Positions 1 through 64,000 of a stretch of 64,000 nucleotides of DNA are shown here, piece by piece; the stretch's first letter is position 1, and each line of letters begins with the position of its first letter. Both the position numbers and the translations under genes were made by a program. The notes under the pieces are model-generated. The model made no database searches. It worked only from the letters and a program-made list of their open reading frames with translations, and was not told where the DNA came from. Source of the DNA: Andalucia godoyi And28 (Eukaryota > Protista > Jakobida); the NCBI GenBank assembly GCA_009859145.1, contig VRVR01000047.1, positions 128,934 to 192,933 of the forward strand. The letters are read 5' to 3'.

Positions 1-1
1 T

Positions 2-1408
2 GTGAACGATGTATTTCATGGTCATGGGAAGGCGGTGTATTCGTCGGGCTCATGGTACGATGGATCCTGGAAGAATGGAGAAAAGGATGGGCATGGTCGT
101 ATGTCATGGGAGCCAGTACAAGAAGAATATGTTGGTGAGTGGAAAAAGAATGTACCAGAGGGTCACGGAGAGTACACTTGGTACGCTTCTGGGAATCGGT
201 ATGTTGGCGATTTTGTTGGTGGGTTGAGGGAAGGTGACGGACGCTTCTTTTATGCGGATGGATCGCAGTACATTGGACAGTGGAAGAATAACATGAAGGA
301 TGGCCAGGGACATTCCATCGACTCCGCTGGAAGTGTGAAACAGGGGTATTTTGTGGAGGATCGATGGATGTCAGCAACGGAAGTTGCTGGAGCCCCGCTC
401 ACAAACGGATCCTTCCGTATTCACGCAAATCTCTCGGATGTTCTTGCTGCCGAGGTAGCGTCATCTGGGATTCCAGAAGAGACTCTCACACAAACCATCT
501 TGGACACGCTGTTCCGTCGAATCAAAGCGGTCAGATTTTGTTTCGATGCTGCCCGTTCACCTGGAAGCGATGTGATTTCTCTTCATTCTTTCTGGGTCGT
601 TGTGCAGCAATTTGTCCCGTCTGTTTTTGGAGTTTTATCGCTGGCAGAGATCGATGAAATCTTCTTCATTGCCGTCAAGTCTTCGTTCCATACAAAGTTG
701 GCTGGTGGCATCAAAGATCTCCATTCTCCCAGCAATGAAATGCGGTTTCGCGACTTTTGCGAGTCCCTTATCCGATGTGCTGTAGCGTTTGGCCACCCAG
801 ACGACCGTCTCGAGAACAAACTAGACAGCCTGCTGCTAGAATTGGAGAGTAGGGTGCTTCCGCCAGGTCCTCCAAAAGAGCAAAGACCAAAGTCTGCTGC
901 CTCGTCAGCGAATGGATCGATTGCGTCGTCCTCGGCATCGAAGTCGGACACGCATTTTAAAACACCGCTACCATCGTCCCTGAAGCCCGTGTTCGAGGAC
1001 AGCGTTTTCAAAGAGTTTCAAGAAGAGCAACTGCTTTCGCTCCGCACCTTGTATGACAGTCTTGTTCTCAAACGTCGTCGTTCGACAAGCTCTCGAGTCC
1101 CACCGATGTTTGCGCCTCTGCACGAAGCAGAAGAAGGAGGCGCAGCGGCACTCAAGAACGCCAAAACAAACGACTCCGTTATTCTGGTCCGCGACTTTCT
1201 GCAACTCTTGTCGGACAAATCTGTGATTGGAGCAAATTTGAGATTGACGGACGTTGTCGATTTATTTCCACAAACCGGAAAACTTGTAGTGGAACGACGG
1301 CTAATATTCCCCGAGTTTTTGAGATCCATCGAAAAATGTGCGTCCAAAAAGAAGATGGCCGTGGCTGACTTCTGCGCAACCCTCCTTGCCAATTCAGCTC
1401 TTCGATGA
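2..1408 (+). CDS. RSPH10B: MORN-repeat radial spoke head protein 10-like (5' partial, runs off window start)
   Basis: Tandem MORN repeats (YDGSWKNGEKDGHG, YVGEWKKNVPEGHG, YVGDFVGGLREGDGRFFYADGSQYIGQWKNNMKDGQG), including the GRMSW...EEYxGxW pattern of RSPH10, followed by a helical C-terminal region (FRDFCESLIRCA). The frame is open from base 2. Confidence 0.7.
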   Translation: MNDVFHGHGKAVYSSGSWYDGSWKNGEKDGHGRMSWEPVQEEYVGEWKKNVPEGHGEYTWYASGNRYVGDFVGGLREGDGRFFYADGSQYIGQWKNNMKDGQGHSIDSAGSVKQGYFVEDRWMSATEVAGAPLTNGSFRIHANLSDVLAAEVASSGIPEETLTQTILDTLFRRIKAVRFCFDAARSPGSDVISLHSFWVVVQQFVPSVFGVLSLAEIDEIFFIAVKSSFHTKLAGGIKDLHSPSNEMRFRDFCESLIRCAVAFGHPDDRLENKLDSLLLELESRVLPPGPPKEQRPKSAASSANGSIASSSASKSDTHFKTPLPSSLKPVFEDSVFKEFQEEQLLSLRTLYDSLVLKRRRSTSSRVPPMFAPLHEAEEGGAAALKNAKTNDSVILVRDFLQLLSDKSVIGANLRLTDVVDLFPQTGKLVVERRLIFPEFLRSIEKCASKKKMAVADFCATLLANSALR

Positions 1409-2012
1409 CGACGTGCAATCGCATCCAGCGAAAAAGAAACGACCAAGGAAACGATCCGCAATGTCCGACGCAACTGCAGGCTGTGAAGTATTTGCCGTCC
1501 AATTCCAAACCCTCTCCAAGCACTTGTCTCGCATGCTGCGCCTCAAACAGATTATTTGGCGTAAACCGACTTTATAAATCAGCTTCAGCGCCCATCCAAT
1601 GAGTTCCCCTTTTGAGTGGGACCTCCGTGGGTCTGTGCACCCCCAAAGACAGAAACAACCTATTTTCCCGTTCAGAGCTCTCTACTAGATCAATTGGTGC
1701 ATTCGTTAGAACCGTTTTGGACCTTGGGAACCAGGAAAAAACTAGGGATTTCAACGAGCTTCTTCTTTTTTTGCCATTCCGAGCGGATATTGCATTGATT
1801 GCTGATTGGCAATGGTGTGCACCACATAGAGAGAGAGAGAGGGAGGGTGGCCGCGGTGGAAGAATCATCGATTACAAGGAATCGGTTGTCAATATTCGAC
1901 AGTGTCTCTCACTGGGCCTCGACCTGCACACTTCAGCCATACTATCCGATGATATTCACAGCAGTCTACCAGACGCCTGGGTTGGAGGGCTATATGTGGA
2001 AACACATTCATC

Positions 2013-2387
2013 TTACGTTTTCGTTTCCTGGACATGAAACGACTCGCCGCATCCACACGTTCCTTTTGCATTGGGATTCTTGAAAACAAACTCTGCGGCC
2101 AGGTCATTCTCTTGATAATCGATTTCCATTCCAATCAAGTACATTTCGCTCTTGGGGTCGACAAGAACAGTAACACCAGAGGCATCAATGGCATTTTCAA
2201 ATTTTTGTTTGTCCTTGGCGTAGTCCATCGTGTAGGAGAGACCGTTGCAACCTCGCCGTTTGACGCCAATACGAATTCCAAGAATCGACGGGTCATGCCG
2301 AGACGATATAAGGTCTTTCAGTCGGCCTGATGCTGCATCCGTGATTTTCATCATTTGACCGAGCGAACGCTGCAACCGAGAACTCAT
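2013..2387 (-). CDS. ISCA1: Iron-sulfur cluster assembly A-type carrier protein IscA1
   Basis: RIGVKRRGCNGLSY and the C-terminal FVFKNPNAKGTCGCGESF signature with all three conserved Cys; short Arg/Ser-rich N-terminus (MSSRLQRS). Confidence 0.95.
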   Translation of the reverse strand: MSSRLQRSLGQMMKITDAASGRLKDLISSRHDPSILGIRIGVKRRGCNGLSYTMDYAKDKQKFENAIDASGVTVLVDPKSEMYLIGMEIDYQENDLAAEFVFKNPNAKGTCGCGESFHVQETKT

Positions 2388-2596
2388 TCTAATTTATGTT
2401 GTCGTTGTTTTCTTCTGTTGGTCTACAAGGGAAAAAAAAAGAATTTTCAAAACTTCAGCGAACACTTCTTCATGTTTCCTTTCTGGAAAAATCAAAATTT
2501 CGCCCGTTTCACCGACGTCAGCGTTTTATTTACGACAGAAGTCTGGAAGAAATTCAGAAAAGACTCCATGATTGACTCGCGAAGCGATGAACTTGC

Positions 2597-4696
2597 TCAG
2601 TCGTCGGTATCTTCGTCCAGAAGAGAGCTTCCTCCAACAGGCTCTTTTTCGGTTACTGCATCTGACGTGGGATTCGTTGACGAGAATAATGTACACAAAG
2701 TAGCAGCGTCAATCCCAAGATATTCCAAGACGGAAACAAATCGACGCGATCGCAGAGATGAAGAATACCGTTGATGTTCCGTTGCAGCCATTAAGTCCAC
2801 AAACGGCTTAATGACCAATGAAATATTCGCAGTATTAACCAAAGGCATAGACTGCTTCAAAAGACAAACGACGATGTTGTTTTGCCCATCGTTCGAATTG
2901 CGTCTAAAGCTGGCATGCGATGGGAATACGAAAGGAAAGGCGAAATGCATCATTTCGTCGCTTGAAGAAGACAGCACTCGTAGTAAACGCGCATACCTCC
3001 TGAAATCAGTTGACACTAATCCAGTAATTTCCCTTTCAAAATCATCAACTTCTATCGCAGAACAACAGCCATCATCGGCCTCCGCATTTTTTATCCATCG
3101 ACAAAGCTCCGGCTCGAGCGCCTCACCGGTTTCAACCGACAAGTGCAAAACGATTGCCGCATTAGCATGCAGCCATGCCATAAAAGCACGGATCTGGAAG
3201 TGGACAGTTCGAAGAACACTTCGCGCAACAGCAGTAGGAACATAAAGACCAATTGCCCAAGATAGCGTCATGCAGAAGGACAGTGTCAGTTCTGCATCCG
3301 GCTCACCGAAGTTCACAACATGCTGCGCAAGGTTCTTGAAATCGGAAGGGACGGTCTCGCACGTGAACAACACCGGTATCCGTGAACTTTCAACCAGCGA
3401 AGGCAGAGCACCATAGAAACCGCGTTCATCGTCGAAAACGTTGTCAATCTCATCGAACAGAATTAAATTTCCTCGCCGTACAGACTTGGGGATGAAGAGC
3501 TGCGCAAAGTTATCGACCTGCAGCGCTTCCTTTTCCAACCGTTGCGACTGGGTGGCTTCTCCAAATAGACTTTTCAGCAGCTGACCAGATCGCTTTGTCG
3601 ACGGGTTACATTCCAGCACGGATTTGTTCAGAAGATTGGCGATTGCATAGGCGGCGGACGTTTTGCCGCAACCGGAAGGGCCCACCAGAAACATCAGCTT
3701 TGAAGTCCGAAACGGGTTTTTTCTCTTCTTTGATTTTGCAGCTTCACCATAATCGTCGTCAGACTGAGACACATCGGACACAAAATCATCAGAATCCACG
3801 AAATCAGAGTCACTCTCGTCAGACAGAATAACGTTCTTCCTCGATGCTAAGCGATCAGACCGACGGAATCTCGAAAACGGAGTTTCTGTGGATGATTCCT
3901 TCTTTGCAACCTTGGACGATTTTGGACACAGGTTGTCGTCGATTGTCTGTACTATTGAATTTCGAACATCCGCAGGGAGACACATCAACTCTACGTCCTG
4001 TGGAATAAGATGGCTCCATAGCGTCGAGGACCCCATTTCCAGAAATGCCTTGGCGAAACACAGCGCAACAACATCACCATTCTTGCAGGGCTTCAAATTC
4101 AGCTCAGAAAGCTTCGTCAGGATGCGTTCTCGATGGAAAACCGAGTCAACAAAAACGCGCGCTCTCGACATTACTTCCGGAAGAACGCAATTTGAGGGCG
4201 TCCGCGACAGAACGAAGGGCATTGCCGATAATAACTGCGAATCCTTAACGGAGGAAGAATCAGCAGTAAAATCCGATTCGCAAGCCAGCGAGACCCGTCC
4301 ATGCCGTTTAAACGGCGTTGATGATTGGGATCTAGCATTGGGATACGAAAAGAAATCTGTCAAAGGAGCAGGATCGGAGCCTTGGAGAAATGATGAATGC
4401 ACAGCGCTCTTCATCACAGAGAATGCACTTGGGAAGCTCTTCAAGATTTTGTTGACATGTTGCGTGGCATCTTCGGAAGACGACGAAGAGGAAGACGAGA
4501 GTGAAGACGGCAGTGGTTTCTCCTGCGAAAGCTTTGAGCAAGACATTGCCTTCGGAGCAGCCCCACCGGAAGCCTTTTGCATCGAAGACCGAGAGGCTTC
4601 CTTTGAAGATGCATCGGCGGAAGCTCCATCCGAGGTCGTTTTCCTTTTCGTGGATTGACTGAAGAAAGGATGGACTTTCGAGCCAGCGGCTGTCAT
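2597..4696 (-). CDS. ATAD5: ATAD5/Elg1-like RFC large-subunit AAA+ ATPase (PCNA unloader)
   Basis: Walker A GPSGCGKT; LECNPSTKRSG...EATQS (Elg1/ATAD5-type NAS-x-RSG...EATQS); Walker B LILFDEIDNVFDDERGF; disordered acidic/basic N-terminus. Confidence 0.8.
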   Translation of the reverse strand: MTAAGSKVHPFFSQSTKRKTTSDGASADASSKEASRSSMQKASGGAAPKAMSCSKLSQEKPLPSSLSSSSSSSSEDATQHVNKILKSFPSAFSVMKSAVHSSFLQGSDPAPLTDFFSYPNARSQSSTPFKRHGRVSLACESDFTADSSSVKDSQLLSAMPFVLSRTPSNCVLPEVMSRARVFVDSVFHRERILTKLSELNLKPCKNGDVVALCFAKAFLEMGSSTLWSHLIPQDVELMCLPADVRNSIVQTIDDNLCPKSSKVAKKESSTETPFSRFRRSDRLASRKNVILSDESDSDFVDSDDFVSDVSQSDDDYGEAAKSKKRKNPFRTSKLMFLVGPSGCGKTSAAYAIANLLNKSVLECNPSTKRSGQLLKSLFGEATQSQRLEKEALQVDNFAQLFIPKSVRRGNLILFDEIDNVFDDERGFYGALPSLVESSRIPVLFTCETVPSDFKNLAQHVVNFGEPDAELTLSFCMTLSWAIGLYVPTAVARSVLRTVHFQIRAFMAWLHANAAIVLHLSVETGEALEPELCRWIKNAEADDGCCSAIEVDDFEREITGLVSTDFRRYARLLRVLSSSSDEMMHFAFPFVFPSHASFRRNSNDGQNNIVVCLLKQSMPLVNTANISLVIKPFVDLMAATEHQRYSSSLRSRRFVSVLEYLGIDAATLCTLFSSTNPTSDAVTEKEPVGGSSLLDEDTDD

Positions 4697-5228
4697 TGTG
4701 CTTACCGTTCCGCCTCAACACAATGAACAGAGAAAAATACCGATGTATAAATAATAATAATAAAAAAACCCCGGTGATTTGATTTGATTTGATTTTTCGG
4801 GTTGGTTGAATCAAACCTTATTCAATTGCATGTTGCAAGTTGGCGAAGAATGGGAAAGGAGCTGCTGACTGCTGAATGGTGAATGGCGATGGTGAGTCTT
4901 GGCAGCCTTTCTGAGTGGCGGGAACAACCGAAGCGGGCTTTCTATTTTGCTGGCATCACTTGAGAGCTGGCCCCTCTGTTCCTGCTGCCGAACAAAAAAG
5001 CATTTCCCTCTCTCTCCCGTCTTGTGTGCTGCGTGGCTTGCCAAGCGCTTTCTTTGTTTTTCACTCCGACACCCTTTTGCAAACATCCCCCACCACCACC
5101 CCGTTCGTCATCACCATAAACCCCTTTGTCAACCAAAAACTTCTACCCTGATTCCTGTGCTGCAATTTGTGTCCCCTCCCCTCCCCCTTCCTCCTCTTGA
5201 TTTTCCGTAGAGTAGGAACTTGTGCAGC

Positions 5229-8200
5229 ATGTCGACTCCGTCAAGTTCCGAAGTGAACACGGAGGAGCAGCTCGATCCTATATACATCACATGGACTATC
5301 GCCCTGGGAGTGCTGTTCGTGTTTTACCTTTTGTTTTCTTCTCGACTGGTCGGTATTGTAGTTACAATGGTGTGCAAGTTTGCGCTTAGCGGTGGCCAAA
5401 CATTACGGATAGGATCGGTGTCTTTCGCGTTTCTAGGGGGAAAGATTCTTTTGAAAAACATACAGTATGCTTCAAAGGCAAGTTCGCTGATTGCTGCGGA
5501 TGGTGTTGTGAGCATTAAATGGTATCGGCGGCCACCCGACCCTTCTCCGAATCCTCGTTTTGGAATGCCGAGGATCAGGATCAGTTTGTCAGCCGTCGAG
5601 TTTTGCCTCTTTAATAATAGCGGCAAATATGATCATTTGGGGAACTTATTGAGTGATAGGGACGGCAAAAAGGATGCAGCCATTACGATTTCCCAAGATC
5701 CCTCTGGAAACAAACCTCCTGGCTCTACGTGGGAGAACAACATTCCAGGATGGTACAAATCCATGGGAGGAGCAGACCTGGATTTTCAAGGACTGAGCAT
5801 CATGGTCGGAAACAGGGCATTGAAAACGATGACGGTTGTCCATTCAAAGAAATCATTTGGAATTTTCAGATTAGATCGAGCGAGATCGTCTCTGGATTGG
5901 TACAAAAATGTTCTTGAGTTGACAATGAAGAATCCCATCATTTTGATGGTACCAAATCCGGATTATGATCATCGGATCGTTCATTCTGGGTCTTCCGATG
6001 ACAAGGCGGGCGTACCAACGCACTCCAGACATCGTGTGGAGGACTTTGTGAAGGATTCTCTAAGTACTTTCAAGACTTTCTTCAAGGACGTCCGATTTGC
6101 CTTTTTTGCGCAGGATGACATTTCTGAATCAGACGATGGGCATGACCAAGCAGGATGGAAAGGAACCTGGAAGTCTCCTGCTGGGGCAGACAAGGGCGTA
6201 GAAGAGGATCTTGAGAGTGTCTTGAAGAAGTATGACATTTACCGGGGACATGCCGAAAAACGACAAAGCGACATATCTAGAGTGCTCGTTGCGCAGCAGC
6301 TGCATTTGCAGTACTATTGGGATTCTCCTGGTGTGTTTCCAGATACACCTGATCCGCCTGTTTTCGACGATGACACTGCATGTGAGCAAGGCATGGTGAT
6401 TACGCTAAAAAAAGGTTCTCTCACTTATGGACCTTGGGCCGACCATCAACGGGATGTTTTGACAAAGTTTCTGAATCCGTGGGATCGACAGAGCATTCCC
6501 TTATATGTTCCCAAGCCGGGCATGCTTCGTGATTACACACGATTTGATGTTCTCATTACTTTTGACGATGATGCAGAACTCGTAATTCCGTATAGAAAAT
6601 ATGCTGCTTTCCCGCAGCTTGCCGCCAAGTTGGCCCCGCAAGACGAATTAGCCTTTTACCGTATTGATTTGGCAGGCGGCTCAACAATCACGTTTTCGAT
6701 GTCATGGATGACTCCAAAGCCAGAGGGAATGTGCTATTCGAAAATGTCTTTTAACCTTCGAAACGCGGTTATCAGGAATTCGCTCACGGGATACAAGAAC
6801 TTCATCTCGACTCCAAGTTTTCAGATCTTTATTGATTTTCCCTATCCCTTGCAATGGAATGGTCTCTACGATTGGAGTTTCACTTTTGATTTTGGCGACG
6901 CTACAATGTACTATACCTCACAACAAGGGAACGCCATCAATGATCTCATTTGGGATTGGACCACATACGAACCGTCTGCTTTTCGACTTCCCGAGAACCT
7001 CGCGCATTTCTGTCCGACGATTTTCCGCTACAAGATTATTATGGGCAAAAGTGCCATTTTGGTACCTGCCAATCCTTATAATGTTATGGTGATGGAGAAA
7101 TTTGACGATCTTGACGTGAATTCTTACGTTATCATCCGAGTTCCCAAATTGTCAGCCACGATTTCTCAGTACTGGTTGACTTTCGATGCGCAGACTACAC
7201 AGATGGATTTTAACGCTGACTTTCGAGATATGGAATTTTCTCTGAACTTGCCACATACCTCTCGAAGTATCTTGAGCATGGAATCTGGACCATTCCTCCG
7301 TCTTCAGGAAGTGTCCTTGAATGGAGTATACTACTATTACAATCGCGTCCACCAAGAGTATGTAGATGGCTGCTCGATTAATGTGTCTTTGAAAAATTCC
7401 CAGATCCGTTTGCTGCATCCCTACGTTCAAGCTCTTTCTTACATGAGCGATAATTTGTTTGGGGCATCGAAGTTCATCGTGTCTCCTCAGGAGTTTGCCG
7501 AGAAAAAGGCGAATGTATTGTATGCGGAGTATGTTAAGATGATCGATCCGACACCACACAATCCGTTCGAATTTTCATTGTTTCTCGATGCCTTTAACTC
7601 CTCCGCAGATTTCCCGCGTGGTCTTCACGGCGGAAAGGAATTATCCGGACGCCTTCTTGTCCAAGAAGTGGCAGTAGAAATGCGAACGATGCCTGATCAC
7701 GTGGACACTGTTGTGTCAACTTCTCCCATAACGTTGTTGTTTCCGTCAACTTCGAAGCAATCCGCCGAATTGCGGAAAGGTCTGGATGTAGCTTCAGGTC
7801 CTCGAGTGTATGTAGGAATTGAATCTATTCTGTTGCATTCTCAGTCTTGTTATTCCCCGCCTCCCGAAAGTTTGCTGTATGCATCTGATATCCAAGTCTC
7901 TGTCGGTGAAATTTCTGGGTGTTTAAATCCGCACCATGCGCGAGCTCTGACAGACTGGGCGGAGTCCTTCGTGACCCTTTCCAAGCTTCCGCCTCCGACG
8001 GTTCATGTGGGACTGTACGATGATAGAAGAGAAGTTGAAGACGAGAAGACAGATTTGCATTTCATGTCTTCTCTGTTCTCCCATAACCGTCTTGAATTGT
8101 CTTGCCAGCCAATGTCTTTGCTTCTGGCCGATCGCCTTTCTCTCATTCATCTTCAATGCGGCTCTGGAATGTCTTTTCGAAGAGATTCGTTGGCAAATTT

Positions 8201-11200
8201 GAAATATCAGTCAAAGTCTGTGTTGGCGGTACCGCAAGTTGGTGTTCATTTTTTTGTGGAGGGTGAGTTTTCCAGGTCACAGCAGGCAAGATGGCTTGAA
8301 GTTGGACGCATTGATACAGGAATTTCAGTGTCACATTTCAACAAATCCGACGTTTTTTTGAAGGACCCGAAGTCATTTGTGTCTGACCAGTTGTCGTATC
8401 TCCTGAAGTGCGATGCGTCGAATAAGCTGTGGTACTTAAAGGATGTGTCGGATGCGAAGAACTTTTACAAGTTTGTCGATCTTCCGACGGATACGCCCTA
8501 TGCGACAAAGGAACCGGATCCTTTTACGTCGTCCAGCCGTCTCTCACTAGGCGGTTCTGCAGGAATTAATGTGTCGATGTCGTCTCTCAGAAGCCGTTCA
8601 GTGGCTATGAGTGTTTCCTCGGCCATGCCTTCTGTGAGTTCTTCGAATCCATCGGAGGATGAGGATTCCGACAGCTGGCATACGGCTGCTAGTGGCGAAT
8701 CTGGCCACAATACAGCATTCCTTGAAGACCCACTGGATGCGTCTGGTTTCTCGAGCGCCGTCTGGGTTCCGTCTGCAGAGGCCACAGAAGCCCATGACGC
8801 ATCAAAGGCCGCGGAGAACGCGAGTTCATTGAATATTACGCTGAATTGCATGCCATTATCCACGTACCAGCGGTTCCTTCACAAGTACTCTTTTGACACT
8901 GAACGGGGCGTGTTTGCCCCGGTTTCTGTGTCTCGAGTATCCAGGATTGGGATTTTGTCACCCTTTCCGTCATTGTCTTTTCGAATGAGTTCAAATGAAG
9001 GTGTACCAAGAGCCAATTGTTGTTCAGGTTCTTCCTTCTACAGAGTTCGCAGTGTTTATAGAGAAGGAATGAATGGCCGCCAGCGGATGCCTGGAGATAT
9101 GGATGGAAATGCCGATCTTGATGACGGATCGTCCGTGTATATTGGCGTTGGGGATGGATCCGCGCTTTTTGGCGGCAGTTCGGGTGCATACGGAAAGGCG
9201 AGGTCTGTCTTTATGTCCTCCGAACGTCGTAGCGATGAGGAGGATTTCTTTGCCGATGTGGGTGCAGATTCTTCTTCCTGTCATGGTATAGTGCATGCAG
9301 ACTTTCTGCAGTGTTTGGATGTGTTGGTAACTCCTGCATTGTTGGATGTTTCCAAAGTCATCATGGATTCTTTCACGTCCTTGTTTGCCGATGCGTCGTC
9401 CTTCCTTGATTACGCAGAGCGAACGTTTTTTTCACATCTTGCGTCTGCCGCCAACCCCACCGAGGATGCTTCCGTGGATAGCAAGCCTCCAGTGTTTCAT
9501 CAGTATCGAACGCTGTACGCGGTATCCTTATCTGCGATGATTATCAGAAGTTTTCAGGGATTTCGGCATGATCCTCTCCAGCCTCAGGGAGTATCAGACA
9601 AGTTGGTCAAAGCACCAAAGCTGGCAGAGACGTTTTGCGTACTCTCGCTTTCTGCTTCTGATGTTTTCGGTTTCTATACTCACGACCCTGTGCGAAAGTT
9701 TCCGTCTACGTTTGACGAATCCAAGCTGATTGTCAAGTCCTGTGATCTGTGTCTCCAGGATCTACCATCCAATCGAGATTTTGCTTCGCCAAGTTCTTCC
9801 TCTTTTCCAGCCATCGACGTCGCAAAGTTGCCTTCCAGACTGAAGCATGCGTCAAAATTGCGTGAGAAAGCTCCTCTTCTTTGTGCCTTCTTGCTCTCGG
9901 ACTTGTCAGTGACGCTGTCGTCAAATTCTGGGAGCAAGCCAATGGCGCATCGCTCGTCGATCGACATTTCTCCTCAGCTTCTTCCGAAGAAGACCGTGTC
10001 CGGCGTGTTGTTCGAAGTTTCAGTATCTGATGTATTCACCTACGCAGTGGATCAGAGTCTCTTGGTGATAGCTTCCTTGACGCAGATGTGGTCCGACGCA
10101 TCATCTTCAATACTATCATTTTGGACCGTTTGTCAGAACAGATTTTCAATCGGCTACATGTCAACGGTCACACTGTTGCAAGATCGTGTAATATCAACCC
10201 CCGGCCTCAACGTATTGGATCCCTTGAATAAGCTGCATCTGCTTTTGTCTGCATTTCGGGATCTCAGCGAGAGAGAATTGAGTTCGTTAAGTCGCCGTGT
10301 GTCTCATTATGTCCTGAATACCGGGAAGCGCGTTGTGCAATCGACTGCTCCAACAGCTCCTGCGGCGAACCGCAAGTCACTGCGTAGTGCGTCGATCGCT
10401 GTGTCTTTTCCGCCTGTTAATGCAGATGGCGACGATCTAGAAGATTCTCGGCTGACACCGGAGCAGATGGCAACAAAGCAACTGTTCGCTTTACGAGACC
10501 AACTGCATCCACAGTTACGCGAGTTTGGCTTTTCGCCGTGGCTGTTTTTCGAGGCCTCGCCCTCTGCAAGGGGTTCCGCGGAGCGCCAGATCGGAGGTTC
10601 ACTCTCTTCCACGGAATTCAAAGTTAGTTTGGAGCGAATTTCGGTTCTGATGGCTGATACATGCCATCCAAGTTTACTTATACCTCCTCCAAGCACTGAT
10701 CTGTCAGTGCGTCGTTTGTATCCGACTCAGGCAGACATTGAATCCAGTCTCTCCCGACTACATGAAATTGAGTGTCGACATCTTTCTGTTCGAGGATTGC
10801 TCCGAGAAGAAAGGAGCTTGTTTTCTGAATTGTATGAGGACGATATGTCCGGCATGTCAGCCTCGTCGTTTCTTCACTTGCAGAATTCATCCAAAGAGAG
10901 CCCTGCGCTGCTATCGTTGGGGATTCTCATTGTGTCTATGGGCAAATTTCGAGTGGATCTGTCACCTTCCTTTCTGTTTTTCATTCGTCATTTAATTGAG
11001 GCTGGAGAACGGTTTTCAGCAATGTCTGCTGAAGGCAAAGTGACGCTTTCCAAGAAAGAAAAGGACTATGGAGCTAGGGAATCGCGGGGTTCTTCAGTTC
11101 TTGTCACACGATCCATGGATGGACACCGACCTGGCTCGAGCATTTCTCCTTCCTTCCCTTCTTTTTCGGGATCCGGACGGAATTCCCCTGTTCCTTTCAA

Positions 11201-14200
11201 GCCGAGGAGAGATTTTCATCTGCATCTGACTATTCTAGAAACCCAGATGAGCATATCGGTTCCGGCATCCGGAGTTCTCGATCTGAAGTTTCGTCATATC
11301 TGCGTGTCACATCATGTGCCAGGAAATGCAATCCGCCGAGTGCTTCCATCAGATTTGTTGGACTTCATTGGGGATTCTTCCGTGATTTTGGGTTCGCCGG
11401 CATTCTTGTCAGGGTCTCTTTTGCTTCATTTAATGGACAGCCTCTTTGCCTCATTGTCGTCATTGGAAGGCAAGTTCCGCTCTGTCGTTCCGGGAAGATC
11501 GGATTTTGGAGGATTTGATGCCATTCTGAAGGGATTTTCGCTAAACATCAGCTCTTCAAGAATTGCGGATGATGAAGGCATTGTTGCGAAATCCTTTGTT
11601 CTTGCAATTGAGCATCTTAATGCCATAATTCCCTCTCAAGATTTTGTCAAGGACTCTATTTTCAGACTTCGGTTGTTTGTGGAAATATTTAGAATAGCCT
11701 CGGAGCGGTGCTTGCCCGCGGCGGAAATGAACCAGTCGAAGAAGGAGTTTGGAAGAACCGCATGGGTTCCGGATGGAGAAGGGACTGAAGCTGATATCTT
11801 GTCTGATGACTCGTATGCTCCTCCTGGAAGAGATTCGAATCTGCAGCGGCAGTCGGAAACTGCGGATCGGTCGCCTGCAGAAGTTGTGCTCCATCCCCGT
11901 GTTTCCTGGAGCGGCGTAGTCGATTTCAAGGCAGCATGCATAGACATTTTGCTAGTTCCCAAATTGCGGGTGAGACATGCAATGGACAGGATATTTGTGT
12001 CAGTTTCAATGTCAGCGGAGGATCTTCGTACCGACGTTCATTTGTTCCCCAACAGGCTTGATTTTCAAGCGACAGCCGACATTGGAGGCTTGAAAGTGTT
12101 GCGACTTCCGCAATTGTGGATTTCGTACGCTGTACGAGGAATGGGATCAAGCCAGCATGCTATGGAAACACGTGTGGAGTTTGGCGTGGAGCACCTCGAG
12201 AACGTGATTACCGTGGACTTGTTGGATCATTTGCTATCCATTCGTCAGTCGATTCTCAGAGAATACGCATCGCATCTTGATAGTCGCGTCGACTATTCGG
12301 ACCTTGTCAAGAATGACCAGGACACGGAATCGGCATCGCAATCAGCAAATCAGGCGAAGAAGTCTGGGTCTCTGCTGGTGAAAGCACATTTTGAAGGTGT
12401 TCGGTTTGTATTCTTGTCCTCGTGTGCTGCATTCGTTGCGGATTCTGGTCCATTGTCTGGCATGTATTCTGCACCTGAAGAGGTGGCTCCGGAGTGGAGT
12501 TTGAGTCTTGATTCGCTTAGCATGTTTTTGGTGGATCCCGGTGATATCAAGTGGAGTAACACAACGCGCTTGCCGAATGGTCGTTTCTCTGACATTTCGG
12601 ATTGCTTTTTGTGGGCCGAGATCCGGTCTCGGTTCTTTGCTTCTAATCATATTACAGATTTCCGGATGGATGATGTTAATACCACCGACCATCGCGTACC
12701 GCGTTCATCTTCGAAGTCGAGTTCCAAGGATCGGTTGACTGATGGCGTTCCCGACTTCTCTGAAGTTAGCAGCGGCGGTGTTCGATCCGGAGATGCGACA
12801 ACGTCTCCAGATAAGAAATCAATTCCTTTATCACCGTTCGCAAAGATCTACGCCACTCTGTTTGACACTTGTGCAATGGTTCGACCGGGGTCCGTCGGAC
12901 AGGTGACGTTCTTGGTCAATCATTTCAGTGAAGCCTTTTCTCGATTCCAGGTGAAGGTTGCAAATTCCGAAATTTCTCATGTAGAAAAGCAGGCAATTGA
13001 AACCGCCAATGAGTACATCGAGGCGATGTCAAAGAGAGCGTTCATCAAAGGAAACGACGACGGCAATCTCTTTGACGACCAATCGCTGTCTTCCACTTCT
13101 GTCTTGCTTCGTATTGTGAACACATGGATTGCAGTGCCAATCGCAGACACTCCGTTTGCGTACGCGAAGCGAGCCATACCAGCAGGTTTGCACTGTTCGA
13201 TTGACCTGGTATCTGCACGCTTTTTACTCCGTCGCTCAGGCTCTTCAGGATTTTCTGCCACTTCTGAAGCCGATGATTCCACGGATCGTCTGATGTCTTC
13301 AACGGAATATCAAATTCGCAAACTTGACAAGGAGCTTTCCCGAGTTATCTCGAGGGCTGAACTGTCGACTTTGAAAGTCTGGCTGATGGAAAAATCTGTT
13401 GATATTCGTTTGCGTCCGACTGCTGGTGATTTTGGAAAGAGCGTCAACAAAGCGTGCCTCTCTTCTATTGCTGTAGATTCTTTTTCGACATCGTCAAAAG
13501 TTCGCTCTTCCTTGTCCATGTCTGTTGACATTTCAGCCCCAAAGGTGTCATTGGACGCGTCATCGATACCTTTGGTTTTCGATTTGGTGCATGATTGGAA
13601 TGCACCGAGTTCAAACTCGCTGTCCTTGTCACATGCAATTGCTGAAAATAAGAAGCACGTTCTCGAACTGAAAAAGGCGAAATCGGCAGGAAAAGGTTAT
13701 GGAAAGAATGCAAATACTGCGGGTGCTTCCGCATCCGATTCTTTCGGTTTATTTGAAAACAAAATTGAAGGGAGCATACAAATGGCTCCTGGGGAGATTG
13801 TAATCAAGGCGATGGGGAGCTATACCAAGAAGGTGATGAAATCGTTCATGAAGAAACTGCTCAGCGAAAAGGACTTTGTTGAAAACCGTCTTGCTCAAGT
13901 TCCGTTGCCCATGGTGAATGTTCGTTTCCGTTTGCGTTCCTTAATTGACGGAGCTCCTTCACCCGGCTTTTCTCTCCCTGGAGAAGGAGCAACCAGGAGT
14001 GCCATACATGGTATTGTTTCAAATTCGGTTGACGTCCCTCTGTTTGCCATGGTGGACGTCCAGTTCCCAGACTTTTCTATTGGTCCCCCGATTTTGTTCT
14101 TTGTTGAGGAAACCCGATTGACTCTTCGACAGCATATCCGCAACAGAGAGGACATCGCTTATCGAACGTCGGGAGACTCGGAAAAGAGCCGTAACCAGCT

Positions 14201-16922
14201 AGCATGGGTGAAGGCGAATCGTAGCGCCGTCGTCATCCAAAAAGTCTTCCGAGGTTCTTTGGTTCGCCGATGGATCAGGGACCAGCTAACGAAGAAAAAG
14301 AAAGAGAAGGAAACGGGATTTGCGAAAGCCGTGGATTCAGCGAAGGCCGGAGAGATGTCCAAAGCCGCATTGGCAGCAGTCAAGAAGTTTTCTTCCAAGT
14401 TGTCCCGTGTGCGTGAAGGACAGCAGAATCTCGCGGATGCTACTGTGGTTCCCACCACGCTTTCTTCATCGAATGCTTCTCGAGTTTACAAGAAGAGTTG
14501 GAACCGGTCCAAGGATGCCTACGCCGTGTTTGTGTTCTTGAAGCCCTTCTCGGTCTCCCTACTGTCGTCTGGAGAGACATCCGTTGTTTTGAGAACCACA
14601 CTTGAGAAGGACGTGACAGTATCATTGCTCGGCGTTCCGCATCACATTGCAGTGAAAGCTTCGCAAGCTGTCTCAGGGTCTGCAGCGCATGTTTCTGGAG
14701 GCTCCAAATCGAAGGCCAGTTTTGTCCCGTATGGTATGCAAGCAATCCATGCCAAGAATGCGGATACGAACTGCATTTCGCATCTCACAATTATCGAATG
14801 TCCTGATCGATTGTCGCTGGATTTATGCCCGCCTTCCAAAGCGTATGTGTGCGCGCGTCTTGATGTCGCAAATATCCGAGTCGTGATGGACAGAAGCCTT
14901 GGATTACGCCGAGATGCGCTGGGCTCCACGTTTTCCCAGCTGTTGATCGAGGAGATATTCGTTTATGGGAACCTAGACAAATTGGATGACACTTTGATAT
15001 TTTGCTATGCGTGGAAGTCTCGTCTGTCTGTTGTTCAGGGCGCCTTTGATGAGTCTTCAAATCTTCTGGAATCGCGGATTGCATCTTCTGGGCCTTCATC
15101 GATTACGCGAAAACTCGACGATCCCGTCGAAAGTGAAGCTCTGCGAACGATGAGATCTGCAATCATGGATTCCACGCGCACCAAGCTGCAGATCCTTCGA
15201 AAGCGATCCATTCCAACCGCTGCATACTATGCGCTCTTTGAGCGAATTCGTTTCCGCATTGACAATTCGGCATCTGGCATGGTTTCTGTGCGCGACGGCA
15301 GGATCAACCGACTGTCCTTTTCGATGTCAGACCGTGGATGTGTTGAAAATGAAAGGCGGAAGGTTCCTATTCAGATGGCTTTGAAGGTTGATGACCTTTC
15401 AGCTTCTCTTTCGGGTCGTCTGAATGGCCGTTTGGTTGTTGATAGAGTGGGATTGGACATTGTTCGATCATACCCGCAACCGAGAGACGCTCTAGCAGTC
15501 CTAGTGAAAGGATTACATAAGGGGGTGTTTGTCGTCTCTGGTGTTTCATTGGATCTGTTCAATTCGCATGGATATGTTCCTCCAAACTCTGCACCCATGT
15601 CTACAGGGAGCAGTGGGACATCGTCATCTGCGTCATCTTCTGCCGCCGTTTCGTCGTCCGTCTCCGCGGAGGACCGACTTTTAATGCTCAATCTCAAGGA
15701 ACATGTTGTCCACTTCAGAGATTTGTTTTTCGAGCCCCTCGATGGCTCCAAGAATTCTGTGGAACTGGTGGTTTCCTCACATGGCATTGACTTGCAAGTG
15801 TGTGGTGCTGCTGTGGATGAATTACATTCCTTGAGTGAGAGGGTGACGGCGATGTTTTACGACCAGTCTACTCAGGCGTATGCGATTGTCGCGGCGTCTG
15901 CAGGATCCTCTGCTTCGATGATGGAGGCCTCTGGTCTACGCGCGGAGTCCTTTGGAAGGATGCAAGCAGTGCAAGCAAGTGATTGTCGCACAGATGGCTC
16001 TCGTGCGATGGCATCGTCAAAGTTTGGGGCAGATGCCAACAGCTCCGGTCTGATGCGATTTGGGGAGCCGGTTTTAGCAACGGGTTCCGTGTCTGTTTAT
16101 TTGACCTCTATCAACATGAACGTGTATGAAAACACGTTTGGCGACAAGGATCATTTGAAGTTGAATGTTGGAAAGTGCCGAATCCAATCCGCCTGTCTGC
16201 CGTTGTTTTCAGAAAAACTTGTTAGGCATCACTTGGAGATTCTTTTGTTTGAGAAATTATTAATCGCCAAGGAATCCGTTTCGTCGTTGTCCCGCGTGTT
16301 AGAGTTGAATGTCATGACTCTGCAAATGGATTCACAGGAGAATCTGGGCGGAAATCCCCCCACTCTCACGTATGCCTTTGTTTCCAAGTTCCCGAACACG
16401 ATTGTGGTCACGCCAAACATTCCCGAGTATGACTATGTACGCCGTGTACTCGGCAGGCTTTCTCATCCAGATGCGAATGCGTCTTCCACTTCAGCAGGCG
16501 CTTCAGCAGTGTCTTTGTCCGCTTCCATTTCTTCCAGCCGTTCTTCCATGGATCTTCGAGACGAGGACGATGATGAGGGCCCGAGCAGCAACTCACCGTC
16601 TCTACCCGTCGATCCACATGTCTACATTTGCCGTACTTTTGAGATGGAGCCTGCGATTTCTGTTCTTGGCGACTTCACCCCACGAGTGGAGACCGTATTG
16701 GGCTACATGGGCATATCAGACCATCGGAATGTCATTCCTCGAGCGACGTTTGAGTTCCTCACGCTTTCTCTCGATTCGCTGCTTGAAGCTGCTAACCAGG
16801 CCTCGGACTCGCTGGACTCGACATTTGATCCATGGATGAACTATATGCGTCGCGAGCGATCTCTGGCTGCCACTGTCCTGCGTTCTCGTAATCGCAGTCC
16901 ATCGTCTGTCGACTTGGAGTAA
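5229..16922 (+). CDS. BLTP1: Bridge-like lipid transfer protein 1 (KIAA1109/Tweek/Csf1 family), ~3897 aa, single exon
   Basis: N-terminal TM (WTIALGVLFVFYLLFSSRLVGIVV) then IGSVSFAFLGGKILLKNIQY, YGPWADHQRDVLTKFLNPWD, IDFPYPLQWNGLYDWSF; C-terminal FEMEPAISVLGDFTPRVETVLGYMGI. Giant beta-rich ORF; first ATG at 5229. Confidence 0.85.
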   Translation: MSTPSSSEVNTEEQLDPIYITWTIALGVLFVFYLLFSSRLVGIVVTMVCKFALSGGQTLRIGSVSFAFLGGKILLKNIQYASKASSLIAADGVVSIKWYRRPPDPSPNPRFGMPRIRISLSAVEFCLFNNSGKYDHLGNLLSDRDGKKDAAITISQDPSGNKPPGSTWENNIPGWYKSMGGADLDFQGLSIMVGNRALKTMTVVHSKKSFGIFRLDRARSSLDWYKNVLELTMKNPIILMVPNPDYDHRIVHSGSSDDKAGVPTHSRHRVEDFVKDSLSTFKTFFKDVRFAFFAQDDISESDDGHDQAGWKGTWKSPAGADKGVEEDLESVLKKYDIYRGHAEKRQSDISRVLVAQQLHLQYYWDSPGVFPDTPDPPVFDDDTACEQGMVITLKKGSLTYGPWADHQRDVLTKFLNPWDRQSIPLYVPKPGMLRDYTRFDVLITFDDDAELVIPYRKYAAFPQLAAKLAPQDELAFYRIDLAGGSTITFSMSWMTPKPEGMCYSKMSFNLRNAVIRNSLTGYKNFISTPSFQIFIDFPYPLQWNGLYDWSFTFDFGDATMYYTSQQGNAINDLIWDWTTYEPSAFRLPENLAHFCPTIFRYKIIMGKSAILVPANPYNVMVMEKFDDLDVNSYVIIRVPKLSATISQYWLTFDAQTTQMDFNADFRDMEFSLNLPHTSRSILSMESGPFLRLQEVSLNGVYYYYNRVHQEYVDGCSINVSLKNSQIRLLHPYVQALSYMSDNLFGASKFIVSPQEFAEKKANVLYAEYVKMIDPTPHNPFEFSLFLDAFNSSADFPRGLHGGKELSGRLLVQEVAVEMRTMPDHVDTVVSTSPITLLFPSTSKQSAELRKGLDVASGPRVYVGIESILLHSQSCYSPPPESLLYASDIQVSVGEISGCLNPHHARALTDWAESFVTLSKLPPPTVHVGLYDDRREVEDEKTDLHFMSSLFSHNRLELSCQPMSLLLADRLSLIHLQCGSGMSFRRDSLANLKYQSKSVLAVPQVGVHFFVEGEFSRSQQARWLEVGRIDTGISVSHFNKSDVFLKDPKSFVSDQLSYLLKCDASNKLWYLKDVSDAKNFYKFVDLPTDTPYATKEPDPFTSSSRLSLGGSAGINVSMSSLRSRSVAMSVSSAMPSVSSSNPSEDEDSDSWHTAASGESGHNTAFLEDPLDASGFSSAVWVPSAEATEAHDASKAAENASSLNITLNCMPLSTYQRFLHKYSFDTERGVFAPVSVSRVSRIGILSPFPSLSFRMSSNEGVPRANCCSGSSFYRVRSVYREGMNGRQRMPGDMDGNADLDDGSSVYIGVGDGSALFGGSSGAYGKARSVFMSSERRSDEEDFFADVGADSSSCHGIVHADFLQCLDVLVTPALLDVSKVIMDSFTSLFADASSFLDYAERTFFSHLASAANPTEDASVDSKPPVFHQYRTLYAVSLSAMIIRSFQGFRHDPLQPQGVSDKLVKAPKLAETFCVLSLSASDVFGFYTHDPVRKFPSTFDESKLIVKSCDLCLQDLPSNRDFASPSSSSFPAIDVAKLPSRLKHASKLREKAPLLCAFLLSDLSVTLSSNSGSKPMAHRSSIDISPQLLPKKTVSGVLFEVSVSDVFTYAVDQSLLVIASLTQMWSDASSSILSFWTVCQNRFSIGYMSTVTLLQDRVISTPGLNVLDPLNKLHLLLSAFRDLSERELSSLSRRVSHYVLNTGKRVVQSTAPTAPAANRKSLRSASIAVSFPPVNADGDDLEDSRLTPEQMATKQLFALRDQLHPQLREFGFSPWLFFEASPSARGSAERQIGGSLSSTEFKVSLERISVLMADTCHPSLLIPPPSTDLSVRRLYPTQADIESSLSRLHEIECRHLSVRGLLREERSLFSELYEDDMSGMSASSFLHLQNSSKESPALLSLGILIVSMGKFRVDLSPSFLFFIRHLIEAGERFSAMSAEGKVTLSKKEKDYGARESRGSSVLVTRSMDGHRPGSSISPSFPSFSGSGRNSPVPFKPRRDFHLHLTILETQMSISVPASGVLDLKFRHICVSHHVPGNAIRRVLPSDLLDFIGDSSVILGSPAFLSGSLLLHLMDSLFASLSSLEGKFRSVVPGRSDFGGFDAILKGFSLNISSSRIADDEGIVAKSFVLAIEHLNAIIPSQDFVKDSIFRLRLFVEIFRIASERCLPAAEMNQSKKEFGRTAWVPDGEGTEADILSDDSYAPPGRDSNLQRQSETADRSPAEVVLHPRVSWSGVVDFKAACIDILLVPKLRVRHAMDRIFVSVSMSAEDLRTDVHLFPNRLDFQATADIGGLKVLRLPQLWISYAVRGMGSSQHAMETRVEFGVEHLENVITVDLLDHLLSIRQSILREYASHLDSRVDYSDLVKNDQDTESASQSANQAKKSGSLLVKAHFEGVRFVFLSSCAAFVADSGPLSGMYSAPEEVAPEWSLSLDSLSMFLVDPGDIKWSNTTRLPNGRFSDISDCFLWAEIRSRFFASNHITDFRMDDVNTTDHRVPRSSSKSSSKDRLTDGVPDFSEVSSGGVRSGDATTSPDKKSIPLSPFAKIYATLFDTCAMVRPGSVGQVTFLVNHFSEAFSRFQVKVANSEISHVEKQAIETANEYIEAMSKRAFIKGNDDGNLFDDQSLSSTSVLLRIVNTWIAVPIADTPFAYAKRAIPAGLHCSIDLVSARFLLRRSGSSGFSATSEADDSTDRLMSSTEYQIRKLDKELSRVISRAELSTLKVWLMEKSVDIRLRPTAGDFGKSVNKACLSSIAVDSFSTSSKVRSSLSMSVDISAPKVSLDASSIPLVFDLVHDWNAPSSNSLSLSHAIAENKKHVLELKKAKSAGKGYGKNANTAGASASDSFGLFENKIEGSIQMAPGEIVIKAMGSYTKKVMKSFMKKLLSEKDFVENRLAQVPLPMVNVRFRLRSLIDGAPSPGFSLPGEGATRSAIHGIVSNSVDVPLFAMVDVQFPDFSIGPPILFFVEETRLTLRQHIRNREDIAYRTSGDSEKSRNQLAWVKANRSAVVIQKVFRGSLVRRWIRDQLTKKKKEKETGFAKAVDSAKAGEMSKAALAAVKKFSSKLSRVREGQQNLADATVVPTTLSSSNASRVYKKSWNRSKDAYAVFVFLKPFSVSLLSSGETSVVLRTTLEKDVTVSLLGVPHHIAVKASQAVSGSAAHVSGGSKSKASFVPYGMQAIHAKNADTNCISHLTIIECPDRLSLDLCPPSKAYVCARLDVANIRVVMDRSLGLRRDALGSTFSQLLIEEIFVYGNLDKLDDTLIFCYAWKSRLSVVQGAFDESSNLLESRIASSGPSSITRKLDDPVESEALRTMRSAIMDSTRTKLQILRKRSIPTAAYYALFERIRFRIDNSASGMVSVRDGRINRLSFSMSDRGCVENERRKVPIQMALKVDDLSASLSGRLNGRLVVDRVGLDIVRSYPQPRDALAVLVKGLHKGVFVVSGVSLDLFNSHGYVPPNSAPMSTGSSGTSSSASSSAAVSSSVSAEDRLLMLNLKEHVVHFRDLFFEPLDGSKNSVELVVSSHGIDLQVCGAAVDELHSLSERVTAMFYDQSTQAYAIVAASAGSSASMMEASGLRAESFGRMQAVQASDCRTDGSRAMASSKFGADANSSGLMRFGEPVLATGSVSVYLTSINMNVYENTFGDKDHLKLNVGKCRIQSACLPLFSEKLVRHHLEILLFEKLLIAKESVSSLSRVLELNVMTLQMDSQENLGGNPPTLTYAFVSKFPNTIVVTPNIPEYDYVRRVLGRLSHPDANASSTSAGASAVSLSASISSSRSSMDLRDEDDDEGPSSNSPSLPVDPHVYICRTFEMEPAISVLGDFTPRVETVLGYMGISDHRNVIPRATFEFLTLSLDSLLEAANQASDSLDSTFDPWMNYMRRERSLAATVLRSRNRSPSSVDLE

Positions 16923-16977
16923 ACACCACCAGTTGATCCAGCTCCGTCAAGTAGAACGCGCACTTCTTTTACTTTTT

Positions 16978-17015
<38 letters not shown>

Positions 17016-17177
17016 TGTGTTGTCTGTTGTTGTTGCGTTCCTTTCTTCTCCGCTCCTTGAAGGAGCCAAAAAAAAAAAAAAAAAAAAAACGTTTTGACAA
17101 CCACAACATGCTCATTCCCAATTTCCCAGCACATCTTCCACCATCTTCATTTCGATTGGAGAGCGAGAAGTGCAGAT

Positions 17178-17570
17178 TTATGAACTACCGCAGCACCCGC
17201 ACGCACCGCAAGTGGACCAGTACTTCCAAGTTCCACCACCCCAGCGCCACACATCAATAGCGCACTGAAGGTTGTTTCCAACATCGCACGGGGCTTGACC
17301 GCCGTTGCATGCATTCCAGTTGAAGGAGTTAACCTGCCAGAGACCGGCATCGGTAGATCCATCCGAGTTTGCATTGCATGCGTGGTAGTTTCCACTAGAC
17401 TCGTGCTGGACGATGCACTGGCAGCATCCCTGGGACCAGCCAGAGAACTGAGAGCATGCCGACGCAATGTCGGTGTAAGCAGCGCCTCCGCACACGGAGC
17501 ATCCGCCAGCATAAGCTGCAGCCACAAGAGCGGCGCAGAGAACAACACAAAGTGCAAAACGCATGTTCAT
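17178..17570 (-). CDS. Secreted Cys-rich lysozyme-like protein (c-type/GH22-like or SLT/GH23-like fold)
   Basis: Signal peptide MRFALCVVLCAALVAAAYA; HESSGNYHACNANSDGSTDAGLWQVN matches the c-type lysozyme ES..N..A.N.N.DGSTD.G..Q.N signature with the catalytic Glu and Asp; ATG at 17570 or 17564. Confidence 0.85.
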   Translation of the reverse strand: MNMRFALCVVLCAALVAAAYAGGCSVCGGAAYTDIASACSQFSGWSQGCCQCIVQHESSGNYHACNANSDGSTDAGLWQVNSFNWNACNGGQAPCDVGNNLQCAIDVWRWGGGTWKYWSTCGACGCCGSS

Positions 17571-18002
17571 TAAGGTTGTTCTGTTGTGGATAAAAACTGA
17601 TAAGATGCGAAAACGAACACACACAGCAAAAACAAAAACAAAAGGTTAAAAAACTAAAAAGGATAGCGGAGATTGCGCAGATTGCGGAGAAACGGTCTTC
17701 CGGGCATTCCCTGTCAGTGCAATGTGACAGTGACACTCTGACAGGTGCGAAGGCAGGAAAATGTCCGACGGAATTTGATGTCAACTGTGATCTTATGCGG
17801 GCTGCGACATGTGTGTCGGACACTCCAGATGAGGATGCTGATGATGCGTGTGTGTGTGTGTGTGTGTGGCACGTGGGAAGTTACACCCGAGGTTCCCCCG
17901 ACCTAACAACGACAAGACATCATTGCAGCGTAGAGGTCGAGCAAAGCAAGGGTAAATCAGAAGAATAGCATTTATTTGCATAGAACGGAACCTTTCATCA
18001 TC

Positions 18003-19514
18003 ATGACGACGATGACGGTGATGCACCCGTTTGATGAGTGGGCTGCAACTGCACAATCTGTTGAAATACTCACATTACCATCGGGACGTCCAGATTTGGA
18101 ACATTTGTGTTCGACCATTGGGGAATTTTTCGCTGACGTGTACGCGTGTTGTGAAGAAGACCAGGATCTGGATGAACAGGCCAAGAGGACCAAGCTGGAT
18201 TCTGTGCTGTGTATCAAGTTCCCCGGAGAAGATGGTCTTAGCGTCTATGAGCGCCAACAGCTTAGACTCTTGCTGTACGCTCGCAAGGCAGACTTTCTAT
18301 ATCTTTTGGATCCTCGAAATAACGATTTTTACCTCGTTAGTGCTGCTCATTCATTAGCATCAGAAATTGAAGACAATCTGTTTGCGCGGTTCTGCAACGA
18401 CTACTATGAACCACCCGTGTTTGGGTTGGCGGATTTGTACCCGAATCAGCATCATCCTCATGGCCAGGATGAGACGCAGGAGGAGCTCAAAGGCGCTCGG
18501 CATAGTGCAAAGCAGTTTTTCGAGCAGAACGGATTTGTCGTTGTCAGGGATGCGATTTCCGAGAAACTTCAAACGGAATTCGTGGACTCTGCCTGGAGAT
18601 TCCTCGATGAATCGGCTGCAGACAGCGGCGGAACAGGAGTCCACATCCGTCCGGACAATCCCGAAAGCTGGTCCAACGGCAACTATCCGGTGAGCTCGGC
18701 TGGCATCTATTCGTCGGACGCAGCTCATCGACCTGCCTCGTGGGCAGTGCGAGAAGCTGTGTATCCGTTTTTCATTCCGTTTTACTACCCGGAGGCGACT
18801 TCCCCGCCCACTGAGTCGAAATTGGACGAAGCAATCGAGAGGTTTCCGCTGATGTCGTCGTTTGACGGCATTAGCATCCTTCGAGCGACTGGAGGCCCAC
18901 ATGGAAAGCTGGAGTGGGAGACTCGTCGAAATTGGCTCCATGTGGATTCGGACGGCAAAAAGCAAGCAGACGCCGACCCGAACTACGCCGATCGCCTTGG
19001 CTTGCAAGCTTTTGTGAACGTTTCTGGAACTGACGGAACACAAAGGCTTGGTGGATCGTTTGTCTGCGTCGTTGGATCGCACCTGCACTTTGCAGAGTGG
19101 TTCCGCAAGGGTGGTTACGGGGTTCCGGGTTTGATGTTCACGTCGGTTTTGCACGATGATCCAATGAAGTTGTGCAAAATGAGCAGGATTATCTGTCCGG
19201 ATCGCGCGATTTTGATCTGGGAAGATCGTTTGTTCCACTGCAATCAACCGAATGCTTCCGAAAAATTTCGTTTTGCACAGTATGTGAATATGGTACCAAA
19301 GTCTTGGGTCAGTGAAGATGTTAGGCATGAGCGCATTAAAGCATTTGAATCTGGAATGTCCACGACGCACTGGGTGCATTTGTTCAAGGTTTCCGGAATG
19401 ACTACAATTCATCCGTATCGTCCTGCTCGCCTTACCGACGTCGGGCGCATGCTCGTCGGCTACAGTCCTGGAGAGCACCCGCACGGACAAAAGTCTCGTT
19501 GCGCACTTCAGTAA
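18003..19514 (+). CDS. Phytanoyl-CoA dioxygenase (PhyH)-like Fe(II)/2-oxoglutarate dioxygenase with N-terminal extension and C-terminal CaaX (CALQ)
   Basis: FFEQNGFVVVRDAI; HxD triad start WLHVDS; GLQAFVNVS; GGSFVCVVGSH; distal His in LIWEDRLFHCNQPN; RFAQYVNM. First ATG at 18003. Confidence 0.75.
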   Translation: MTTMTVMHPFDEWAATAQSVEILTLPSGRPDLEHLCSTIGEFFADVYACCEEDQDLDEQAKRTKLDSVLCIKFPGEDGLSVYERQQLRLLLYARKADFLYLLDPRNNDFYLVSAAHSLASEIEDNLFARFCNDYYEPPVFGLADLYPNQHHPHGQDETQEELKGARHSAKQFFEQNGFVVVRDAISEKLQTEFVDSAWRFLDESAADSGGTGVHIRPDNPESWSNGNYPVSSAGIYSSDAAHRPASWAVREAVYPFFIPFYYPEATSPPTESKLDEAIERFPLMSSFDGISILRATGGPHGKLEWETRRNWLHVDSDGKKQADADPNYADRLGLQAFVNVSGTDGTQRLGGSFVCVVGSHLHFAEWFRKGGYGVPGLMFTSVLHDDPMKLCKMSRIICPDRAILIWEDRLFHCNQPNASEKFRFAQYVNMVPKSWVSEDVRHERIKAFESGMSTTHWVHLFKVSGMTTIHPYRPARLTDVGRMLVGYSPGEHPHGQKSRCALQ

Positions 19515-19703
19515 CGAGTGTATCCAATAAGAACGGTTGCAGTCGTCGTCGTCGTCGTCGTCGTTGTGGTTGTGGTTGTGGTTGTGGTTGCTGCCATTGT
19601 TGTTTTTGTTTACACTGCTGCAAAGTTAGTAATTTTTTAAATTATTATTATTATTTTTTGGGAACAATAATAAATGCGTGGCTGCAATAGCACGGGACGA
19701 GCT

Positions 19704-21155
19704 TCAACTGTCCATCATAGTTGTGCGGTGGACAAAGTCTGCTCGCTTTTGCTCTCGTTTTTCAAACAAGCCGGCTCCATGTATGTTGTCCGAGATGACT
19801 AAGACTTCTCCATCTTCATCCGACACTGCGAACAGGCTGCCGTCTTGGGACGCTGCCACGGAAAGCATGGACTTCTCCGCTGCGGGATTGCACCACGACG
19901 TTCCGATCATTGCTACCGGGGCAGGGCTCGTTGTTCCATAAATGCATAGTCCCGAATGGCCCGGAATCGCCAAGTACGACCCGTTTGCGAACGATCGAGG
20001 GACACAGGGGAACGCGCTGTCGGCCAGGAAGGGATTTTCAAATCCCGTGTATTCCATCACAATGTCTCCAGACACAAGCGACAGCAGCGAAGGGCCTCCA
20101 ATCGTGGACATGGAGATGGCAAGCGCGGATGACAATGGAGTGGCATTGTCGATTTCTTTTCGAGCCAGCAGCGCAACCGACGGCTCCTCCAATTGTGAAA
20201 AACTGCGGATGTCTGTCGTGAGCATCTGTGACCCCGTGCAAACAAGGAGCTCGTTTTCCGAGATCCACTGCACGCTTGAAATGTCGTGTTTTGAGTCGTC
20301 CACAAGCACAGAAGAGAGTGTCCTGCTTCGCGGATCCACCAGTGCCACGCGCCCTCTTTCTGTCCCAAGAGCGAACACCCTGCTCGCCGCTCTGTTCACA
20401 TCTGCCATGCACTTCAGCTCTCGGTTTCCCTGTACAGAATAAATAAGTTGCTTCTGCGTTGCATCAAACATCAAAAACGAAGAAGGCATCGCAATCGCGG
20501 CAATTTGATTCGAAGTTTCCATCCACTGCGCCGTCACGAGATCGGATGGTCCGCGGATGATTGCGGGCCGTGAAGTTTCAGCTCCGCTCTCAAGACTCTC
20601 TGTAAGGTTCCAGAACCGAAACGTATTATCCCATGATGCAGTGAACAGCACCTTATTTTCTGAAGAAAACTGCATGTATGCTGCAAAGTCGCTGTGACCT
20701 CTGCATCTTGTCGTCACTCGCAGCGACGACAGCCGCATCGCTTCCAACTGTTTCTTACGCGAATGGTGATGATGATTATGCGCGGTCCAAGTCTTTTGAA
20801 GCGCAACAGACGAAAATGTACTGGACGGAATCGGCGTGTACTTTGCATTCAGCGGTTCCATAGGGACGGCGACCGGTGGCTTTTCACCAGGCTGATTCTG
20901 CGCTGGCTTCTTTTCAACAGGCTTTTCATGTTTTTCAGCCGATTCGGCAACCTGAGGAGCATTTGTTCGGTCTTGAAGGGGATTCATAAGAGCGTTCGAT
21001 GCTTCCCGCTTTGATGCCTTTCTGTTTTCCGTCTGCAAATTCTCCTTGTCGGCCGCAGATATCTTTTTGCACTCGAGCAGAAACACTTTGAGCGTCTGCG
21101 AATACCCATTTTCTTTCAGGTACTCGATAAACAGAGACTCCATGGATGCCTTCAT
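19704..21155 (-). CDS. LisH-motif plus WD40-repeat protein
   Basis: N-terminal LisH-like LFIEYLKENGYSQTLKVFLLE; WD repeats GHSDFAAYMQFSSENKVLFTASWDNTFRFWN, LALGTERGRVALVD-type, SVAASQDGSLFAVSDEDGEVLV. Confidence 0.75.
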   Translation of the reverse strand: MKASMESLFIEYLKENGYSQTLKVFLLECKKISAADKENLQTENRKASKREASNALMNPLQDRTNAPQVAESAEKHEKPVEKKPAQNQPGEKPPVAVPMEPLNAKYTPIPSSTFSSVALQKTWTAHNHHHHSRKKQLEAMRLSSLRVTTRCRGHSDFAAYMQFSSENKVLFTASWDNTFRFWNLTESLESGAETSRPAIIRGPSDLVTAQWMETSNQIAAIAMPSSFLMFDATQKQLIYSVQGNRELKCMADVNRAASRVFALGTERGRVALVDPRSRTLSSVLVDDSKHDISSVQWISENELLVCTGSQMLTTDIRSFSQLEEPSVALLARKEIDNATPLSSALAISMSTIGGPSLLSLVSGDIVMEYTGFENPFLADSAFPCVPRSFANGSYLAIPGHSGLCIYGTTSPAPVAMIGTSWCNPAAEKSMLSVAASQDGSLFAVSDEDGEVLVISDNIHGAGLFEKREQKRADFVHRTTMMDS

Positions 21156-21472
21156 CTTGAAGTGTCAACACCTTTGTCTGCAGAGTGGTCTTCTCCACCC
21201 TAAAAATAATAATAATAAAATAATGATAAAATAACATCATCCAAAAAGCCTTTTTCTTGCGAGCTTGCTTGAAAACTGGAAATAAAAACTCGATTTTTGA
21301 CTTAACGGTCAGTAGTTGGGGTTTTCGCTTGAGTCTGCACAACACGCTGCTGCCCTGTAATTACAGACGTTATTTGTCCACTGAAGTGGGATGAGCGGCG
21401 AATGCAGTTTCCGGTATTTTGTTCACACTTCACGGAGCAGTTGACCACATCAGTTGGAATTCTTCGGGGCTG

Positions 21473-22249
21473 ATGGGGTGTGCTTCAGAATGGTGGCCGT
21501 TGCGTGAAGTTGCTTGCATAGTCTTGTGTACTTTGCTGTCGCTGTCGGAAGCACAGTCCTTTCCATATCCGTGTCAGCAAGCAGGGTCCACGACAGTCAT
21601 TCAAAATTCGCTGTACGGATCTGTGCAGTTTAACGTGGACGCATCCGTCATGGCGGCGCAGCTGTCATGCCAGGTTCGATTCGAGCCGAATTCCACATTA
21701 ATAGCTGCTTTGAAAATTTCCAACCCGGTTGCGTGCTTCACGGTTGGGACTCTGAAGTTCTCCGGGACCGCTGCAGTTCATGACTATTCAGTTTATGCAT
21801 ATTTCAACAAAACAAGTCCAGACTTTGTTTTCCTTGCAAAAAAGTCGTGCACCGGTTGCATTACTGCTGGATACTACACTTCAACATTCTGCTCGGCCGT
21901 CGGGGCGTCGCTGGCGATTTCCTTCCTGATGGAGCAGACCTCTACATTCCGCCTTCTCTGGAGCATGCAGAGTTTTGATAATCCTGGCGACGGTGGCAGT
22001 GGCGGTGGCGGCGGAGATGGAGATGGCGGTATGGGCGGCAGAGGAGTGAGCACTGGGATTGGTGTAGCCGTTGCAGCAGTCGTCATTCTTGCAGTGGGTT
22101 TTTCAGTACGGAGGTTCATCCAAAACCGCAAACCGGTGCAGCAGAATGCCGCAGAGGCAGTTCGGGCCGTTCCCCACACTCGGGAGCTTTCCGATAGTCC
22201 ATACGTGAGACTAGAGCGCCATGATCCGGCGCCAGTTTATTACTACTGA
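21473..22249 (+). CDS. Type I single-pass membrane protein with Cys-containing beta-rich ectodomain
   Basis: Signal-peptide-like VACIVLCTLLSLSEA, Gly-rich stalk, TM GIGVAVAAVVILAVGFSV followed by RR, cytoplasmic YVRL motif; ATG at 21473. Confidence 0.6.
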   Translation: MGCASEWWPLREVACIVLCTLLSLSEAQSFPYPCQQAGSTTVIQNSLYGSVQFNVDASVMAAQLSCQVRFEPNSTLIAALKISNPVACFTVGTLKFSGTAAVHDYSVYAYFNKTSPDFVFLAKKSCTGCITAGYYTSTFCSAVGASLAISFLMEQTSTFRLLWSMQSFDNPGDGGSGGGGGDGDGGMGGRGVSTGIGVAVAAVVILAVGFSVRRFIQNRKPVQQNAAEAVRAVPHTRELSDSPYVRLERHDPAPVYYY

Positions 22250-22464
22250 TAATCGCGTGCGCAGAAAGAGAGAGGGGGGGGGGGGGGAAGGCGCGGGGAG
22301 GAGGAAAGGAAAAAAAGAGAGAAAGAAAAAGAAACACGGCGGCGTGTGAATCGCGACCGCGAGGGTGCATGTTAATACGGTACTATACAAGTAGCATGTA
22401 GTGTACAGAGGAGCAATGTGTAAAAAAGAGAAGTCGTATGGCGGAAACGATAGCTCGCAACGAT

Positions 22465-23928
22465 CTATTCTAGGTCATCGTCCCGGTCAGAAAGCCCGTC
22501 TTCACTGTTCGTCGCACTGAGTTCGCCATCGTATGAAATTTCGACTTCTATCACCTCTCCAGACTCGAGATCCATGAGGATCTTCTTGGTGACAGGCTCC
22601 CATCGCAATTTGCCCTGCGGAACCGCCTCTACAAAATAAGGCATCGGAGTCCTTTCTCTTGGACGGTCCTTCTTGTCGAGGCTTGCGCCATCTTTCTTCT
22701 GCACCTCTGCTACACTATCGGAGCCATCCTGCGCGTCTTCATGGTGTGTTGCCTCCTTTTCTTCCTCTTCTTCTCGCAGAAAATCTTCGAATGTGTCCAT
22801 TTCCTCCAGATCCTCCATGGGGTGTCGAAGAATTGCCGCGATTCCCGTGAGATTTCGCAGTTGCTCACCCGACACGTGCATTGCCGAAAACACACTGACT
22901 GCCCCGCCCTGGGATCTGACATCCTCCACAAGCTTCACATACCTTGCACGCTCCTGCAGCCAACTCGGCTTTGTCGACGGTCTGAAAAGGAGCTCATCCG
23001 TAATAAGAAGAGTTGCAACTGCACCGGCGTCGCATGCTGCTCTGACCTGCGCATACCCATAGAACGCCCGATGTGGGTCCACCGCAAGCATCGATATAAA
23101 CTTCTGCAGAACTGCAATCTCTGCCGCGGCTTTTGTATCGCGTAGCTTGCTCTGAATCACAGGATCCGCAAGAACCTCTGCGAGAGAATGCAAGTGGCCA
23201 GAAGACGCTTTGCACATGACAGCAGCTTCCCTCAAGAATGGTGCAAGTTCAGTCCTGTACGGGTCCGTGGACGCTGCGAACGTCATTAGCCGCTGGTTCA
23301 GAAAGCCGACAGATGCCACCAGCACGCACTTGACAACATCCTGCTTGATGCGCAGCAGCGATTTGCAGACCGAGTCGAGAAACCTTGTGATTGACTTTTC
23401 TTGGCTACCAGCCTCTCCACGCTTTTTTGGGATCTTGACCTCGATTTCCTGCAGCAGAATCGTGCGATGCGGAGATACAAGACAGATGTTTGCGAGTCCA
23501 TCGCTCATGATCACCGCTGCAACATCCGCGCGCCTTTGCGTATCGCACGCAGTCTCGACTCGTTCAAGATACATTTTATCCCATTTTTTCTTCTTCAGCA
23601 CACATGTGTCGCCCGGCTCGACAGTAAACGTGTGGAATTGGCCAATCTTGACTTCGGCACGCTCCGTCTTGTTGCGGCCAGACACACGAAGACTCGCTGC
23701 CTCCGGGTCTATATCCAGCTTCGTCACTTCCAGACACAGCGTCAATCGCATGCGCTCCGCTGTAGCAGATCCAGGCGCCGTCGACACCTTACGAACAGTA
23801 CTCATCGTAAGATCGTCTCCTGGCGCAATCAAATAGTACAAGTGCCACAGGTCATCCGGATCCTGCGTCACAAGAGTCATCGACCCCTCTCCTTCTTTCG
23901 CATCAATCTCTCGCTTCACTACCCGCAT
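22465..23928 (-). CDS. PELO: Pelota/Dom34 ribosome rescue factor with acidic C-terminal extension
   Basis: MRVVKREID...DDLWHLYYLIAPGD...STVRKV, VKIGQFHT, HRAFYGYAQV, LLITDELLFR, FSAMHVSGEQLRNLTGIAAILRHP; ATG at 23928. Confidence 0.97.
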   Translation of the reverse strand: MRVVKREIDAKEGEGSMTLVTQDPDDLWHLYYLIAPGDDLTMSTVRKVSTAPGSATAERMRLTLCLEVTKLDIDPEAASLRVSGRNKTERAEVKIGQFHTFTVEPGDTCVLKKKKWDKMYLERVETACDTQRRADVAAVIMSDGLANICLVSPHRTILLQEIEVKIPKKRGEAGSQEKSITRFLDSVCKSLLRIKQDVVKCVLVASVGFLNQRLMTFAASTDPYRTELAPFLREAAVMCKASSGHLHSLAEVLADPVIQSKLRDTKAAAEIAVLQKFISMLAVDPHRAFYGYAQVRAACDAGAVATLLITDELLFRPSTKPSWLQERARYVKLVEDVRSQGGAVSVFSAMHVSGEQLRNLTGIAAILRHPMEDLEEMDTFEDFLREEEEEKEATHHEDAQDGSDSVAEVQKKDGASLDKKDRPRERTPMPYFVEAVPQGKLRWEPVTKKILMDLESGEVIEVEISYDGELSATNSEDGLSDRDDDLE

Positions 23929-24360
23929 CGCCCACGCTCTGCACCACCTCTTCTGATCTCTCCAAAAACTCGCATAAGTCACAAAACAAAATAAACAGGG
24001 AAAACAAAGGGGAAAAAACCTTGCATCTGCTTTGGTTTTTGCATGTAAGCAGCAGTAGCTAGCATCAAGCCGAACAATTGAAAACAATCACGACAACAGC
24101 GGGCTTACAGCAGGTGAAAAACCAGTATAATACCGTTGCCACTAATTGCGGATAGGATGAAGCAATCTAAAGCCCACGTAAAACACAGAAACACTGCCAC
24201 GCGCCATGCGCATGCGTTTGCTGTCTTGACAGCTCCGTCACACGATGCCCGATTCGTTTCGCCTCCCATTTTGATCATGGAATCCCTATACACACACCGC
24301 CGCATTGCATTCTCGCACAGCGACGCTCATTTCATTTCTTTATTCTTGTTGTCCATGCAA

Positions 24361-24509
24361 CGCAGCATCTATCTTGAGAACGTCGCTCATGCCGAGGGGC
24401 GTGTTGGGGCCCACCCCCTTCCCAATCATGCTATGCATGTTGTTGGGTTGCAACATTGATTATGGGTGGTCAGCGATGATTATCCGTGGTTAGCCTACAA
24501 TGTAGGCGT
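24361..24509 (+). mobile_element. Diverged 3'-end fragment (copy C) of the TnpB/Fanzor2-derived mini-element family
   Basis: Encodes RSIYL...GRVGAHPLPN, homologous to RSIYL...RHVGAYPLPGN of the 50.7-kb copy with synonymous third-position changes; shares gtgttggggcc, ccccttccc, tatgcatgt and the terminal aatgtaggcgt motif. Confidence 0.55.
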
Positions 24510-24720
24510 AGACACCTAATTAATGTTTATATGTTTTGTTTGCTGCTTGTTTGTTAGCTGTGGAGAGTGCTGGGTGAGACGATCATTTTGAGTAAGACTT
24601 TTCTTTATTATTACAGATGATTTGCCTACTGAGCGAGAATCTGCAGCTTTTCGTATCGCTGATGACGGATCTTTTATGTGATGCACGGTGCGAAGTGTGA
24701 GATTCTTGTTGTTCGGAGAC

Positions 24721-26088
24721 TTACTGCTTTTGAAAGAAGCTGGTGATTTTTGAGACTTTGAACGATTTTTGATCTCCAGTCGGTGTTTCAGGATGCGCGC
24801 GCTTTCTTTGCTGATTGGGACTCGTAACGGGCGTCGACGAGCTTGAAGCCGCAGCAGCAGTGGCAGTGGTAGTAGTAGTAGTAGTCGTAGTAGTTGAAGA
24901 AGAAGAAGAAGAAGAAGAAGAAAGGGCAGAGGGAGAAGAGGAAGAACCATCAGCGCCTGCAGATGCGCCGCCCTGTCCGGGGATTGTGAAATTGGCAGTA
25001 CTGCTCTTCGCAAACATATTCATGATGTCCCTCGACTGTCCGCGGAGTCTCTGTTGACAGTCCTTCCAATTAAGAACTCCGATGGTCGAGTCCTTGGCAT
25101 CATGCACTGCAGTGTGCAGATTCTTAATGTTGTACCACGTCTGAGCGTCCCTGTCGGTGCTCAACAGTACGTAGAACCTTCGTTCGCGAGACAAGCATGC
25201 TGCACTTACATTCTTCATGCAGTTCACATACGCTTCTAATTCCGTCTTCGACAACATCCGATCGTCTCCGGCCCGACGATGCAACCGAACAAACGAGATG
25301 GTATTGCACGTTACGTGTTCTGTTGTCGCTCCATGAAGACCCTTTCCAAGCGCATCGTCGTCCGAAATGCAAAGCACGATCTGCTTTGCACGCATTTGAG
25401 GAATGAATGGCAGCGTGAGATCATACCACTTTCGGTCACGAAATTCCACAGCCATCTTGTACGGTTTGATCTTTTCATAGCAGTGTGCGACATACGCAAA
25501 GTGCTGCTCTGTCGCTGAAAACGATGGAGGGAACTGGAAAACGATACAGCCCAGCTGCCCAGCACTATGCAACGGCTCAAGAGCATCCTTGAAGCGGTTC
25601 CAAGCGATATCCTGCAGCTCCGAGCTCATTGATTCCAGCGCAATGGTATCCGTTCTCTCCACTTGGACTTCTGGCCGAAATGCAAACTGCATATCGTCCG
25701 CCTCGTCCTCATTTGCATTCATTGCTACTTGCAATCCGCTCAGCTTTTGCGATTCGGCATGTCCATTCGCCAGCAGAACACTGCGGACCTCGTGGGGAAG
25801 CGCAGCCACTGGACACGACTTGAAAGTAAAGAGCTGAAAAATCTTGAAGTGGAAGATGAAATTACGCGGAACAACCTTCTGCCAATCCAAAACACGCATG
25901 CGCGTCGGCATTGCATAGTTGGACGAGTCCACTTCCACACACGGAAGCTCGGTCGCATAGTGCTGCAATTGATCCACTCCCGTTCTGCAACGCGAAGGAT
26001 AGAACTTCTTGCTGCTAATAAGAGCCGGCGGCGTCCACGAGCACATCCCGCAACACATATCAATATGATGCGACAAATCCGCAGCCAT
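24721..26088 (-). CDS. DUF72 (UPF0759/YecE-like) TIM-barrel protein with low-complexity tail and C-terminal PIP-box-like motif
   Basis: CGMCSW...FYP...LQHYATELPCVEVDSSNYAMP...W...VPRNFIFHFK; VFQFPPSF; AVEFRDRKW; FVRLHRR; C-terminal KITSFF. Confidence 0.85.
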   Translation of the reverse strand: MAADLSHHIDMCCGMCSWTPPALISSKKFYPSRCRTGVDQLQHYATELPCVEVDSSNYAMPTRMRVLDWQKVVPRNFIFHFKIFQLFTFKSCPVAALPHEVRSVLLANGHAESQKLSGLQVAMNANEDEADDMQFAFRPEVQVERTDTIALESMSSELQDIAWNRFKDALEPLHSAGQLGCIVFQFPPSFSATEQHFAYVAHCYEKIKPYKMAVEFRDRKWYDLTLPFIPQMRAKQIVLCISDDDALGKGLHGATTEHVTCNTISFVRLHRRAGDDRMLSKTELEAYVNCMKNVSAACLSRERRFYVLLSTDRDAQTWYNIKNLHTAVHDAKDSTIGVLNWKDCQQRLRGQSRDIMNMFAKSSTANFTIPGQGGASAGADGSSSSPSALSSSSSSSSSTTTTTTTTTTATAAAASSSSTPVTSPNQQRKRAHPETPTGDQKSFKVSKITSFFQKQ

Positions 26089-26589
26089 TTCTTACAGCCT
26101 CCTCCTTCTCCTTTTTTGCGAACGCAACGATGAACGGCGAGCGGAAAATAGAAACGTCAATGACAACTTCTTTCGTGGCCGAGCCGGAACTGTTACAAAA
26201 ACAAAAACATACAACATACAGACAACATCATCGGAAATAGTCGGAAACAGTCGGAAACAGTCGGGAAAAGTCGGGAATCAGAGGAAGCGTGACTTGGATG
26301 AACGTATCTCGTACGTTCGGTGAGGATTTGCCAGTTGCGAGTTGCGAAAGGTCACGGCTTGCAGAGCCGTGCAGACCGCGGTCCGTGGATGATTCCGTGT
26401 CCTGCTTTTTGGATTGCTGGCCAGAGCCTGCGCGGATACACATTGGTACACAAAGCAACGCAGTGAAATATGGTAAATTAATGAAATAATTTAACAAACG
26501 GATACACTTAACCAACAAACCACAAACCACAAACCACAAACAGCAAACGACAAACGACAAACAATCTATCTATCTCCGAGACGGTCTCT

Positions 26590-27225
26590 CTAGCATGCAG
26601 TGAACGCACTGTTTGAACATGGTTTCACAATAGTTACGAGCACAGCGGAGAGGGCAACGAACAGCGATGCATACGAAACGTACGAAACGGAGCGAACCGC
26701 TCTTGGTGACAGCGGCCTTGAGCTGCGACACACCATCATCATCCACTTCGGCTCTGAATATCTATATTCCTCTTCATCAACCTCATTTGGATCAGCAGAC
26801 ATACCCTGAGCCTCGCTGTTCAGGCCCGGAAACGCCGTCTCCACCATCAGACAAGACCGCGCAATTTCGGTCTCTTCATCATCAGCACCGCCGCAATCAC
26901 GGCCCCGGCCACTGTCGCTGCCACTGGAGTTTGACGGCTGCGTGTCTTGTTGCTCGTCGACCGGGTGCTGTTCTGGATTGTGTTGTACAGACGCTGCCGA
27001 TCGAGAAGCGTGCAGAACAGGAGACGGAGAGGAAGGAGAAGGAGAAGGAGAAGGAGAACGATCTTGGATGGACTGTGTGATCCGATCGCTCATCGGTTGC
27101 GCTACATGCTCGTGATCCGGCGCAGTCGTGTCTTCTATACGGTTCTTCCCAACGTGGTCTTCCATGATAAACAGATGCGTTCCGGCGGTCAGTTCGGGCA
27201 ATTCTTGACTCGGTGAGTTGGACAT
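26590..27225 (-). CDS. Hypothetical acidic/low-complexity protein with C-terminal hydrophobic segment (possible tail anchor)
   Basis: ORF from ATG 27225; disordered body; terminal YASLFVALSAVLVTIV hydrophobic stretch. Confidence 0.45.
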   Translation of the reverse strand: MSNSPSQELPELTAGTHLFIMEDHVGKNRIEDTTAPDHEHVAQPMSDRITQSIQDRSPSPSPSPSSPSPVLHASRSAASVQHNPEQHPVDEQQDTQPSNSSGSDSGRGRDCGGADDEETEIARSCLMVETAFPGLNSEAQGMSADPNEVDEEEYRYSEPKWMMMVCRSSRPLSPRAVRSVSYVSYASLFVALSAVLVTIVKPCSNSAFTAC

Positions 27226-27562
27226 GGGAGGTGCTTCGGCAGGGTGCAAACACAGGCGGCGATGATCACTCGTTACAGAATGGGCGAGAGTAAGCAACTG
27301 AGAGTATGACTGAGTAATTAAGCGATGAACTGAGTGTGAGAAATGAGAGAGAGAGAGAGAGAGAGTGAGTAATCGAGTGACGTTTTTCGTTTGCTTTGTG
27401 ATTGTTCGGGGTTTGACAATTTCCGCAATCGATCGGGCATTTCCAACATGTCAATATGTCCAACCTTGGGATAGATTCTAACACTTGAGTCGCCTGTCCA
27501 TCGTTTTTTGTTGGAAAATGCAACCCCCGCAGTTTACTTGAGGCTTTTCTTTTTCATCTCCG

Positions 27563-27668
27563 TTTTGGTTTTGGCTTTTGGCTTTTGGCTTTTGGCTTTT
27601 GGCTTTTGGCTTTTGGCTTTTGGCTTTTGGCTTTTGGCTTTTGGCTTTTGGTTTTGGTTTTGGTTTTG
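27563..27668 (+). repeat. (TTTTGGC)n heptamer tandem repeat grading into (TTTTGG)n
   Basis: About a dozen consecutive ttttggc units, directly visible upstream of ATG 27718. Confidence 0.95.
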
Positions 27669-27717
27669 CTTTTTTGATTTCAATCGAGACTGGGACTTGG
27701 AGGGAGCAAATGAAAGA

Positions 27718-29151
27718 ATGTCGTTTGATAGCGAACTAATGAGAATTGCCGGCATAAGCGGCATCGTCGCGTGCTCGTCGCTGTGCATTTCGTTGCCGAG
27801 CATTCTGCGAGCGTTCTCAGAGACGCGCAGAAGCTTGGATGCGGGGGCGCTGCGTCGACAGTCGGTGTCAACCACGGCGGACATCCAAGCGCCGTTCTTG
27901 TGCACGACAGCAGATCCGGAAAATCCGCACGGCTACTACGCAGGTGCGAATGGGCGAGTTACGGATGATGGTCGGGAGGCCGGCGTGCCGCGGATGGCGG
28001 TTGTGTTTCCTCCATGGATCACTCGATGGACTCTGGCAATCAGCGGGCTGTGGTGGAACAGGCTTCCGGGCTACTCCAAATCACTCGTGCTGCGAACGTC
28101 GCTTCCTTCGTATCTTGCTGCGCTGAACCTGATTGTCTTCGGAATCATTGTGCTTTCGAACGGCGGCGAGTTTGACTCTCAGTTTTTGTTTTCGCTTTGG
28201 ATTCCCGCACTCGTCTTCATTCCTTGCATATCGTACGGGCGGTATCTGTTTGTCGAGACTGGATGGCTGTTTTTCGCGCACATGCCGTTTGTCCCGACGT
28301 CAGGCCGCGAAAAAGACAGACGCATTCTGCGCGTGTACTGCCTCGTCAACGTGTTCTTGGCTGCCGTGTTTGCATTCGATTTTGTGTCAGACTACATTTT
28401 CAATCCAAGTCCATGGAGAGTCATCTACGCTGTGACGTTTTTCTTGTTGTTTTTCTTGATCGTCCTGTCTTCGCTGATGTGCATGGTCCCATTCACCTTC
28501 GCCGGGCGTGTCTATTCCAACATGATCAAGGTGTTGAGAATGGACATTGGTCTTGTTGCACGCGGGCAGTCAGCAGTTGCGTTGCAGGATCTTCGCACGT
28601 GCGCACGCTTTTATGCGCTTCTTACAGATTCCATGTCGCGCACAAGTCCCAAGATTTCAGGACTTGCTGTTCCGGCTGTTTCGTTGGTTCTGTACATGTA
28701 CTCGCTCGCATTGTTGGATATCATTCGCCGATCTTTCTTTTTCTCAAGCTTGTTCGTCGCCCTGATAGCGTCACTCTTTATCATCTGGTGTCTGTATCCG
28801 GCCGCCCTTGTCAACTATGAAGTGGAAAAGCTGAGGTCCGAACTCGCATGCATGCTGCTGGATGCTGATGATCGCCGTGGTGCAAGCTCACAGTGTTTCG
28901 ACGAAAAGTCGGAACTCTTCTCGGCGTCTGGCCCATCATCATCTTCCAGTTTTTCAAAATACGAATTTCAGGCTCTTACCGAGCAAGACCGAAAGCTTCT
29001 TCGAGACATGTTTCTCGTGTCGGGCGACGAGCGTCGTTCAAGCCTTTTATTTTATGGAAAAGCCGTGACCCGTAGCGTGCTTGTTCGAGGCCTCTACATC
29101 ATCTTCTCAATCATGCTCTTCTTGCTGCAAGACGCCGCTTTTCGGTCGTGA
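27718..29151 (+). CDS. Multi-pass membrane protein, gustatory-receptor-like 7TM ion channel (GRL/7TMIC) candidate
   Basis: About 7 hydrophobic segments; AALVNYEVEKL after TM6; C-terminal LLFYGKAVTRSVLVRGLYIIFSIMLFLLQ resembles the split TM7 of GR/OR-like channels; ATG at 27718. Confidence 0.6.
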   Translation: MSFDSELMRIAGISGIVACSSLCISLPSILRAFSETRRSLDAGALRRQSVSTTADIQAPFLCTTADPENPHGYYAGANGRVTDDGREAGVPRMAVVFPPWITRWTLAISGLWWNRLPGYSKSLVLRTSLPSYLAALNLIVFGIIVLSNGGEFDSQFLFSLWIPALVFIPCISYGRYLFVETGWLFFAHMPFVPTSGREKDRRILRVYCLVNVFLAAVFAFDFVSDYIFNPSPWRVIYAVTFFLLFFLIVLSSLMCMVPFTFAGRVYSNMIKVLRMDIGLVARGQSAVALQDLRTCARFYALLTDSMSRTSPKISGLAVPAVSLVLYMYSLALLDIIRRSFFFSSLFVALIASLFIIWCLYPAALVNYEVEKLRSELACMLLDADDRRGASSQCFDEKSELFSASGPSSSSSFSKYEFQALTEQDRKLLRDMFLVSGDERRSSLLFYGKAVTRSVLVRGLYIIFSIMLFLLQDAAFRS

Positions 29152-29482
29152 TGTATTCTTCACCTTCACCTTCACCTCCTTCTTCTTCCTCCTTCTTCTT
29201 CCTTCTTCCACTACCGCTGCCACTAGTATTCTGCATTTCTTTGGTGTACCCAGTCAATCTGTTCGGCTTTATTTCCAAGGAAGATGATGTTCATGTGCAA
29301 CTCTTCATTCACGCATAGCTTTTCAGCTCTCCGCACCACTACCAAATGTCATCCAGAGCAAAAAGAGTAGAGGAAAAATTTGAAAAATAAATAAATAAAT
29401 AATAATAATAATAATTGATACATATGTACAAAGAACCGCATAACTCTATTGCTGGTTTTGCTTCGTTCTCCCATCCAAAAGA

Positions 29483-31303
29483 CTACTTTCTTCGGCCATT
29501 GCGCAAACGCTTCTGTTGTTGCTTGTGGCCAATGTTGAATCGAGCAAGAACAGACTTGATTTGCTTGGTTCCATTCTCCGAGGAATCAGGGTTTGCTACC
29601 TGAACGACTTCTGCAGCCTTGTACTTCTTCCCGGAAGGTTTGGAGGACATCGCTGCTTCTCCTTGCGCTCCTGACACAGCCTCCTCTTCTCGCATTCGCT
29701 TCCTCTCTTGCAGGGACTCCTTCACTCTCTCAAACCGCTCACGCTGTGCGGAGTTATGGAGCGCTGTTGGCCGGTTCCGACCCTTCATCTTCTTCGTTTC
29801 CTTTCTCTTGGCCAGCCGTTTCTTCCGGTCGTCTTCTTCAGCCTCCTTGCGATCCTGCTTTTCAAACTTCTTCGCATCGGACGAAACAGAGCCGACAAAC
29901 GTAGGGTCCAGCGTAATCATGTCAGGAGCAATCTTGTCGAGCAGCTTATGCACAAGTGCTTCTCTTGCCTGATCTCGAGTCTCAAATGGATTGGCAACGT
30001 ACGAGTCAAAGTTCGGCTCTCCCGATCCCGGAACGATCATCGAACCAACGCCCTTTGTGTGCGAATATCCCAAAATATCTTCGTACGGTGCAAAACAAAC
30101 ATTTGAGACCTGGAGTCGGTGCTCGAGAGTATGGGCCATGTACGGCGCAGCAGGTTTGACCAGAAATGGAGCGCTCGACGTGTCCGTGGAATGGTATCCA
30201 ATTGCCTCCGGTTTCCAGATCTCAATACGACTCGACTGGTTGGGCTGCGCGATTCCGACAGCAAGCATTCCCTTTTGAGAAACGGCCAGCGAAACAGGCA
30301 CCCCGCTTCCTCTTGCCACCCCAATCTCTCCAGCATCTTTCGCCTTGATCGCATTAGACGAAGAAGAAGTGTAGCAATGATAAGACGCGAGGGGCCGATA
30401 GGAATTTCGAAGATCCCAGATCCGCACGACTCCATCTCCACCCCCCGTCACCATAGTATTTCCGCGCGGATCAAACGCAATGCTCAGCACGGGAGCCTTG
30501 TGGCAGTGCATCTTCAGTAACGGGGTTCCCAAAGACGGCGCCCACATCGAAACCGAACCACCAACATGTCCAACAGCAACCACTGCATTGTGCGGGTTCA
30601 GTCCAAAGGTGTGTGACTCGCCAAGCCGCGTTCGGTGCGACGCTACCAGCTGTCCCGTGCTCACATCCACCCACTTCACATAGCCCGTTCTCGACAGCGT
30701 GGAAAGAAGAAAGTGATACGGCAAAAACTGCATTCGTGTCACGTCAATATGATCCCCCAATTTGTGGAGCTCAACTCCCTGATCATCATATACATACACA
30801 TACTTTCGTTGCGCGATTGCCACATGAGACTCATCGTGCAAAAAGACGGCATCTCGACAAACGTCCGCATCGGTCGCAGCAGGAAGCCATTCCTTGATCA
30901 GCTTGGCTTGCTTCCATTGAACAATCGCCACATGACCTTGCATTCCAGCCATTACCGCGCTTCGTCCATTCGTAGAATACGCCATTCGATACGGCCCATA
31001 AGGCAGGCTCAGCGAAAACGCTGCTTTTCGAGCTGTTTCCACATTCACAATGCTCGAGATCGCAGCCTGCGAGAAGCGATGCGTTTGCTCAACATCCGTG
31101 TCCGCCTCCAGAAACCCGGCAGAACCCGTAAGCATCATTTCAGAGGCCTCCATTGATGAAACCGCACGCGAAATATCGTTACGCGCTTCGCCCAAAAGCC
31201 GATTAGCCTTCTTATCGTACGTCTTCAGCCTTTTCGTTGACGAAAATACACGCGGATCACGCATGTACTTGCTCGAAAGCACATCGGGCTGGTTCGACTC
31301 CAT
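29483..31303 (-). CDS. WDR46: WD repeat-containing protein 46 / Utp7 (SSU processome)
   Basis: LPYGPYRMAYSTNGR, AIAQRKYVYVYDDQGVELHKL, MQFLPYHFLL, BING4-CT region VPGSGEPNFDSYVANPFETRDQAREALVHKLLDKI. Confidence 0.95.
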   Translation of the reverse strand: MESNQPDVLSSKYMRDPRVFSSTKRLKTYDKKANRLLGEARNDISRAVSSMEASEMMLTGSAGFLEADTDVEQTHRFSQAAISSIVNVETARKAAFSLSLPYGPYRMAYSTNGRSAVMAGMQGHVAIVQWKQAKLIKEWLPAATDADVCRDAVFLHDESHVAIAQRKYVYVYDDQGVELHKLGDHIDVTRMQFLPYHFLLSTLSRTGYVKWVDVSTGQLVASHRTRLGESHTFGLNPHNAVVAVGHVGGSVSMWAPSLGTPLLKMHCHKAPVLSIAFDPRGNTMVTGGGDGVVRIWDLRNSYRPLASYHCYTSSSSNAIKAKDAGEIGVARGSGVPVSLAVSQKGMLAVGIAQPNQSSRIEIWKPEAIGYHSTDTSSAPFLVKPAAPYMAHTLEHRLQVSNVCFAPYEDILGYSHTKGVGSMIVPGSGEPNFDSYVANPFETRDQAREALVHKLLDKIAPDMITLDPTFVGSVSSDAKKFEKQDRKEAEEDDRKKRLAKRKETKKMKGRNRPTALHNSAQRERFERVKESLQERKRMREEEAVSGAQGEAAMSSKPSGKKYKAAEVVQVANPDSSENGTKQIKSVLARFNIGHKQQQKRLRNGRRK

Positions 31304-31685
31304 CCTTTGGTTTTAACAGGATCTCTTTGCTTATTTCTTCCAATCGCGAACTGTCTCCAAACTTTTGGGAGGAAAATAAAGAACAGTAATTTAAAAATAA
31401 AAAAAACTCGCAGAAATCCAATAATTAAATATTAAAAAGAAACCCAATAATTAATAAATCGACAAACATAAATAAAAACCATAATACAAACAGTAAATTC
31501 AAAAACATTCGCTCTTTTGTACGCACTCGACTACGGAATGAGCAAGGTCGTGTCTTCTTGTTTTTCTTCTTCTTCTTTCGTTTCAAGCGTGCCCTGACGA
31601 TGGTCTGTCATCTGTGTGCCAGATGGTGATAAGGACAGGCTAGGAGTGATTTTACGAGAGGTTGATGTTCTTTCCGGTTCTAGGC

Positions 31686-32675
31686 TCAGGAAGCTGAGAT
31701 GACAGAGCCTGGTGCTTGGGGAGCGGGATCATTGGTTGGGACTACATACGGATTCTGCTGCACGGGATCGGCTGGAGGAGCAATGTATGGATTCTGTACT
31801 GCGCCACCGGTTTCTGTGCCTGTCGTGTTCAAATCAGGTGGTCCCTGCGACGGTGCCTCAATATCTGCTGCAATTTGCGCTTTGCTTGCGGAGGCATAGG
31901 CAGGATCGGGGTTGACAGAGGCAAGACTGTAGACCTGGACATCTGAATATGTGGTGGTGATAGTGGTTGTCGTGGTGGTGCTTCCAGCGGTGGTGGAATA
32001 CGACACGGTCTTGGAGACTGTATACAAGCCAAGAAGGTCAAAAGTTCCTTCGTCTTTCTCCACAACACCACCGAACATTCTGCTCGCGCAAATACCAAGG
32101 TCCACGAAGGGCACGATGATCCACAGAAACTTGGCGGAACTGTCGTTGTTGTTCATGCCAAGAATGATGGTCAGCAGCGTGATGATGAAGAAGAGAACGA
32201 GCCACACTGAATACAGGAACCGGACGAGTTTGCTCTTTGCAAGAACCAGAGGCAGCCAGTCGATCCACCGAGTGTACGTTTCATAAATGAACGTCAGGAA
32301 CTGCTTCTCCACAACGTTGTAGCTCGAGACCATCGGGCCTGTGTACGTCAACAAACGTTTGCGGCGGAACCAAATGTGAGCTGGATTGTAAACCGTGACA
32401 TTCATAATCAACCGCACGATGATGGAGATCAAGAACAGCACACCGTACCACTGACTCACCGCAATGGACGTTCCCAGAATGATGTACAGCATGATAAGAA
32501 TCACAAGTTGCACAACAGACATTACAATCACTTTGCTGCTCGCGGCCGTTTCGTAGTAATCGAGCGGATTGAACGTGTGCAGCTTCCAGGCATTGCCACG
32601 GAACCGAGAATCGGTCGTGTACTTGCGCAGGTTGCCGTCTGTGTCACGGTATGCTACCGACAGATCATTCACCAT
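31686..32675 (-). CDS. Hypothetical membrane protein with about 4 TM segments and Pro-rich tail
   Basis: Two hydrophobic hairpins (VVQLVILIMLYIILGTSIAV / YGVLFLISIIVRLIM and LYSVWLVLFFIITLLTIILGM / FLWIIVPFVDLGI); duplicated QNPY motif in the tail; ATG at 32675. Confidence 0.7.
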   Translation of the reverse strand: MVNDLSVAYRDTDGNLRKYTTDSRFRGNAWKLHTFNPLDYYETAASSKVIVMSVVQLVILIMLYIILGTSIAVSQWYGVLFLISIIVRLIMNVTVYNPAHIWFRRKRLLTYTGPMVSSYNVVEKQFLTFIYETYTRWIDWLPLVLAKSKLVRFLYSVWLVLFFIITLLTIILGMNNNDSSAKFLWIIVPFVDLGICASRMFGGVVEKDEGTFDLLGLYTVSKTVSYSTTAGSTTTTTTITTTYSDVQVYSLASVNPDPAYASASKAQIAADIEAPSQGPPDLNTTGTETGGAVQNPYIAPPADPVQQNPYVVPTNDPAPQAPGSVISAS

Positions 32676-33406
32676 GATGTGTGTCCTTCTTTTTTCTTTT
32701 TGTTGGTGTCCACAAGTCACAGAGAAAAGCGAAACGCTGGGCTAAAAAGAAAAGAAAAAGAGTAAACAATAAAAACACTCTTTTAAGCTTCTCAGGCTGG
32801 AGATATAAAAAAAATATGAACAGCGTTCCTGCTTGTCAAGAAAGAGAAATAGAAGGGCACTGCGTTCTCGCAGACCTGGTGTTGATTGAGAAGCGTCACG
32901 ATGTTTCCTTTCGACCGGCGAATCTTTCCCTTCCGACGCATCGCAATCAAGAGGTGTGCATGATTGATGTTTCAACGGACGCTTCCGGAACCGCACTTGC
33001 TTCACGGCCTCTGGGGCGTTATGATCTCTTTCGTGCTTGCTAGGGCGGAAATCGTCAGTGCATTTTGTTTTCCGTTTTCGATCTGCTTTGTCTGTCATGC
33101 TGCCTCCTCCGATTCCCGACGGTTTGCTGCGACGGACTGTGAGCAGCTCATGCAGCTTCCCCTTTGAAAACACCTTCACTCGAACGTGCGATCTGCGCAT
33201 ACGTTTCTTTACCTGTGCAGAGCGATGTCGATGACGTCCCGCTGCGATGGACACCTCACATCCCCACCCAACAGCCTGCCTTCGAGCGAAAGGCGCGAAA
33301 GGCCCCTGCTCCCTGGCGGGCACGTCTTCTGGCTGCACCGCCCGCCATTTCGTCCGCTCGCCAAACCATGAATCATTATGGATCATCAGCTAAGAGACAG
33401 GTCCAG

Positions 33407-33570
33407 TTTGGGGCGAGCACCAACTCTGCATCAAAGGGGTCATCGCTTCTTCCTGCTCTCCGCCTCCGACGAGAGGGAATCAGGGGTTTCTTGGTTCTCG
33501 GTATCTTCGGGCATGGCCGGTTTGAGTTTGTTTGGAAGATCCCTCTTTGAAGCCTTGCGATGCTTTGTCT
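33407..33570. repeat. Dispersed repeat, copy 1 (pairs with 42108-42255)
   Basis: The core 33486-33570 aligns with 42172-42255 with 8 differences in 85 nt by manual alignment, in the same orientation. Confidence 0.9.
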
Positions 33571-34436
33571 TTGTCTTTTGATGAATGGTGCTGCTTGAGC
33601 ATTCGATTATTTAAAACACAGACAAACAGAAAATAATAGAAAGAAAAGAAACGTGAAGAGTGAAGGACTTCTAGACACATAAACAAACTTCCAGCATGAT
33701 GTTGTTAGTTTGATTTGCAACATTAACACACAAAGCTCTCAACCGTCCTTCGAAATTACAAAATCATCTGGCATTTTATTTTTTCCTCCGGCGGCAAATG
33801 GCAATCGGCAGAACACATAGGTCGATATCTGCCTTGATCTTTTCGCACACACGTGGGGGGTTGTGGGGCTAGAGGCCAGTGGACCATTTGAGCGCGAGAG
33901 GTAAAACATAAAAAAACAGCAGCAAAGCACACGTTTTTTAACAGTACTTTTCATTTCATTGCAGACCTGCCGATACGTTCCTGGGGTGTGCATGGTTTTC
34001 TGACACGTCCGTTTTTCTCGCTCGTGAGCGGACAGCCCCGCAGCGTTCTCTTTTTTCTAAGTACGCACCGGGTCAACAACGCCTTTTCAGTCGTCGTTTT
34101 TTGTTGCATCCTGCATCTACTCGACTGTAGTCGTTAAAAAAGAGCCCACACTTCCTGTTATGGAAATTCAAGAAAAGAGTGAAAGAGTGCGAATCAACCA
34201 AAACGGGACTCGAACGACCTGCTTTAGAACTTGCTTGAGATTCAATGCCCTTCCCAATAGCCAAAAAGACTTCAGTGCCTGCTGTTCCCTTTCTTTTTTT
34301 ATATTAAAACTCTGCTTCAGTCTCCTGACCCATCGATTCCCATTCGCCTGTTTCCTTCCTATTCCCCAAACCCCCCACTGCGCACACTTTAAACACACAC
34401 TCACGCTTACTCTATATCTTTGTTTCGGTATTCGCG

Positions 34437-35984
34437 ATGGATCCTGCATGTCTGCATCGTGTTGTTGAAGAAGACCGGAAGTTTCCTGTTCCGTCCGTGG
34501 CGCTGTCGTACGGCACTGCAGGGTTCCGGACTCAAGCGACTCATCTTTCTCGTGCGCTGTTTCGGATTGCGATTGTGGCGTGTCTACGGTCGATTTCGGT
34601 GCACGGACGGCCTGTGGGTGTGATGATCACGGCGTCGCACAACCCCGTTGAGGACAACGGAGTCAAGATCATTGATGCAAGTGGCGAGATGCTGGAATCT
34701 TCTTTTGAGCCGTACGCGACTCGTCTTGTGAACGTCGCCAACGAGAGTCTCGAAACCGAGATCAAGGCCATCTGGGGTGCAATCCAAGTTCCGGGAAGTC
34801 CAGACACGAAGCCCACGGTTACGTCGGGGTACGATACGCGGCCGTCCTCTCTGGACCTCGTGAAGGCGCTTGATGCCGGAGTCCGTGCATTTGGTGGGAC
34901 GCATCGGTGCCACGGGCTCGTCACAACACCTGTCTTGCATTACTGTGTGATGAAGAGCTGCATCCCCGAGGTTTTTTATTCGGACACACAGGCCGCATAC
35001 CGCGATCTGTGCGCACTTGCAAACATCAAAGAAAACGTCGACCATGTGGTGTTGGACGCTGCGAACGGCGTGGGGGCTCTGGCGGTTCGGCAGATTGCGC
35101 CGTGGCTGCAAATCGTGCACGACGGATCCCTCGTGGGAACAGTAGCTACGGAGCAGCTGAACCACTTGTGTGGCTCCGAGCATGTGCAAAAAGAAAAGGA
35201 GTGTCCTGTGGAGCATCCAGCGGTCGGCACGGTGTACGCCTCGTTTGACGGAGATGCAGACCGCTTGGTGTTCTCGTATGTCGCGGAAAAGAACGAAAAA
35301 AATGGAGAGCGTGTGTTCCGGCTCATCGATGGCGACAAGATTGCGACGCTGTTTGCAATGTTTTTGAGACGGTTTGACCCGAATGTGCAGGTCACTGTCG
35401 TGCAGACTGCATATGCCAACGGATCGTCCACCTCGTTTCTGAAGAGCTTGGGCGTGAACATCAAGATGGCCAAGACAGGGGTGAAGTACCTGCATCACGA
35501 AGCAGCCCATGCCGATGTTGGCATCTACTTTGAAGCAAACGGGCACGGAACCGTCTTGTTTTCTCCAAAGGTAGTCTTCTCGCTTTCCAAGGAGTCACAG
35601 GCGCTGCACAGACTTCTGCACCCCACCGTCGGGTGTGCAATCCGCGATATGCTAGCTGTTCTCTGTGCGCTTCCCATGGTCGACCTCACATTTGAAAAAC
35701 TTGCAGATCTGTACTCGGATATGCCGTCGAAAATGACCAAGATCATTGTCAAGAACCGAAATGTGTTTGTTCCCAACAGCGACGAAACACGCCTCGTGGA
35801 ACCAGCGCCTGTGCAGGCGGAGATCGACCGTATCTGTGCGCTGTACGCCTCCAAGAGTGCACGCAGCTTCGTCAGACCCTCGGGGACCGAGGATTGTGTC
35901 AGGTTGTACGCAGAGGCTGCAGATGCCGAAACCGTCAGCACCGTCATCCAACTCGTCACACTGGCCTTGGCCAGCTACTGCTAA
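34437..35984 (+). CDS. PGM3: Phosphoacetylglucosamine mutase
   Basis: LSYGTAGFR, catalytic GVMITASHNPVEDNGVK, metal loop FDGDADR, YFEANGHGT, FVRPSGTED. Confidence 0.97.
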   Translation: MDPACLHRVVEEDRKFPVPSVALSYGTAGFRTQATHLSRALFRIAIVACLRSISVHGRPVGVMITASHNPVEDNGVKIIDASGEMLESSFEPYATRLVNVANESLETEIKAIWGAIQVPGSPDTKPTVTSGYDTRPSSLDLVKALDAGVRAFGGTHRCHGLVTTPVLHYCVMKSCIPEVFYSDTQAAYRDLCALANIKENVDHVVLDAANGVGALAVRQIAPWLQIVHDGSLVGTVATEQLNHLCGSEHVQKEKECPVEHPAVGTVYASFDGDADRLVFSYVAEKNEKNGERVFRLIDGDKIATLFAMFLRRFDPNVQVTVVQTAYANGSSTSFLKSLGVNIKMAKTGVKYLHHEAAHADVGIYFEANGHGTVLFSPKVVFSLSKESQALHRLLHPTVGCAIRDMLAVLCALPMVDLTFEKLADLYSDMPSKMTKIIVKNRNVFVPNSDETRLVEPAPVQAEIDRICALYASKSARSFVRPSGTEDCVRLYAEAADAETVSTVIQLVTLALASYC

Positions 35985-36165
35985 GTGCGAACACGCGAAC
36001 ACGCGAACACCACAGCCCCAACCACCAAAAAAAAGGCCCTTCCTCTCTTCTGGCACTATACCCCGAGAAAGTACTGTAAACAAGAAACCCATGGTTCTAC
36101 CATGTCGGGTTCTTCCCATCCTTTCTCCTTGGCTGCTGCACACATACCAGGTTGTCTTTTTACTG

Positions 36166-36320
36166 ACGCCTACGGTACATTATACACTGAACATGCATAT
36201 CTACGAATAGACATGCATATTCAATCTTGCATCCTGTTACCGGGAAGGGGATAGGCCCCAACACGCCTCACGGCGCTCTTCAGATAGATGTTCCGCGCTC
36301 CGTTCCCAATCTCGATCAAT
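36166..36320 (-). ncRNA. Candidate omegaRNA scaffold of copy A
   Basis: Lies at the ORF 3' end and right end, as TnpB/Fanzor omegaRNAs do; hairpin ATATGCATGTCTA-TTCG-TAGATATGCATGT (36220-36191) and a GUAA-capped stem. Boundaries are inferred. Confidence 0.55.
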
Positions 36321-36748
36321 CTGTGAGCCACTTTCTCAGCGTGACACGTTGTTCCTGAGAACGGTGCATTTTGATTCTGACGGCCCTAGCAGCAGGCGTA
36401 GTGACACGTGGTCTCTTAGGAGGTTGCGGGACGTAGGAGGCCCTGTATCGGGCGGCGTAGGCGTAGGCGTAGGCGAATGCGTCGTCCCAGCGCACTTACG
36501 CCCACATTTGAATAAAAACGTGAAACCAAAAAACCAAACCAACGAATGATAGAATGATAGATGGCTATGGATGCTGCGTTAAAGAGTGTCGAAAATGCAG
36601 AGCCTGTGTCACCGGCTGAATTTTGGCCGAGCGTGCGTAAGCACGGATTCCCCTGTGAAACAAACGTGCTAGTGTCGGCAAGTATCGACCGCCTCTGTTT
36701 ATGGATACTTCCTTCCGTATGCATGACAATGACCTGTTATTATTCATC
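36166..36748 (-). mobile_element. Non-autonomous, internally deleted TnpB/Fanzor2-type element (copy A)
   Basis: The minus strand encodes PPKRPRVTTPAARAVRIKMHRSQEQRVTLRKWL (36387-36325 for the RAV...WL part; IS605-OrfB HTH/wedge-type motif). It abuts IDRDW[+1 nt]NGARNIYLK (36320-36278; RuvC-III), then VGAYPLPGNRMQD-stop. Inverted homologue of 50471-50853, with 12 differences over about 226 nt of core. Confidence 0.8.
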
Positions 36749-36876
36749 CGTGTATGTTGCACACGCATGAGCAAGAGGGCCGATCGTGCAAGAGAAGGCG
36801 TTCTTTCCTGGTTCATTCGAAAAATTCCAGGACCCGAAAACAAGGTGACGGCGACAGCGACCAAGAAGACGAAGGG

Positions 36877-38592
36877 ATGGGTGAGTGGCGTGACGTGTCG
36901 TTTTGGGTTCCTTTAAGTAGCCTTTTTCTAGTTGCTGCGACGCTTCTGTGCAGTCCGATGGCCTTCTCAACGGATCTTGATGTCCATTTGAATTGGTTGT
37001 CGATCACAAACAAACTTGATATTTGCAAATGGTATCATGAAGAGCGCTTTTCGCAGTGGACTCTGGACTATCCGCCGTTTTTCGCGCATTTTGAATATGC
37101 ATTGTCCCTGATTGCGGATCTCAGCGACCCTTCGATGCTCTCGCTTGTGCCTCCGTCGACTCCCTCAAAGTCTGCAGTGCTGTTTCATCGGTTGTCGTCT
37201 GCGGCGGGATTTGCTGTGTATCTTTTGGCCTTGGTGAAGCTCTTGCAAGCGTCGTACGAGTTTATCCAACGAAGATTTGGTGGGTCTGCCGTCCAGCCAT
37301 CCGATTATCGAAAATGGCTGCTGTTTGTCGCATTGTTCAACGTGTTCCATCCAGTCCTGATTATGGTGGATCTCGTCCATTTTCAGTACAATGCATGGCT
37401 AATGACACTGTTTCTTGCGGCACTGATATCCACCTTCAAGTCGCTCTCTGAAGCATCCACTGCGAGCGACTCTGCGGCACCGTCCGTGATTATGGGTGCT
37501 GTCTTGTTTTCCATTCTTGTCTTGTCCAAACACATTTTCTTATACTGTGCACCTGCATTCGGAGTAGCAGTGCTGCTTTCCTGCATGCACCGTGAGGGCA
37601 CTAGCACCGGCCATGGTGTCGTTTTCAACTCGAAGAGGCTGGTGCTCACAGCAGCAGTGTGCCTTGCCGTGGTCGTTGGGGCGATTCTGCCGTTTGGTTT
37701 CTGCGGAAGTGGGGGCGGCGTACTGGATTTTGCAGCATCGCTGCATTCAGAGATCCGCCAAATACTCAGTCGGCTCTTTCCATTTGGCAGAGGTCTTTCG
37801 CATGCCTACTGGGCGCCCAATGCATGGTCATTTTACAACTTTGCAGAGATTGCGCTTCGTTTTGTTTCCGGAAGTGATGCTCCCTCCTTGACGCGAGGTC
37901 TTGTCGGAGAATCCACTCCGTTTGTTATATTGCCGAACATTACTCCTGGATTCACAGCACTGGTCTCTCTGTGCTTCATGCTCCCATCCGTGTGCGCCTT
38001 GATCCGAGCGCATTTCGCAACTTCCAAACGCGTGGACTCGGGTATCGCCTTCTTGCACTCCGTGTACTATTGCTTCCTTACGAGCTTCATGTGGGGGTGG
38101 CACGTTCACGAGAAGGCCATCGTCTACACAATCCTTCCGCTGTCCATTCTGTTCTTCTGCGAACAGTGCATGGCGGAGTACGTGGTGGACTCGGCGCAGA
38201 CCTCCGTCGAGTACTTTCAAAACCGTGCAGACTCGACATTCTGGTCTCTTTCTATCCTCTCCCTCATGGGGTCTCTGTCTATCTTTCCACTGCTGTGGTG
38301 GGCCGGGGCAATCCCATTCCGATCGATTCTACTGATTGTGTTTTCGTTAATGTTTAATATTTATGCTCCTCAGAACCGGGCCAAGTCGTGGCTTTCCAAA
38401 CTGGTCTCGTACTACGCGCTAGCATGGCCTGCATTTGAACTTGTTTCAGTCGTACTCCCTTTCTCTGCGGCTGGCCAGCGGTTCCCCTTTGCGTCCAAAA
38501 TGCTCTACTCTATATACTGTGCAGTTCCAATTGCCGTTCTCTGGGCTCAAGCTCTCGGACGCGAGTATGCAACCGCCCGAAACCGAATATGA
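36877..38592 (+). CDS. ALG8: Dolichyl-P-Glc:Glc1Man9GlcNAc2-PP-Dol alpha-1,3-glucosyltransferase
   Basis: STDLDVHLNWLSIT, QWTLDYPPFFAHFEYALS, DLVHFQYN, RLFPFGRGLSHAYWAPNAW, GWHVHEKAI; ATG at 36877. Confidence 0.93.
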   Translation: MGEWRDVSFWVPLSSLFLVAATLLCSPMAFSTDLDVHLNWLSITNKLDICKWYHEERFSQWTLDYPPFFAHFEYALSLIADLSDPSMLSLVPPSTPSKSAVLFHRLSSAAGFAVYLLALVKLLQASYEFIQRRFGGSAVQPSDYRKWLLFVALFNVFHPVLIMVDLVHFQYNAWLMTLFLAALISTFKSLSEASTASDSAAPSVIMGAVLFSILVLSKHIFLYCAPAFGVAVLLSCMHREGTSTGHGVVFNSKRLVLTAAVCLAVVVGAILPFGFCGSGGGVLDFAASLHSEIRQILSRLFPFGRGLSHAYWAPNAWSFYNFAEIALRFVSGSDAPSLTRGLVGESTPFVILPNITPGFTALVSLCFMLPSVCALIRAHFATSKRVDSGIAFLHSVYYCFLTSFMWGWHVHEKAIVYTILPLSILFFCEQCMAEYVVDSAQTSVEYFQNRADSTFWSLSILSLMGSLSIFPLLWWAGAIPFRSILLIVFSLMFNIYAPQNRAKSWLSKLVSYYALAWPAFELVSVVLPFSAAGQRFPFASKMLYSIYCAVPIAVLWAQALGREYATARNRI

Positions 38593-38901
38593 AAACATGC
38601 ATCATTAAAATAAATAAATAAATAAATAAATGAATAAATGAAAAAACACTCTCTCCTTTCTTTTTCTTTCTTTCTTCTTTGACTTGTTGTTATGCAGTGC
38701 ACAGAACGTGCCATCTCTGTTCACTTTCAAACTCAACTCCTGAGCAGGAACACACACGCAGCCCAGAGCTGAACAGCGAAGACACGACGTTTCTCTTCCG
38801 TAGTGCACAAAACCCTTTCTCATTCGAATGTCATCCCTGTGCCTTTTTGACACTTTTAATTAGTATTTTGACTTCTTTTGCTTCACGCATTTACGTTTCA
38901 G

Positions 38902-38903
<2 letters not shown>

Positions 38904-38970
<67 letters not shown>

Positions 38971-38971
38971 G

Positions 38972-39015
<44 letters not shown>
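38904..39015 (+). repeat. Compound microsatellite (ATT)n(GTT)n
   Basis: Directly visible; switches from ATT to GTT at 38971. Confidence 0.97.
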
Positions 39016-39016
<1 letters not shown>

Positions 39017-39070
39017 TTCTTCTTATTCTTCTTCTTTCCCGTGCTTTGTAACTGGAGGTAGTTTGAGAAG

Positions 39071-42022
39071 ATGCTGCTGCTGGAGTCAAGTGATCATCGC
39101 GAATTTCCAGAGCCAAGCAGAACAATTCTATTGACGAAGCATGCTCCAGCAACGACAGTTACGGATGCCGTCCCAATCATTCGATCGTCAAACACGTTGT
39201 TTGGCGTTTCGTCACATCACACGCTCGACGTGTTCTTCACGACTGGGTCATCGGGACACATGCAGTCGTCGATGCGGATTGTCTTTCCGTCGATTCTGGT
39301 GGACTACACTATTTCTGGAGACGAATTCCCGCTCAGAGTGACTGCTGTGACATCTTCTGATGACACCACGCACACAATCTCAGCATCGGTATCATCGCTG
39401 TCGGTATCGGCGTCGCTATTGTCACCGGCGTTGGCCTCTTCTTGCAATTCTTCGCTGGTTGGAATATCGGCTCCATTGGGTTCGACGAACAACGTTCTGC
39501 ACGTTCTGACTATTATGGAAGACGACTACAAACACGAGAGCAGAGGCATCAGGATTTCTGGTGCGTCATCGCACGCCTCTGTCCTTGCGACTGCGAGCTT
39601 TTCGGCATGCATCGTGTCTTCTCCGCTGATGTTGTGTACGCTGAGGGACGACACTTACAATGTTGCCCCTGAAATGACGAAACGGCTGTTTGGGCTTCTT
39701 GGCTCCTCTACCAAGACAGTGCCCACGCGGATTGAGCAGATTGTTGCGGTATTTGATACGTCCATTCCGCTGCCCGACGACATGCAGGATCAAACAGACA
39801 GGGACAGTTTCAGGGCATGTGCGGTGTTTTTGGAGCGAGGGAGCTTGAAGAAATGGCATGTAGCATCGAACCAGCTGACGAACGCTACGGACTTAATCGA
39901 TTTGCCGGTTGCCGTTGATCCTTTTGCGTCGACCGTTACTCTGGGGTATGTCGGACCGCAATCGCGTGACGAATCTGGAGTTCTTGTTTTATGCTGGGAA
40001 AAAGGAATTTGGACGTTTACCATCGGTTCTCTTGCCCCTGTCAAATTCATTGCTCACCATTCCGCACATACCCTCATTCCCTTTCCATCCTTCTTGCTCG
40101 ACTCCACTACTGGGGATGGGATTTCCGTTGCGCATCCTGGAATGCCCAGCGACGCGAAAGGTACACTTGTCCGAGGATCGCAGTTGGCTGTTTTGTTTTC
40201 TTCAAACCTTGTAGACGGAAGTGCTCAGGTCGTGGGAGCTGTGAAGCTGGAGGACAGCGCAATCTTGTTACGAGACAACAATACCTACGCGGTCCTCCTT
40301 TCGTCGCCGTGGCTTGATTCGGTATTTCTTGAATTTCGCCGATGCGAACAGGATCCCATGCAGAGTGGTCCCTCAAAGAAACTTGCCGAGTTGCTTTGTG
40401 AAGCTCCGTCTGGTTCGTTCGAGACTGGGCTATCCACTCGCGATTTGATCTCTGTTTGCAGGCACTTTTTGTCCAAGTTCTCCAAGAACTCGGATGCAGC
40501 GGTGCCCCACTACGGCGATGCTCTCGTCAGATATCAGATGGATCGTGTGCGAAGGCAAGTCGAGTATCTTGAGGATCTCGGAACGATGTGTCCATCCTTG
40601 GTAGATGGTGCAATTGACGGTGTTACCTGCGGAGTGTTACTGTCAGAGGAAGCTTTCTCGATACTGGAGACTCTTGGGTTGTATGATTCCCTTTATGCTC
40701 TTTCCCGGTTGTTGAATTCGCCATTTTGGCAAGGAGTGTACTTCCTGTCGTTGCTTCGTCTTCATGATGCGATGTCCATTTTTGATTCGCTTGATCTTAT
40801 TACGTACTACTTCGTCATCATGGATCGTCTGCGTCGCTGCGGCTACACTGACATTGCATTGCAATTGGCGACCCGTGCCCGTCTGGAATGCGATCCCTCT
40901 TTTTTAGCCAGTGTCGGGGAAGGTGATCGCGAGCAAGCATTGAAGATCAGAAAAGATGCTGACGAGTATTTGTATTGGATTGCGCTCAAGTCCAAAGATG
41001 CGCTCAGGCTTCATTCATTTATACTGGAGTTTTCGCGAACGACTGACACACCGGAAAAGACGAGAGATCGGCTAGTGGCGGCGGTTTCCCATCTTGCGCA
41101 CTCTCCGTCCATGACGACGTTTTTGCATCTTGTTTGGTCCCATTTAGATTCTGCGCTGTGCAGCGTCCTCATTTCGCAGAACGAGTTCTTGCCACTGGCC
41201 TACTCATACGGAATTTTGCACAATGACTTTCATCTGGCATCCTTTGCTACCGTCAAGGCCGCTTTTACGACTCCTATCGAGCAAGCGTCTCAGAGGTTGC
41301 TTTTCCTACGGCTTGCGTTGTCGGCTCTCCAGGTTTGCGAAGCCGAGTCTCGTGTGACTCTCGATAATCCAGTTGTGTTTTATGCCGAAGGAGAGTCCCT
41401 CGGGCGGGTAGTCACTTCGAAGCGTGTGGAGAACGAGATTAAGTTCACCGAAGCTGTGGAATTTCTAGTTGCAAACAATGCGCTTCCCAGACCTTCGGCG
41501 GTGGCTGCATCGCCATCGGCTCGGAGCACCGGCGAGGATGCTGAGATGAGAGAAGCGTCAGGTCCAGACTTGTCATTCAGAATTGGTGATATTTGCAAGA
41601 CTCTTGCGAGTTTCGGAGCGTTTGAGCTTGCACTGTCCATCAGCGCGGACTCGGATGCATCGTGGAGGATGCTGGCAGAGTGGTTTGTGGAGACCCCTTT
41701 GGAGCAGAGTCTGCAGGAAGTCGTTCGACTCATCAAGTCGTTTGACAAGTCCAATTCTCATGTCGGTTTGCTTACCGTCGCAGAAGCCATTCTTTCCAGC
41801 GACCAGAACGCCTTGATTCCGGAACCTCTCCTGGACATGTTTGAATCTGCAAATCTCGTGGAAGATCTCGTCCGACTCTACTTGTCCTACGGTCTTGTAG
41901 CAGACGCTAAACGAGTCTCCGAAGAACAAACGAAGATTGATAAGCGCGACAATCGCACTGGTGTGGACTCTTGGACCTCACGTGCACGATCTGTACTTCA
42001 TCTCGTCAATGCCTCCTCCTAA
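39071..42022 (+). CDS. Nup160-like nucleoporin (beta-propeller plus alpha-solenoid)
   Basis: N-terminal half is beta-strand-rich and C-terminal half is helical; the terminal LTVAEAILSSDQNALIPEPLLDMF...EDLVRLYLSYGLVADA resembles the Nup160 C-terminus (LP.WL...LLRLYL.Y..LEEA). Confidence 0.55.
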   Translation: MLLLESSDHREFPEPSRTILLTKHAPATTVTDAVPIIRSSNTLFGVSSHHTLDVFFTTGSSGHMQSSMRIVFPSILVDYTISGDEFPLRVTAVTSSDDTTHTISASVSSLSVSASLLSPALASSCNSSLVGISAPLGSTNNVLHVLTIMEDDYKHESRGIRISGASSHASVLATASFSACIVSSPLMLCTLRDDTYNVAPEMTKRLFGLLGSSTKTVPTRIEQIVAVFDTSIPLPDDMQDQTDRDSFRACAVFLERGSLKKWHVASNQLTNATDLIDLPVAVDPFASTVTLGYVGPQSRDESGVLVLCWEKGIWTFTIGSLAPVKFIAHHSAHTLIPFPSFLLDSTTGDGISVAHPGMPSDAKGTLVRGSQLAVLFSSNLVDGSAQVVGAVKLEDSAILLRDNNTYAVLLSSPWLDSVFLEFRRCEQDPMQSGPSKKLAELLCEAPSGSFETGLSTRDLISVCRHFLSKFSKNSDAAVPHYGDALVRYQMDRVRRQVEYLEDLGTMCPSLVDGAIDGVTCGVLLSEEAFSILETLGLYDSLYALSRLLNSPFWQGVYFLSLLRLHDAMSIFDSLDLITYYFVIMDRLRRCGYTDIALQLATRARLECDPSFLASVGEGDREQALKIRKDADEYLYWIALKSKDALRLHSFILEFSRTTDTPEKTRDRLVAAVSHLAHSPSMTTFLHLVWSHLDSALCSVLISQNEFLPLAYSYGILHNDFHLASFATVKAAFTTPIEQASQRLLFLRLALSALQVCEAESRVTLDNPVVFYAEGESLGRVVTSKRVENEIKFTEAVEFLVANNALPRPSAVAASPSARSTGEDAEMREASGPDLSFRIGDICKTLASFGAFELALSISADSDASWRMLAEWFVETPLEQSLQEVVRLIKSFDKSNSHVGLLTVAEAILSSDQNALIPEPLLDMFESANLVEDLVRLYLSYGLVADAKRVSEEQTKIDKRDNRTGVDSWTSRARSVLHLVNASS

Positions 42023-42107
42023 GTGCCCTAACTAGTAAAGCAAATAAATGAGCTCCACTCGGAACTCTGCTGTCACTGAAGACAGATCCAAAGCCACGTG
42101 TTTTTTA

Positions 42108-42255
42108 TTTGGGACGAGCGCAAACTCTGTAATGCAGATTGCTCTGCATCAAAGGGTCGTCGCAACCACGAGTTTCTTGGTTCTCGGTATCTTCGAGCAT
42201 GGCCGGTGTGAGTTTGTCGGGGAGATCCTCTTTGAAGCCATGCGATGTTTTGTCT
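42108..42255. repeat. Dispersed repeat, copy 2 (pairs with 33407-33570)
   Basis: See copy 1; on the minus strand it begins ATG GCT TCA AAG AGG (MASKR). Confidence 0.9.
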
Positions 42256-42400
42256 GTTGGAGAGTTCGTTGATTATTATAAAATAACCAAAAGTAAATAG
42301 AAAGAAAGTGTAAAAGGAAATTCTTAGACTTGACTACGGTAAGAAAATCGCGCCTCAATATGGTTAGATATACGGACATCCGATGTGCAACCGTTCCAAT

Positions 42401-42471
<71 letters not shown>

Positions 42472-42680
42472 ATAAGTGACAACGGACAGAATTCCAGGTA
42501 GTAGGTAGCCGCGTAACCTGCAGTCGTGCCACAAGGACTAGAACAACAGCAACGACTGGAGCCACAGTTGCTATTCGATTTGGAGGAGGATTTGAACACG
42601 ACGTTGCTGCCGGCAGTGAGCAAGTAAGCCAGTAAGAGAGTTTATAAGAGAGTACATCCGAGAGAGAGAGAGAGAGAGAG

Positions 42681-43451
42681 ATGATACACGATACGTTTCG
42701 AGAGTCGATCCACTCGTCGGATGTGCCTATGCCGACGAGCTCGGTGCCTTCGCGGTCGAGCTGGGACGTCCCGCACTGGCGGCCCGTAGTTGCAGAGTTT
42801 CTGGGTACTTCGTTTTTTGTGTTTGGCGCAGTGACGTCGAGTGAGTTCAATCACAAGGACGAGCTCTCAGCGAATGCGCTTGCGACGGCGCTGTCGCTGA
42901 TGACTGCGATTGCGGTCACGGGGCCGATTTCGGGGGCGCATCTGAATCCGGCGGTGTCGTTTGCGGCGGTTCTGTGCAGAAGACTAGACCTTGCATCGTG
43001 TCTAGCGTTCGTGATTGCGCAGCTTGCGGGGGGCATATGCGGGACTGCACTGTGCAGATCGATGGTGTGGCACAACACGGGGACGCTGGCTGCGGTCGAG
43101 ATGGCTGCGGGAACAACTGGTGCACAGGCGTTTGTATGCGAAATGATACTAACAATCGTGCTGGTGATCGTGTGCTTGTCTGTGGCAGTCGATCCGGTGG
43201 GAGAGGAATCGCCGCTGGCTCCAGTGCTCGTCGGGATGACCGTGGCTGCCGATATCTTGGTTGGAGGGTGGATTTCGGGGGCATGCATGAACCCGGCAAG
43301 AGCATTCGGGCCGGCTGTTGTCGCCGATATATGGACTTCCGATCTCTGGGTGTACTTTACGGCACCCTTTGTGGGGGCGATCATCGCCGTCCTGCTCTGG
43401 AAGGTCGTCATGAAGCCACGAAGGTCCACGACCACCTTGTTTATCCGATGA
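42681..43451 (+). CDS. Aquaporin (MIP family)
   Basis: VVAEFLGTSFFVF, ISGAHLNPAVS and ISGACMNPARAFGPAV (two NPA boxes), WVYFTAPFVGA. Confidence 0.97.
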   Translation: MIHDTFRESIHSSDVPMPTSSVPSRSSWDVPHWRPVVAEFLGTSFFVFGAVTSSEFNHKDELSANALATALSLMTAIAVTGPISGAHLNPAVSFAAVLCRRLDLASCLAFVIAQLAGGICGTALCRSMVWHNTGTLAAVEMAAGTTGAQAFVCEMILTIVLVIVCLSVAVDPVGEESPLAPVLVGMTVAADILVGGWISGACMNPARAFGPAVVADIWTSDLWVYFTAPFVGAIIAVLLWKVVMKPRRSTTTLFIR

Positions 43452-43749
43452 GCGGTATTGCATGCTTGGTGCTCGATCAGGACTTGCCTTGACAGGAATG
43501 ACAATGGCTTGGACTGAATGAATGAATGAATGAACGACTGACTGAATGAATGAATGAATGAATGAACGACTGACTGACTGAATGAATGAATGAATGAATG
43601 AACGTAAAAACAAAATCAACATTGAGCGAACAGAACGGTAGCAAAAAAGACGGGGGGGGGGGGGACTCAGAGTTTATATTGTCTTGTGTACATGTTGGAG
43701 GAGAGGTTGTTGCTGTTTTGCGGCCGGGGAATCGCCCCTCGTTGCCCGG

Positions 43750-44199
43750 CTAGGCCCACATGCTGTCAAACGAGACTGCGGATTTGGACGAATCGCCGGT
43801 GCCCGATAAGAGATCTTCGAGATTTTGTCCGGTGTTCTGGCCCGAGGCGCTGTCCTGCTCGGGATCGATCGTGACTCGGATGCGGATACCATCAAACTCC
43901 AAAACATCGCTCACGGCTCGCGACATCCCAGCATACTGCATGATCGAGGCAGCGGATGCAATGACATTGCGAAGCTCATCTTGCTTCGAAGACGTCCGCT
44001 CCAGCAGTTCGCGAGCCTCGGGCTTCGTCAGTTCCCGCTCAACTGCCTTTGAAATGAATATCACATCCTGCGGTCTTTGAAAATGCAAGTCGTACTCCGG
44101 GGCACCAGTCTCCTCTCCAGATCCTACACCCGCTGCTGCTGCTCCTGACACCGCCAACGACGACGACGACGACGTCGACAATTTGGATGCTTCGGACAT
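43750..44199 (-). CDS. Hypothetical 149-aa protein
   Basis: ATG-started ORF filling the space between AT-rich spacers; globular-looking core YDLHFQRPQDVIFISKAVERE...LEFDGIRIRVTID. Confidence 0.55.
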   Translation of the reverse strand: MSEASKLSTSSSSSLAVSGAAAAGVGSGEETGAPEYDLHFQRPQDVIFISKAVERELTKPEARELLERTSSKQDELRNVIASAASIMQYAGMSRAVSDVLEFDGIRIRVTIDPEQDSASGQNTGQNLEDLLSGTGDSSKSAVSFDSMWA

Positions 44200-44801
44200 G
44201 TGTTTTGTCTTTTTGTTTTAGTTTTGTTGACGCACCAATAGCTTGAATAGTTGCGCTGCGATCAGAGTTTTCGAATAAGCAGTGCTTTTCTTTACTGAGA
44301 AAATAAAACAAACGAACAATGCTATAACGATTCGATGATTTCTTCTTCTTCAAAAACTCATTAGCAAACATCGCTTTCGGATGGCTTTTGGCAACGGCAG
44401 CCTTGGTGAGGAACGCGGCGGTATATACTACATTGGTTCTTCCACATTCGATCTCCTGGAACTAGCAGATTCTACTCGACTGTGCCACTGCTGCTTACGT
44501 GCAGCTCATTCTCTTTTTCGACACCTCTTTTCGAAAGAGAAAGTTCGAGTTTCGAGCGGGCTTCCGCTGCAATGTCTCTGTTTCCACCATCGTTACTGGC
44601 GTTCTGGTGCCCGCAGCCCGAGCTCCCACGTCGCTGCAGAGGGGGTAAAAAAGACAAGTGTGCAACACACGGTATACATTAAATATTTTAGATAATAATA
44701 ATAATAATAATAAAATGAAATGAGCCGATACTTTACAAGCCAACGTGGTGGCGGTGATGCAGAAGCAATCGCAATACATTACAAAAACCAGGTCCATTTC
44801 G

Positions 44802-47309
44802 TCACGTAGGAGTCTCGGGAGTTGCCGGCCGGCTTCCATCGGATGTTACGGAAGCAGTGTCGATTTGCAACGGAGGACGACCGTCAGAGTCCTCCCCGAC
44901 CAGCTTCAGGTATGCGCTGACCCGGGCTTCGACCAGTTCCGCATGTGAACCAGCTCCGGCAACCTTGCCGCACTCTAGAACATATACATAATCGCAGACC
45001 GTACGGACCTGTTCCATTTCGTGCGTTACCAAAATGAGAGCGATTCTGCGCTGGCGAACCCATTCTACAAGCCTCGGTACAATGACTGCTCTCTTTTTCC
45101 AGGCATCCATGGCGGACATGCTCTCGTCTAGAATAATAACCTTGGCGTCGAACCGGACGAACACACGGGCAAGTGCAACAGACTGTGCAAATCCACCAGA
45201 CAAGTTGGATCCACGAGGCTGCACGACGGAGGCCAGCAGTTTCAGCTTTTCCAAGCGAGAAAGCGATGCTTCCTGAAGCAGTGGTTCCTGGTCAAGCACC
45301 GGGGGGTTCGGTGCACCGACGCCAGGCCTCGCTGAGTTCTCTGCATATGCAAAGATACCCGCTCGTTCTGCCGCATCCAGCAGCTCGTCCTCCGTTGCAT
45401 GCTCATTTCCCATCCGAATGTTATCTGCGATGGTTCCTTGAAACAAAAACGGACGCTGAGGAACATATGCAATCATCGACCGTATCGCAATTCTTGAAAC
45501 CTGGTCATACGGGATGTTGTTGATCAACAGACTTCCCACTTGGCACGTTGTGATTTTGGTCAGCAGATGCATCAGAGTGGATTTTCCAGAACGGTTCTGC
45601 CCAATCACGCCATAGCAGATTCCCGGAGCGAAGACAATATCTGGCGAATCCTCCAAATCCAATGCCCATGTCATTGAGCACGACGCATCTGCCGCCGACG
45701 AGTCGCGAGGTCCATCGGTTCGTTCATGCTCCTGCTGATCTGGATGCAGCTCCGATACATGATGACTCCGATGGTCCTGCACGGCAGCAGAGGACGATGC
45801 AGCAGCATCAGCAGCAGCCGCGGTCGACGCAGGAACCGGAGCGTTCATCGAGACACTAGGTTTTGAAGCGACCATGGATGGATTTGGGTTGGGATAATGG
45901 AATCGAACTCCAGAAACACGAAGTTCCGTAAAGTCGGTGAGCAAGTGAACCATTCCAGGAACGAGCCTTTCTGCTTCCCAGAACGACGGCATCGACAGCA
46001 CAGCGGCCACCCGGCCTCCGTTCCCGACAGTATCCTGCTGCTTCAGAACCTGGTAAATCGTCTGTCCATTTCTCCAAGTCCTCTTGAAGAGCGACAGCAA
46101 ATGGTCAATATCAATCTGCACTCTGCGATACTGTTCATGGGAAATGCTTCTCTTTTTCATGACGTGAGCAACCATTGCAGTTTCCGACAAGAAATCTAGA
46201 ACCGATCTCGACGCGTACGTTGACCACACGCGCTCGACGAGCACAATGGGGGACTCTGATCTGGCCAGATCAGCCTCGACACATTCATCAAACCTGTCCA
46301 GCTGCGAAAACTGCAAATTATGAAGCTGGAGGTCGACAAGGGCGTCCATCAAGGAGCTCCAGAGCGGAGGAACTCTTCCAAATCCAAGCGAGACAGTGGT
46401 CTCCGCATTCCCAGCATTGGAGACAGGAGGATCTGACTTCGAGACCGCAGTCGCAGCAGGAGGCCGAAATGAATGAAAAGAAGAAGGGGCCATTCGCCTT
46501 CGTGTAAAGTCTCCCAGAGCGTTCAGAATCTGAACCACAGAGGGTCTGACAATCGCCAGCACATCAACATGGTCTCTGCGTTTCCACAAGTCCACGGACT
46601 CGCGGAAGGCAGCATACACTGTAGACAGCGCTGCTGGAATGGTGTAGTGGAACAGATTCAATGCCGACGAAATCTCCCCCTGGATTTTCTGCTCCAACGC
46701 GCCATCGGAAGCGAGCTGCTGGCTAATCAAGCTTCCTTGGGATCCGTCCATGGCGCCCAAGTCGCAAAACAGCAGTTTTTCAAGAACCATTCGGCGGACA
46801 AGCCACTTGTTTGTCGTTGCCACTCGATTTCGCAGCGTTCTGTCCAACGTATCCAGCGCCGCATGCGCCAATGTTGCCAGAGCATACTGCGACGCAACCA
46901 TCCAGTCAATGGATCTCCCCGCAATCATGCCATGATGCAACGAGTTTCTCATTTCTCTTAAATTTTGAGCAAGCTTCCTTCGCGATAAGAACCACGGAAG
47001 CGCTTCAAACACGATCGGCAGCACATAATTCACAAACAGTGTCATGAACAGCTGCGACGGATCGCGATTGTACAAGTATGCATAAAACGAAAATGTCGGA
47101 GAGCACAGCACGCGCTGTCTCAGCGACCTTAGTACCGAAAACAGTCGCGCAGGATGCACAAGTCCAGCTGCATAAGACAAGACCCATGACAATGACAATG
47201 ACAATGACAGTGACGGTGACCGCGCAGCCTTGGCAGTGGTGGCGGACATCGATGACGGCCCAAACCATGATTCCAAAAGCCTGTGAACGAGCTTCGACAG
47301 CGTATTCAT
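44802..47309 (-). CDS. ABC exporter-type half transporter (TMD-NBD) with atypical signature
   Basis: Walker A GQNRSGKST, Q-loop YVPQRPFLF, signature LSGGF, Walker B IILDESMSAMD, H-loop LVTHE; N-terminal hydrophobic segments. Confidence 0.88.
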   Translation of the reverse strand: MNTLSKLVHRLLESWFGPSSMSATTAKAARSPSLSLSLSLSWVLSYAAGLVHPARLFSVLRSLRQRVLCSPTFSFYAYLYNRDPSQLFMTLFVNYVLPIVFEALPWFLSRRKLAQNLREMRNSLHHGMIAGRSIDWMVASQYALATLAHAALDTLDRTLRNRVATTNKWLVRRMVLEKLLFCDLGAMDGSQGSLISQQLASDGALEQKIQGEISSALNLFHYTIPAALSTVYAAFRESVDLWKRRDHVDVLAIVRPSVVQILNALGDFTRRRMAPSSFHSFRPPAATAVSKSDPPVSNAGNAETTVSLGFGRVPPLWSSLMDALVDLQLHNLQFSQLDRFDECVEADLARSESPIVLVERVWSTYASRSVLDFLSETAMVAHVMKKRSISHEQYRRVQIDIDHLLSLFKRTWRNGQTIYQVLKQQDTVGNGGRVAAVLSMPSFWEAERLVPGMVHLLTDFTELRVSGVRFHYPNPNPSMVASKPSVSMNAPVPASTAAAADAAASSSAAVQDHRSHHVSELHPDQQEHERTDGPRDSSAADASCSMTWALDLEDSPDIVFAPGICYGVIGQNRSGKSTLMHLLTKITTCQVGSLLINNIPYDQVSRIAIRSMIAYVPQRPFLFQGTIADNIRMGNEHATEDELLDAAERAGIFAYAENSARPGVGAPNPPVLDQEPLLQEASLSRLEKLKLLASVVQPRGSNLSGGFAQSVALARVFVRFDAKVIILDESMSAMDAWKKRAVIVPRLVEWVRQRRIALILVTHEMEQVRTVCDYVYVLECGKVAGAGSHAELVEARVSAYLKLVGEDSDGRPPLQIDTASVTSDGSRPATPETPT

Positions 47310-47519
47310 ATCATTGTGTGACGACGATTCAGTAACTATCAGCGTGTCAGCGTGTCAGTAAGTACGTAAGTGATGGAGAAACACCAAATAATAATAATAA
47401 TTAAAAATTCAAGAGAATCTTAAACATTAAAGCAAACCTCGATTATCCAAGCGCAGTCGGATCAATTGAGTTGAGTTTACTGGACGTAAACTGGAGAGGC
47501 TGGTTTCTCTGGTTTCTCG

Positions 47520-48260
47520 AGTGTGTGCTTGATTCTTGATACGCTGCTCTTGATGCTGCTTCACGGTTTATTTAGGGGAGGCGTGAAATGTCCGGCAGAA
47601 CCAGACGTTTCAATCGTTCATGAGTGCCTCACGCGAGGACTCCAGCTCGCTTGCACTGGGAATACCGCGTGGATTCCGACACAAGAGCCGCGGTCAGATG
47701 GACAGTTCACTGTGGCGCAGTGTCTTAACGCCCCGGGACACGAAGCGCTCATGAGGCAACACCGGATTCTCGGGCATCCGCATGCGCACCGTCGCCTGCT
47801 GCTTCTTGACACGTCCGCGGAATCGGCGGCTGTTATGTCACCTAAAATAATAAAACCTATCTGATTTATTTTACGAACAAAAGAATAAAAGAAACAAACC
47901 GTCGGTTACACACAAATAGCCAACACACACAAACGGACAAGTCCGTGTCGTTGTCGACATTTTTTATCGACAACACTGCGACAGCTACAACAGAACGAAT
48001 CCTTGAAATCGGGAAAGGACAGGTCATTCTCCAACACAAGGGCGAGGTAGTGGTTCAGCAGGAGTGCGCCGCGCCGCGCCACGTGATGAACGACAAATCG
48101 TCCACCCAACTCAGGAGGGCATCGTGCAGATCGGGATGGCGCAGCCGCTCTCGGAGCGCAGCTTTCACCGCCTACACCATCGGGTTCCGAGAATGTGCAA
48201 GTATGAAACCGACAACGTGTGGCGAAGTGTGAGGAGGATGTGGTGCCAAATAAAAATGGT
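47520..48260 (-). pseudogene. Degraded coding-like segment, possibly a transposon/Fanzor1-like relic
   Basis: The minus strand holds the protein-like stretch VVHHVARRGALLLNHYLALVLENDLSFPDFKDSF (48094-47993), then an AT-rich intron-like spacer ending ttttag, then a GC-rich stop-interrupted segment. No intact ORF. Confidence 0.3.
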
Positions 48261-48674
48261 GAAACATCAAAAATACGAACACAGCAGTGTTTTATTCAAC
48301 ATTTTATTTGACACAACGAAGTCCAAGGTGAAACGGGAGAAAGGGAAAAAGGAAAAAGGGAACGGGTTCAGAAAACAAAATCCAAGGGACGAGAGACAGC
48401 GGATAACAGGCAAAAGGGAAAGGAAACGAGAGAGAAACGGAAAGGGGGAAAAGAAAGACCGGTTTGAGGAATTGCTGGAATTTCTGAATGGAAATTTATG
48501 GAAGCGCCCTTACGGACGAGCGGTGATGCCATCATCATTGCCAACGTCTCTTTCTCTTTCTCTGTCTCTCTGTCTCTCTGTCTGTCTCTCTGTCTGTCTC
48601 TGTCTCTCTGTCTGTCTCTGTCTCTCTGTCTCTTTCTTTCTGTCTCTCTGTGTTTTTGCGCAATCGGGCACGAT

Positions 48675-49817
48675 ATGGAAGAGTGTTCGAGTGCGTATGA
48701 TGCTATTGAGCAGGTGGTTTCGCAGGATCCTGGAAATCGGGGGATTGGACCGCTTGTGCAACGAGGGTCGCTGGCGCGGTGCATAAGCGCTCTGAAACTT
48801 GACAGTAGTGATTCTTCTTCTTTGAATCCGTCGACGGTGACGCATGTGGCGGTCTTGTCGGGGTTTTGCATACCGCCTGCTGAAACTGACGGACCTCCAG
48901 GGGTATTCGCGCTGTGCAGGTCTATTCTCGTGGCGTTTCCAAATGCAATCGCATCGGTGATGTGTGACATCACGACGGTCCAGGTCGTGTACATGGCACT
49001 CTCGCCACTGTTCGAGGACTCGCGATTCGCAAACCGCTTGTACGTTTATGCTTTTCCCACAGACTATTCGCACGCCGAGTTTATGAACTTGGTTGACACC
49101 GTGGAACCTCGAGTGCCGCAGATGCCCGAACACAGTCTCGTGGTGTACCGGAATCGAAGCCCCGAGGACCAGGTTCTGCGCGAGGTGTATGGTGGCGACG
49201 GCGACGAGTCGTGTTTTCAAAAGGTGTTTTTGGCTTCGGTTCCTCACGTGGAGCACTATGCAGGCGAGCCCATGCACAGGTTCTTTGCACGGTCGGTGTC
49301 GCACGCAATCGCTCTGGAGCGGTCGGGGACCTCGGTCTCGAGAGCGAACACCAATTATACCATGAAGGCAAGAGATGTCACAAAGTATCATTCACCCTTG
49401 CAGCTCATCTGGGACTCGGTCTTTGTTCCACACTGCTTCACAATCGGAGTTGGAGACGGCGGAAACGAAATCGGGATGGGGAAGATTGCGGACCTTGTGG
49501 CGCAGCACATTCCGAATGGCGACACGATTGGCTGTGCGTCGTCCTGCTCGGAAATCCTTGTATGTGGGGTCTCGAACTGGGGAGGATGGGCCATAGCTGC
49601 CTGTCTGCTGGGCTCCCAAAGGTTTGAATCGGAATTTCCCTTCTGTGAGAACAACGGCAAGGACGTAGAGGAAAATTGCGTCGATCGCTGCATCCAGGCT
49701 GGTGGCGTGGACGGCGTGCTTCGCGCTGCGGTGTGTTCCGTCGACGGTTTGCCCATCCAGGAACATATTCATGTTCGAAGAGCCATCTTCGATATTCTCG
49801 TGCAGCACAATTTGTGA
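48675..49817 (+). CDS. DUF4392 / D-glutamate cyclase C-terminal-domain-like protein
   Basis: DPGNRGIGPL, LSGFCIPPAETDGPPG, TIGVGDGGNEIGMGKI, GVSNWGGWAIA, GGVDG...SVDGLP; ATG at 48675. Confidence 0.85.
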   Translation: MEECSSAYDAIEQVVSQDPGNRGIGPLVQRGSLARCISALKLDSSDSSSLNPSTVTHVAVLSGFCIPPAETDGPPGVFALCRSILVAFPNAIASVMCDITTVQVVYMALSPLFEDSRFANRLYVYAFPTDYSHAEFMNLVDTVEPRVPQMPEHSLVVYRNRSPEDQVLREVYGGDGDESCFQKVFLASVPHVEHYAGEPMHRFFARSVSHAIALERSGTSVSRANTNYTMKARDVTKYHSPLQLIWDSVFVPHCFTIGVGDGGNEIGMGKIADLVAQHIPNGDTIGCASSCSEILVCGVSNWGGWAIAACLLGSQRFESEFPFCENNGKDVEENCVDRCIQAGGVDGVLRAAVCSVDGLPIQEHIHVRRAIFDILVQHNL

Positions 49818-50096
49818 GAGCGCCGCCTCCTCCCCCCGTCTCCAAAAACGGGATCAGACAAAAATAATGGACTTGCGGAAGTTCTATGGAAGACCGTGAT
49901 TGAACATTTGCGACTTCGAGTTTTTACATCACATGTTTTCATACAGCTCCGTGTCGATAATGCAGCATGTTCACAAAAAAAGAAAAGAAGAGGACCAATG
50001 GGCTCTTTTGTCTGCTTTTTCTTGACGCGTTTTTTTTTTCTTGTTTGCCCCCGCCCACCTTCCTGCTGCTGCAACAATCTGTTATTGTTTGTCGTC

Positions 50097-50423
50097 ATGA
50101 GTTACCCTATTGAAAGAGATGCCGAGCCGCCCTTGGACGAAAATTCTGTCTCGTCTCCAGATGCACAATTCAAGGCAACGTTGCGGCCGAGTCTCCGCCG
50201 CGAGGGTCCCACTGCTCCCAAAATGGGCGAGCATCCGTTCAGTTCCAGCGCTGGAACCGCCATTTGGCCTCCAGACCATGCGCAGTATGCCCCGATGAGC
50301 CGCGAGGTGATGGACGCCGATCGCGAGCGTTTCCATCACGAGCAGCTGCAGACCCGGCATCCGATGTCCAAAGAGTCGCCCGACACTACAAACGTATCCA
50401 ACCCAGACCAATCTTCGCGCTAG
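50097..50423 (+). CDS. Short hypothetical protein (108 aa)
   Basis: ATG-started GC-rich ORF between T-rich spacers; no recognisable motif. Confidence 0.4.
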   Translation: MSYPIERDAEPPLDENSVSSPDAQFKATLRPSLRREGPTAPKMGEHPFSSSAGTAIWPPDHAQYAPMSREVMDADRERFHHEQLQTRHPMSKESPDTTNVSNPDQSSR

Positions 50424-50470
50424 CACATCTTTATTTCTCCTCCATCAACCCTTGCCTTGTCTTGATGACC

Positions 50471-50853
50471 GATGAGTAATAACACGTCATTGTCATGCAT
50501 ACGGGGGAGTATACATAAACAGACACGGTCGATACTTCGCCGACACTAGCACGTTTGTTTCACAGAAATTCGTGATACAGGGCCTCCTAGGTCCCGCAGA
50601 CCTACTAAGAGACCACGTGTCACTACGCCTGCTGCTAGGGCCGTCAGCATCAAAATGCACCCTTCTCAGGAACAACGTGTCACGCTGAGAAAGTGGCTCA
50701 CCGATTGATCGAGATTGGGAACGGAGCGCGGAGCATTTATCTGAAGAGCGCCGTGAGGCATGTTGGGGCCTATCCCCTTCCCGGCAACGGGATGCAAGAC
50801 TGCGTATGCATGTCTATTCGTGGGTGTGCATGTTCAGTGTGTAATGTAGGCGT
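50471..50853 (+). mobile_element. Non-autonomous, internally deleted TnpB/Fanzor2-type element (copy B)
   Basis: Encodes GPPRSRRPTKRPRVTTPAARAVSIKMHPSQEQRVTLRKWL (RAV...WL at 50637-50699), joined to IDRDW[+1 nt]NGARSIYLK (50704-50746) and VGAYPLPGN; inverted homologue of 36166-36748; ends aatgtaggcgt. Confidence 0.8.
50704..50853 (+). ncRNA. Candidate omegaRNA scaffold of copy B
   Basis: TCCCG-GCAA-CGGGA GNRA hairpin (50779-50792) and GTATGCATGTCTA-TTCG-TGGGTGTGCATGT hairpin (50804-50833). Boundaries are inferred. Confidence 0.55.
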
Positions 50854-51036
50854 AAAACCAAGCATCTCCATTGTGCTTTTTTGTTCTTGTAATGTTGCGT
50901 CTGCTGTATCGCAACAGAAAAGAAATTCCCGATTGTCGGGCAATAAAAAACCTCCGATGCGCCAAAAACGATTCACCAAATCTCCGATATCCAAACTCCG
51001 AAGTCGGAAGTTGCCAGCTCGTGCTTCCCCAATGTT

Positions 51037-51106
51037 GAGTTCTGAGTTCTGAGTTCTGAGTTCTGAGTTCTGAGTTCTGAGTTCTGAGTTCTGAGTTCTG
51101 AGTTCT
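51037..51106 (+). repeat. (GAGTTCT)10 heptamer tandem repeat
   Basis: Ten perfect units, directly visible about 110 nt upstream of ATG 51214. Confidence 0.97.
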
Positions 51107-51213
51107 GCAAGACAGAAACGACCGCCGCCGAGAGAGTCCGTGCGTCCACATAAGAGCTTGTACTGTTGTTTTAAGAAGGTTACAGGAACACCTTCCCCCT
51201 TCCGCACCCCGCC

Positions 51214-52563
51214 ATGAACCGAGAGCGGCTGCTGGAGGGTGATCCCGAGTCTCGATCTCCGGATCCAAAAGATGCGTCGGTGGCGTGGCGCGGGTCTGGC
51301 GCATCGTCCGATCGCGAGTCTCTGATTCCTGTATTCGATTATCTGCTGTATTCTGTTGGGATTCTTCCAGCCAAGAAGTGCTGGAGAGTGACGTACCGAT
51401 ATGCGTACGACACGTATTCGGTCTTATGCGCGCTGTTCTGCTGTCTTGCGATGCCGTACGCGCTCTACATGCATTACGGAGTCGGTGTTTCCGTCAATGG
51501 CATCTTTGGATTCTTCATGACAATCGTGAACATTCAGCCGCCGCTATGCTGGTTTGCGATGTTTGCGTACATGCGATACTCGAAACATCACAAGCACGTC
51601 TTTGTTCCTCTCGTTCGCGACATCTACTTGTCTCAGATGGAACGCACGCAAAGAACACTGTTGTTCCATGTGAAATGGACGTTTGTCTACTCGGTTGCGA
51701 ACATTATTCTCTATATTATTTGGCTGATGTTTGGTGTCTATCCGTTCTTCCCAAAAATGAGCACGGGTTTCCGCATCATTTTTGTGGTCCTGCCAGTCAC
51801 CTTTATCTACCGATTGGCAGTCCCATTTCTGTCGTGCCTGACGTTTGCACTCCTCATGCGAGCACACATCCGACAGATGCTTATTTTCCAGAATTACCAC
51901 TATCTCACCCCGCCGCTCTCGAGCAGGGAGCTCAAGCCGCTGTCGTGGAAGCAAGGGTCATCAGGTCCGTTTTTCCCAAACTCGGACGAGTTCGAACGCT
52001 CCTTCCGCGACAAGTACGGAGCGTCCACGACGGGTGCCGTGAGCCCCAGCGTTTCCACTTCCATTTCGTATTTGGTGAGCCTAATGTCCTTCAATATTGC
52101 GCAGCGCAACGCAACGCAAAAGGCATGGTCTTTTCTGTTCCTGTCGACAACGTTCATCCCGGTGTTGTGCATTGTTGCCATGGCAATTGAAGCGGTGCAC
52201 GACGTGGAAGAGCTGATTAATGGATGGTATTTCATCATATATGCAGTTCATTTCATCCTGCAAGCCGTCTGGATCTTCGACTGTGGTGCTCGAATCAGTT
52301 TGGTCTCATGGCAGATCCGAACGACGATTCTACGCGACATTGCAGCAAAGTTCGTCGTGTTCCAGCCCGGCGAGTGCATCATCACCGTTTCCTCTTACAT
52401 TGCGTACTTGCAGACTGCATATCGCGCATTCAATGTCCTTGGTGTCCCCATCACATACTCTCTCGGCGCAAAAATCACGCAGGTTCTTGTCTTTTTCATC
52501 GGCCCACTCTTCATTGCTGCGTTCGTTCTTTACCGCTCTTCCAAAGGAGAAAACACCGCTTAA
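51214..52563 (+). CDS. Multi-pass membrane protein, GRL/7TMIC candidate
   Basis: Cytoplasmic N-terminus, YLLYSVGILP helix, about 7 TM segments, long TM4-TM5 loop, C-terminal AFNVLGVPITYSLGAKITQVLVFFIG. Confidence 0.65.
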   Translation: MNRERLLEGDPESRSPDPKDASVAWRGSGASSDRESLIPVFDYLLYSVGILPAKKCWRVTYRYAYDTYSVLCALFCCLAMPYALYMHYGVGVSVNGIFGFFMTIVNIQPPLCWFAMFAYMRYSKHHKHVFVPLVRDIYLSQMERTQRTLLFHVKWTFVYSVANIILYIIWLMFGVYPFFPKMSTGFRIIFVVLPVTFIYRLAVPFLSCLTFALLMRAHIRQMLIFQNYHYLTPPLSSRELKPLSWKQGSSGPFFPNSDEFERSFRDKYGASTTGAVSPSVSTSISYLVSLMSFNIAQRNATQKAWSFLFLSTTFIPVLCIVAMAIEAVHDVEELINGWYFIIYAVHFILQAVWIFDCGARISLVSWQIRTTILRDIAAKFVVFQPGECIITVSSYIAYLQTAYRAFNVLGVPITYSLGAKITQVLVFFIGPLFIAAFVLYRSSKGENTA

Positions 52564-52643
52564 TGATGCCAGGATCCCATCAGTCGTACAGTCCAGCTTC
52601 GTTACAGTACTTTCGCCCTTTAGGTTTTACCGCTTTTTTTGCG

Positions 52644-52688
<45 letters not shown>

Positions 52689-52779
52689 CGTCTTCTTTAT
52701 TTTTTGACTAGTCTTTTTTGTGAAAACGTGTTTTATAAAACTATATATCGCTGTCCACGGTATCATCACTTGGTTTCAA

Positions 52780-54070
52780 ATGCTCCGAAAACGCCCTTTG
52801 GAGTCCTCCGATCGACCATCGAAGAAACCAAAGACACCGTCCTCACAACCCGTTCTCGATGATACGTTTCTGTCGTCGATTGGAAGAGACTCGTATTCTT
52901 CTTCTTCATTGTCGTTTTCGTATGGCTTCCCAGAATTCTTACTATTTTTTGTTTATTTAAATTTCCAACAACAACAACAACAGAAGAAGAAAAAAAAAAA
53001 AAAAAACGAACACATAGTGTCATACAGTTGTGTGATGGTCGAGAATGTGGGTCTAATATTATGCAGAGGATCGAATGCGCTGGTTCGCTCGAGCTCGGCG
53101 AAGAGGATGGGGACAGCAGTTTCTGAGCGAGAAGCACGATCGAACCGGCTTCCGAAGCGGAAGAAGGATAGGCTTCTGGAAGTTGACGTGTCGAAGGAAG
53201 AGACGCAGCGCGAGAAGAAACTTGCGAAGATCCAGGAGTTGAAAGACAAGGCGAGTCGCAGGGCCGATGTGCTGAAGATGCTCAAGGAGAATGCGGTCAA
53301 TGTCGATCTGCTAGAAAAGATGAAGGAGGCTCATCGTCCACGAAATCACGACAAGGACCGAGAGTGGGACTTTGATGCCCTCGAGAAGGAAAAGGAGCAG
53401 GAGCAGGAGCAGGAGCAGGAATTGGAACAGGCAGCCGAAACACAAAGTAGGGAGTCGGCAGAACAAGGAGACAGACGACGAGAGCATGCAGTCTTGTCCC
53501 GAGCGCAGCGGAAGAAGCTTCGCAAACGCCAGCGGGTAGCGGAAGATGAGAACGGATCAGACAGCGATCGCAGTGTAGATTCCGAGGATGTCGACGCGCA
53601 GAATCGGAAGAGTAGGGGCGCTGAGCATGGCCGTCAGAAAGGGGTAGAATTAGAGTTCCAGCAGCAGGAGGAGGAGGAGGAGGAGATTATCCCATCGCAG
53701 GAATTGATTGGCAAGCTTGAAAAACTCAAACTGCAGTTCAAAGAGTGCGAATCAATGTTCTTCTGGACGGGATCGCTGACCGAGCGTCTGATGTCGTTTG
53801 TCAAGGGATTCATCACGGAGCTCGAAAAGAAGGACCTGCACTCCGAAGCCTCTTGGAATCGAACTGTGTCAAGTATCAGGACGTTGATGGAGGAGGAAGC
53901 AAAGCGGTCGTGGTGGAATCCAAGATGCAAGAAAACTGTTCAGGGTTTTGTTGCGGCACTCTCCACCGAGCAACCGCAGCCATTGGCAACTTCTTCCACA
54001 CCGTCTTCTTCTGTGGAAACAGCCAAGGTGGATGCTGAACGAAATCTGTCGGCAGCAGATGATAAGGACA

Positions 54071-54104
<34 letters not shown>

Positions 54105-57100
54105 GGATGAAGACAAGTCGCATGATTCTGCAGATGAGCCGTTTGAAGAGTACTTCCCTCCAATCAAGATTCCGTTGCCCGACATGGACAAGCCAGTGGA
54201 AGATGGCCCAAAACTGACTCTGCGAGACATTGTGCGAATTCATAGGTCTGCCGAGGTCGAGTTGCATCGTTCCTCTCTGCCTGCTTTAAGCGCGGAAGCC
54301 GATGTTCTTGAAGCAGTGGCAAACAACCCAATCATCCTTGTCTCTGGTTCCACGGGTTCCGGGAAGACCACGCAGATTCCTCAGATGCTGTATGAGCAAG
54401 GATACCAGCGATTTGGAAAGATTGGGGTCACTCAGCCCCGCCGAGTTGCAGCGACCTCGATTGCGAGGCGTGTTGCTTTTGAAATGAATTTCGATCTTGG
54501 AAAAGAAGTCGGCTATGTTGTGCGTCATGATTCGAAAGCCTCTGACCAAGTCAGCATTCTGTTCATGACCGACGGAATCCTGCTTCGACAATTGCAGAAG
54601 GACCCGCTGTTGATGGAGTACTCGGTGATCATGATTGATGAAGCTCATGAACGGTCGGTTACGTCGGACATCCTGATTGGAGTCTTGTCGCGGATCGTCC
54701 ATGTTCGTTGGACAATGCCCGAAAACAGGAAATTGCGCGTTATTCTCATGTCCGCTACACTTCGCGTTGAGGAATTCCGAGACTCGTTGAAGCAACATTT
54801 GCCTCTTGTGGCCATTGAGAATCGCCAGTTCCCTGTCGAGGTCCATTTTGCCCGAGAAACTCCAGATGATTACGTTCAGGCCGCGTTTGATCGAGTGCTG
54901 AGAATCCACGCAACGACCAAGCTAGAGGGTGGCGTATTGGTATTCATGACGGGTAGAGAGGAAGTCGAGCGGTTGTGTAAGATGTTGCATGACTGGGAAT
55001 CCAATCGGGACGAAAAATTGAGGCAACTTGCACTGCGAAGAGCAAGAGAAAAGGAAGCTGAAGAAGCCGAGGAAGAGAAGAAGAATGGAGATGTGATTAT
55101 CTTGCAGCCAGAAAGGTTTACGGAAGCAGACGCGACGGTGGAGCGGAACGAGTTCATGGCCGCACTCGACGTCTTGTTGCAGCGTAAGCAGTCCGAGGAA
55201 TCGTTACTGCCACCCATGTCGTCGCACAATGACGCTAAAGGAGTGGGAAAGAAGACGACGAAGAACAACAAAAGCAGCAACAGCAGCAGCAAGAGAGGCA
55301 CAAAGGTCGAGACCGCATCTTCTTCTGCAGAGGAAGAAGAGGAGGAGAAGACATTTCTCCATATTCTGCCCTTGTTTGCGCTCATGGACATGGACAGGCA
55401 GAACCAAGTATTTGAACCAGCGCCATCTCCAAAACATCGACTGGTAGTGGTGGCGACGAATGTTGCAGAGTCATCGCTCACAATTCCTGGAATTCGTTTC
55501 GTTGTTGATTCGGGACGACACAAGACGCGCGAGTACTCTGCAGCCACTGGAGTTGGATACATGCGAAACACATGGATTGCACGCTCGAATTCCGATCAAC
55601 GTGCAGGGCGTGCAGGGCGTGTGGGTCCTGGAGTTTGCTGGAGATTGTTTTCTTCTGCAGTGTTCGCAAACCACATGCCGCAGTGGGACGTCCCAGAACT
55701 TGCGAAGGCGCCGCTTGAGGGCGTGGTGTTACAGATTCTCTCCCTCGGAGTGCCATCTGTTCGGAAGTTCCCGTTCCTAACTGCGCCTGCCCCGTCCACT
55801 CTGGACCGAGCAATCGAGCTTCTGACCGTGCTGGGAGCGATTGTGGACGATACAGAAACACTGTCGCCGCTTGGACACTCGATCGCAAAACTTCCTGTAC
55901 ATCCTCGATATGGAAAGTTGCTTTTGCTCTCCAAAGCAAACGGGTTGCTGGAGTACGCGATATCCCTTGTGGCTGCTCTGTCGGTTCGCGAAATCATTCC
56001 TTCGTTTGCAACTCTCACGGAAGAGCAAAAGCAAAAGATACTGCATCTTTCTCATCCAAAGTCGGATTTCATCACGTTTCTACGCATCATGGGCGCCGCG
56101 GAGTTCTCTCTAGACAAGGCAAGCTTTTGCAACATGTTTGGTGTTCTGCCAAAGCCGCTCAGCGAAGCCTTGAATTTGAAGCGACAGTTGCACATGATGT
56201 TTTTCAAGAAGGTTCCCGAGAAGAAGTTGCCTCCGCCGTCGCAAGAGGACCAGGATAAATTGTTGACGTTGATTGCTTCTTGCTACCTTGATCGCGTCGC
56301 TCGTCGAGCCACATTGGAAGAGCTGAATGTGAAGAATCTGAAGCGGGAGTGGTTTTACTTCGCGATGGGATCGGACAAGCCGGTTCGGATCTACCGGGAT
56401 TCAGGAGTCTCGCGACACGTAACAACGTCGTCTACTGTCCGTGAAGAAGACTGGCCGGAGCTGTTGATCTTTGACAGCATGGAGGACAAGGAGGTTCGAC
56501 GTGGGTTTTCCCAAAATGAGTCTGCTGCAGTCGCGCCACAAGAGGGCAAAAAGACGATTTTGGACAAGAAGGATAAGCTCGACGTTGAGAATGACCATGA
56601 TGATTACGCCGAGATGGACTCAGATGCGGAAAAGGAAACCAAGGGCCCCTCCGAGCTTGTTGAGAAGCATCGGTATATCCGAATGGTGTCGTGCATCACT
56701 CCCGATGTTCTCCTTCAGGTCGATTCCTCTGAGCGGTTCGTCAAACGTTCGAAGCCGCTTGAGACTCCGTGTCCATTCTACGATCCGGAAGAGGACAGAA
56801 TCATGGCTCATTATCGCGTTTCGTACAATCGAGACGAGTTTGACTTGGGAATCTTTACTCTTGCAATGCCCTTCTCACTTGAAAGCATTCGCTGGATTGC
56901 ACGCGGCTTTTTGGAGGGTTGTTTGTTTGAGGGGTTTCCGCGAAACGACCTGGACAAGAGAAAGACTTTCTTGTCAACGTCGCCGTCGCTTGCTACTCGT
57001 GGAAGTGTTCCGCATCCAAAGGCTGCGTTGTTGATCCAAGCCATCGGGCGCCGCAAGTTGACGAGTGCGAGATCGTTCATCGAAATGTGGCAGAAGGAAC

Positions 57101-57420
57101 CGATGGCTCTCTGGAACGAGTATTCCGAATGGCTTGTCCCCGAACATAGAGTGTCTCCAAGTATGTCTGGATTCGCTTGGCCTCCAGTAGATGTCTCGCT
57201 CGACTTGGATGCATCTTTCAAGAGACGGTCCAAGACTCTGAAGAAGTCGCGTAAAGCGAAAGCGAAAACGTCGGCTTCGGCGTCGGAGGCGGGTGATGTC
57301 GAAGCTCGCGCGCGCCGTGTGTCACAGAGCCAGCGCCTTTTGGAGTTGGAGTTGACAGACACAGTGGAGTGGCGGTTTCTTGGTGACGACGATGATTCGG
57401 AAGGCGACGCGTCCGACTGA
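52780..57420 (+). CDS. DHX37: DEAH-box RNA helicase DHX37/Dhr1 (probable intron 52893-53027)
   Basis: GSTGSGKTTQIPQMLYEQGY, TQPRRVAATS, DEAHERSVTSDILIGVLSRI, ILMSATLRVEEF, ATNVAESSLTIPGI, QRAGRAGRVGPG, HA2 HPRYGKLL, PKSDF; ATG at 52780. Confidence 0.93.
52893..53027 (+). other. Probable 135-nt stop-free in-frame GT-AG intron
   Basis: GTATTC...TACAG borders, AT-rich with (CAA)n and poly-A, length 3n; splicing joins GAC TC|T TGT in frame. Confidence 0.7.
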
Positions 57421-57491
57421 TTGCAGAGTTGACGGGGGACGGACCACGAGGTGGGTGGGGAGGAGCGGGGGGGACGACGGGACACGTTCGT

Positions 57492-59069
57492 CTAGTTACT
57501 GAGAAGCGTTCGTTCGAATAAGAACGAGAATATGGCCGTTGACATTCCGATCAGCTTGAGCATTGCGCGATACGTAACATCCATGCCCATGATCGATACC
57601 GGCTGACACTCATTTCGCAGTGTCGCAAAAAACGTGGAGAGCAACATCAAATCTGCAGAGCGCCTGGATGTGCCGTCCGAGTCTGAGGCTAAGACCGAGG
57701 CTGAGACCGATTTCGATGCTTGCAGCTGGCGCAGAGGGGTGTCGCCCATTTGGGACCGACGTCTGGTCAGCTCGGACCATTCGATAACGGCCCTATGAAA
57801 TTGCTTCTTGGGAACTTTGGAGGCCGACTTGCCGGTGTTCGCAACGCTGCTGATGGGCACATAGAGTTCCAGCTGCAATTCGTCGACAACATGCCCCACT
57901 GTGATGTGGGACACAAGCCGTGCAAACCTTTTAGTTTGCTGCGAAGCTTCTGCAGCAGGTGAAACGCAGAGCAGCAACAAGACAAACATGGCCAATGCCA
58001 TGCACGTCAGAAAGAGAGATCCCACTGACGATTCAAATAAAGAAGCTATTGCGCCGACCAAGAAGAAAAAGAACAAGAAGACAAGAGGAAACACAAAAGC
58101 CGTGAGCGATGCTGAGATTCCAAGGGCGAGAGCTTGCTGCTTGGCGAACAGATCCAGGATTTGGGAAAGCGAGATTCTCGATGTCTGGCGCTCCGTCGAA
58201 ACTGCGGAAGGATAAACTCCAGCACCATCCTGGTCCTCATCCACTCTCTCATTCGAACTGGCACGCGAGCGCACGGCCCAATAAAACAGCTCCTCAGTGA
58301 CGTTCAACTGGAGCAGAACCATGATTTTGCACAGGTAGGCCACCGGAATCACTCCTATGAAGATCGAGACATACGGAATCGAGTAGAAGCATCCGTCTGA
58401 CCACAGTTGCAACGAGCTTGCAGACTCTCCATATGTAATGAAATTGATGTACGCGTTCAACCATGCTGCCGCCACACCAACACCTACCGCCACAAGCGAT
58501 CTTCGAAGCACTGAACTGTGAAGCTGCTGCATTCGGCTCTTGTTGACGGAGGGAAACGTCGTGTGGATAATTGGGCCGACTCGCTCGTAGCACGACCATT
58601 GGTACATGACCAAGGCAACGAAAACCGAGAGCAAAATGAGCTCGACCAAGCTTCCGTACACTGCATACCCAGACTCGGACAACAAGTCCACAATCTTGAC
58701 GGCTTCCACCATCCCAAACGAACACACAATCAACGAACGGATGCACAGTCGAAGCCAACGAGGACACTCCGGCAACAGCGAGCACGCAAATCCGGTCAGC
58801 ACAAGACTGTACAATGGAATTACGGGAAGGTCCACAATATCGTTCTCCAATTGCAGCTGCAGTCCGTCTGCTGCACTTCGCGCAGCATCCACCCCGCCTT
58901 GATCATTCTGTGCATGCTCGAACCGAAATGGCGGTTTCTCGATATGCGGGCCGCTCCCCCGTTGTCTTCTACCAGCATGCTTTCTGCGGCAAATACGAAA
59001 TGCGAGGAAGGCAAGCATCCACAGCCCCACAAGCACCAGCTGCACGATCGGAATCACCATGCTCAACAT
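57492..59069 (-). CDS. Multi-pass membrane protein, GRL/7TMIC candidate (tandem paralogue 1)
   Basis: Shares DLPVIPLYSLVLTGFACSLLPEC, CYERVGPIIH, IPVAYLCKI..LLQ.N.TEELF.WA and PAAEASQQTKRFARLVSH with 59439-61091; TM7 PVSIMGMDVTYRAMLKLIGMSTAIFSFLFE. Confidence 0.7.
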   Translation of the reverse strand: MLSMVIPIVQLVLVGLWMLAFLAFRICRRKHAGRRQRGSGPHIEKPPFRFEHAQNDQGGVDAARSAADGLQLQLENDIVDLPVIPLYSLVLTGFACSLLPECPRWLRLCIRSLIVCSFGMVEAVKIVDLLSESGYAVYGSLVELILLSVFVALVMYQWSCYERVGPIIHTTFPSVNKSRMQQLHSSVLRRSLVAVGVGVAAAWLNAYINFITYGESASSLQLWSDGCFYSIPYVSIFIGVIPVAYLCKIMVLLQLNVTEELFYWAVRSRASSNERVDEDQDGAGVYPSAVSTERQTSRISLSQILDLFAKQQALALGISASLTAFVFPLVFLFFFFLVGAIASLFESSVGSLFLTCMALAMFVLLLLCVSPAAEASQQTKRFARLVSHITVGHVVDELQLELYVPISSVANTGKSASKVPKKQFHRAVIEWSELTRRRSQMGDTPLRQLQASKSVSASVLASDSDGTSRRSADLMLLSTFFATLRNECQPVSIMGMDVTYRAMLKLIGMSTAIFSFLFERTLLSN

Positions 59070-59180
59070 CCCGGATCATACAGTGCTTCTGCTTGCCTCA
59101 TCGACGAAGAACTGGGAAAGAACAGGAGAAAAAAAGAAGAATAATAAATGAATTTATAAATAAATAAATTAATAAACACG

Positions 59181-59246
<66 letters not shown>

Positions 59247-59438
59247 CAAAGTGCGAGGGAACGGTTCAGACGACTCGGTTCGGAACGAGAATCGGGACGT
59301 TTCCCGCTCGCTTCCCGACAGCCTTTTGTTTCCTTTAAAAAATAAAGCTGTACGACGGAGGGGCTGCGTACGTGCGGTGCACAGAGGACATCACCGGTTA
59401 CCGTAGGTGTGTCGTGCGGCTGGGATGCCGAGGAATGG

Positions 59439-61091
59439 CTAGACAAGAAGAAGGAGCCCGGCTTGGATGAGAAAGGAGAAAACCGCAAAGGCGGTTCCGG
59501 AGAGCTGGATGATGGACCTATGCGTGACGTCGAACCCGAGAATTTCGAGTGCCATTTGCTCTTCTCGAAGCGCCTCGAAAAAGATGCGCAGCTGATGCTC
59601 CTCCTCTGGGGTGCTGCAACTGCGCCTTTGCTCATTGCCGGTCCCCACTGCTGACGATGGTGAGGAGGAGGACGGTTGTTTTCGCGAGTGCTCAAAGAGA
59701 AAGAGAGTTTGTCGGACTTCGCTCCACTTGTGTACAATCTCATCAAACTGCGCAGGGACATCACCCTCTTGGGTTGCGCAGTGCTGGCGTTGATGCTTCT
59801 TTTGCGACGACGGATTTCGGACGGACGGAATATACATTTGCAACTGGGATTCCTCGTGAATCTGGTTCAGCAGGACATGCGAAACAAGTCTTGCGAACCT
59901 TTTCATCTGCGTCGAAGCCTCGGCTGCGGGAAGAATGCAATAGAGGAAAGTTATAAACACACACATTGCCAACACCACAATCAGCAGCGTCGACGGCGAT
60001 TTCTCAAACACTGCAAACAGACTGAGTAGAATCAGAAAAATGACGAAAAATGCAAGAGGGAACACAAAGACGTTGAAGAAGCGAGACAAGTCATGGAGAA
60101 GCGACTGTTGTCGTTCGAACAGCGCGATTATATCACTCAGGGACGTCGGCATTCCCTCCTTCTTCTTCTCCAGCAACATAATCCTGTTGCTAACACCATC
60201 AGCACCACGAGCACCACGAGCACCACCATTGGACGCAGCTTTCGCGAAGGAGCGGGAATTGTGTAGAGCCCAAAAGAAAAGTTCCTCGGTGATGTTGATC
60301 TGGAGCAGAAAGACGATTTTGCAGAGGTATGCGACGGGGATCATTGCGACAAAGATGAATGTATAGGGAATGGGATAGAACAGCAACGAAGAGACAAAGA
60401 CCAGCGTTGCGCGCCCATCATTCTCACGAAACGACAGATGCTGGTTTGAAAAAGAATTGATGACTGCACCGAGTAAGCCGAGACCGAGGGCAAGAGCCGA
60501 GCGGATGGTCACTGCTGCGTGCAGTTCCCCGATCTTCGTGGTGTGGACGGATGGGAACAGCGTGTGGATCAGCGGCCCAACTTGTTCATAGCAGATCCAT
60601 TGGTAGAAAAACATCAGCGAAAAGCCCAGCAGCACAATCGACTGCGCAACCAACGACGCAGACTGCACTGTCGACTCCGAGATTGCAACCAGCATGTTAT
60701 TCACAAAAATGAGAAGAACCGTGCACACAATCATGCACCTCGTTCCATACCGCACGGTCACGGTGCACTCGGGAAGAATCGAGCACATAAACCCGTTCAG
60801 CAGAAGCGCATACTGCGGAAGAACAGGCAGATCCACAATCAGCGACTGCAGCTCCGTCTCCAGCACCGACGAATCTGCTGCTGCCGTAGTCAAAGCCCTG
60901 CTCTCCGAGTCGAGCAGCGGCGACGCCATCAGCAGCTCGCGGCTCTGCAAAGACCACTGCGAGATCGTCTGCCGACGAGCTACGCGCCGGCTGTACACTA
61001 CAGTCACCAAGCACATCAGCCATAGTCCCACAATCACAAGCTGCGCAATCGACGTCCCTACTGACAACGCCGACTGGTCCAACTGCACCAT
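59439..61091 (-). CDS. Multi-pass membrane protein, GRL/7TMIC candidate (tandem paralogue 2)
   Basis: Paralogue of 57492-59069; TM7 ALEILGFDVTHRSIIQLSGTAFAVFSFLIQ with the terminal hydrophobic-hydrophobic-Q motif. Confidence 0.7.
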   Translation of the reverse strand: MVQLDQSALSVGTSIAQLVIVGLWLMCLVTVVYSRRVARRQTISQWSLQSRELLMASPLLDSESRALTTAAADSSVLETELQSLIVDLPVLPQYALLLNGFMCSILPECTVTVRYGTRCMIVCTVLLIFVNNMLVAISESTVQSASLVAQSIVLLGFSLMFFYQWICYEQVGPLIHTLFPSVHTTKIGELHAAVTIRSALALGLGLLGAVINSFSNQHLSFRENDGRATLVFVSSLLFYPIPYTFIFVAMIPVAYLCKIVFLLQINITEELFFWALHNSRSFAKAASNGGARGARGADGVSNRIMLLEKKKEGMPTSLSDIIALFERQQSLLHDLSRFFNVFVFPLAFFVIFLILLSLFAVFEKSPSTLLIVVLAMCVFITFLYCILPAAEASTQMKRFARLVSHVLLNQIHEESQLQMYIPSVRNPSSQKKHQRQHCATQEGDVPAQFDEIVHKWSEVRQTLFLFEHSRKQPSSSSPSSAVGTGNEQRRSCSTPEEEHQLRIFFEALREEQMALEILGFDVTHRSIIQLSGTAFAVFSFLIQAGLLLLV

Positions 61092-61165
61092 ACAAACCGC
61101 ACTCGTCCCCTTCTTTGTTCTTTCTTTCCTACGTCGCCCAAGCGGTCCGCTAAATGCTCAGCCAG

Positions 61166-61199
<34 letters not shown>

Positions 61200-61612
61200 T
61201 ACAGCATCAACAAAGGACAGCAAAACCCAAATTAAAAAAACCGCGCGCAGTTGTCAAATAGTAACCGCGTAGATAACATGATGAATCAATCCCGCAGCTT
61301 GTAGTACAGCAGGCAATGGGGTTTCTGCTAGGAGGGCGTGGCGCAGGTGCGTGGAGAACGGAGGGAGAGAGGGTGGTTTCCTAGGTCGATCAGCTCGTAC
61401 GGCGAGTCAGCGATTCAGAGTCGTGCAATCACCCGGAAGAATGACAAAGAATCAAGAGGGGGAAGAGAGGGTGCTTCATTCCCTCTTACGTCATCCCAAA
61501 GCCATTTGGTTTCCCTTTACAATAACATTGATGTTACAAGAAAAACAGCAATGAAAGACAAACAAAGGATTAGAAAGATAGTACGACGAAGGAACAGGAA
61601 AGGAGTTACGCG

Positions 61613-63445
61613 ATGAAGTCGATGCAGGATGTGCTGCAACATCCAGTGTATCTGAGCTTGATCTTTTCGGGGCTTCACTACCGAGAATTGGCGTCGATCG
61701 CGCTGGTGTGCTCGAGCTGGAATTCCGCCGCGCGCACGGCGGTTCTTCGCGGGATTGCGCGGCGATGGGACTCAGTTTCATCGCGAGGGGACGAAGAATC
61801 GTCAAACTACAGCCATGCCTGTACCGGGTCCTATGCTGCTATCCGCGTCTGCGAGTTTGGGAGTGGGTATGACGACGAGCATGCGTACGAGTTGTGTGCA
61901 TACGCAAGCGGCACCCATGCGTCTGGTCAGAGGCTCCCGCCGAGCATTCGGTCGCTGCTGCGCTCGTATACCTTGTTTGTCGGGGCTTCGAATGCACAGG
62001 GATCCGCCTCCACCGATTGCCGCGACGCTGATCATCCTGCTGCGCTGATGGAGGGTCTTACCGCTCTGACGCGCTTACAGGTGCACGTCGTAGGAGCCGA
62101 TGCGTCACAAGCCCGAATGCCTCCACTGTTCAACGTCTGTGCTGCGCTTTCCTGCAGCTGCCTGCGTGGGCTGAGGTCGCTCTGTGTTGCTCTGTCTGAG
62201 GACTGCTCGCCGGACTTGCGGTTATCGGACGCCATCCCTGCGCTGACCACGGTGCGACAGACGTGCTCGCAGCTCTCGAGCCTGACGCTTGCAGCACCTC
62301 AGTTGTCGCGACAGGATATTCTGCACATAGCAAGTGCTCCGCAATCGTTTCTGCTTTTGTCGTGCTTTCGCTTATCGTCCTCGAACACGTATTCTCTAGA
62401 CAGCGACGACCCTGCTGACCATGCGGCGGTCTTGCAACTCGCGCGAATGATTTCTCGAAACACCGGGTTCCAAAAGATTGCGTTTCACCAAATCGCGTTC
62501 ACGAGAGATGCGATCCAGCTGCTTGCAGAATCGCATTTGCCGTTCCTTCGCTCGTTCGGGCTTACGGCAATGCACTGGAATGTGCAAAAGGCACAGGCGC
62601 TCGCTTGTTCGCGCTGGAGAACCATTGAGGAGCTGCACTTGACGGACGCTGCAGGGCTATATGAAGACGGCCTGTCTGTCCTGTTTTCGTGCACAATGAT
62701 CCGCCGTTTGCGAGTTCTTACGCTCTCCACGCGATTTTGGAACGTGGATCCGATGCTGTCTGCCGAATACGGACTTCCGACGGTGGACCACGCCAACGTG
62801 CACAGCTTGTATGCCCCGATGATGTCGTTTGGCGCACTCTCCGCGATCGATCTCTCTGGAAATGACTGGTTCTGCAGCACGGTCGAAGCGGTATCCGCTT
62901 CCACTCGGCTGTTCTCTACCCACGGCTTCGCCTCGAGAATCTCCAAACTCGGTATTGCGAATGTCGGCTTTTCTGCGCAGACCCTGGAGATTTTCCTGAC
63001 CAACTGCTCATGGGACAACGTGCAACATCTCGATGTCTCTGAAAACGACAAGATGGGAGACAGTGTGCTCGATATCCTTTCGTCCTGTCCGTTCCGCAAA
63101 CACCTCGCTTCTCTGGAAATGCGTGGTTGCGGCGTTTCTTCCGCTGCCTTCCAGGCGTTCGTTGGCGTGAACAACCTTCCAAATCTGCGTATGCTCGACA
63201 TTTCTGCGAATGACCTTGACTGCACAGGGTGCGCCGCACTTGCCCGCCACTCTCGCAATTTCCCAAATTTGGCGTCACTGATAATGGCGTGCAGCTCCAT
63301 CGGGGAGGCTGGTGCCTGGTGCTTGTGCGGTCTCAAGCAGTTGTCGTATTTGGACGTTTCCAGCAATGGTGTTCCGGCAAGCTTCCGAGACGCAGTGATG
63401 TCTTCGCCGACGATGCTGCCTCTCCTAGAAGTTGCCCTGATTTAA
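61613..63445 (+). CDS. F-box / RNI-like leucine-rich repeat protein
   Basis: F-box-like LSLIFSGLHYRELASIALVCSSW; LRRs LSAIDLSGND, VQHLDVSENDKMGD, LRMLDISANDLDCTGCAALA, LSYLDVSSNGV. Confidence 0.85.
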   Translation: MKSMQDVLQHPVYLSLIFSGLHYRELASIALVCSSWNSAARTAVLRGIARRWDSVSSRGDEESSNYSHACTGSYAAIRVCEFGSGYDDEHAYELCAYASGTHASGQRLPPSIRSLLRSYTLFVGASNAQGSASTDCRDADHPAALMEGLTALTRLQVHVVGADASQARMPPLFNVCAALSCSCLRGLRSLCVALSEDCSPDLRLSDAIPALTTVRQTCSQLSSLTLAAPQLSRQDILHIASAPQSFLLLSCFRLSSSNTYSLDSDDPADHAAVLQLARMISRNTGFQKIAFHQIAFTRDAIQLLAESHLPFLRSFGLTAMHWNVQKAQALACSRWRTIEELHLTDAAGLYEDGLSVLFSCTMIRRLRVLTLSTRFWNVDPMLSAEYGLPTVDHANVHSLYAPMMSFGALSAIDLSGNDWFCSTVEAVSASTRLFSTHGFASRISKLGIANVGFSAQTLEIFLTNCSWDNVQHLDVSENDKMGDSVLDILSSCPFRKHLASLEMRGCGVSSAAFQAFVGVNNLPNLRMLDISANDLDCTGCAALARHSRNFPNLASLIMACSSIGEAGAWCLCGLKQLSYLDVSSNGVPASFRDAVMSSPTMLPLLEVALI

Positions 63446-63670
63446 TGAAGACAAGATTCGCTTTCATTGATGTATGGAAGGAGGCGTGCATGCGCAAAAA
63501 GAAAGAAAAAGAAAAGCAAAGAAAAGAAAAGAAAAAACAAAAACCAATCAATGCGTAAATTATTGAAGGATACAATACAGAAATAATAATAAAATAAATA
63601 AATACAGTGAAACCCAAAAAAACAAGACAAAAAACACATTAAAGAGACAGTAGTAACAATAGGGAGGCAA

Positions 63671-64000
63671 CTAGGTGGACGTCGTCGTCACAGTATGAGG
63701 ATTCGCAGGCATAGAGAATAGCGACCTCAGGCTGCGGGGTTCCTCATGAGGAAAGTCCAGAGATGCAGCAAGATCGGCGAACGCCGCAGGCGAAAGCAGT
63801 TGACTCTCGAACAGCGACCGCAGAAAATGCTGAACGACCAGGAAAATTTCTTCGACAAAAAGGTATCCTCGAGGACGAAGAAGCCCCAGCAGCCGCTTGA
63901 CAAACGAGAATGCAGACACCAGGCAGGACACTGCAGAATCTAACAAGCATTCGCGAAACGACTGGACCACAAACTGCAAAAATTTGATACAGTCATCCTG
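63671..64000 (-). CDS. 3' end of a gene running off the window (helical protein, unidentified)
   Basis: The frame is open from base 64000 (QDDCIKFLQFVVQSF...) to the stop at 63671. Confidence 0.65.
   Translation of the reverse strand, partial: QDDCIKFLQFVVQSFRECLLDSAVSCLVSAFSFVKRLLGLLRPRGYLFVEEIFLVVQHFLRSLFESQLLSPAAFADLAASLDFPHEEPRSLRSLFSMPANPHTVTTTST

Follow-up and report, generated by a model that had tools for sequence, protein, structure and literature searches.

Three internally deleted copies (A, B and C) of a Fanzor2 element, that is, of a eukaryotic member of the TnpB family, lie in the 64,000-nt stretch of Andalucia godoyi DNA analysed here (hereafter the window), which is nuclear DNA of this jakobid protist (contig VRVR01000047.1 of assembly GCA_009859145.1; the A. 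godoyi genome paper gives the accession VRVR00000000); in the present genome they are probably either trans-dependent or decaying 'ghost' elements. The original prediction, which read them as Fanzor2 mini-elements that had lost the protein core, is supported. A and B were copied after the internal deletion had taken place, and the copies have a conserved, strand-specific RNA fold. The parts of each copy are collected in Table 1.

Table 1. Parts of the three Fanzor2-derived copies (positions in the window)
Feature	Position	Strand	Basis or remark
Copy A, whole mini-element, left to right end (583 bp)	36166..36748	-	A/B homology limits; flanks unrelated
Copy A, left-end segment (GATGAATAATAAC...GTTTGTTTCACAG)	36653..36748	-	6 substitutions and 3 gap columns relative to B 50471-50565
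Copy A, A-specific 5' segment	36450..36652	-	contains a candidate start codon (36507-36505) and the larger part of the candidate intron
Copy A, N-terminal coding remnant (NLS-like PPKRPRV and first WED strand, RAVRIKMHRSQEQRVTLRKWL)	36319..36442	-	Fanzor2 profile
Copy A, C-terminal coding remnant (IDRDW, extra G at 36305, NGARNIYLKSAVRRVGAYPLPGNRMQD, stop)	36221..36320	-	profile and Pfam
Copy A, omegaRNA scaffold (helices H0-H3, tail ..AAUGUAccguaGGCG)	36167..36281	-	model R2, nhmmer, H3 fold
Copy A, putative guide (flank 3' of right end)	36146..36165	-	position only, by analogy with NlovFz2
Copy B, whole mini-element (383 bp)	50471..50853	+	A-specific 5' segment absent
Copy B, N-terminal coding remnant (..TKRPRVTTPAARAVSIKMHPSQEQRVTLRKWLTD)	50581..50705	+	best Fanzor2 profile match
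Copy B, omegaRNA scaffold	50743..50852	+	model R2, full length
Copy B, putative guide	50854..50873	+	position only
Copy C, solo 3' remnant (last ~32 ORF codons, RSIYLENVAHAEGRVGAHPLPNHAMHVVGLQH, and right end)	24361..24509	+	indels, stop
Copy C, omegaRNA scaffold	24376..24508	+	model R2

That A and B are inverted homologues far beyond chance is confirmed by the agreement of a repeat search of the window, which yields 249-nt arms at 36176-36424 and 50600-50848 (94% complementary), with BLASTN, which aligns a 275-nt core (A 36449-36176, B 50574-50848; 93.5% identity, E 1e-117) and a left-end segment of ~98 nt (A 36751-36653, B 50468-50565; 90%, E 3e-32). The core differs by 17 substitutions and 2 indels over ~278 aligned nucleotides, a recount that replaces the 12 differences over ~226 nt first reported while remaining of the same order. 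Between the two segments, some 200 nt (36450-36652) present in A are missing from B, where an 8-nt filler (AAATTCGT, 50566-50573) is found. Homology ends exactly at the left end, a boundary defined from these two copies only, and at the conserved right end, and the internal deletion junction is identical in both copies in spite of unrelated flanks. The BLAST match of C to A and B spans just 33 nt (E 1e-6), but its status as a diverged third copy is borne out by a covariance model containing no Andalucia sequence, which recovers it at full length, and the terminal AATGTAGGCGT is also present in it. Of the two element ends C has the right one only, BLASTN having found no left end for it in the window. 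No additional copy was detected in the window or in the 7.4 kb past its left edge. The sequence of A reveals no terminal inverted repeat between its two ends, and neither a target-site duplication nor an inverted repeat can be seen at either A or B. Orientation and placement relative to neighbouring genes vary among the three copies.

The identity of the coding remnants was established with a Fanzor2-clade profile of 109 proteins retrieved with NlovFz2, nearly all of them carrying Pfam PF12323, PF01385 and/or PF07282. Searched against 2488 six-frame fragments of the window, this profile ranks the N-terminal peptide of B first (E 3e-4) and that of A second (E 3.7e-3, profile positions 125-156), the next match having an E-value of 0.42. 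Both peptides contain the N-terminal WED strand, or HTH_OrfB_IS605-type motif (profile positions 122-156), and removal of one extra G restores the RuvC-III motif DRDxN(G/A)AxNI as IDRDWNGARNIYLK; the frameshift-corrected C-terminal peptide of A matches profile positions 493-511 (E 5e-4). The peptides read as originally described, namely PPKRPRV..RAV(R/S)IKMH(R/P)SQEQRVTLRKWLTD and a stop, then IDRDW, one extra G and NGAR(N/S)IYLK, and the frameshift-aware comparison places them at the correct ends of a Fanzor2 protein. When fused and frameshift-corrected, they match the profile with E-values of 8.8e-7 (A) and 1.6e-6 (B), in each case over positions 128-156 and 493-510, so that about 336 of the 524 profile positions, comprising REC, RuvC-I/II and the zinc finger, are missing. 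Positions ~157-492 have no counterpart in the copies, and no complete nuclease set (RuvC-I DPG, RuvC-II glutamate, CxxC..CxxC) occurs in one frame in the remnants. The two coding remnants are mutually out of frame, with a stop codon in between (36318-36316 in A, - strand; 50706-50708 in B, + strand), and nowhere in the window does D(R/K)DxN(G/A)(A/S)xN(I/L) occur in one continuous frame.

PF07282 is the TnpB zinc-ribbon/TNB domain. Among 24736 Pfam families, its end (positions 47-60 of 60) is the sole match of the fusion peptide (E 0.1). A PDB match to plastin was judged spurious. The tail of the fusion peptide, RRVGAYPLPG, is also seen in the intact Fanzor2 proteins P0018 (..GRVGTYPLPSQ) and P0091 (..DVGSYPLPGFG), and the reason why VG(A/S/T)YPLP terminates some Fanzor2 proteins is that the same codons form helix H1 of the omegaRNA.

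At the 5' side of copy A, a candidate GT..AG intron of 57 nt (36499-36443) extends 7 nt beyond the A-specific segment into the shared core. Its removal would join ATGTGGGC to GGCCTCC and could thereby yield an in-frame M-W-A-A-S-Y-V-P-Q-PPKRPRV; all introns of A. godoyi have GT..AG borders and lengths of 55-756 bp (PMC7050145). The left-end segment of A showed no similarity to the other Fanzor2 loci compared. It ends 5 nt from the first ATG (36754) of an ALG6/8 glycosyltransferase ORF, and the upstream region of that gene is hence element sequence.

The retention of an omegaRNA-like 3' segment, likewise part of the original prediction, holds on both sequence and structure homology to the 3' ends of intact Fanzor2 genes. 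A covariance model (R2) derived from four such ends, none of them from Andalucia, finds exactly B (44.8 bits, E 7.7e-13), C (42.3 bits, E 5.7e-12) and A (37.0 bits, E 3.4e-10) in the window, the next match having an E-value of 0.25, all of these E-values being rough because calibration was shortened. Conversely, a model (R1) built from the Andalucia copies only and run against 251 kb of Fanzor2 loci identifies the 3' end of the P0018 gene in loci L003 and L004 (E 2.4e-7) and that of the P0091 gene (E 0.057), with E-values rough for the same reason. It scores just 6.3 bits on the NlovFz2 omegaRNA, though placed exactly right, and the scaffold, while distant from NlovFz2, most resembles that of L003 (34.7 bits). 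The corresponding 3' region in the Naegleria lovaniensis Fanzor2 (NlovFz2) is an experimentally mapped omegaRNA, which ends in ..AAAGGCG and is followed by a 21-nt guide. With a profile of seven non-Andalucia Fanzor2 3' regions, nhmmer also returns A (E 0.0019), B (E 0.045) and C (E 0.24) as its top three window matches, followed by one at E 7.1. Rfam has no match in the window.

Four helices are supported by covariation. In an alignment (A7) whose fitting to the model biases it towards pairing, 92.3% of cells are paired as against 73.2% in shuffles, none of 500 shuffles reaching the former value; 21 of the 30 pairs have changed on both sides, and slid controls reach 37-48% paired. The main hairpin, H3, folds well on the sense strand only, with -21.8, -12.3 and -17.9 kcal/mol for A, B and C (antisense: -12.2, -5.8 and -1.5) and z-scores of -8 for A and -1.7 for B. 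H2 is a perfect CCCG-GCAA-CGGG hairpin in B and is lengthened by a 15-nt insert in C, whose H3 loop is GCGA; relative to A and B, the indels of C (9 nt and 15 nt) are in frame, and its stop codon (24457-24459) occupies the same position as theirs. Copy A carries a 5-nt insertion, CCGTA, within the conserved scaffold tail.

In the history that best explains these data, a single deletion brought the last exon-like piece (IDRD-NGARNI..stop) next to approximately the L codon of the first WED strand (..TLRKWL); about 336 of 524 profile positions were lost with it, namely what remained of WED together with REC, RuvC-I/II and the zinc finger. One or more rounds of copying followed, presumably by an enzyme acting in trans; that they came after the deletion is shown by the junction and the +1 G frameshift that A and B share in unrelated flanks. 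B afterwards lost the 5' segment containing the candidate start codon, and C is an older remnant of a diverged subfamily in which the 3' part alone was retained. What survives is the element ends and the sole intact module, the omegaRNA scaffold, which overlaps the former ORF at its 3' end and stops at the right end (..AAUGUAGGCG). Were the scaffold transcribed in sense and a cognate Fanzor2 to bind it, the guide would be the ~20 nt of flank past GGCG, and the RNA, if made, would measure ~130-150 nt, starting near GAAGAGCGCC and ending ~20 nt past GGCG. The T at 36166, counted here in element A, may instead be the first guide base, as may the T at 50853 of element B. The left flanks read ..ACCG before ATGAG in B and ..ACGG before ATGAA in A, and the TAM of NlovFz2 is CCG.

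The window, the extra 7.4 kb and the protein collection yielded neither an intact A. godoyi Fanzor2 nor a full-length element. The fusion peptide has fewer than three five-residue words in common with any of 5.8 billion proteins, and no Andalucia entry is present among the 120 matches listed in either Fanzor2 protein search. The A. godoyi assembly omits subtelomeric scaffolds in which transposon and virus-like sequence abounds (PMC7050145). No transposase was identified among the ORFs scanned in the window, and TnpA is not expected within an element of 0.4-0.6 kb.

A possible but considerably less probable reading, put forward in the original prediction, assigns the copies the same origin and a present function as stand-alone guides: an intact Fanzor2 encoded elsewhere, for instance in unassembled subtelomeric repeats, would bind the scaffolds of A, B and/or C and then cut or bind DNA matching their right-flank sequences. 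Each copy retains 28-29 of the 30 scaffold pairs, and nine of the ten scaffold substitutions between A and B are transitions, most of which preserve pairing via G-U, as compared with just 5 of 13 in the other two segments. In the same vein, C is reduced to a near-scaffold segment and yet reaches 42 bits with a foreign model, A keeps a 5' segment that could drive transcription, transposon-rich scaffolds are omitted from the assembly, and both the ghost omegaRNAs that work with SpuFz1 and the PATE omegaRNAs acted on in trans provide precedent. On the other hand, the partner nuclease was not found in the sequences and proteins searched, and A and B diverge by 9.1% in the scaffold as opposed to 4.2% in the dead coding remnant, so that the scaffold is no better conserved. 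Furthermore, the insertion in A falls inside an otherwise invariant terminal motif beside the guide, H3 of B is weakened, and the putative guides of A and B have no other match in the window. It is less likely still that A. godoyi maintains a dispersed, heritable set of omegaRNA guides for a Fanzor2 hidden in unassembled subtelomeric repeats, or that the scaffold has been exapted as a nuclease-independent RNA, in which case C, trimmed almost to the scaffold yet well folded, would reflect selection on RNA alone.

We regard as quite improbable a host exaptation in which the remnants persist as promoter, UTR or terminator of their neighbours, or as nuclease-independent non-coding RNA. The position of copy A upstream of the ALG6/8 ORF and the short intergenic spacers of this genome (44-691 nt among gene pairs examined; PMC7050145) would accommodate it, but orientation and position relative to neighbours vary among the copies, and what is conserved corresponds to a Fanzor2 omegaRNA rather than to a common host motif. 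A non-Fanzor origin through chance motifs in an unrelated repeat or small gene can be virtually dismissed, for although the raw peptides have no significant Pfam or PDB match (PF07282 reaches just E 0.1) and Rfam returns nothing in the window, a protein profile at both ends (E ~1e-6) and a foreign covariance model (rough E 1e-10 to 1e-12) agree, as independent lines, on the same family in the same orientation.

As internally deleted Fanzor2 copies, these elements extend the range of Fanzor2 and its omegaRNA to the jakobids, a deep eukaryotic lineage with a very compact genome; no report linking Fanzor to Andalucia or jakobids is present in the searchable literature. They also constitute a clean example of decay, in which the protein core is lost first while ends and guide-RNA scaffold persist and are still copied, and the covariance model can be used to count ghost elements across protist genomes. 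The notion of ORF-less omegaRNA elements is not new, having been published for SpuFz1 ghost loci and PATEs, and the understanding of Fanzor biology is unchanged unless a partner nuclease and RNAs are found.

Compared with Fanzor2 proper (NlovFz2 and the metagenomic P0018 in L003 and P0091 in L002), the copies have the same basic NLS-like N-terminal stretch followed by (K/R)I(R/K)(L/M)(Y/H)P..EQ..L..W, the same C-terminal (I/L)DRDxNGARNI, and an omegaRNA overlapping or 3' of the ORF end with the same succession of GUUGGGnCCUAYCCCC, short hairpin, UGCARRA, long hairpin and tail ..GUAGGCG / AAAGGCG before the guide. Terminal inverted repeats, unseen here, are reported absent from NlovFz2 loci too. 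The A. godoyi copies differ in their jakobid host and in the deletion of ~64% of the protein, as a result of which no nuclease can be made. That no inverted repeat or duplication is visible at A and B would be consistent with IS607-type transposons, which have a serine-recombinase TnpA and neither terminal inverted repeats nor target-site duplications. Like MITEs and other DNA-transposon derivatives with an internal deletion, the copies are short, lost their interior and were then copied in trans, but they are without terminal inverted repeat or target-site duplication, and the right end that they retain serves in addition as a gene for a structured RNA. Bacterial PATE-like derivatives of IS200/IS605 encode omegaRNAs acted on in trans (Meers et al. 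2023, preprint, 10.1101/2023.03.14.532601). PATEs are similarly minimal and non-autonomous, lack a protein gene and carry an omegaRNA that would need TnpB from another element, but they belong to prokaryotes, bear subterminal palindromes and move as single-stranded DNA with the help of a Y1 transposase. In eukaryotes, the Spu-1 'ghost' loci of Spizellomyces punctatus are ORF-less and retain ends and omegaRNA (Saito et al. 2023, PMC10432273); they have been proposed to widen the guide repertoire of a Fanzor encoded elsewhere, and in human cells SpuFz1 works with their omegaRNAs (PMC10432273). A and B resemble ghosts and PATEs in combining no nuclease ORF with both ends, more than one copy and different flanks. 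Spu-1 ghosts, however, derive from Fanzor1, have 30-nt inverted repeats and a conserved interior of ~550 nt (PMC10432273), and number 134 beside 19 full-length genes, as opposed to three visible Fanzor2-derived copies with no known partner gene in A. godoyi. Unlike those ghosts, the A. godoyi copies preserve recognisable N- and C-terminal codons, which reveal the deletion directly.

The three intergenic repeats A, B and C (listed in the table) are real, as the original prediction had them, and a repeat search of the window aligns A and B over 249 nt without gaps at 94% identity. With gaps allowed, BLASTN gives for A and B a core of 275 nt at 93.5% and, apart from it, a left-end segment of ~98 nt at 90%; between segment and core lie ~200 nt in copy A, and an 8-nt filler in copy B. 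Similarity between the two breaks off abruptly at either end, and their flanks are unrelated. A covariance-model search returned no further copies in the window or in the 7.4 kb past its left edge. Ten of the window's long ORFs match EukProt entries exactly, and one of these maps to contig VRVR01000047.1 of assembly GCA_009859145.1; accession VRVR00000000 is the one given for the nuclear genome of the jakobid Andalucia godoyi (PMC7050145). The neighbours of the three repeats are housekeeping genes of ordinary type, in a nuclear genome of ~20 Mb that is densely packed with genes and has few introns (PMC7050145). The first ATG of the ALG6/8 reading frame lies on the opposite strand, 5 nt from the left end of copy A (36748-36754); the Pfam match of this frame begins at residue 64 and Met42 may be the true start, and with either start the region upstream of the gene is element sequence.

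Location of the three repeats and of the genes near them
Feature	Position	Strand	Remark
Copy A	36166-36748	minus	mini-element
Copy B	50471-50853	plus	mini-element
Copy C	24361-24509		aligns with A and B in its 3' part alone
Phosphoacetylglucosamine mutase	34437-35984		gene near repeats
ALG6/8 glycosyltransferase	36754-38592		gene near repeats
eRF1/Dom34-like protein	22465-24087	minus	gene near repeats
DUF72 protein	24721-26088	minus	gene near repeats

The window also holds a second small non-coding repeat of ~110 nt (33478-33590 and 42164-42275, plus strand; roughly 88-90% identity), intergenic in both places and with weaker similarity upstream, in which no frame holds a common ORF and to which Rfam has no match; a further mini-element or an ncRNA not yet catalogued are both conceivable. 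Tandem arrays comprise a perfect (TGAGTTC) x 10.3 at 51036-51107, ~180 nt downstream of the right end of copy B and ahead of the next gene; (TTTTGGC) x 16.6 with 96% identity at 27563-27673, in the 5' end of a long ORF (27508-29151); perfect (ATT)22 and (GTT)15 microsatellites side by side at 38904-39015, immediately upstream of an ORF at 39071-42022; and (TC)16(GT)15 at 42405-42468, which has a mirror counterpart, (AC)n(AG)n, at 59183-59251. A 3900-codon ORF runs without interruption from 5220 to 16922 on the plus strand.

In copy A, one frame reads ..PPKRPRVTTPAARAVRIKMHRSQEQRVTLRKWLTD and then a stop, directly after which another frame, with one extra G, continues as IDRDW-NGARNIYLKSAVRRVGAYPLPGNRMQD up to a second stop; junction and extra G are identical in copy B. 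The separate halves have no match in Pfam, and the fusion peptide that joins them at the deletion junction matches only the final 14 positions of PF07282 (TnpB zinc-ribbon/TNB domain), with E 0.1. Queried with the fusion peptide, the PDB (phmmer) gave nothing relevant, its sole match being a spurious plastin, a word-indexed protein search gave no candidate and a scan of viral contigs no confirmed relative; metagenome DNA scanned for GTGTTGGGGCCYAYCCCCTTCCC gave no match. The conserved part of the Naegleria lovaniensis Fanzor2 (NlovFz2) starts with KIRLYPNEQERTTLNQWMG; GCGTTGGGTCCTTTCCCC and TTGCAAGA occur within its mapped omegaRNA, which closes with AAATAAAGGCG ahead of a guide of 21 nt (Saito et al. 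2023, PMC10432273, supplement). All these features are similar to the Andalucia repeats. NlovFz2 as a query has at least 120 relatives, and nearly all the matches listed carry PF12323, PF01385 and/or PF07282. A Fanzor2 profile made from 109 of the 120 relatives listed, run on the complete six-frame translation of the window (2488 fragments), places two N-terminal peptides at the top, that of B at E 3e-4 and that of A at E 3.7e-3, with the next fragment at E 0.42. Once corrected for the frameshift, the fusion peptide of A reaches E 8.8e-7 and that of B 1.6e-6, both in two stretches (profile positions 128-156 and 493-510 of 524), in support of the predicted Fanzor2 identity. By this comparison, A and B retain the first WED strand and RuvC-III end of a Fanzor2; the ~336 profile positions in between are gone from both, and therefore no nuclease can be made. 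Copy C reads RSIYLENVAHAEGRVGAHPLPNHAMHVVGLQH and then a stop, and the ..VG(A/S/T)YPLP.. C-terminus of the Andalucia tail is seen in several intact relatives. Relative to A and B, copy C has indels of 9 and 15 nt, both in frame, with its stop at the equal position, and hence its split from the A/B lineage dates to a time when the gene still encoded protein.

The 3' ends of the intact-relative loci and the Andalucia repeats follow one common plan, consisting of a closing helix H0 (CGCC...GGCG, or CACC...GGUG in the metagenomic locus L003), helix H1 (GGGnCCUAYCCC), a short hairpin H2, the motif UGCARRA, a long hairpin H3 and a tail ending ..UGUAGGCG. A sequence-only profile of seven non-Andalucia 3' regions, the mapped NlovFz2 omegaRNA among them, ranks copies A (E 0.0019), B (0.045) and C (0.24) first in the window, followed by a match at 7.1. 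A covariance model built from A, B and C alone (R1) was searched against 251 kb representing 84 Fanzor2 loci, and its best matches are full-length at the 3' end of the metagenomic Fanzor2 gene P0018 (L003 and L004, 3237-3344, with the ORF ending at 3284), with 34.7 bits and an E-value of 2.4e-7 which, like all those of R1 and R2, is rough because calibration was shortened. R1 also matches in full length the 3' end of gene P0091 (locus L002, E 0.057); with filters off, loci L006 and L081 come next, and NlovFz2 is matched weakly, yet exactly at the position of its omegaRNA. This segment behind P0018 in L003 and L004 (Logan SRR28842991, SRR30849499) is the closest intact relative of the Andalucia scaffold, and the neighbour genes have no Pfam match. 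On the same rough scale, a model built from four foreign gene ends alone (R2), run with filters off, gives exactly three significant matches in the window, all full-length: B (44.8 bits, E 7.7e-13), C (42.3 bits, E 5.7e-12) and A (37.0 bits, E 3.4e-10), the next lying at E 0.25. The sequence-only profile, R1 and R2 thus agree on a putative omegaRNA scaffold in all three copies, as the original prediction had proposed.

Covariation was counted on an eight-row model-guided alignment, in which fitting to the model favours pairing: standard pairs occupy 92.3% of cells, versus 73.2% in shuffles (0 of 500 as high), both sides have changed in 21 of the 30 pairs, versus 10.1 expected, and slid controls are 37-48% paired. 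H3 is an 18-bp stem with abundant G-U pairs, capped by UUCG in A and B and by GCGA in C. Its sense strand folds at -21.8, -12.3 and -17.9 kcal/mol in A, B and C, versus -12.2, -5.8 and -1.5 kcal/mol for the antisense strand, and this far better predicted folding of the sense strand favours an RNA over a DNA palindrome. In copy C, the 15-nt in-frame insert lengthens the H2 hairpin. Rfam at gathering thresholds finds nothing in the window, single-sequence folding of the entire 3' region of B (160 nt) is unremarkable (z-score +0.6), and no more than 7 pairs came out of an unguided MAFFT/RNAalifold alignment of 7 sequences, the model-guided alignment being used instead; the structure is resolved by the comparative approach alone.

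A subset of Fanzor2 proteins (P0015, P0017, P0018, P0055 and P0091) ends in VG(A/S/T)YPL(P/G), and the codons of this terminus (GUUGGGnCCUAYCCCCU) are omegaRNA helix H1, so that protein tail and RNA are dual-coded; the gene ends showing this are L002, L003, L006 and L081. Unlike this subset, NlovFz2 carries the RNA motif 3' of its stop codon. At the other end of the element, copy A has an ATG (36507-36505) and, behind it, a candidate intron (GTAAGT...ACAG) whose length of 57 nt falls within the range of A. godoyi introns (all GT..AG, 55-756 bp; PMC7050145), and we only infer that its splicing would bring M-W-A into frame with the PPKRPRV exon. An ..ACAG resembling a 3' splice site occurs on the minus strand at three internal segment boundaries, where it closes the left segment (36653) and the candidate intron (36443) and stands at the deletion junction CTCACAG/ATTGAT (36321), and also at 50565 and 50580. 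Judging from these motifs, several introns may have been present in the parent gene, and the deletions may have fallen at them.

Copies A and B have junction and frameshift in common, their flanks are unrelated and their common sequence stops at a right end that is conserved throughout the Fanzor2 clade. It follows that the shortened element was duplicated whole once the deletion had happened, presumably through a trans-acting transposase. Neither terminal inverted repeats nor target-site duplications are visible at A and B, and IS607-type and NlovFz2 loci are likewise reported to be without them. The left flanks end ..ACCG/ATGAG in B and ..ACGG/ATGAA in A, which, set beside the CCG TAM of NlovFz2 (Saito et al. 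2023, PMC10432273, supplement), is suggestive at best, and BLASTN finds no similarity between the left ends and the 84 Fanzor2 loci.

It seems fairly probable that the copies are relics. The function in trans put forward by the original prediction is unproven, and we regard active trans-guides as unlikely. Nearly all pairs are retained in every copy, 9 of 10 substitutions between the A and B scaffolds are transitions, most of them keeping pairs (versus 5 of 13 elsewhere), and copy C has been cut down almost exactly to a well-folded scaffold; yet divergence between A and B is higher in the scaffold (9.1%) than in the dead coding remnant (4.2%), H3 is weakened in B, and in A 5 nt have been inserted into the tail, otherwise invariant, beside the putative guide, the flank directly 3' of the right end. 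The putative guides have no second match within the window. Among the matches listed, protein searches found no intact A. godoyi Fanzor2, but the assembly omits subtelomeric scaffolds consisting mainly of transposon and virus-like sequence (PMC7050145). A Helitron-type 3' hairpin end is rejected, the termini not being TC..CTRR and the hairpin forming part of the conserved omegaRNA fold, and so is an IS200/605-type DNA hairpin, given that the G-U-rich helix of copy C folds on the sense strand only and the protein clade is Fanzor2.

Whether relics or guides, elements with an omegaRNA but no ORF are an already published kind. Spizellomyces punctatus has 134 ORF-less 'ghost' Spu-1 loci with the omegaRNA kept, which works with SpuFz1 in human cells and for which a wider guide repertoire is the proposed role (Saito et al. 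2023, PMC10432273), and bacterial PATEs 'often encode omegaRNAs', with TnpB having to come from another element (Meers et al. 2023, 10.1101/2023.03.14.532601). Fanzor2 was likewise known in Discoba from Naegleria (Saito et al. 2023, PMC10432273), and the literature searched holds no paper on Fanzor together with Andalucia or jakobids. What is new here is the jakobid host lineage, a Fanzor2-type ghost whose deletion scars can be read directly, and a helix H1 that also encodes the protein tail VGxYPLP.
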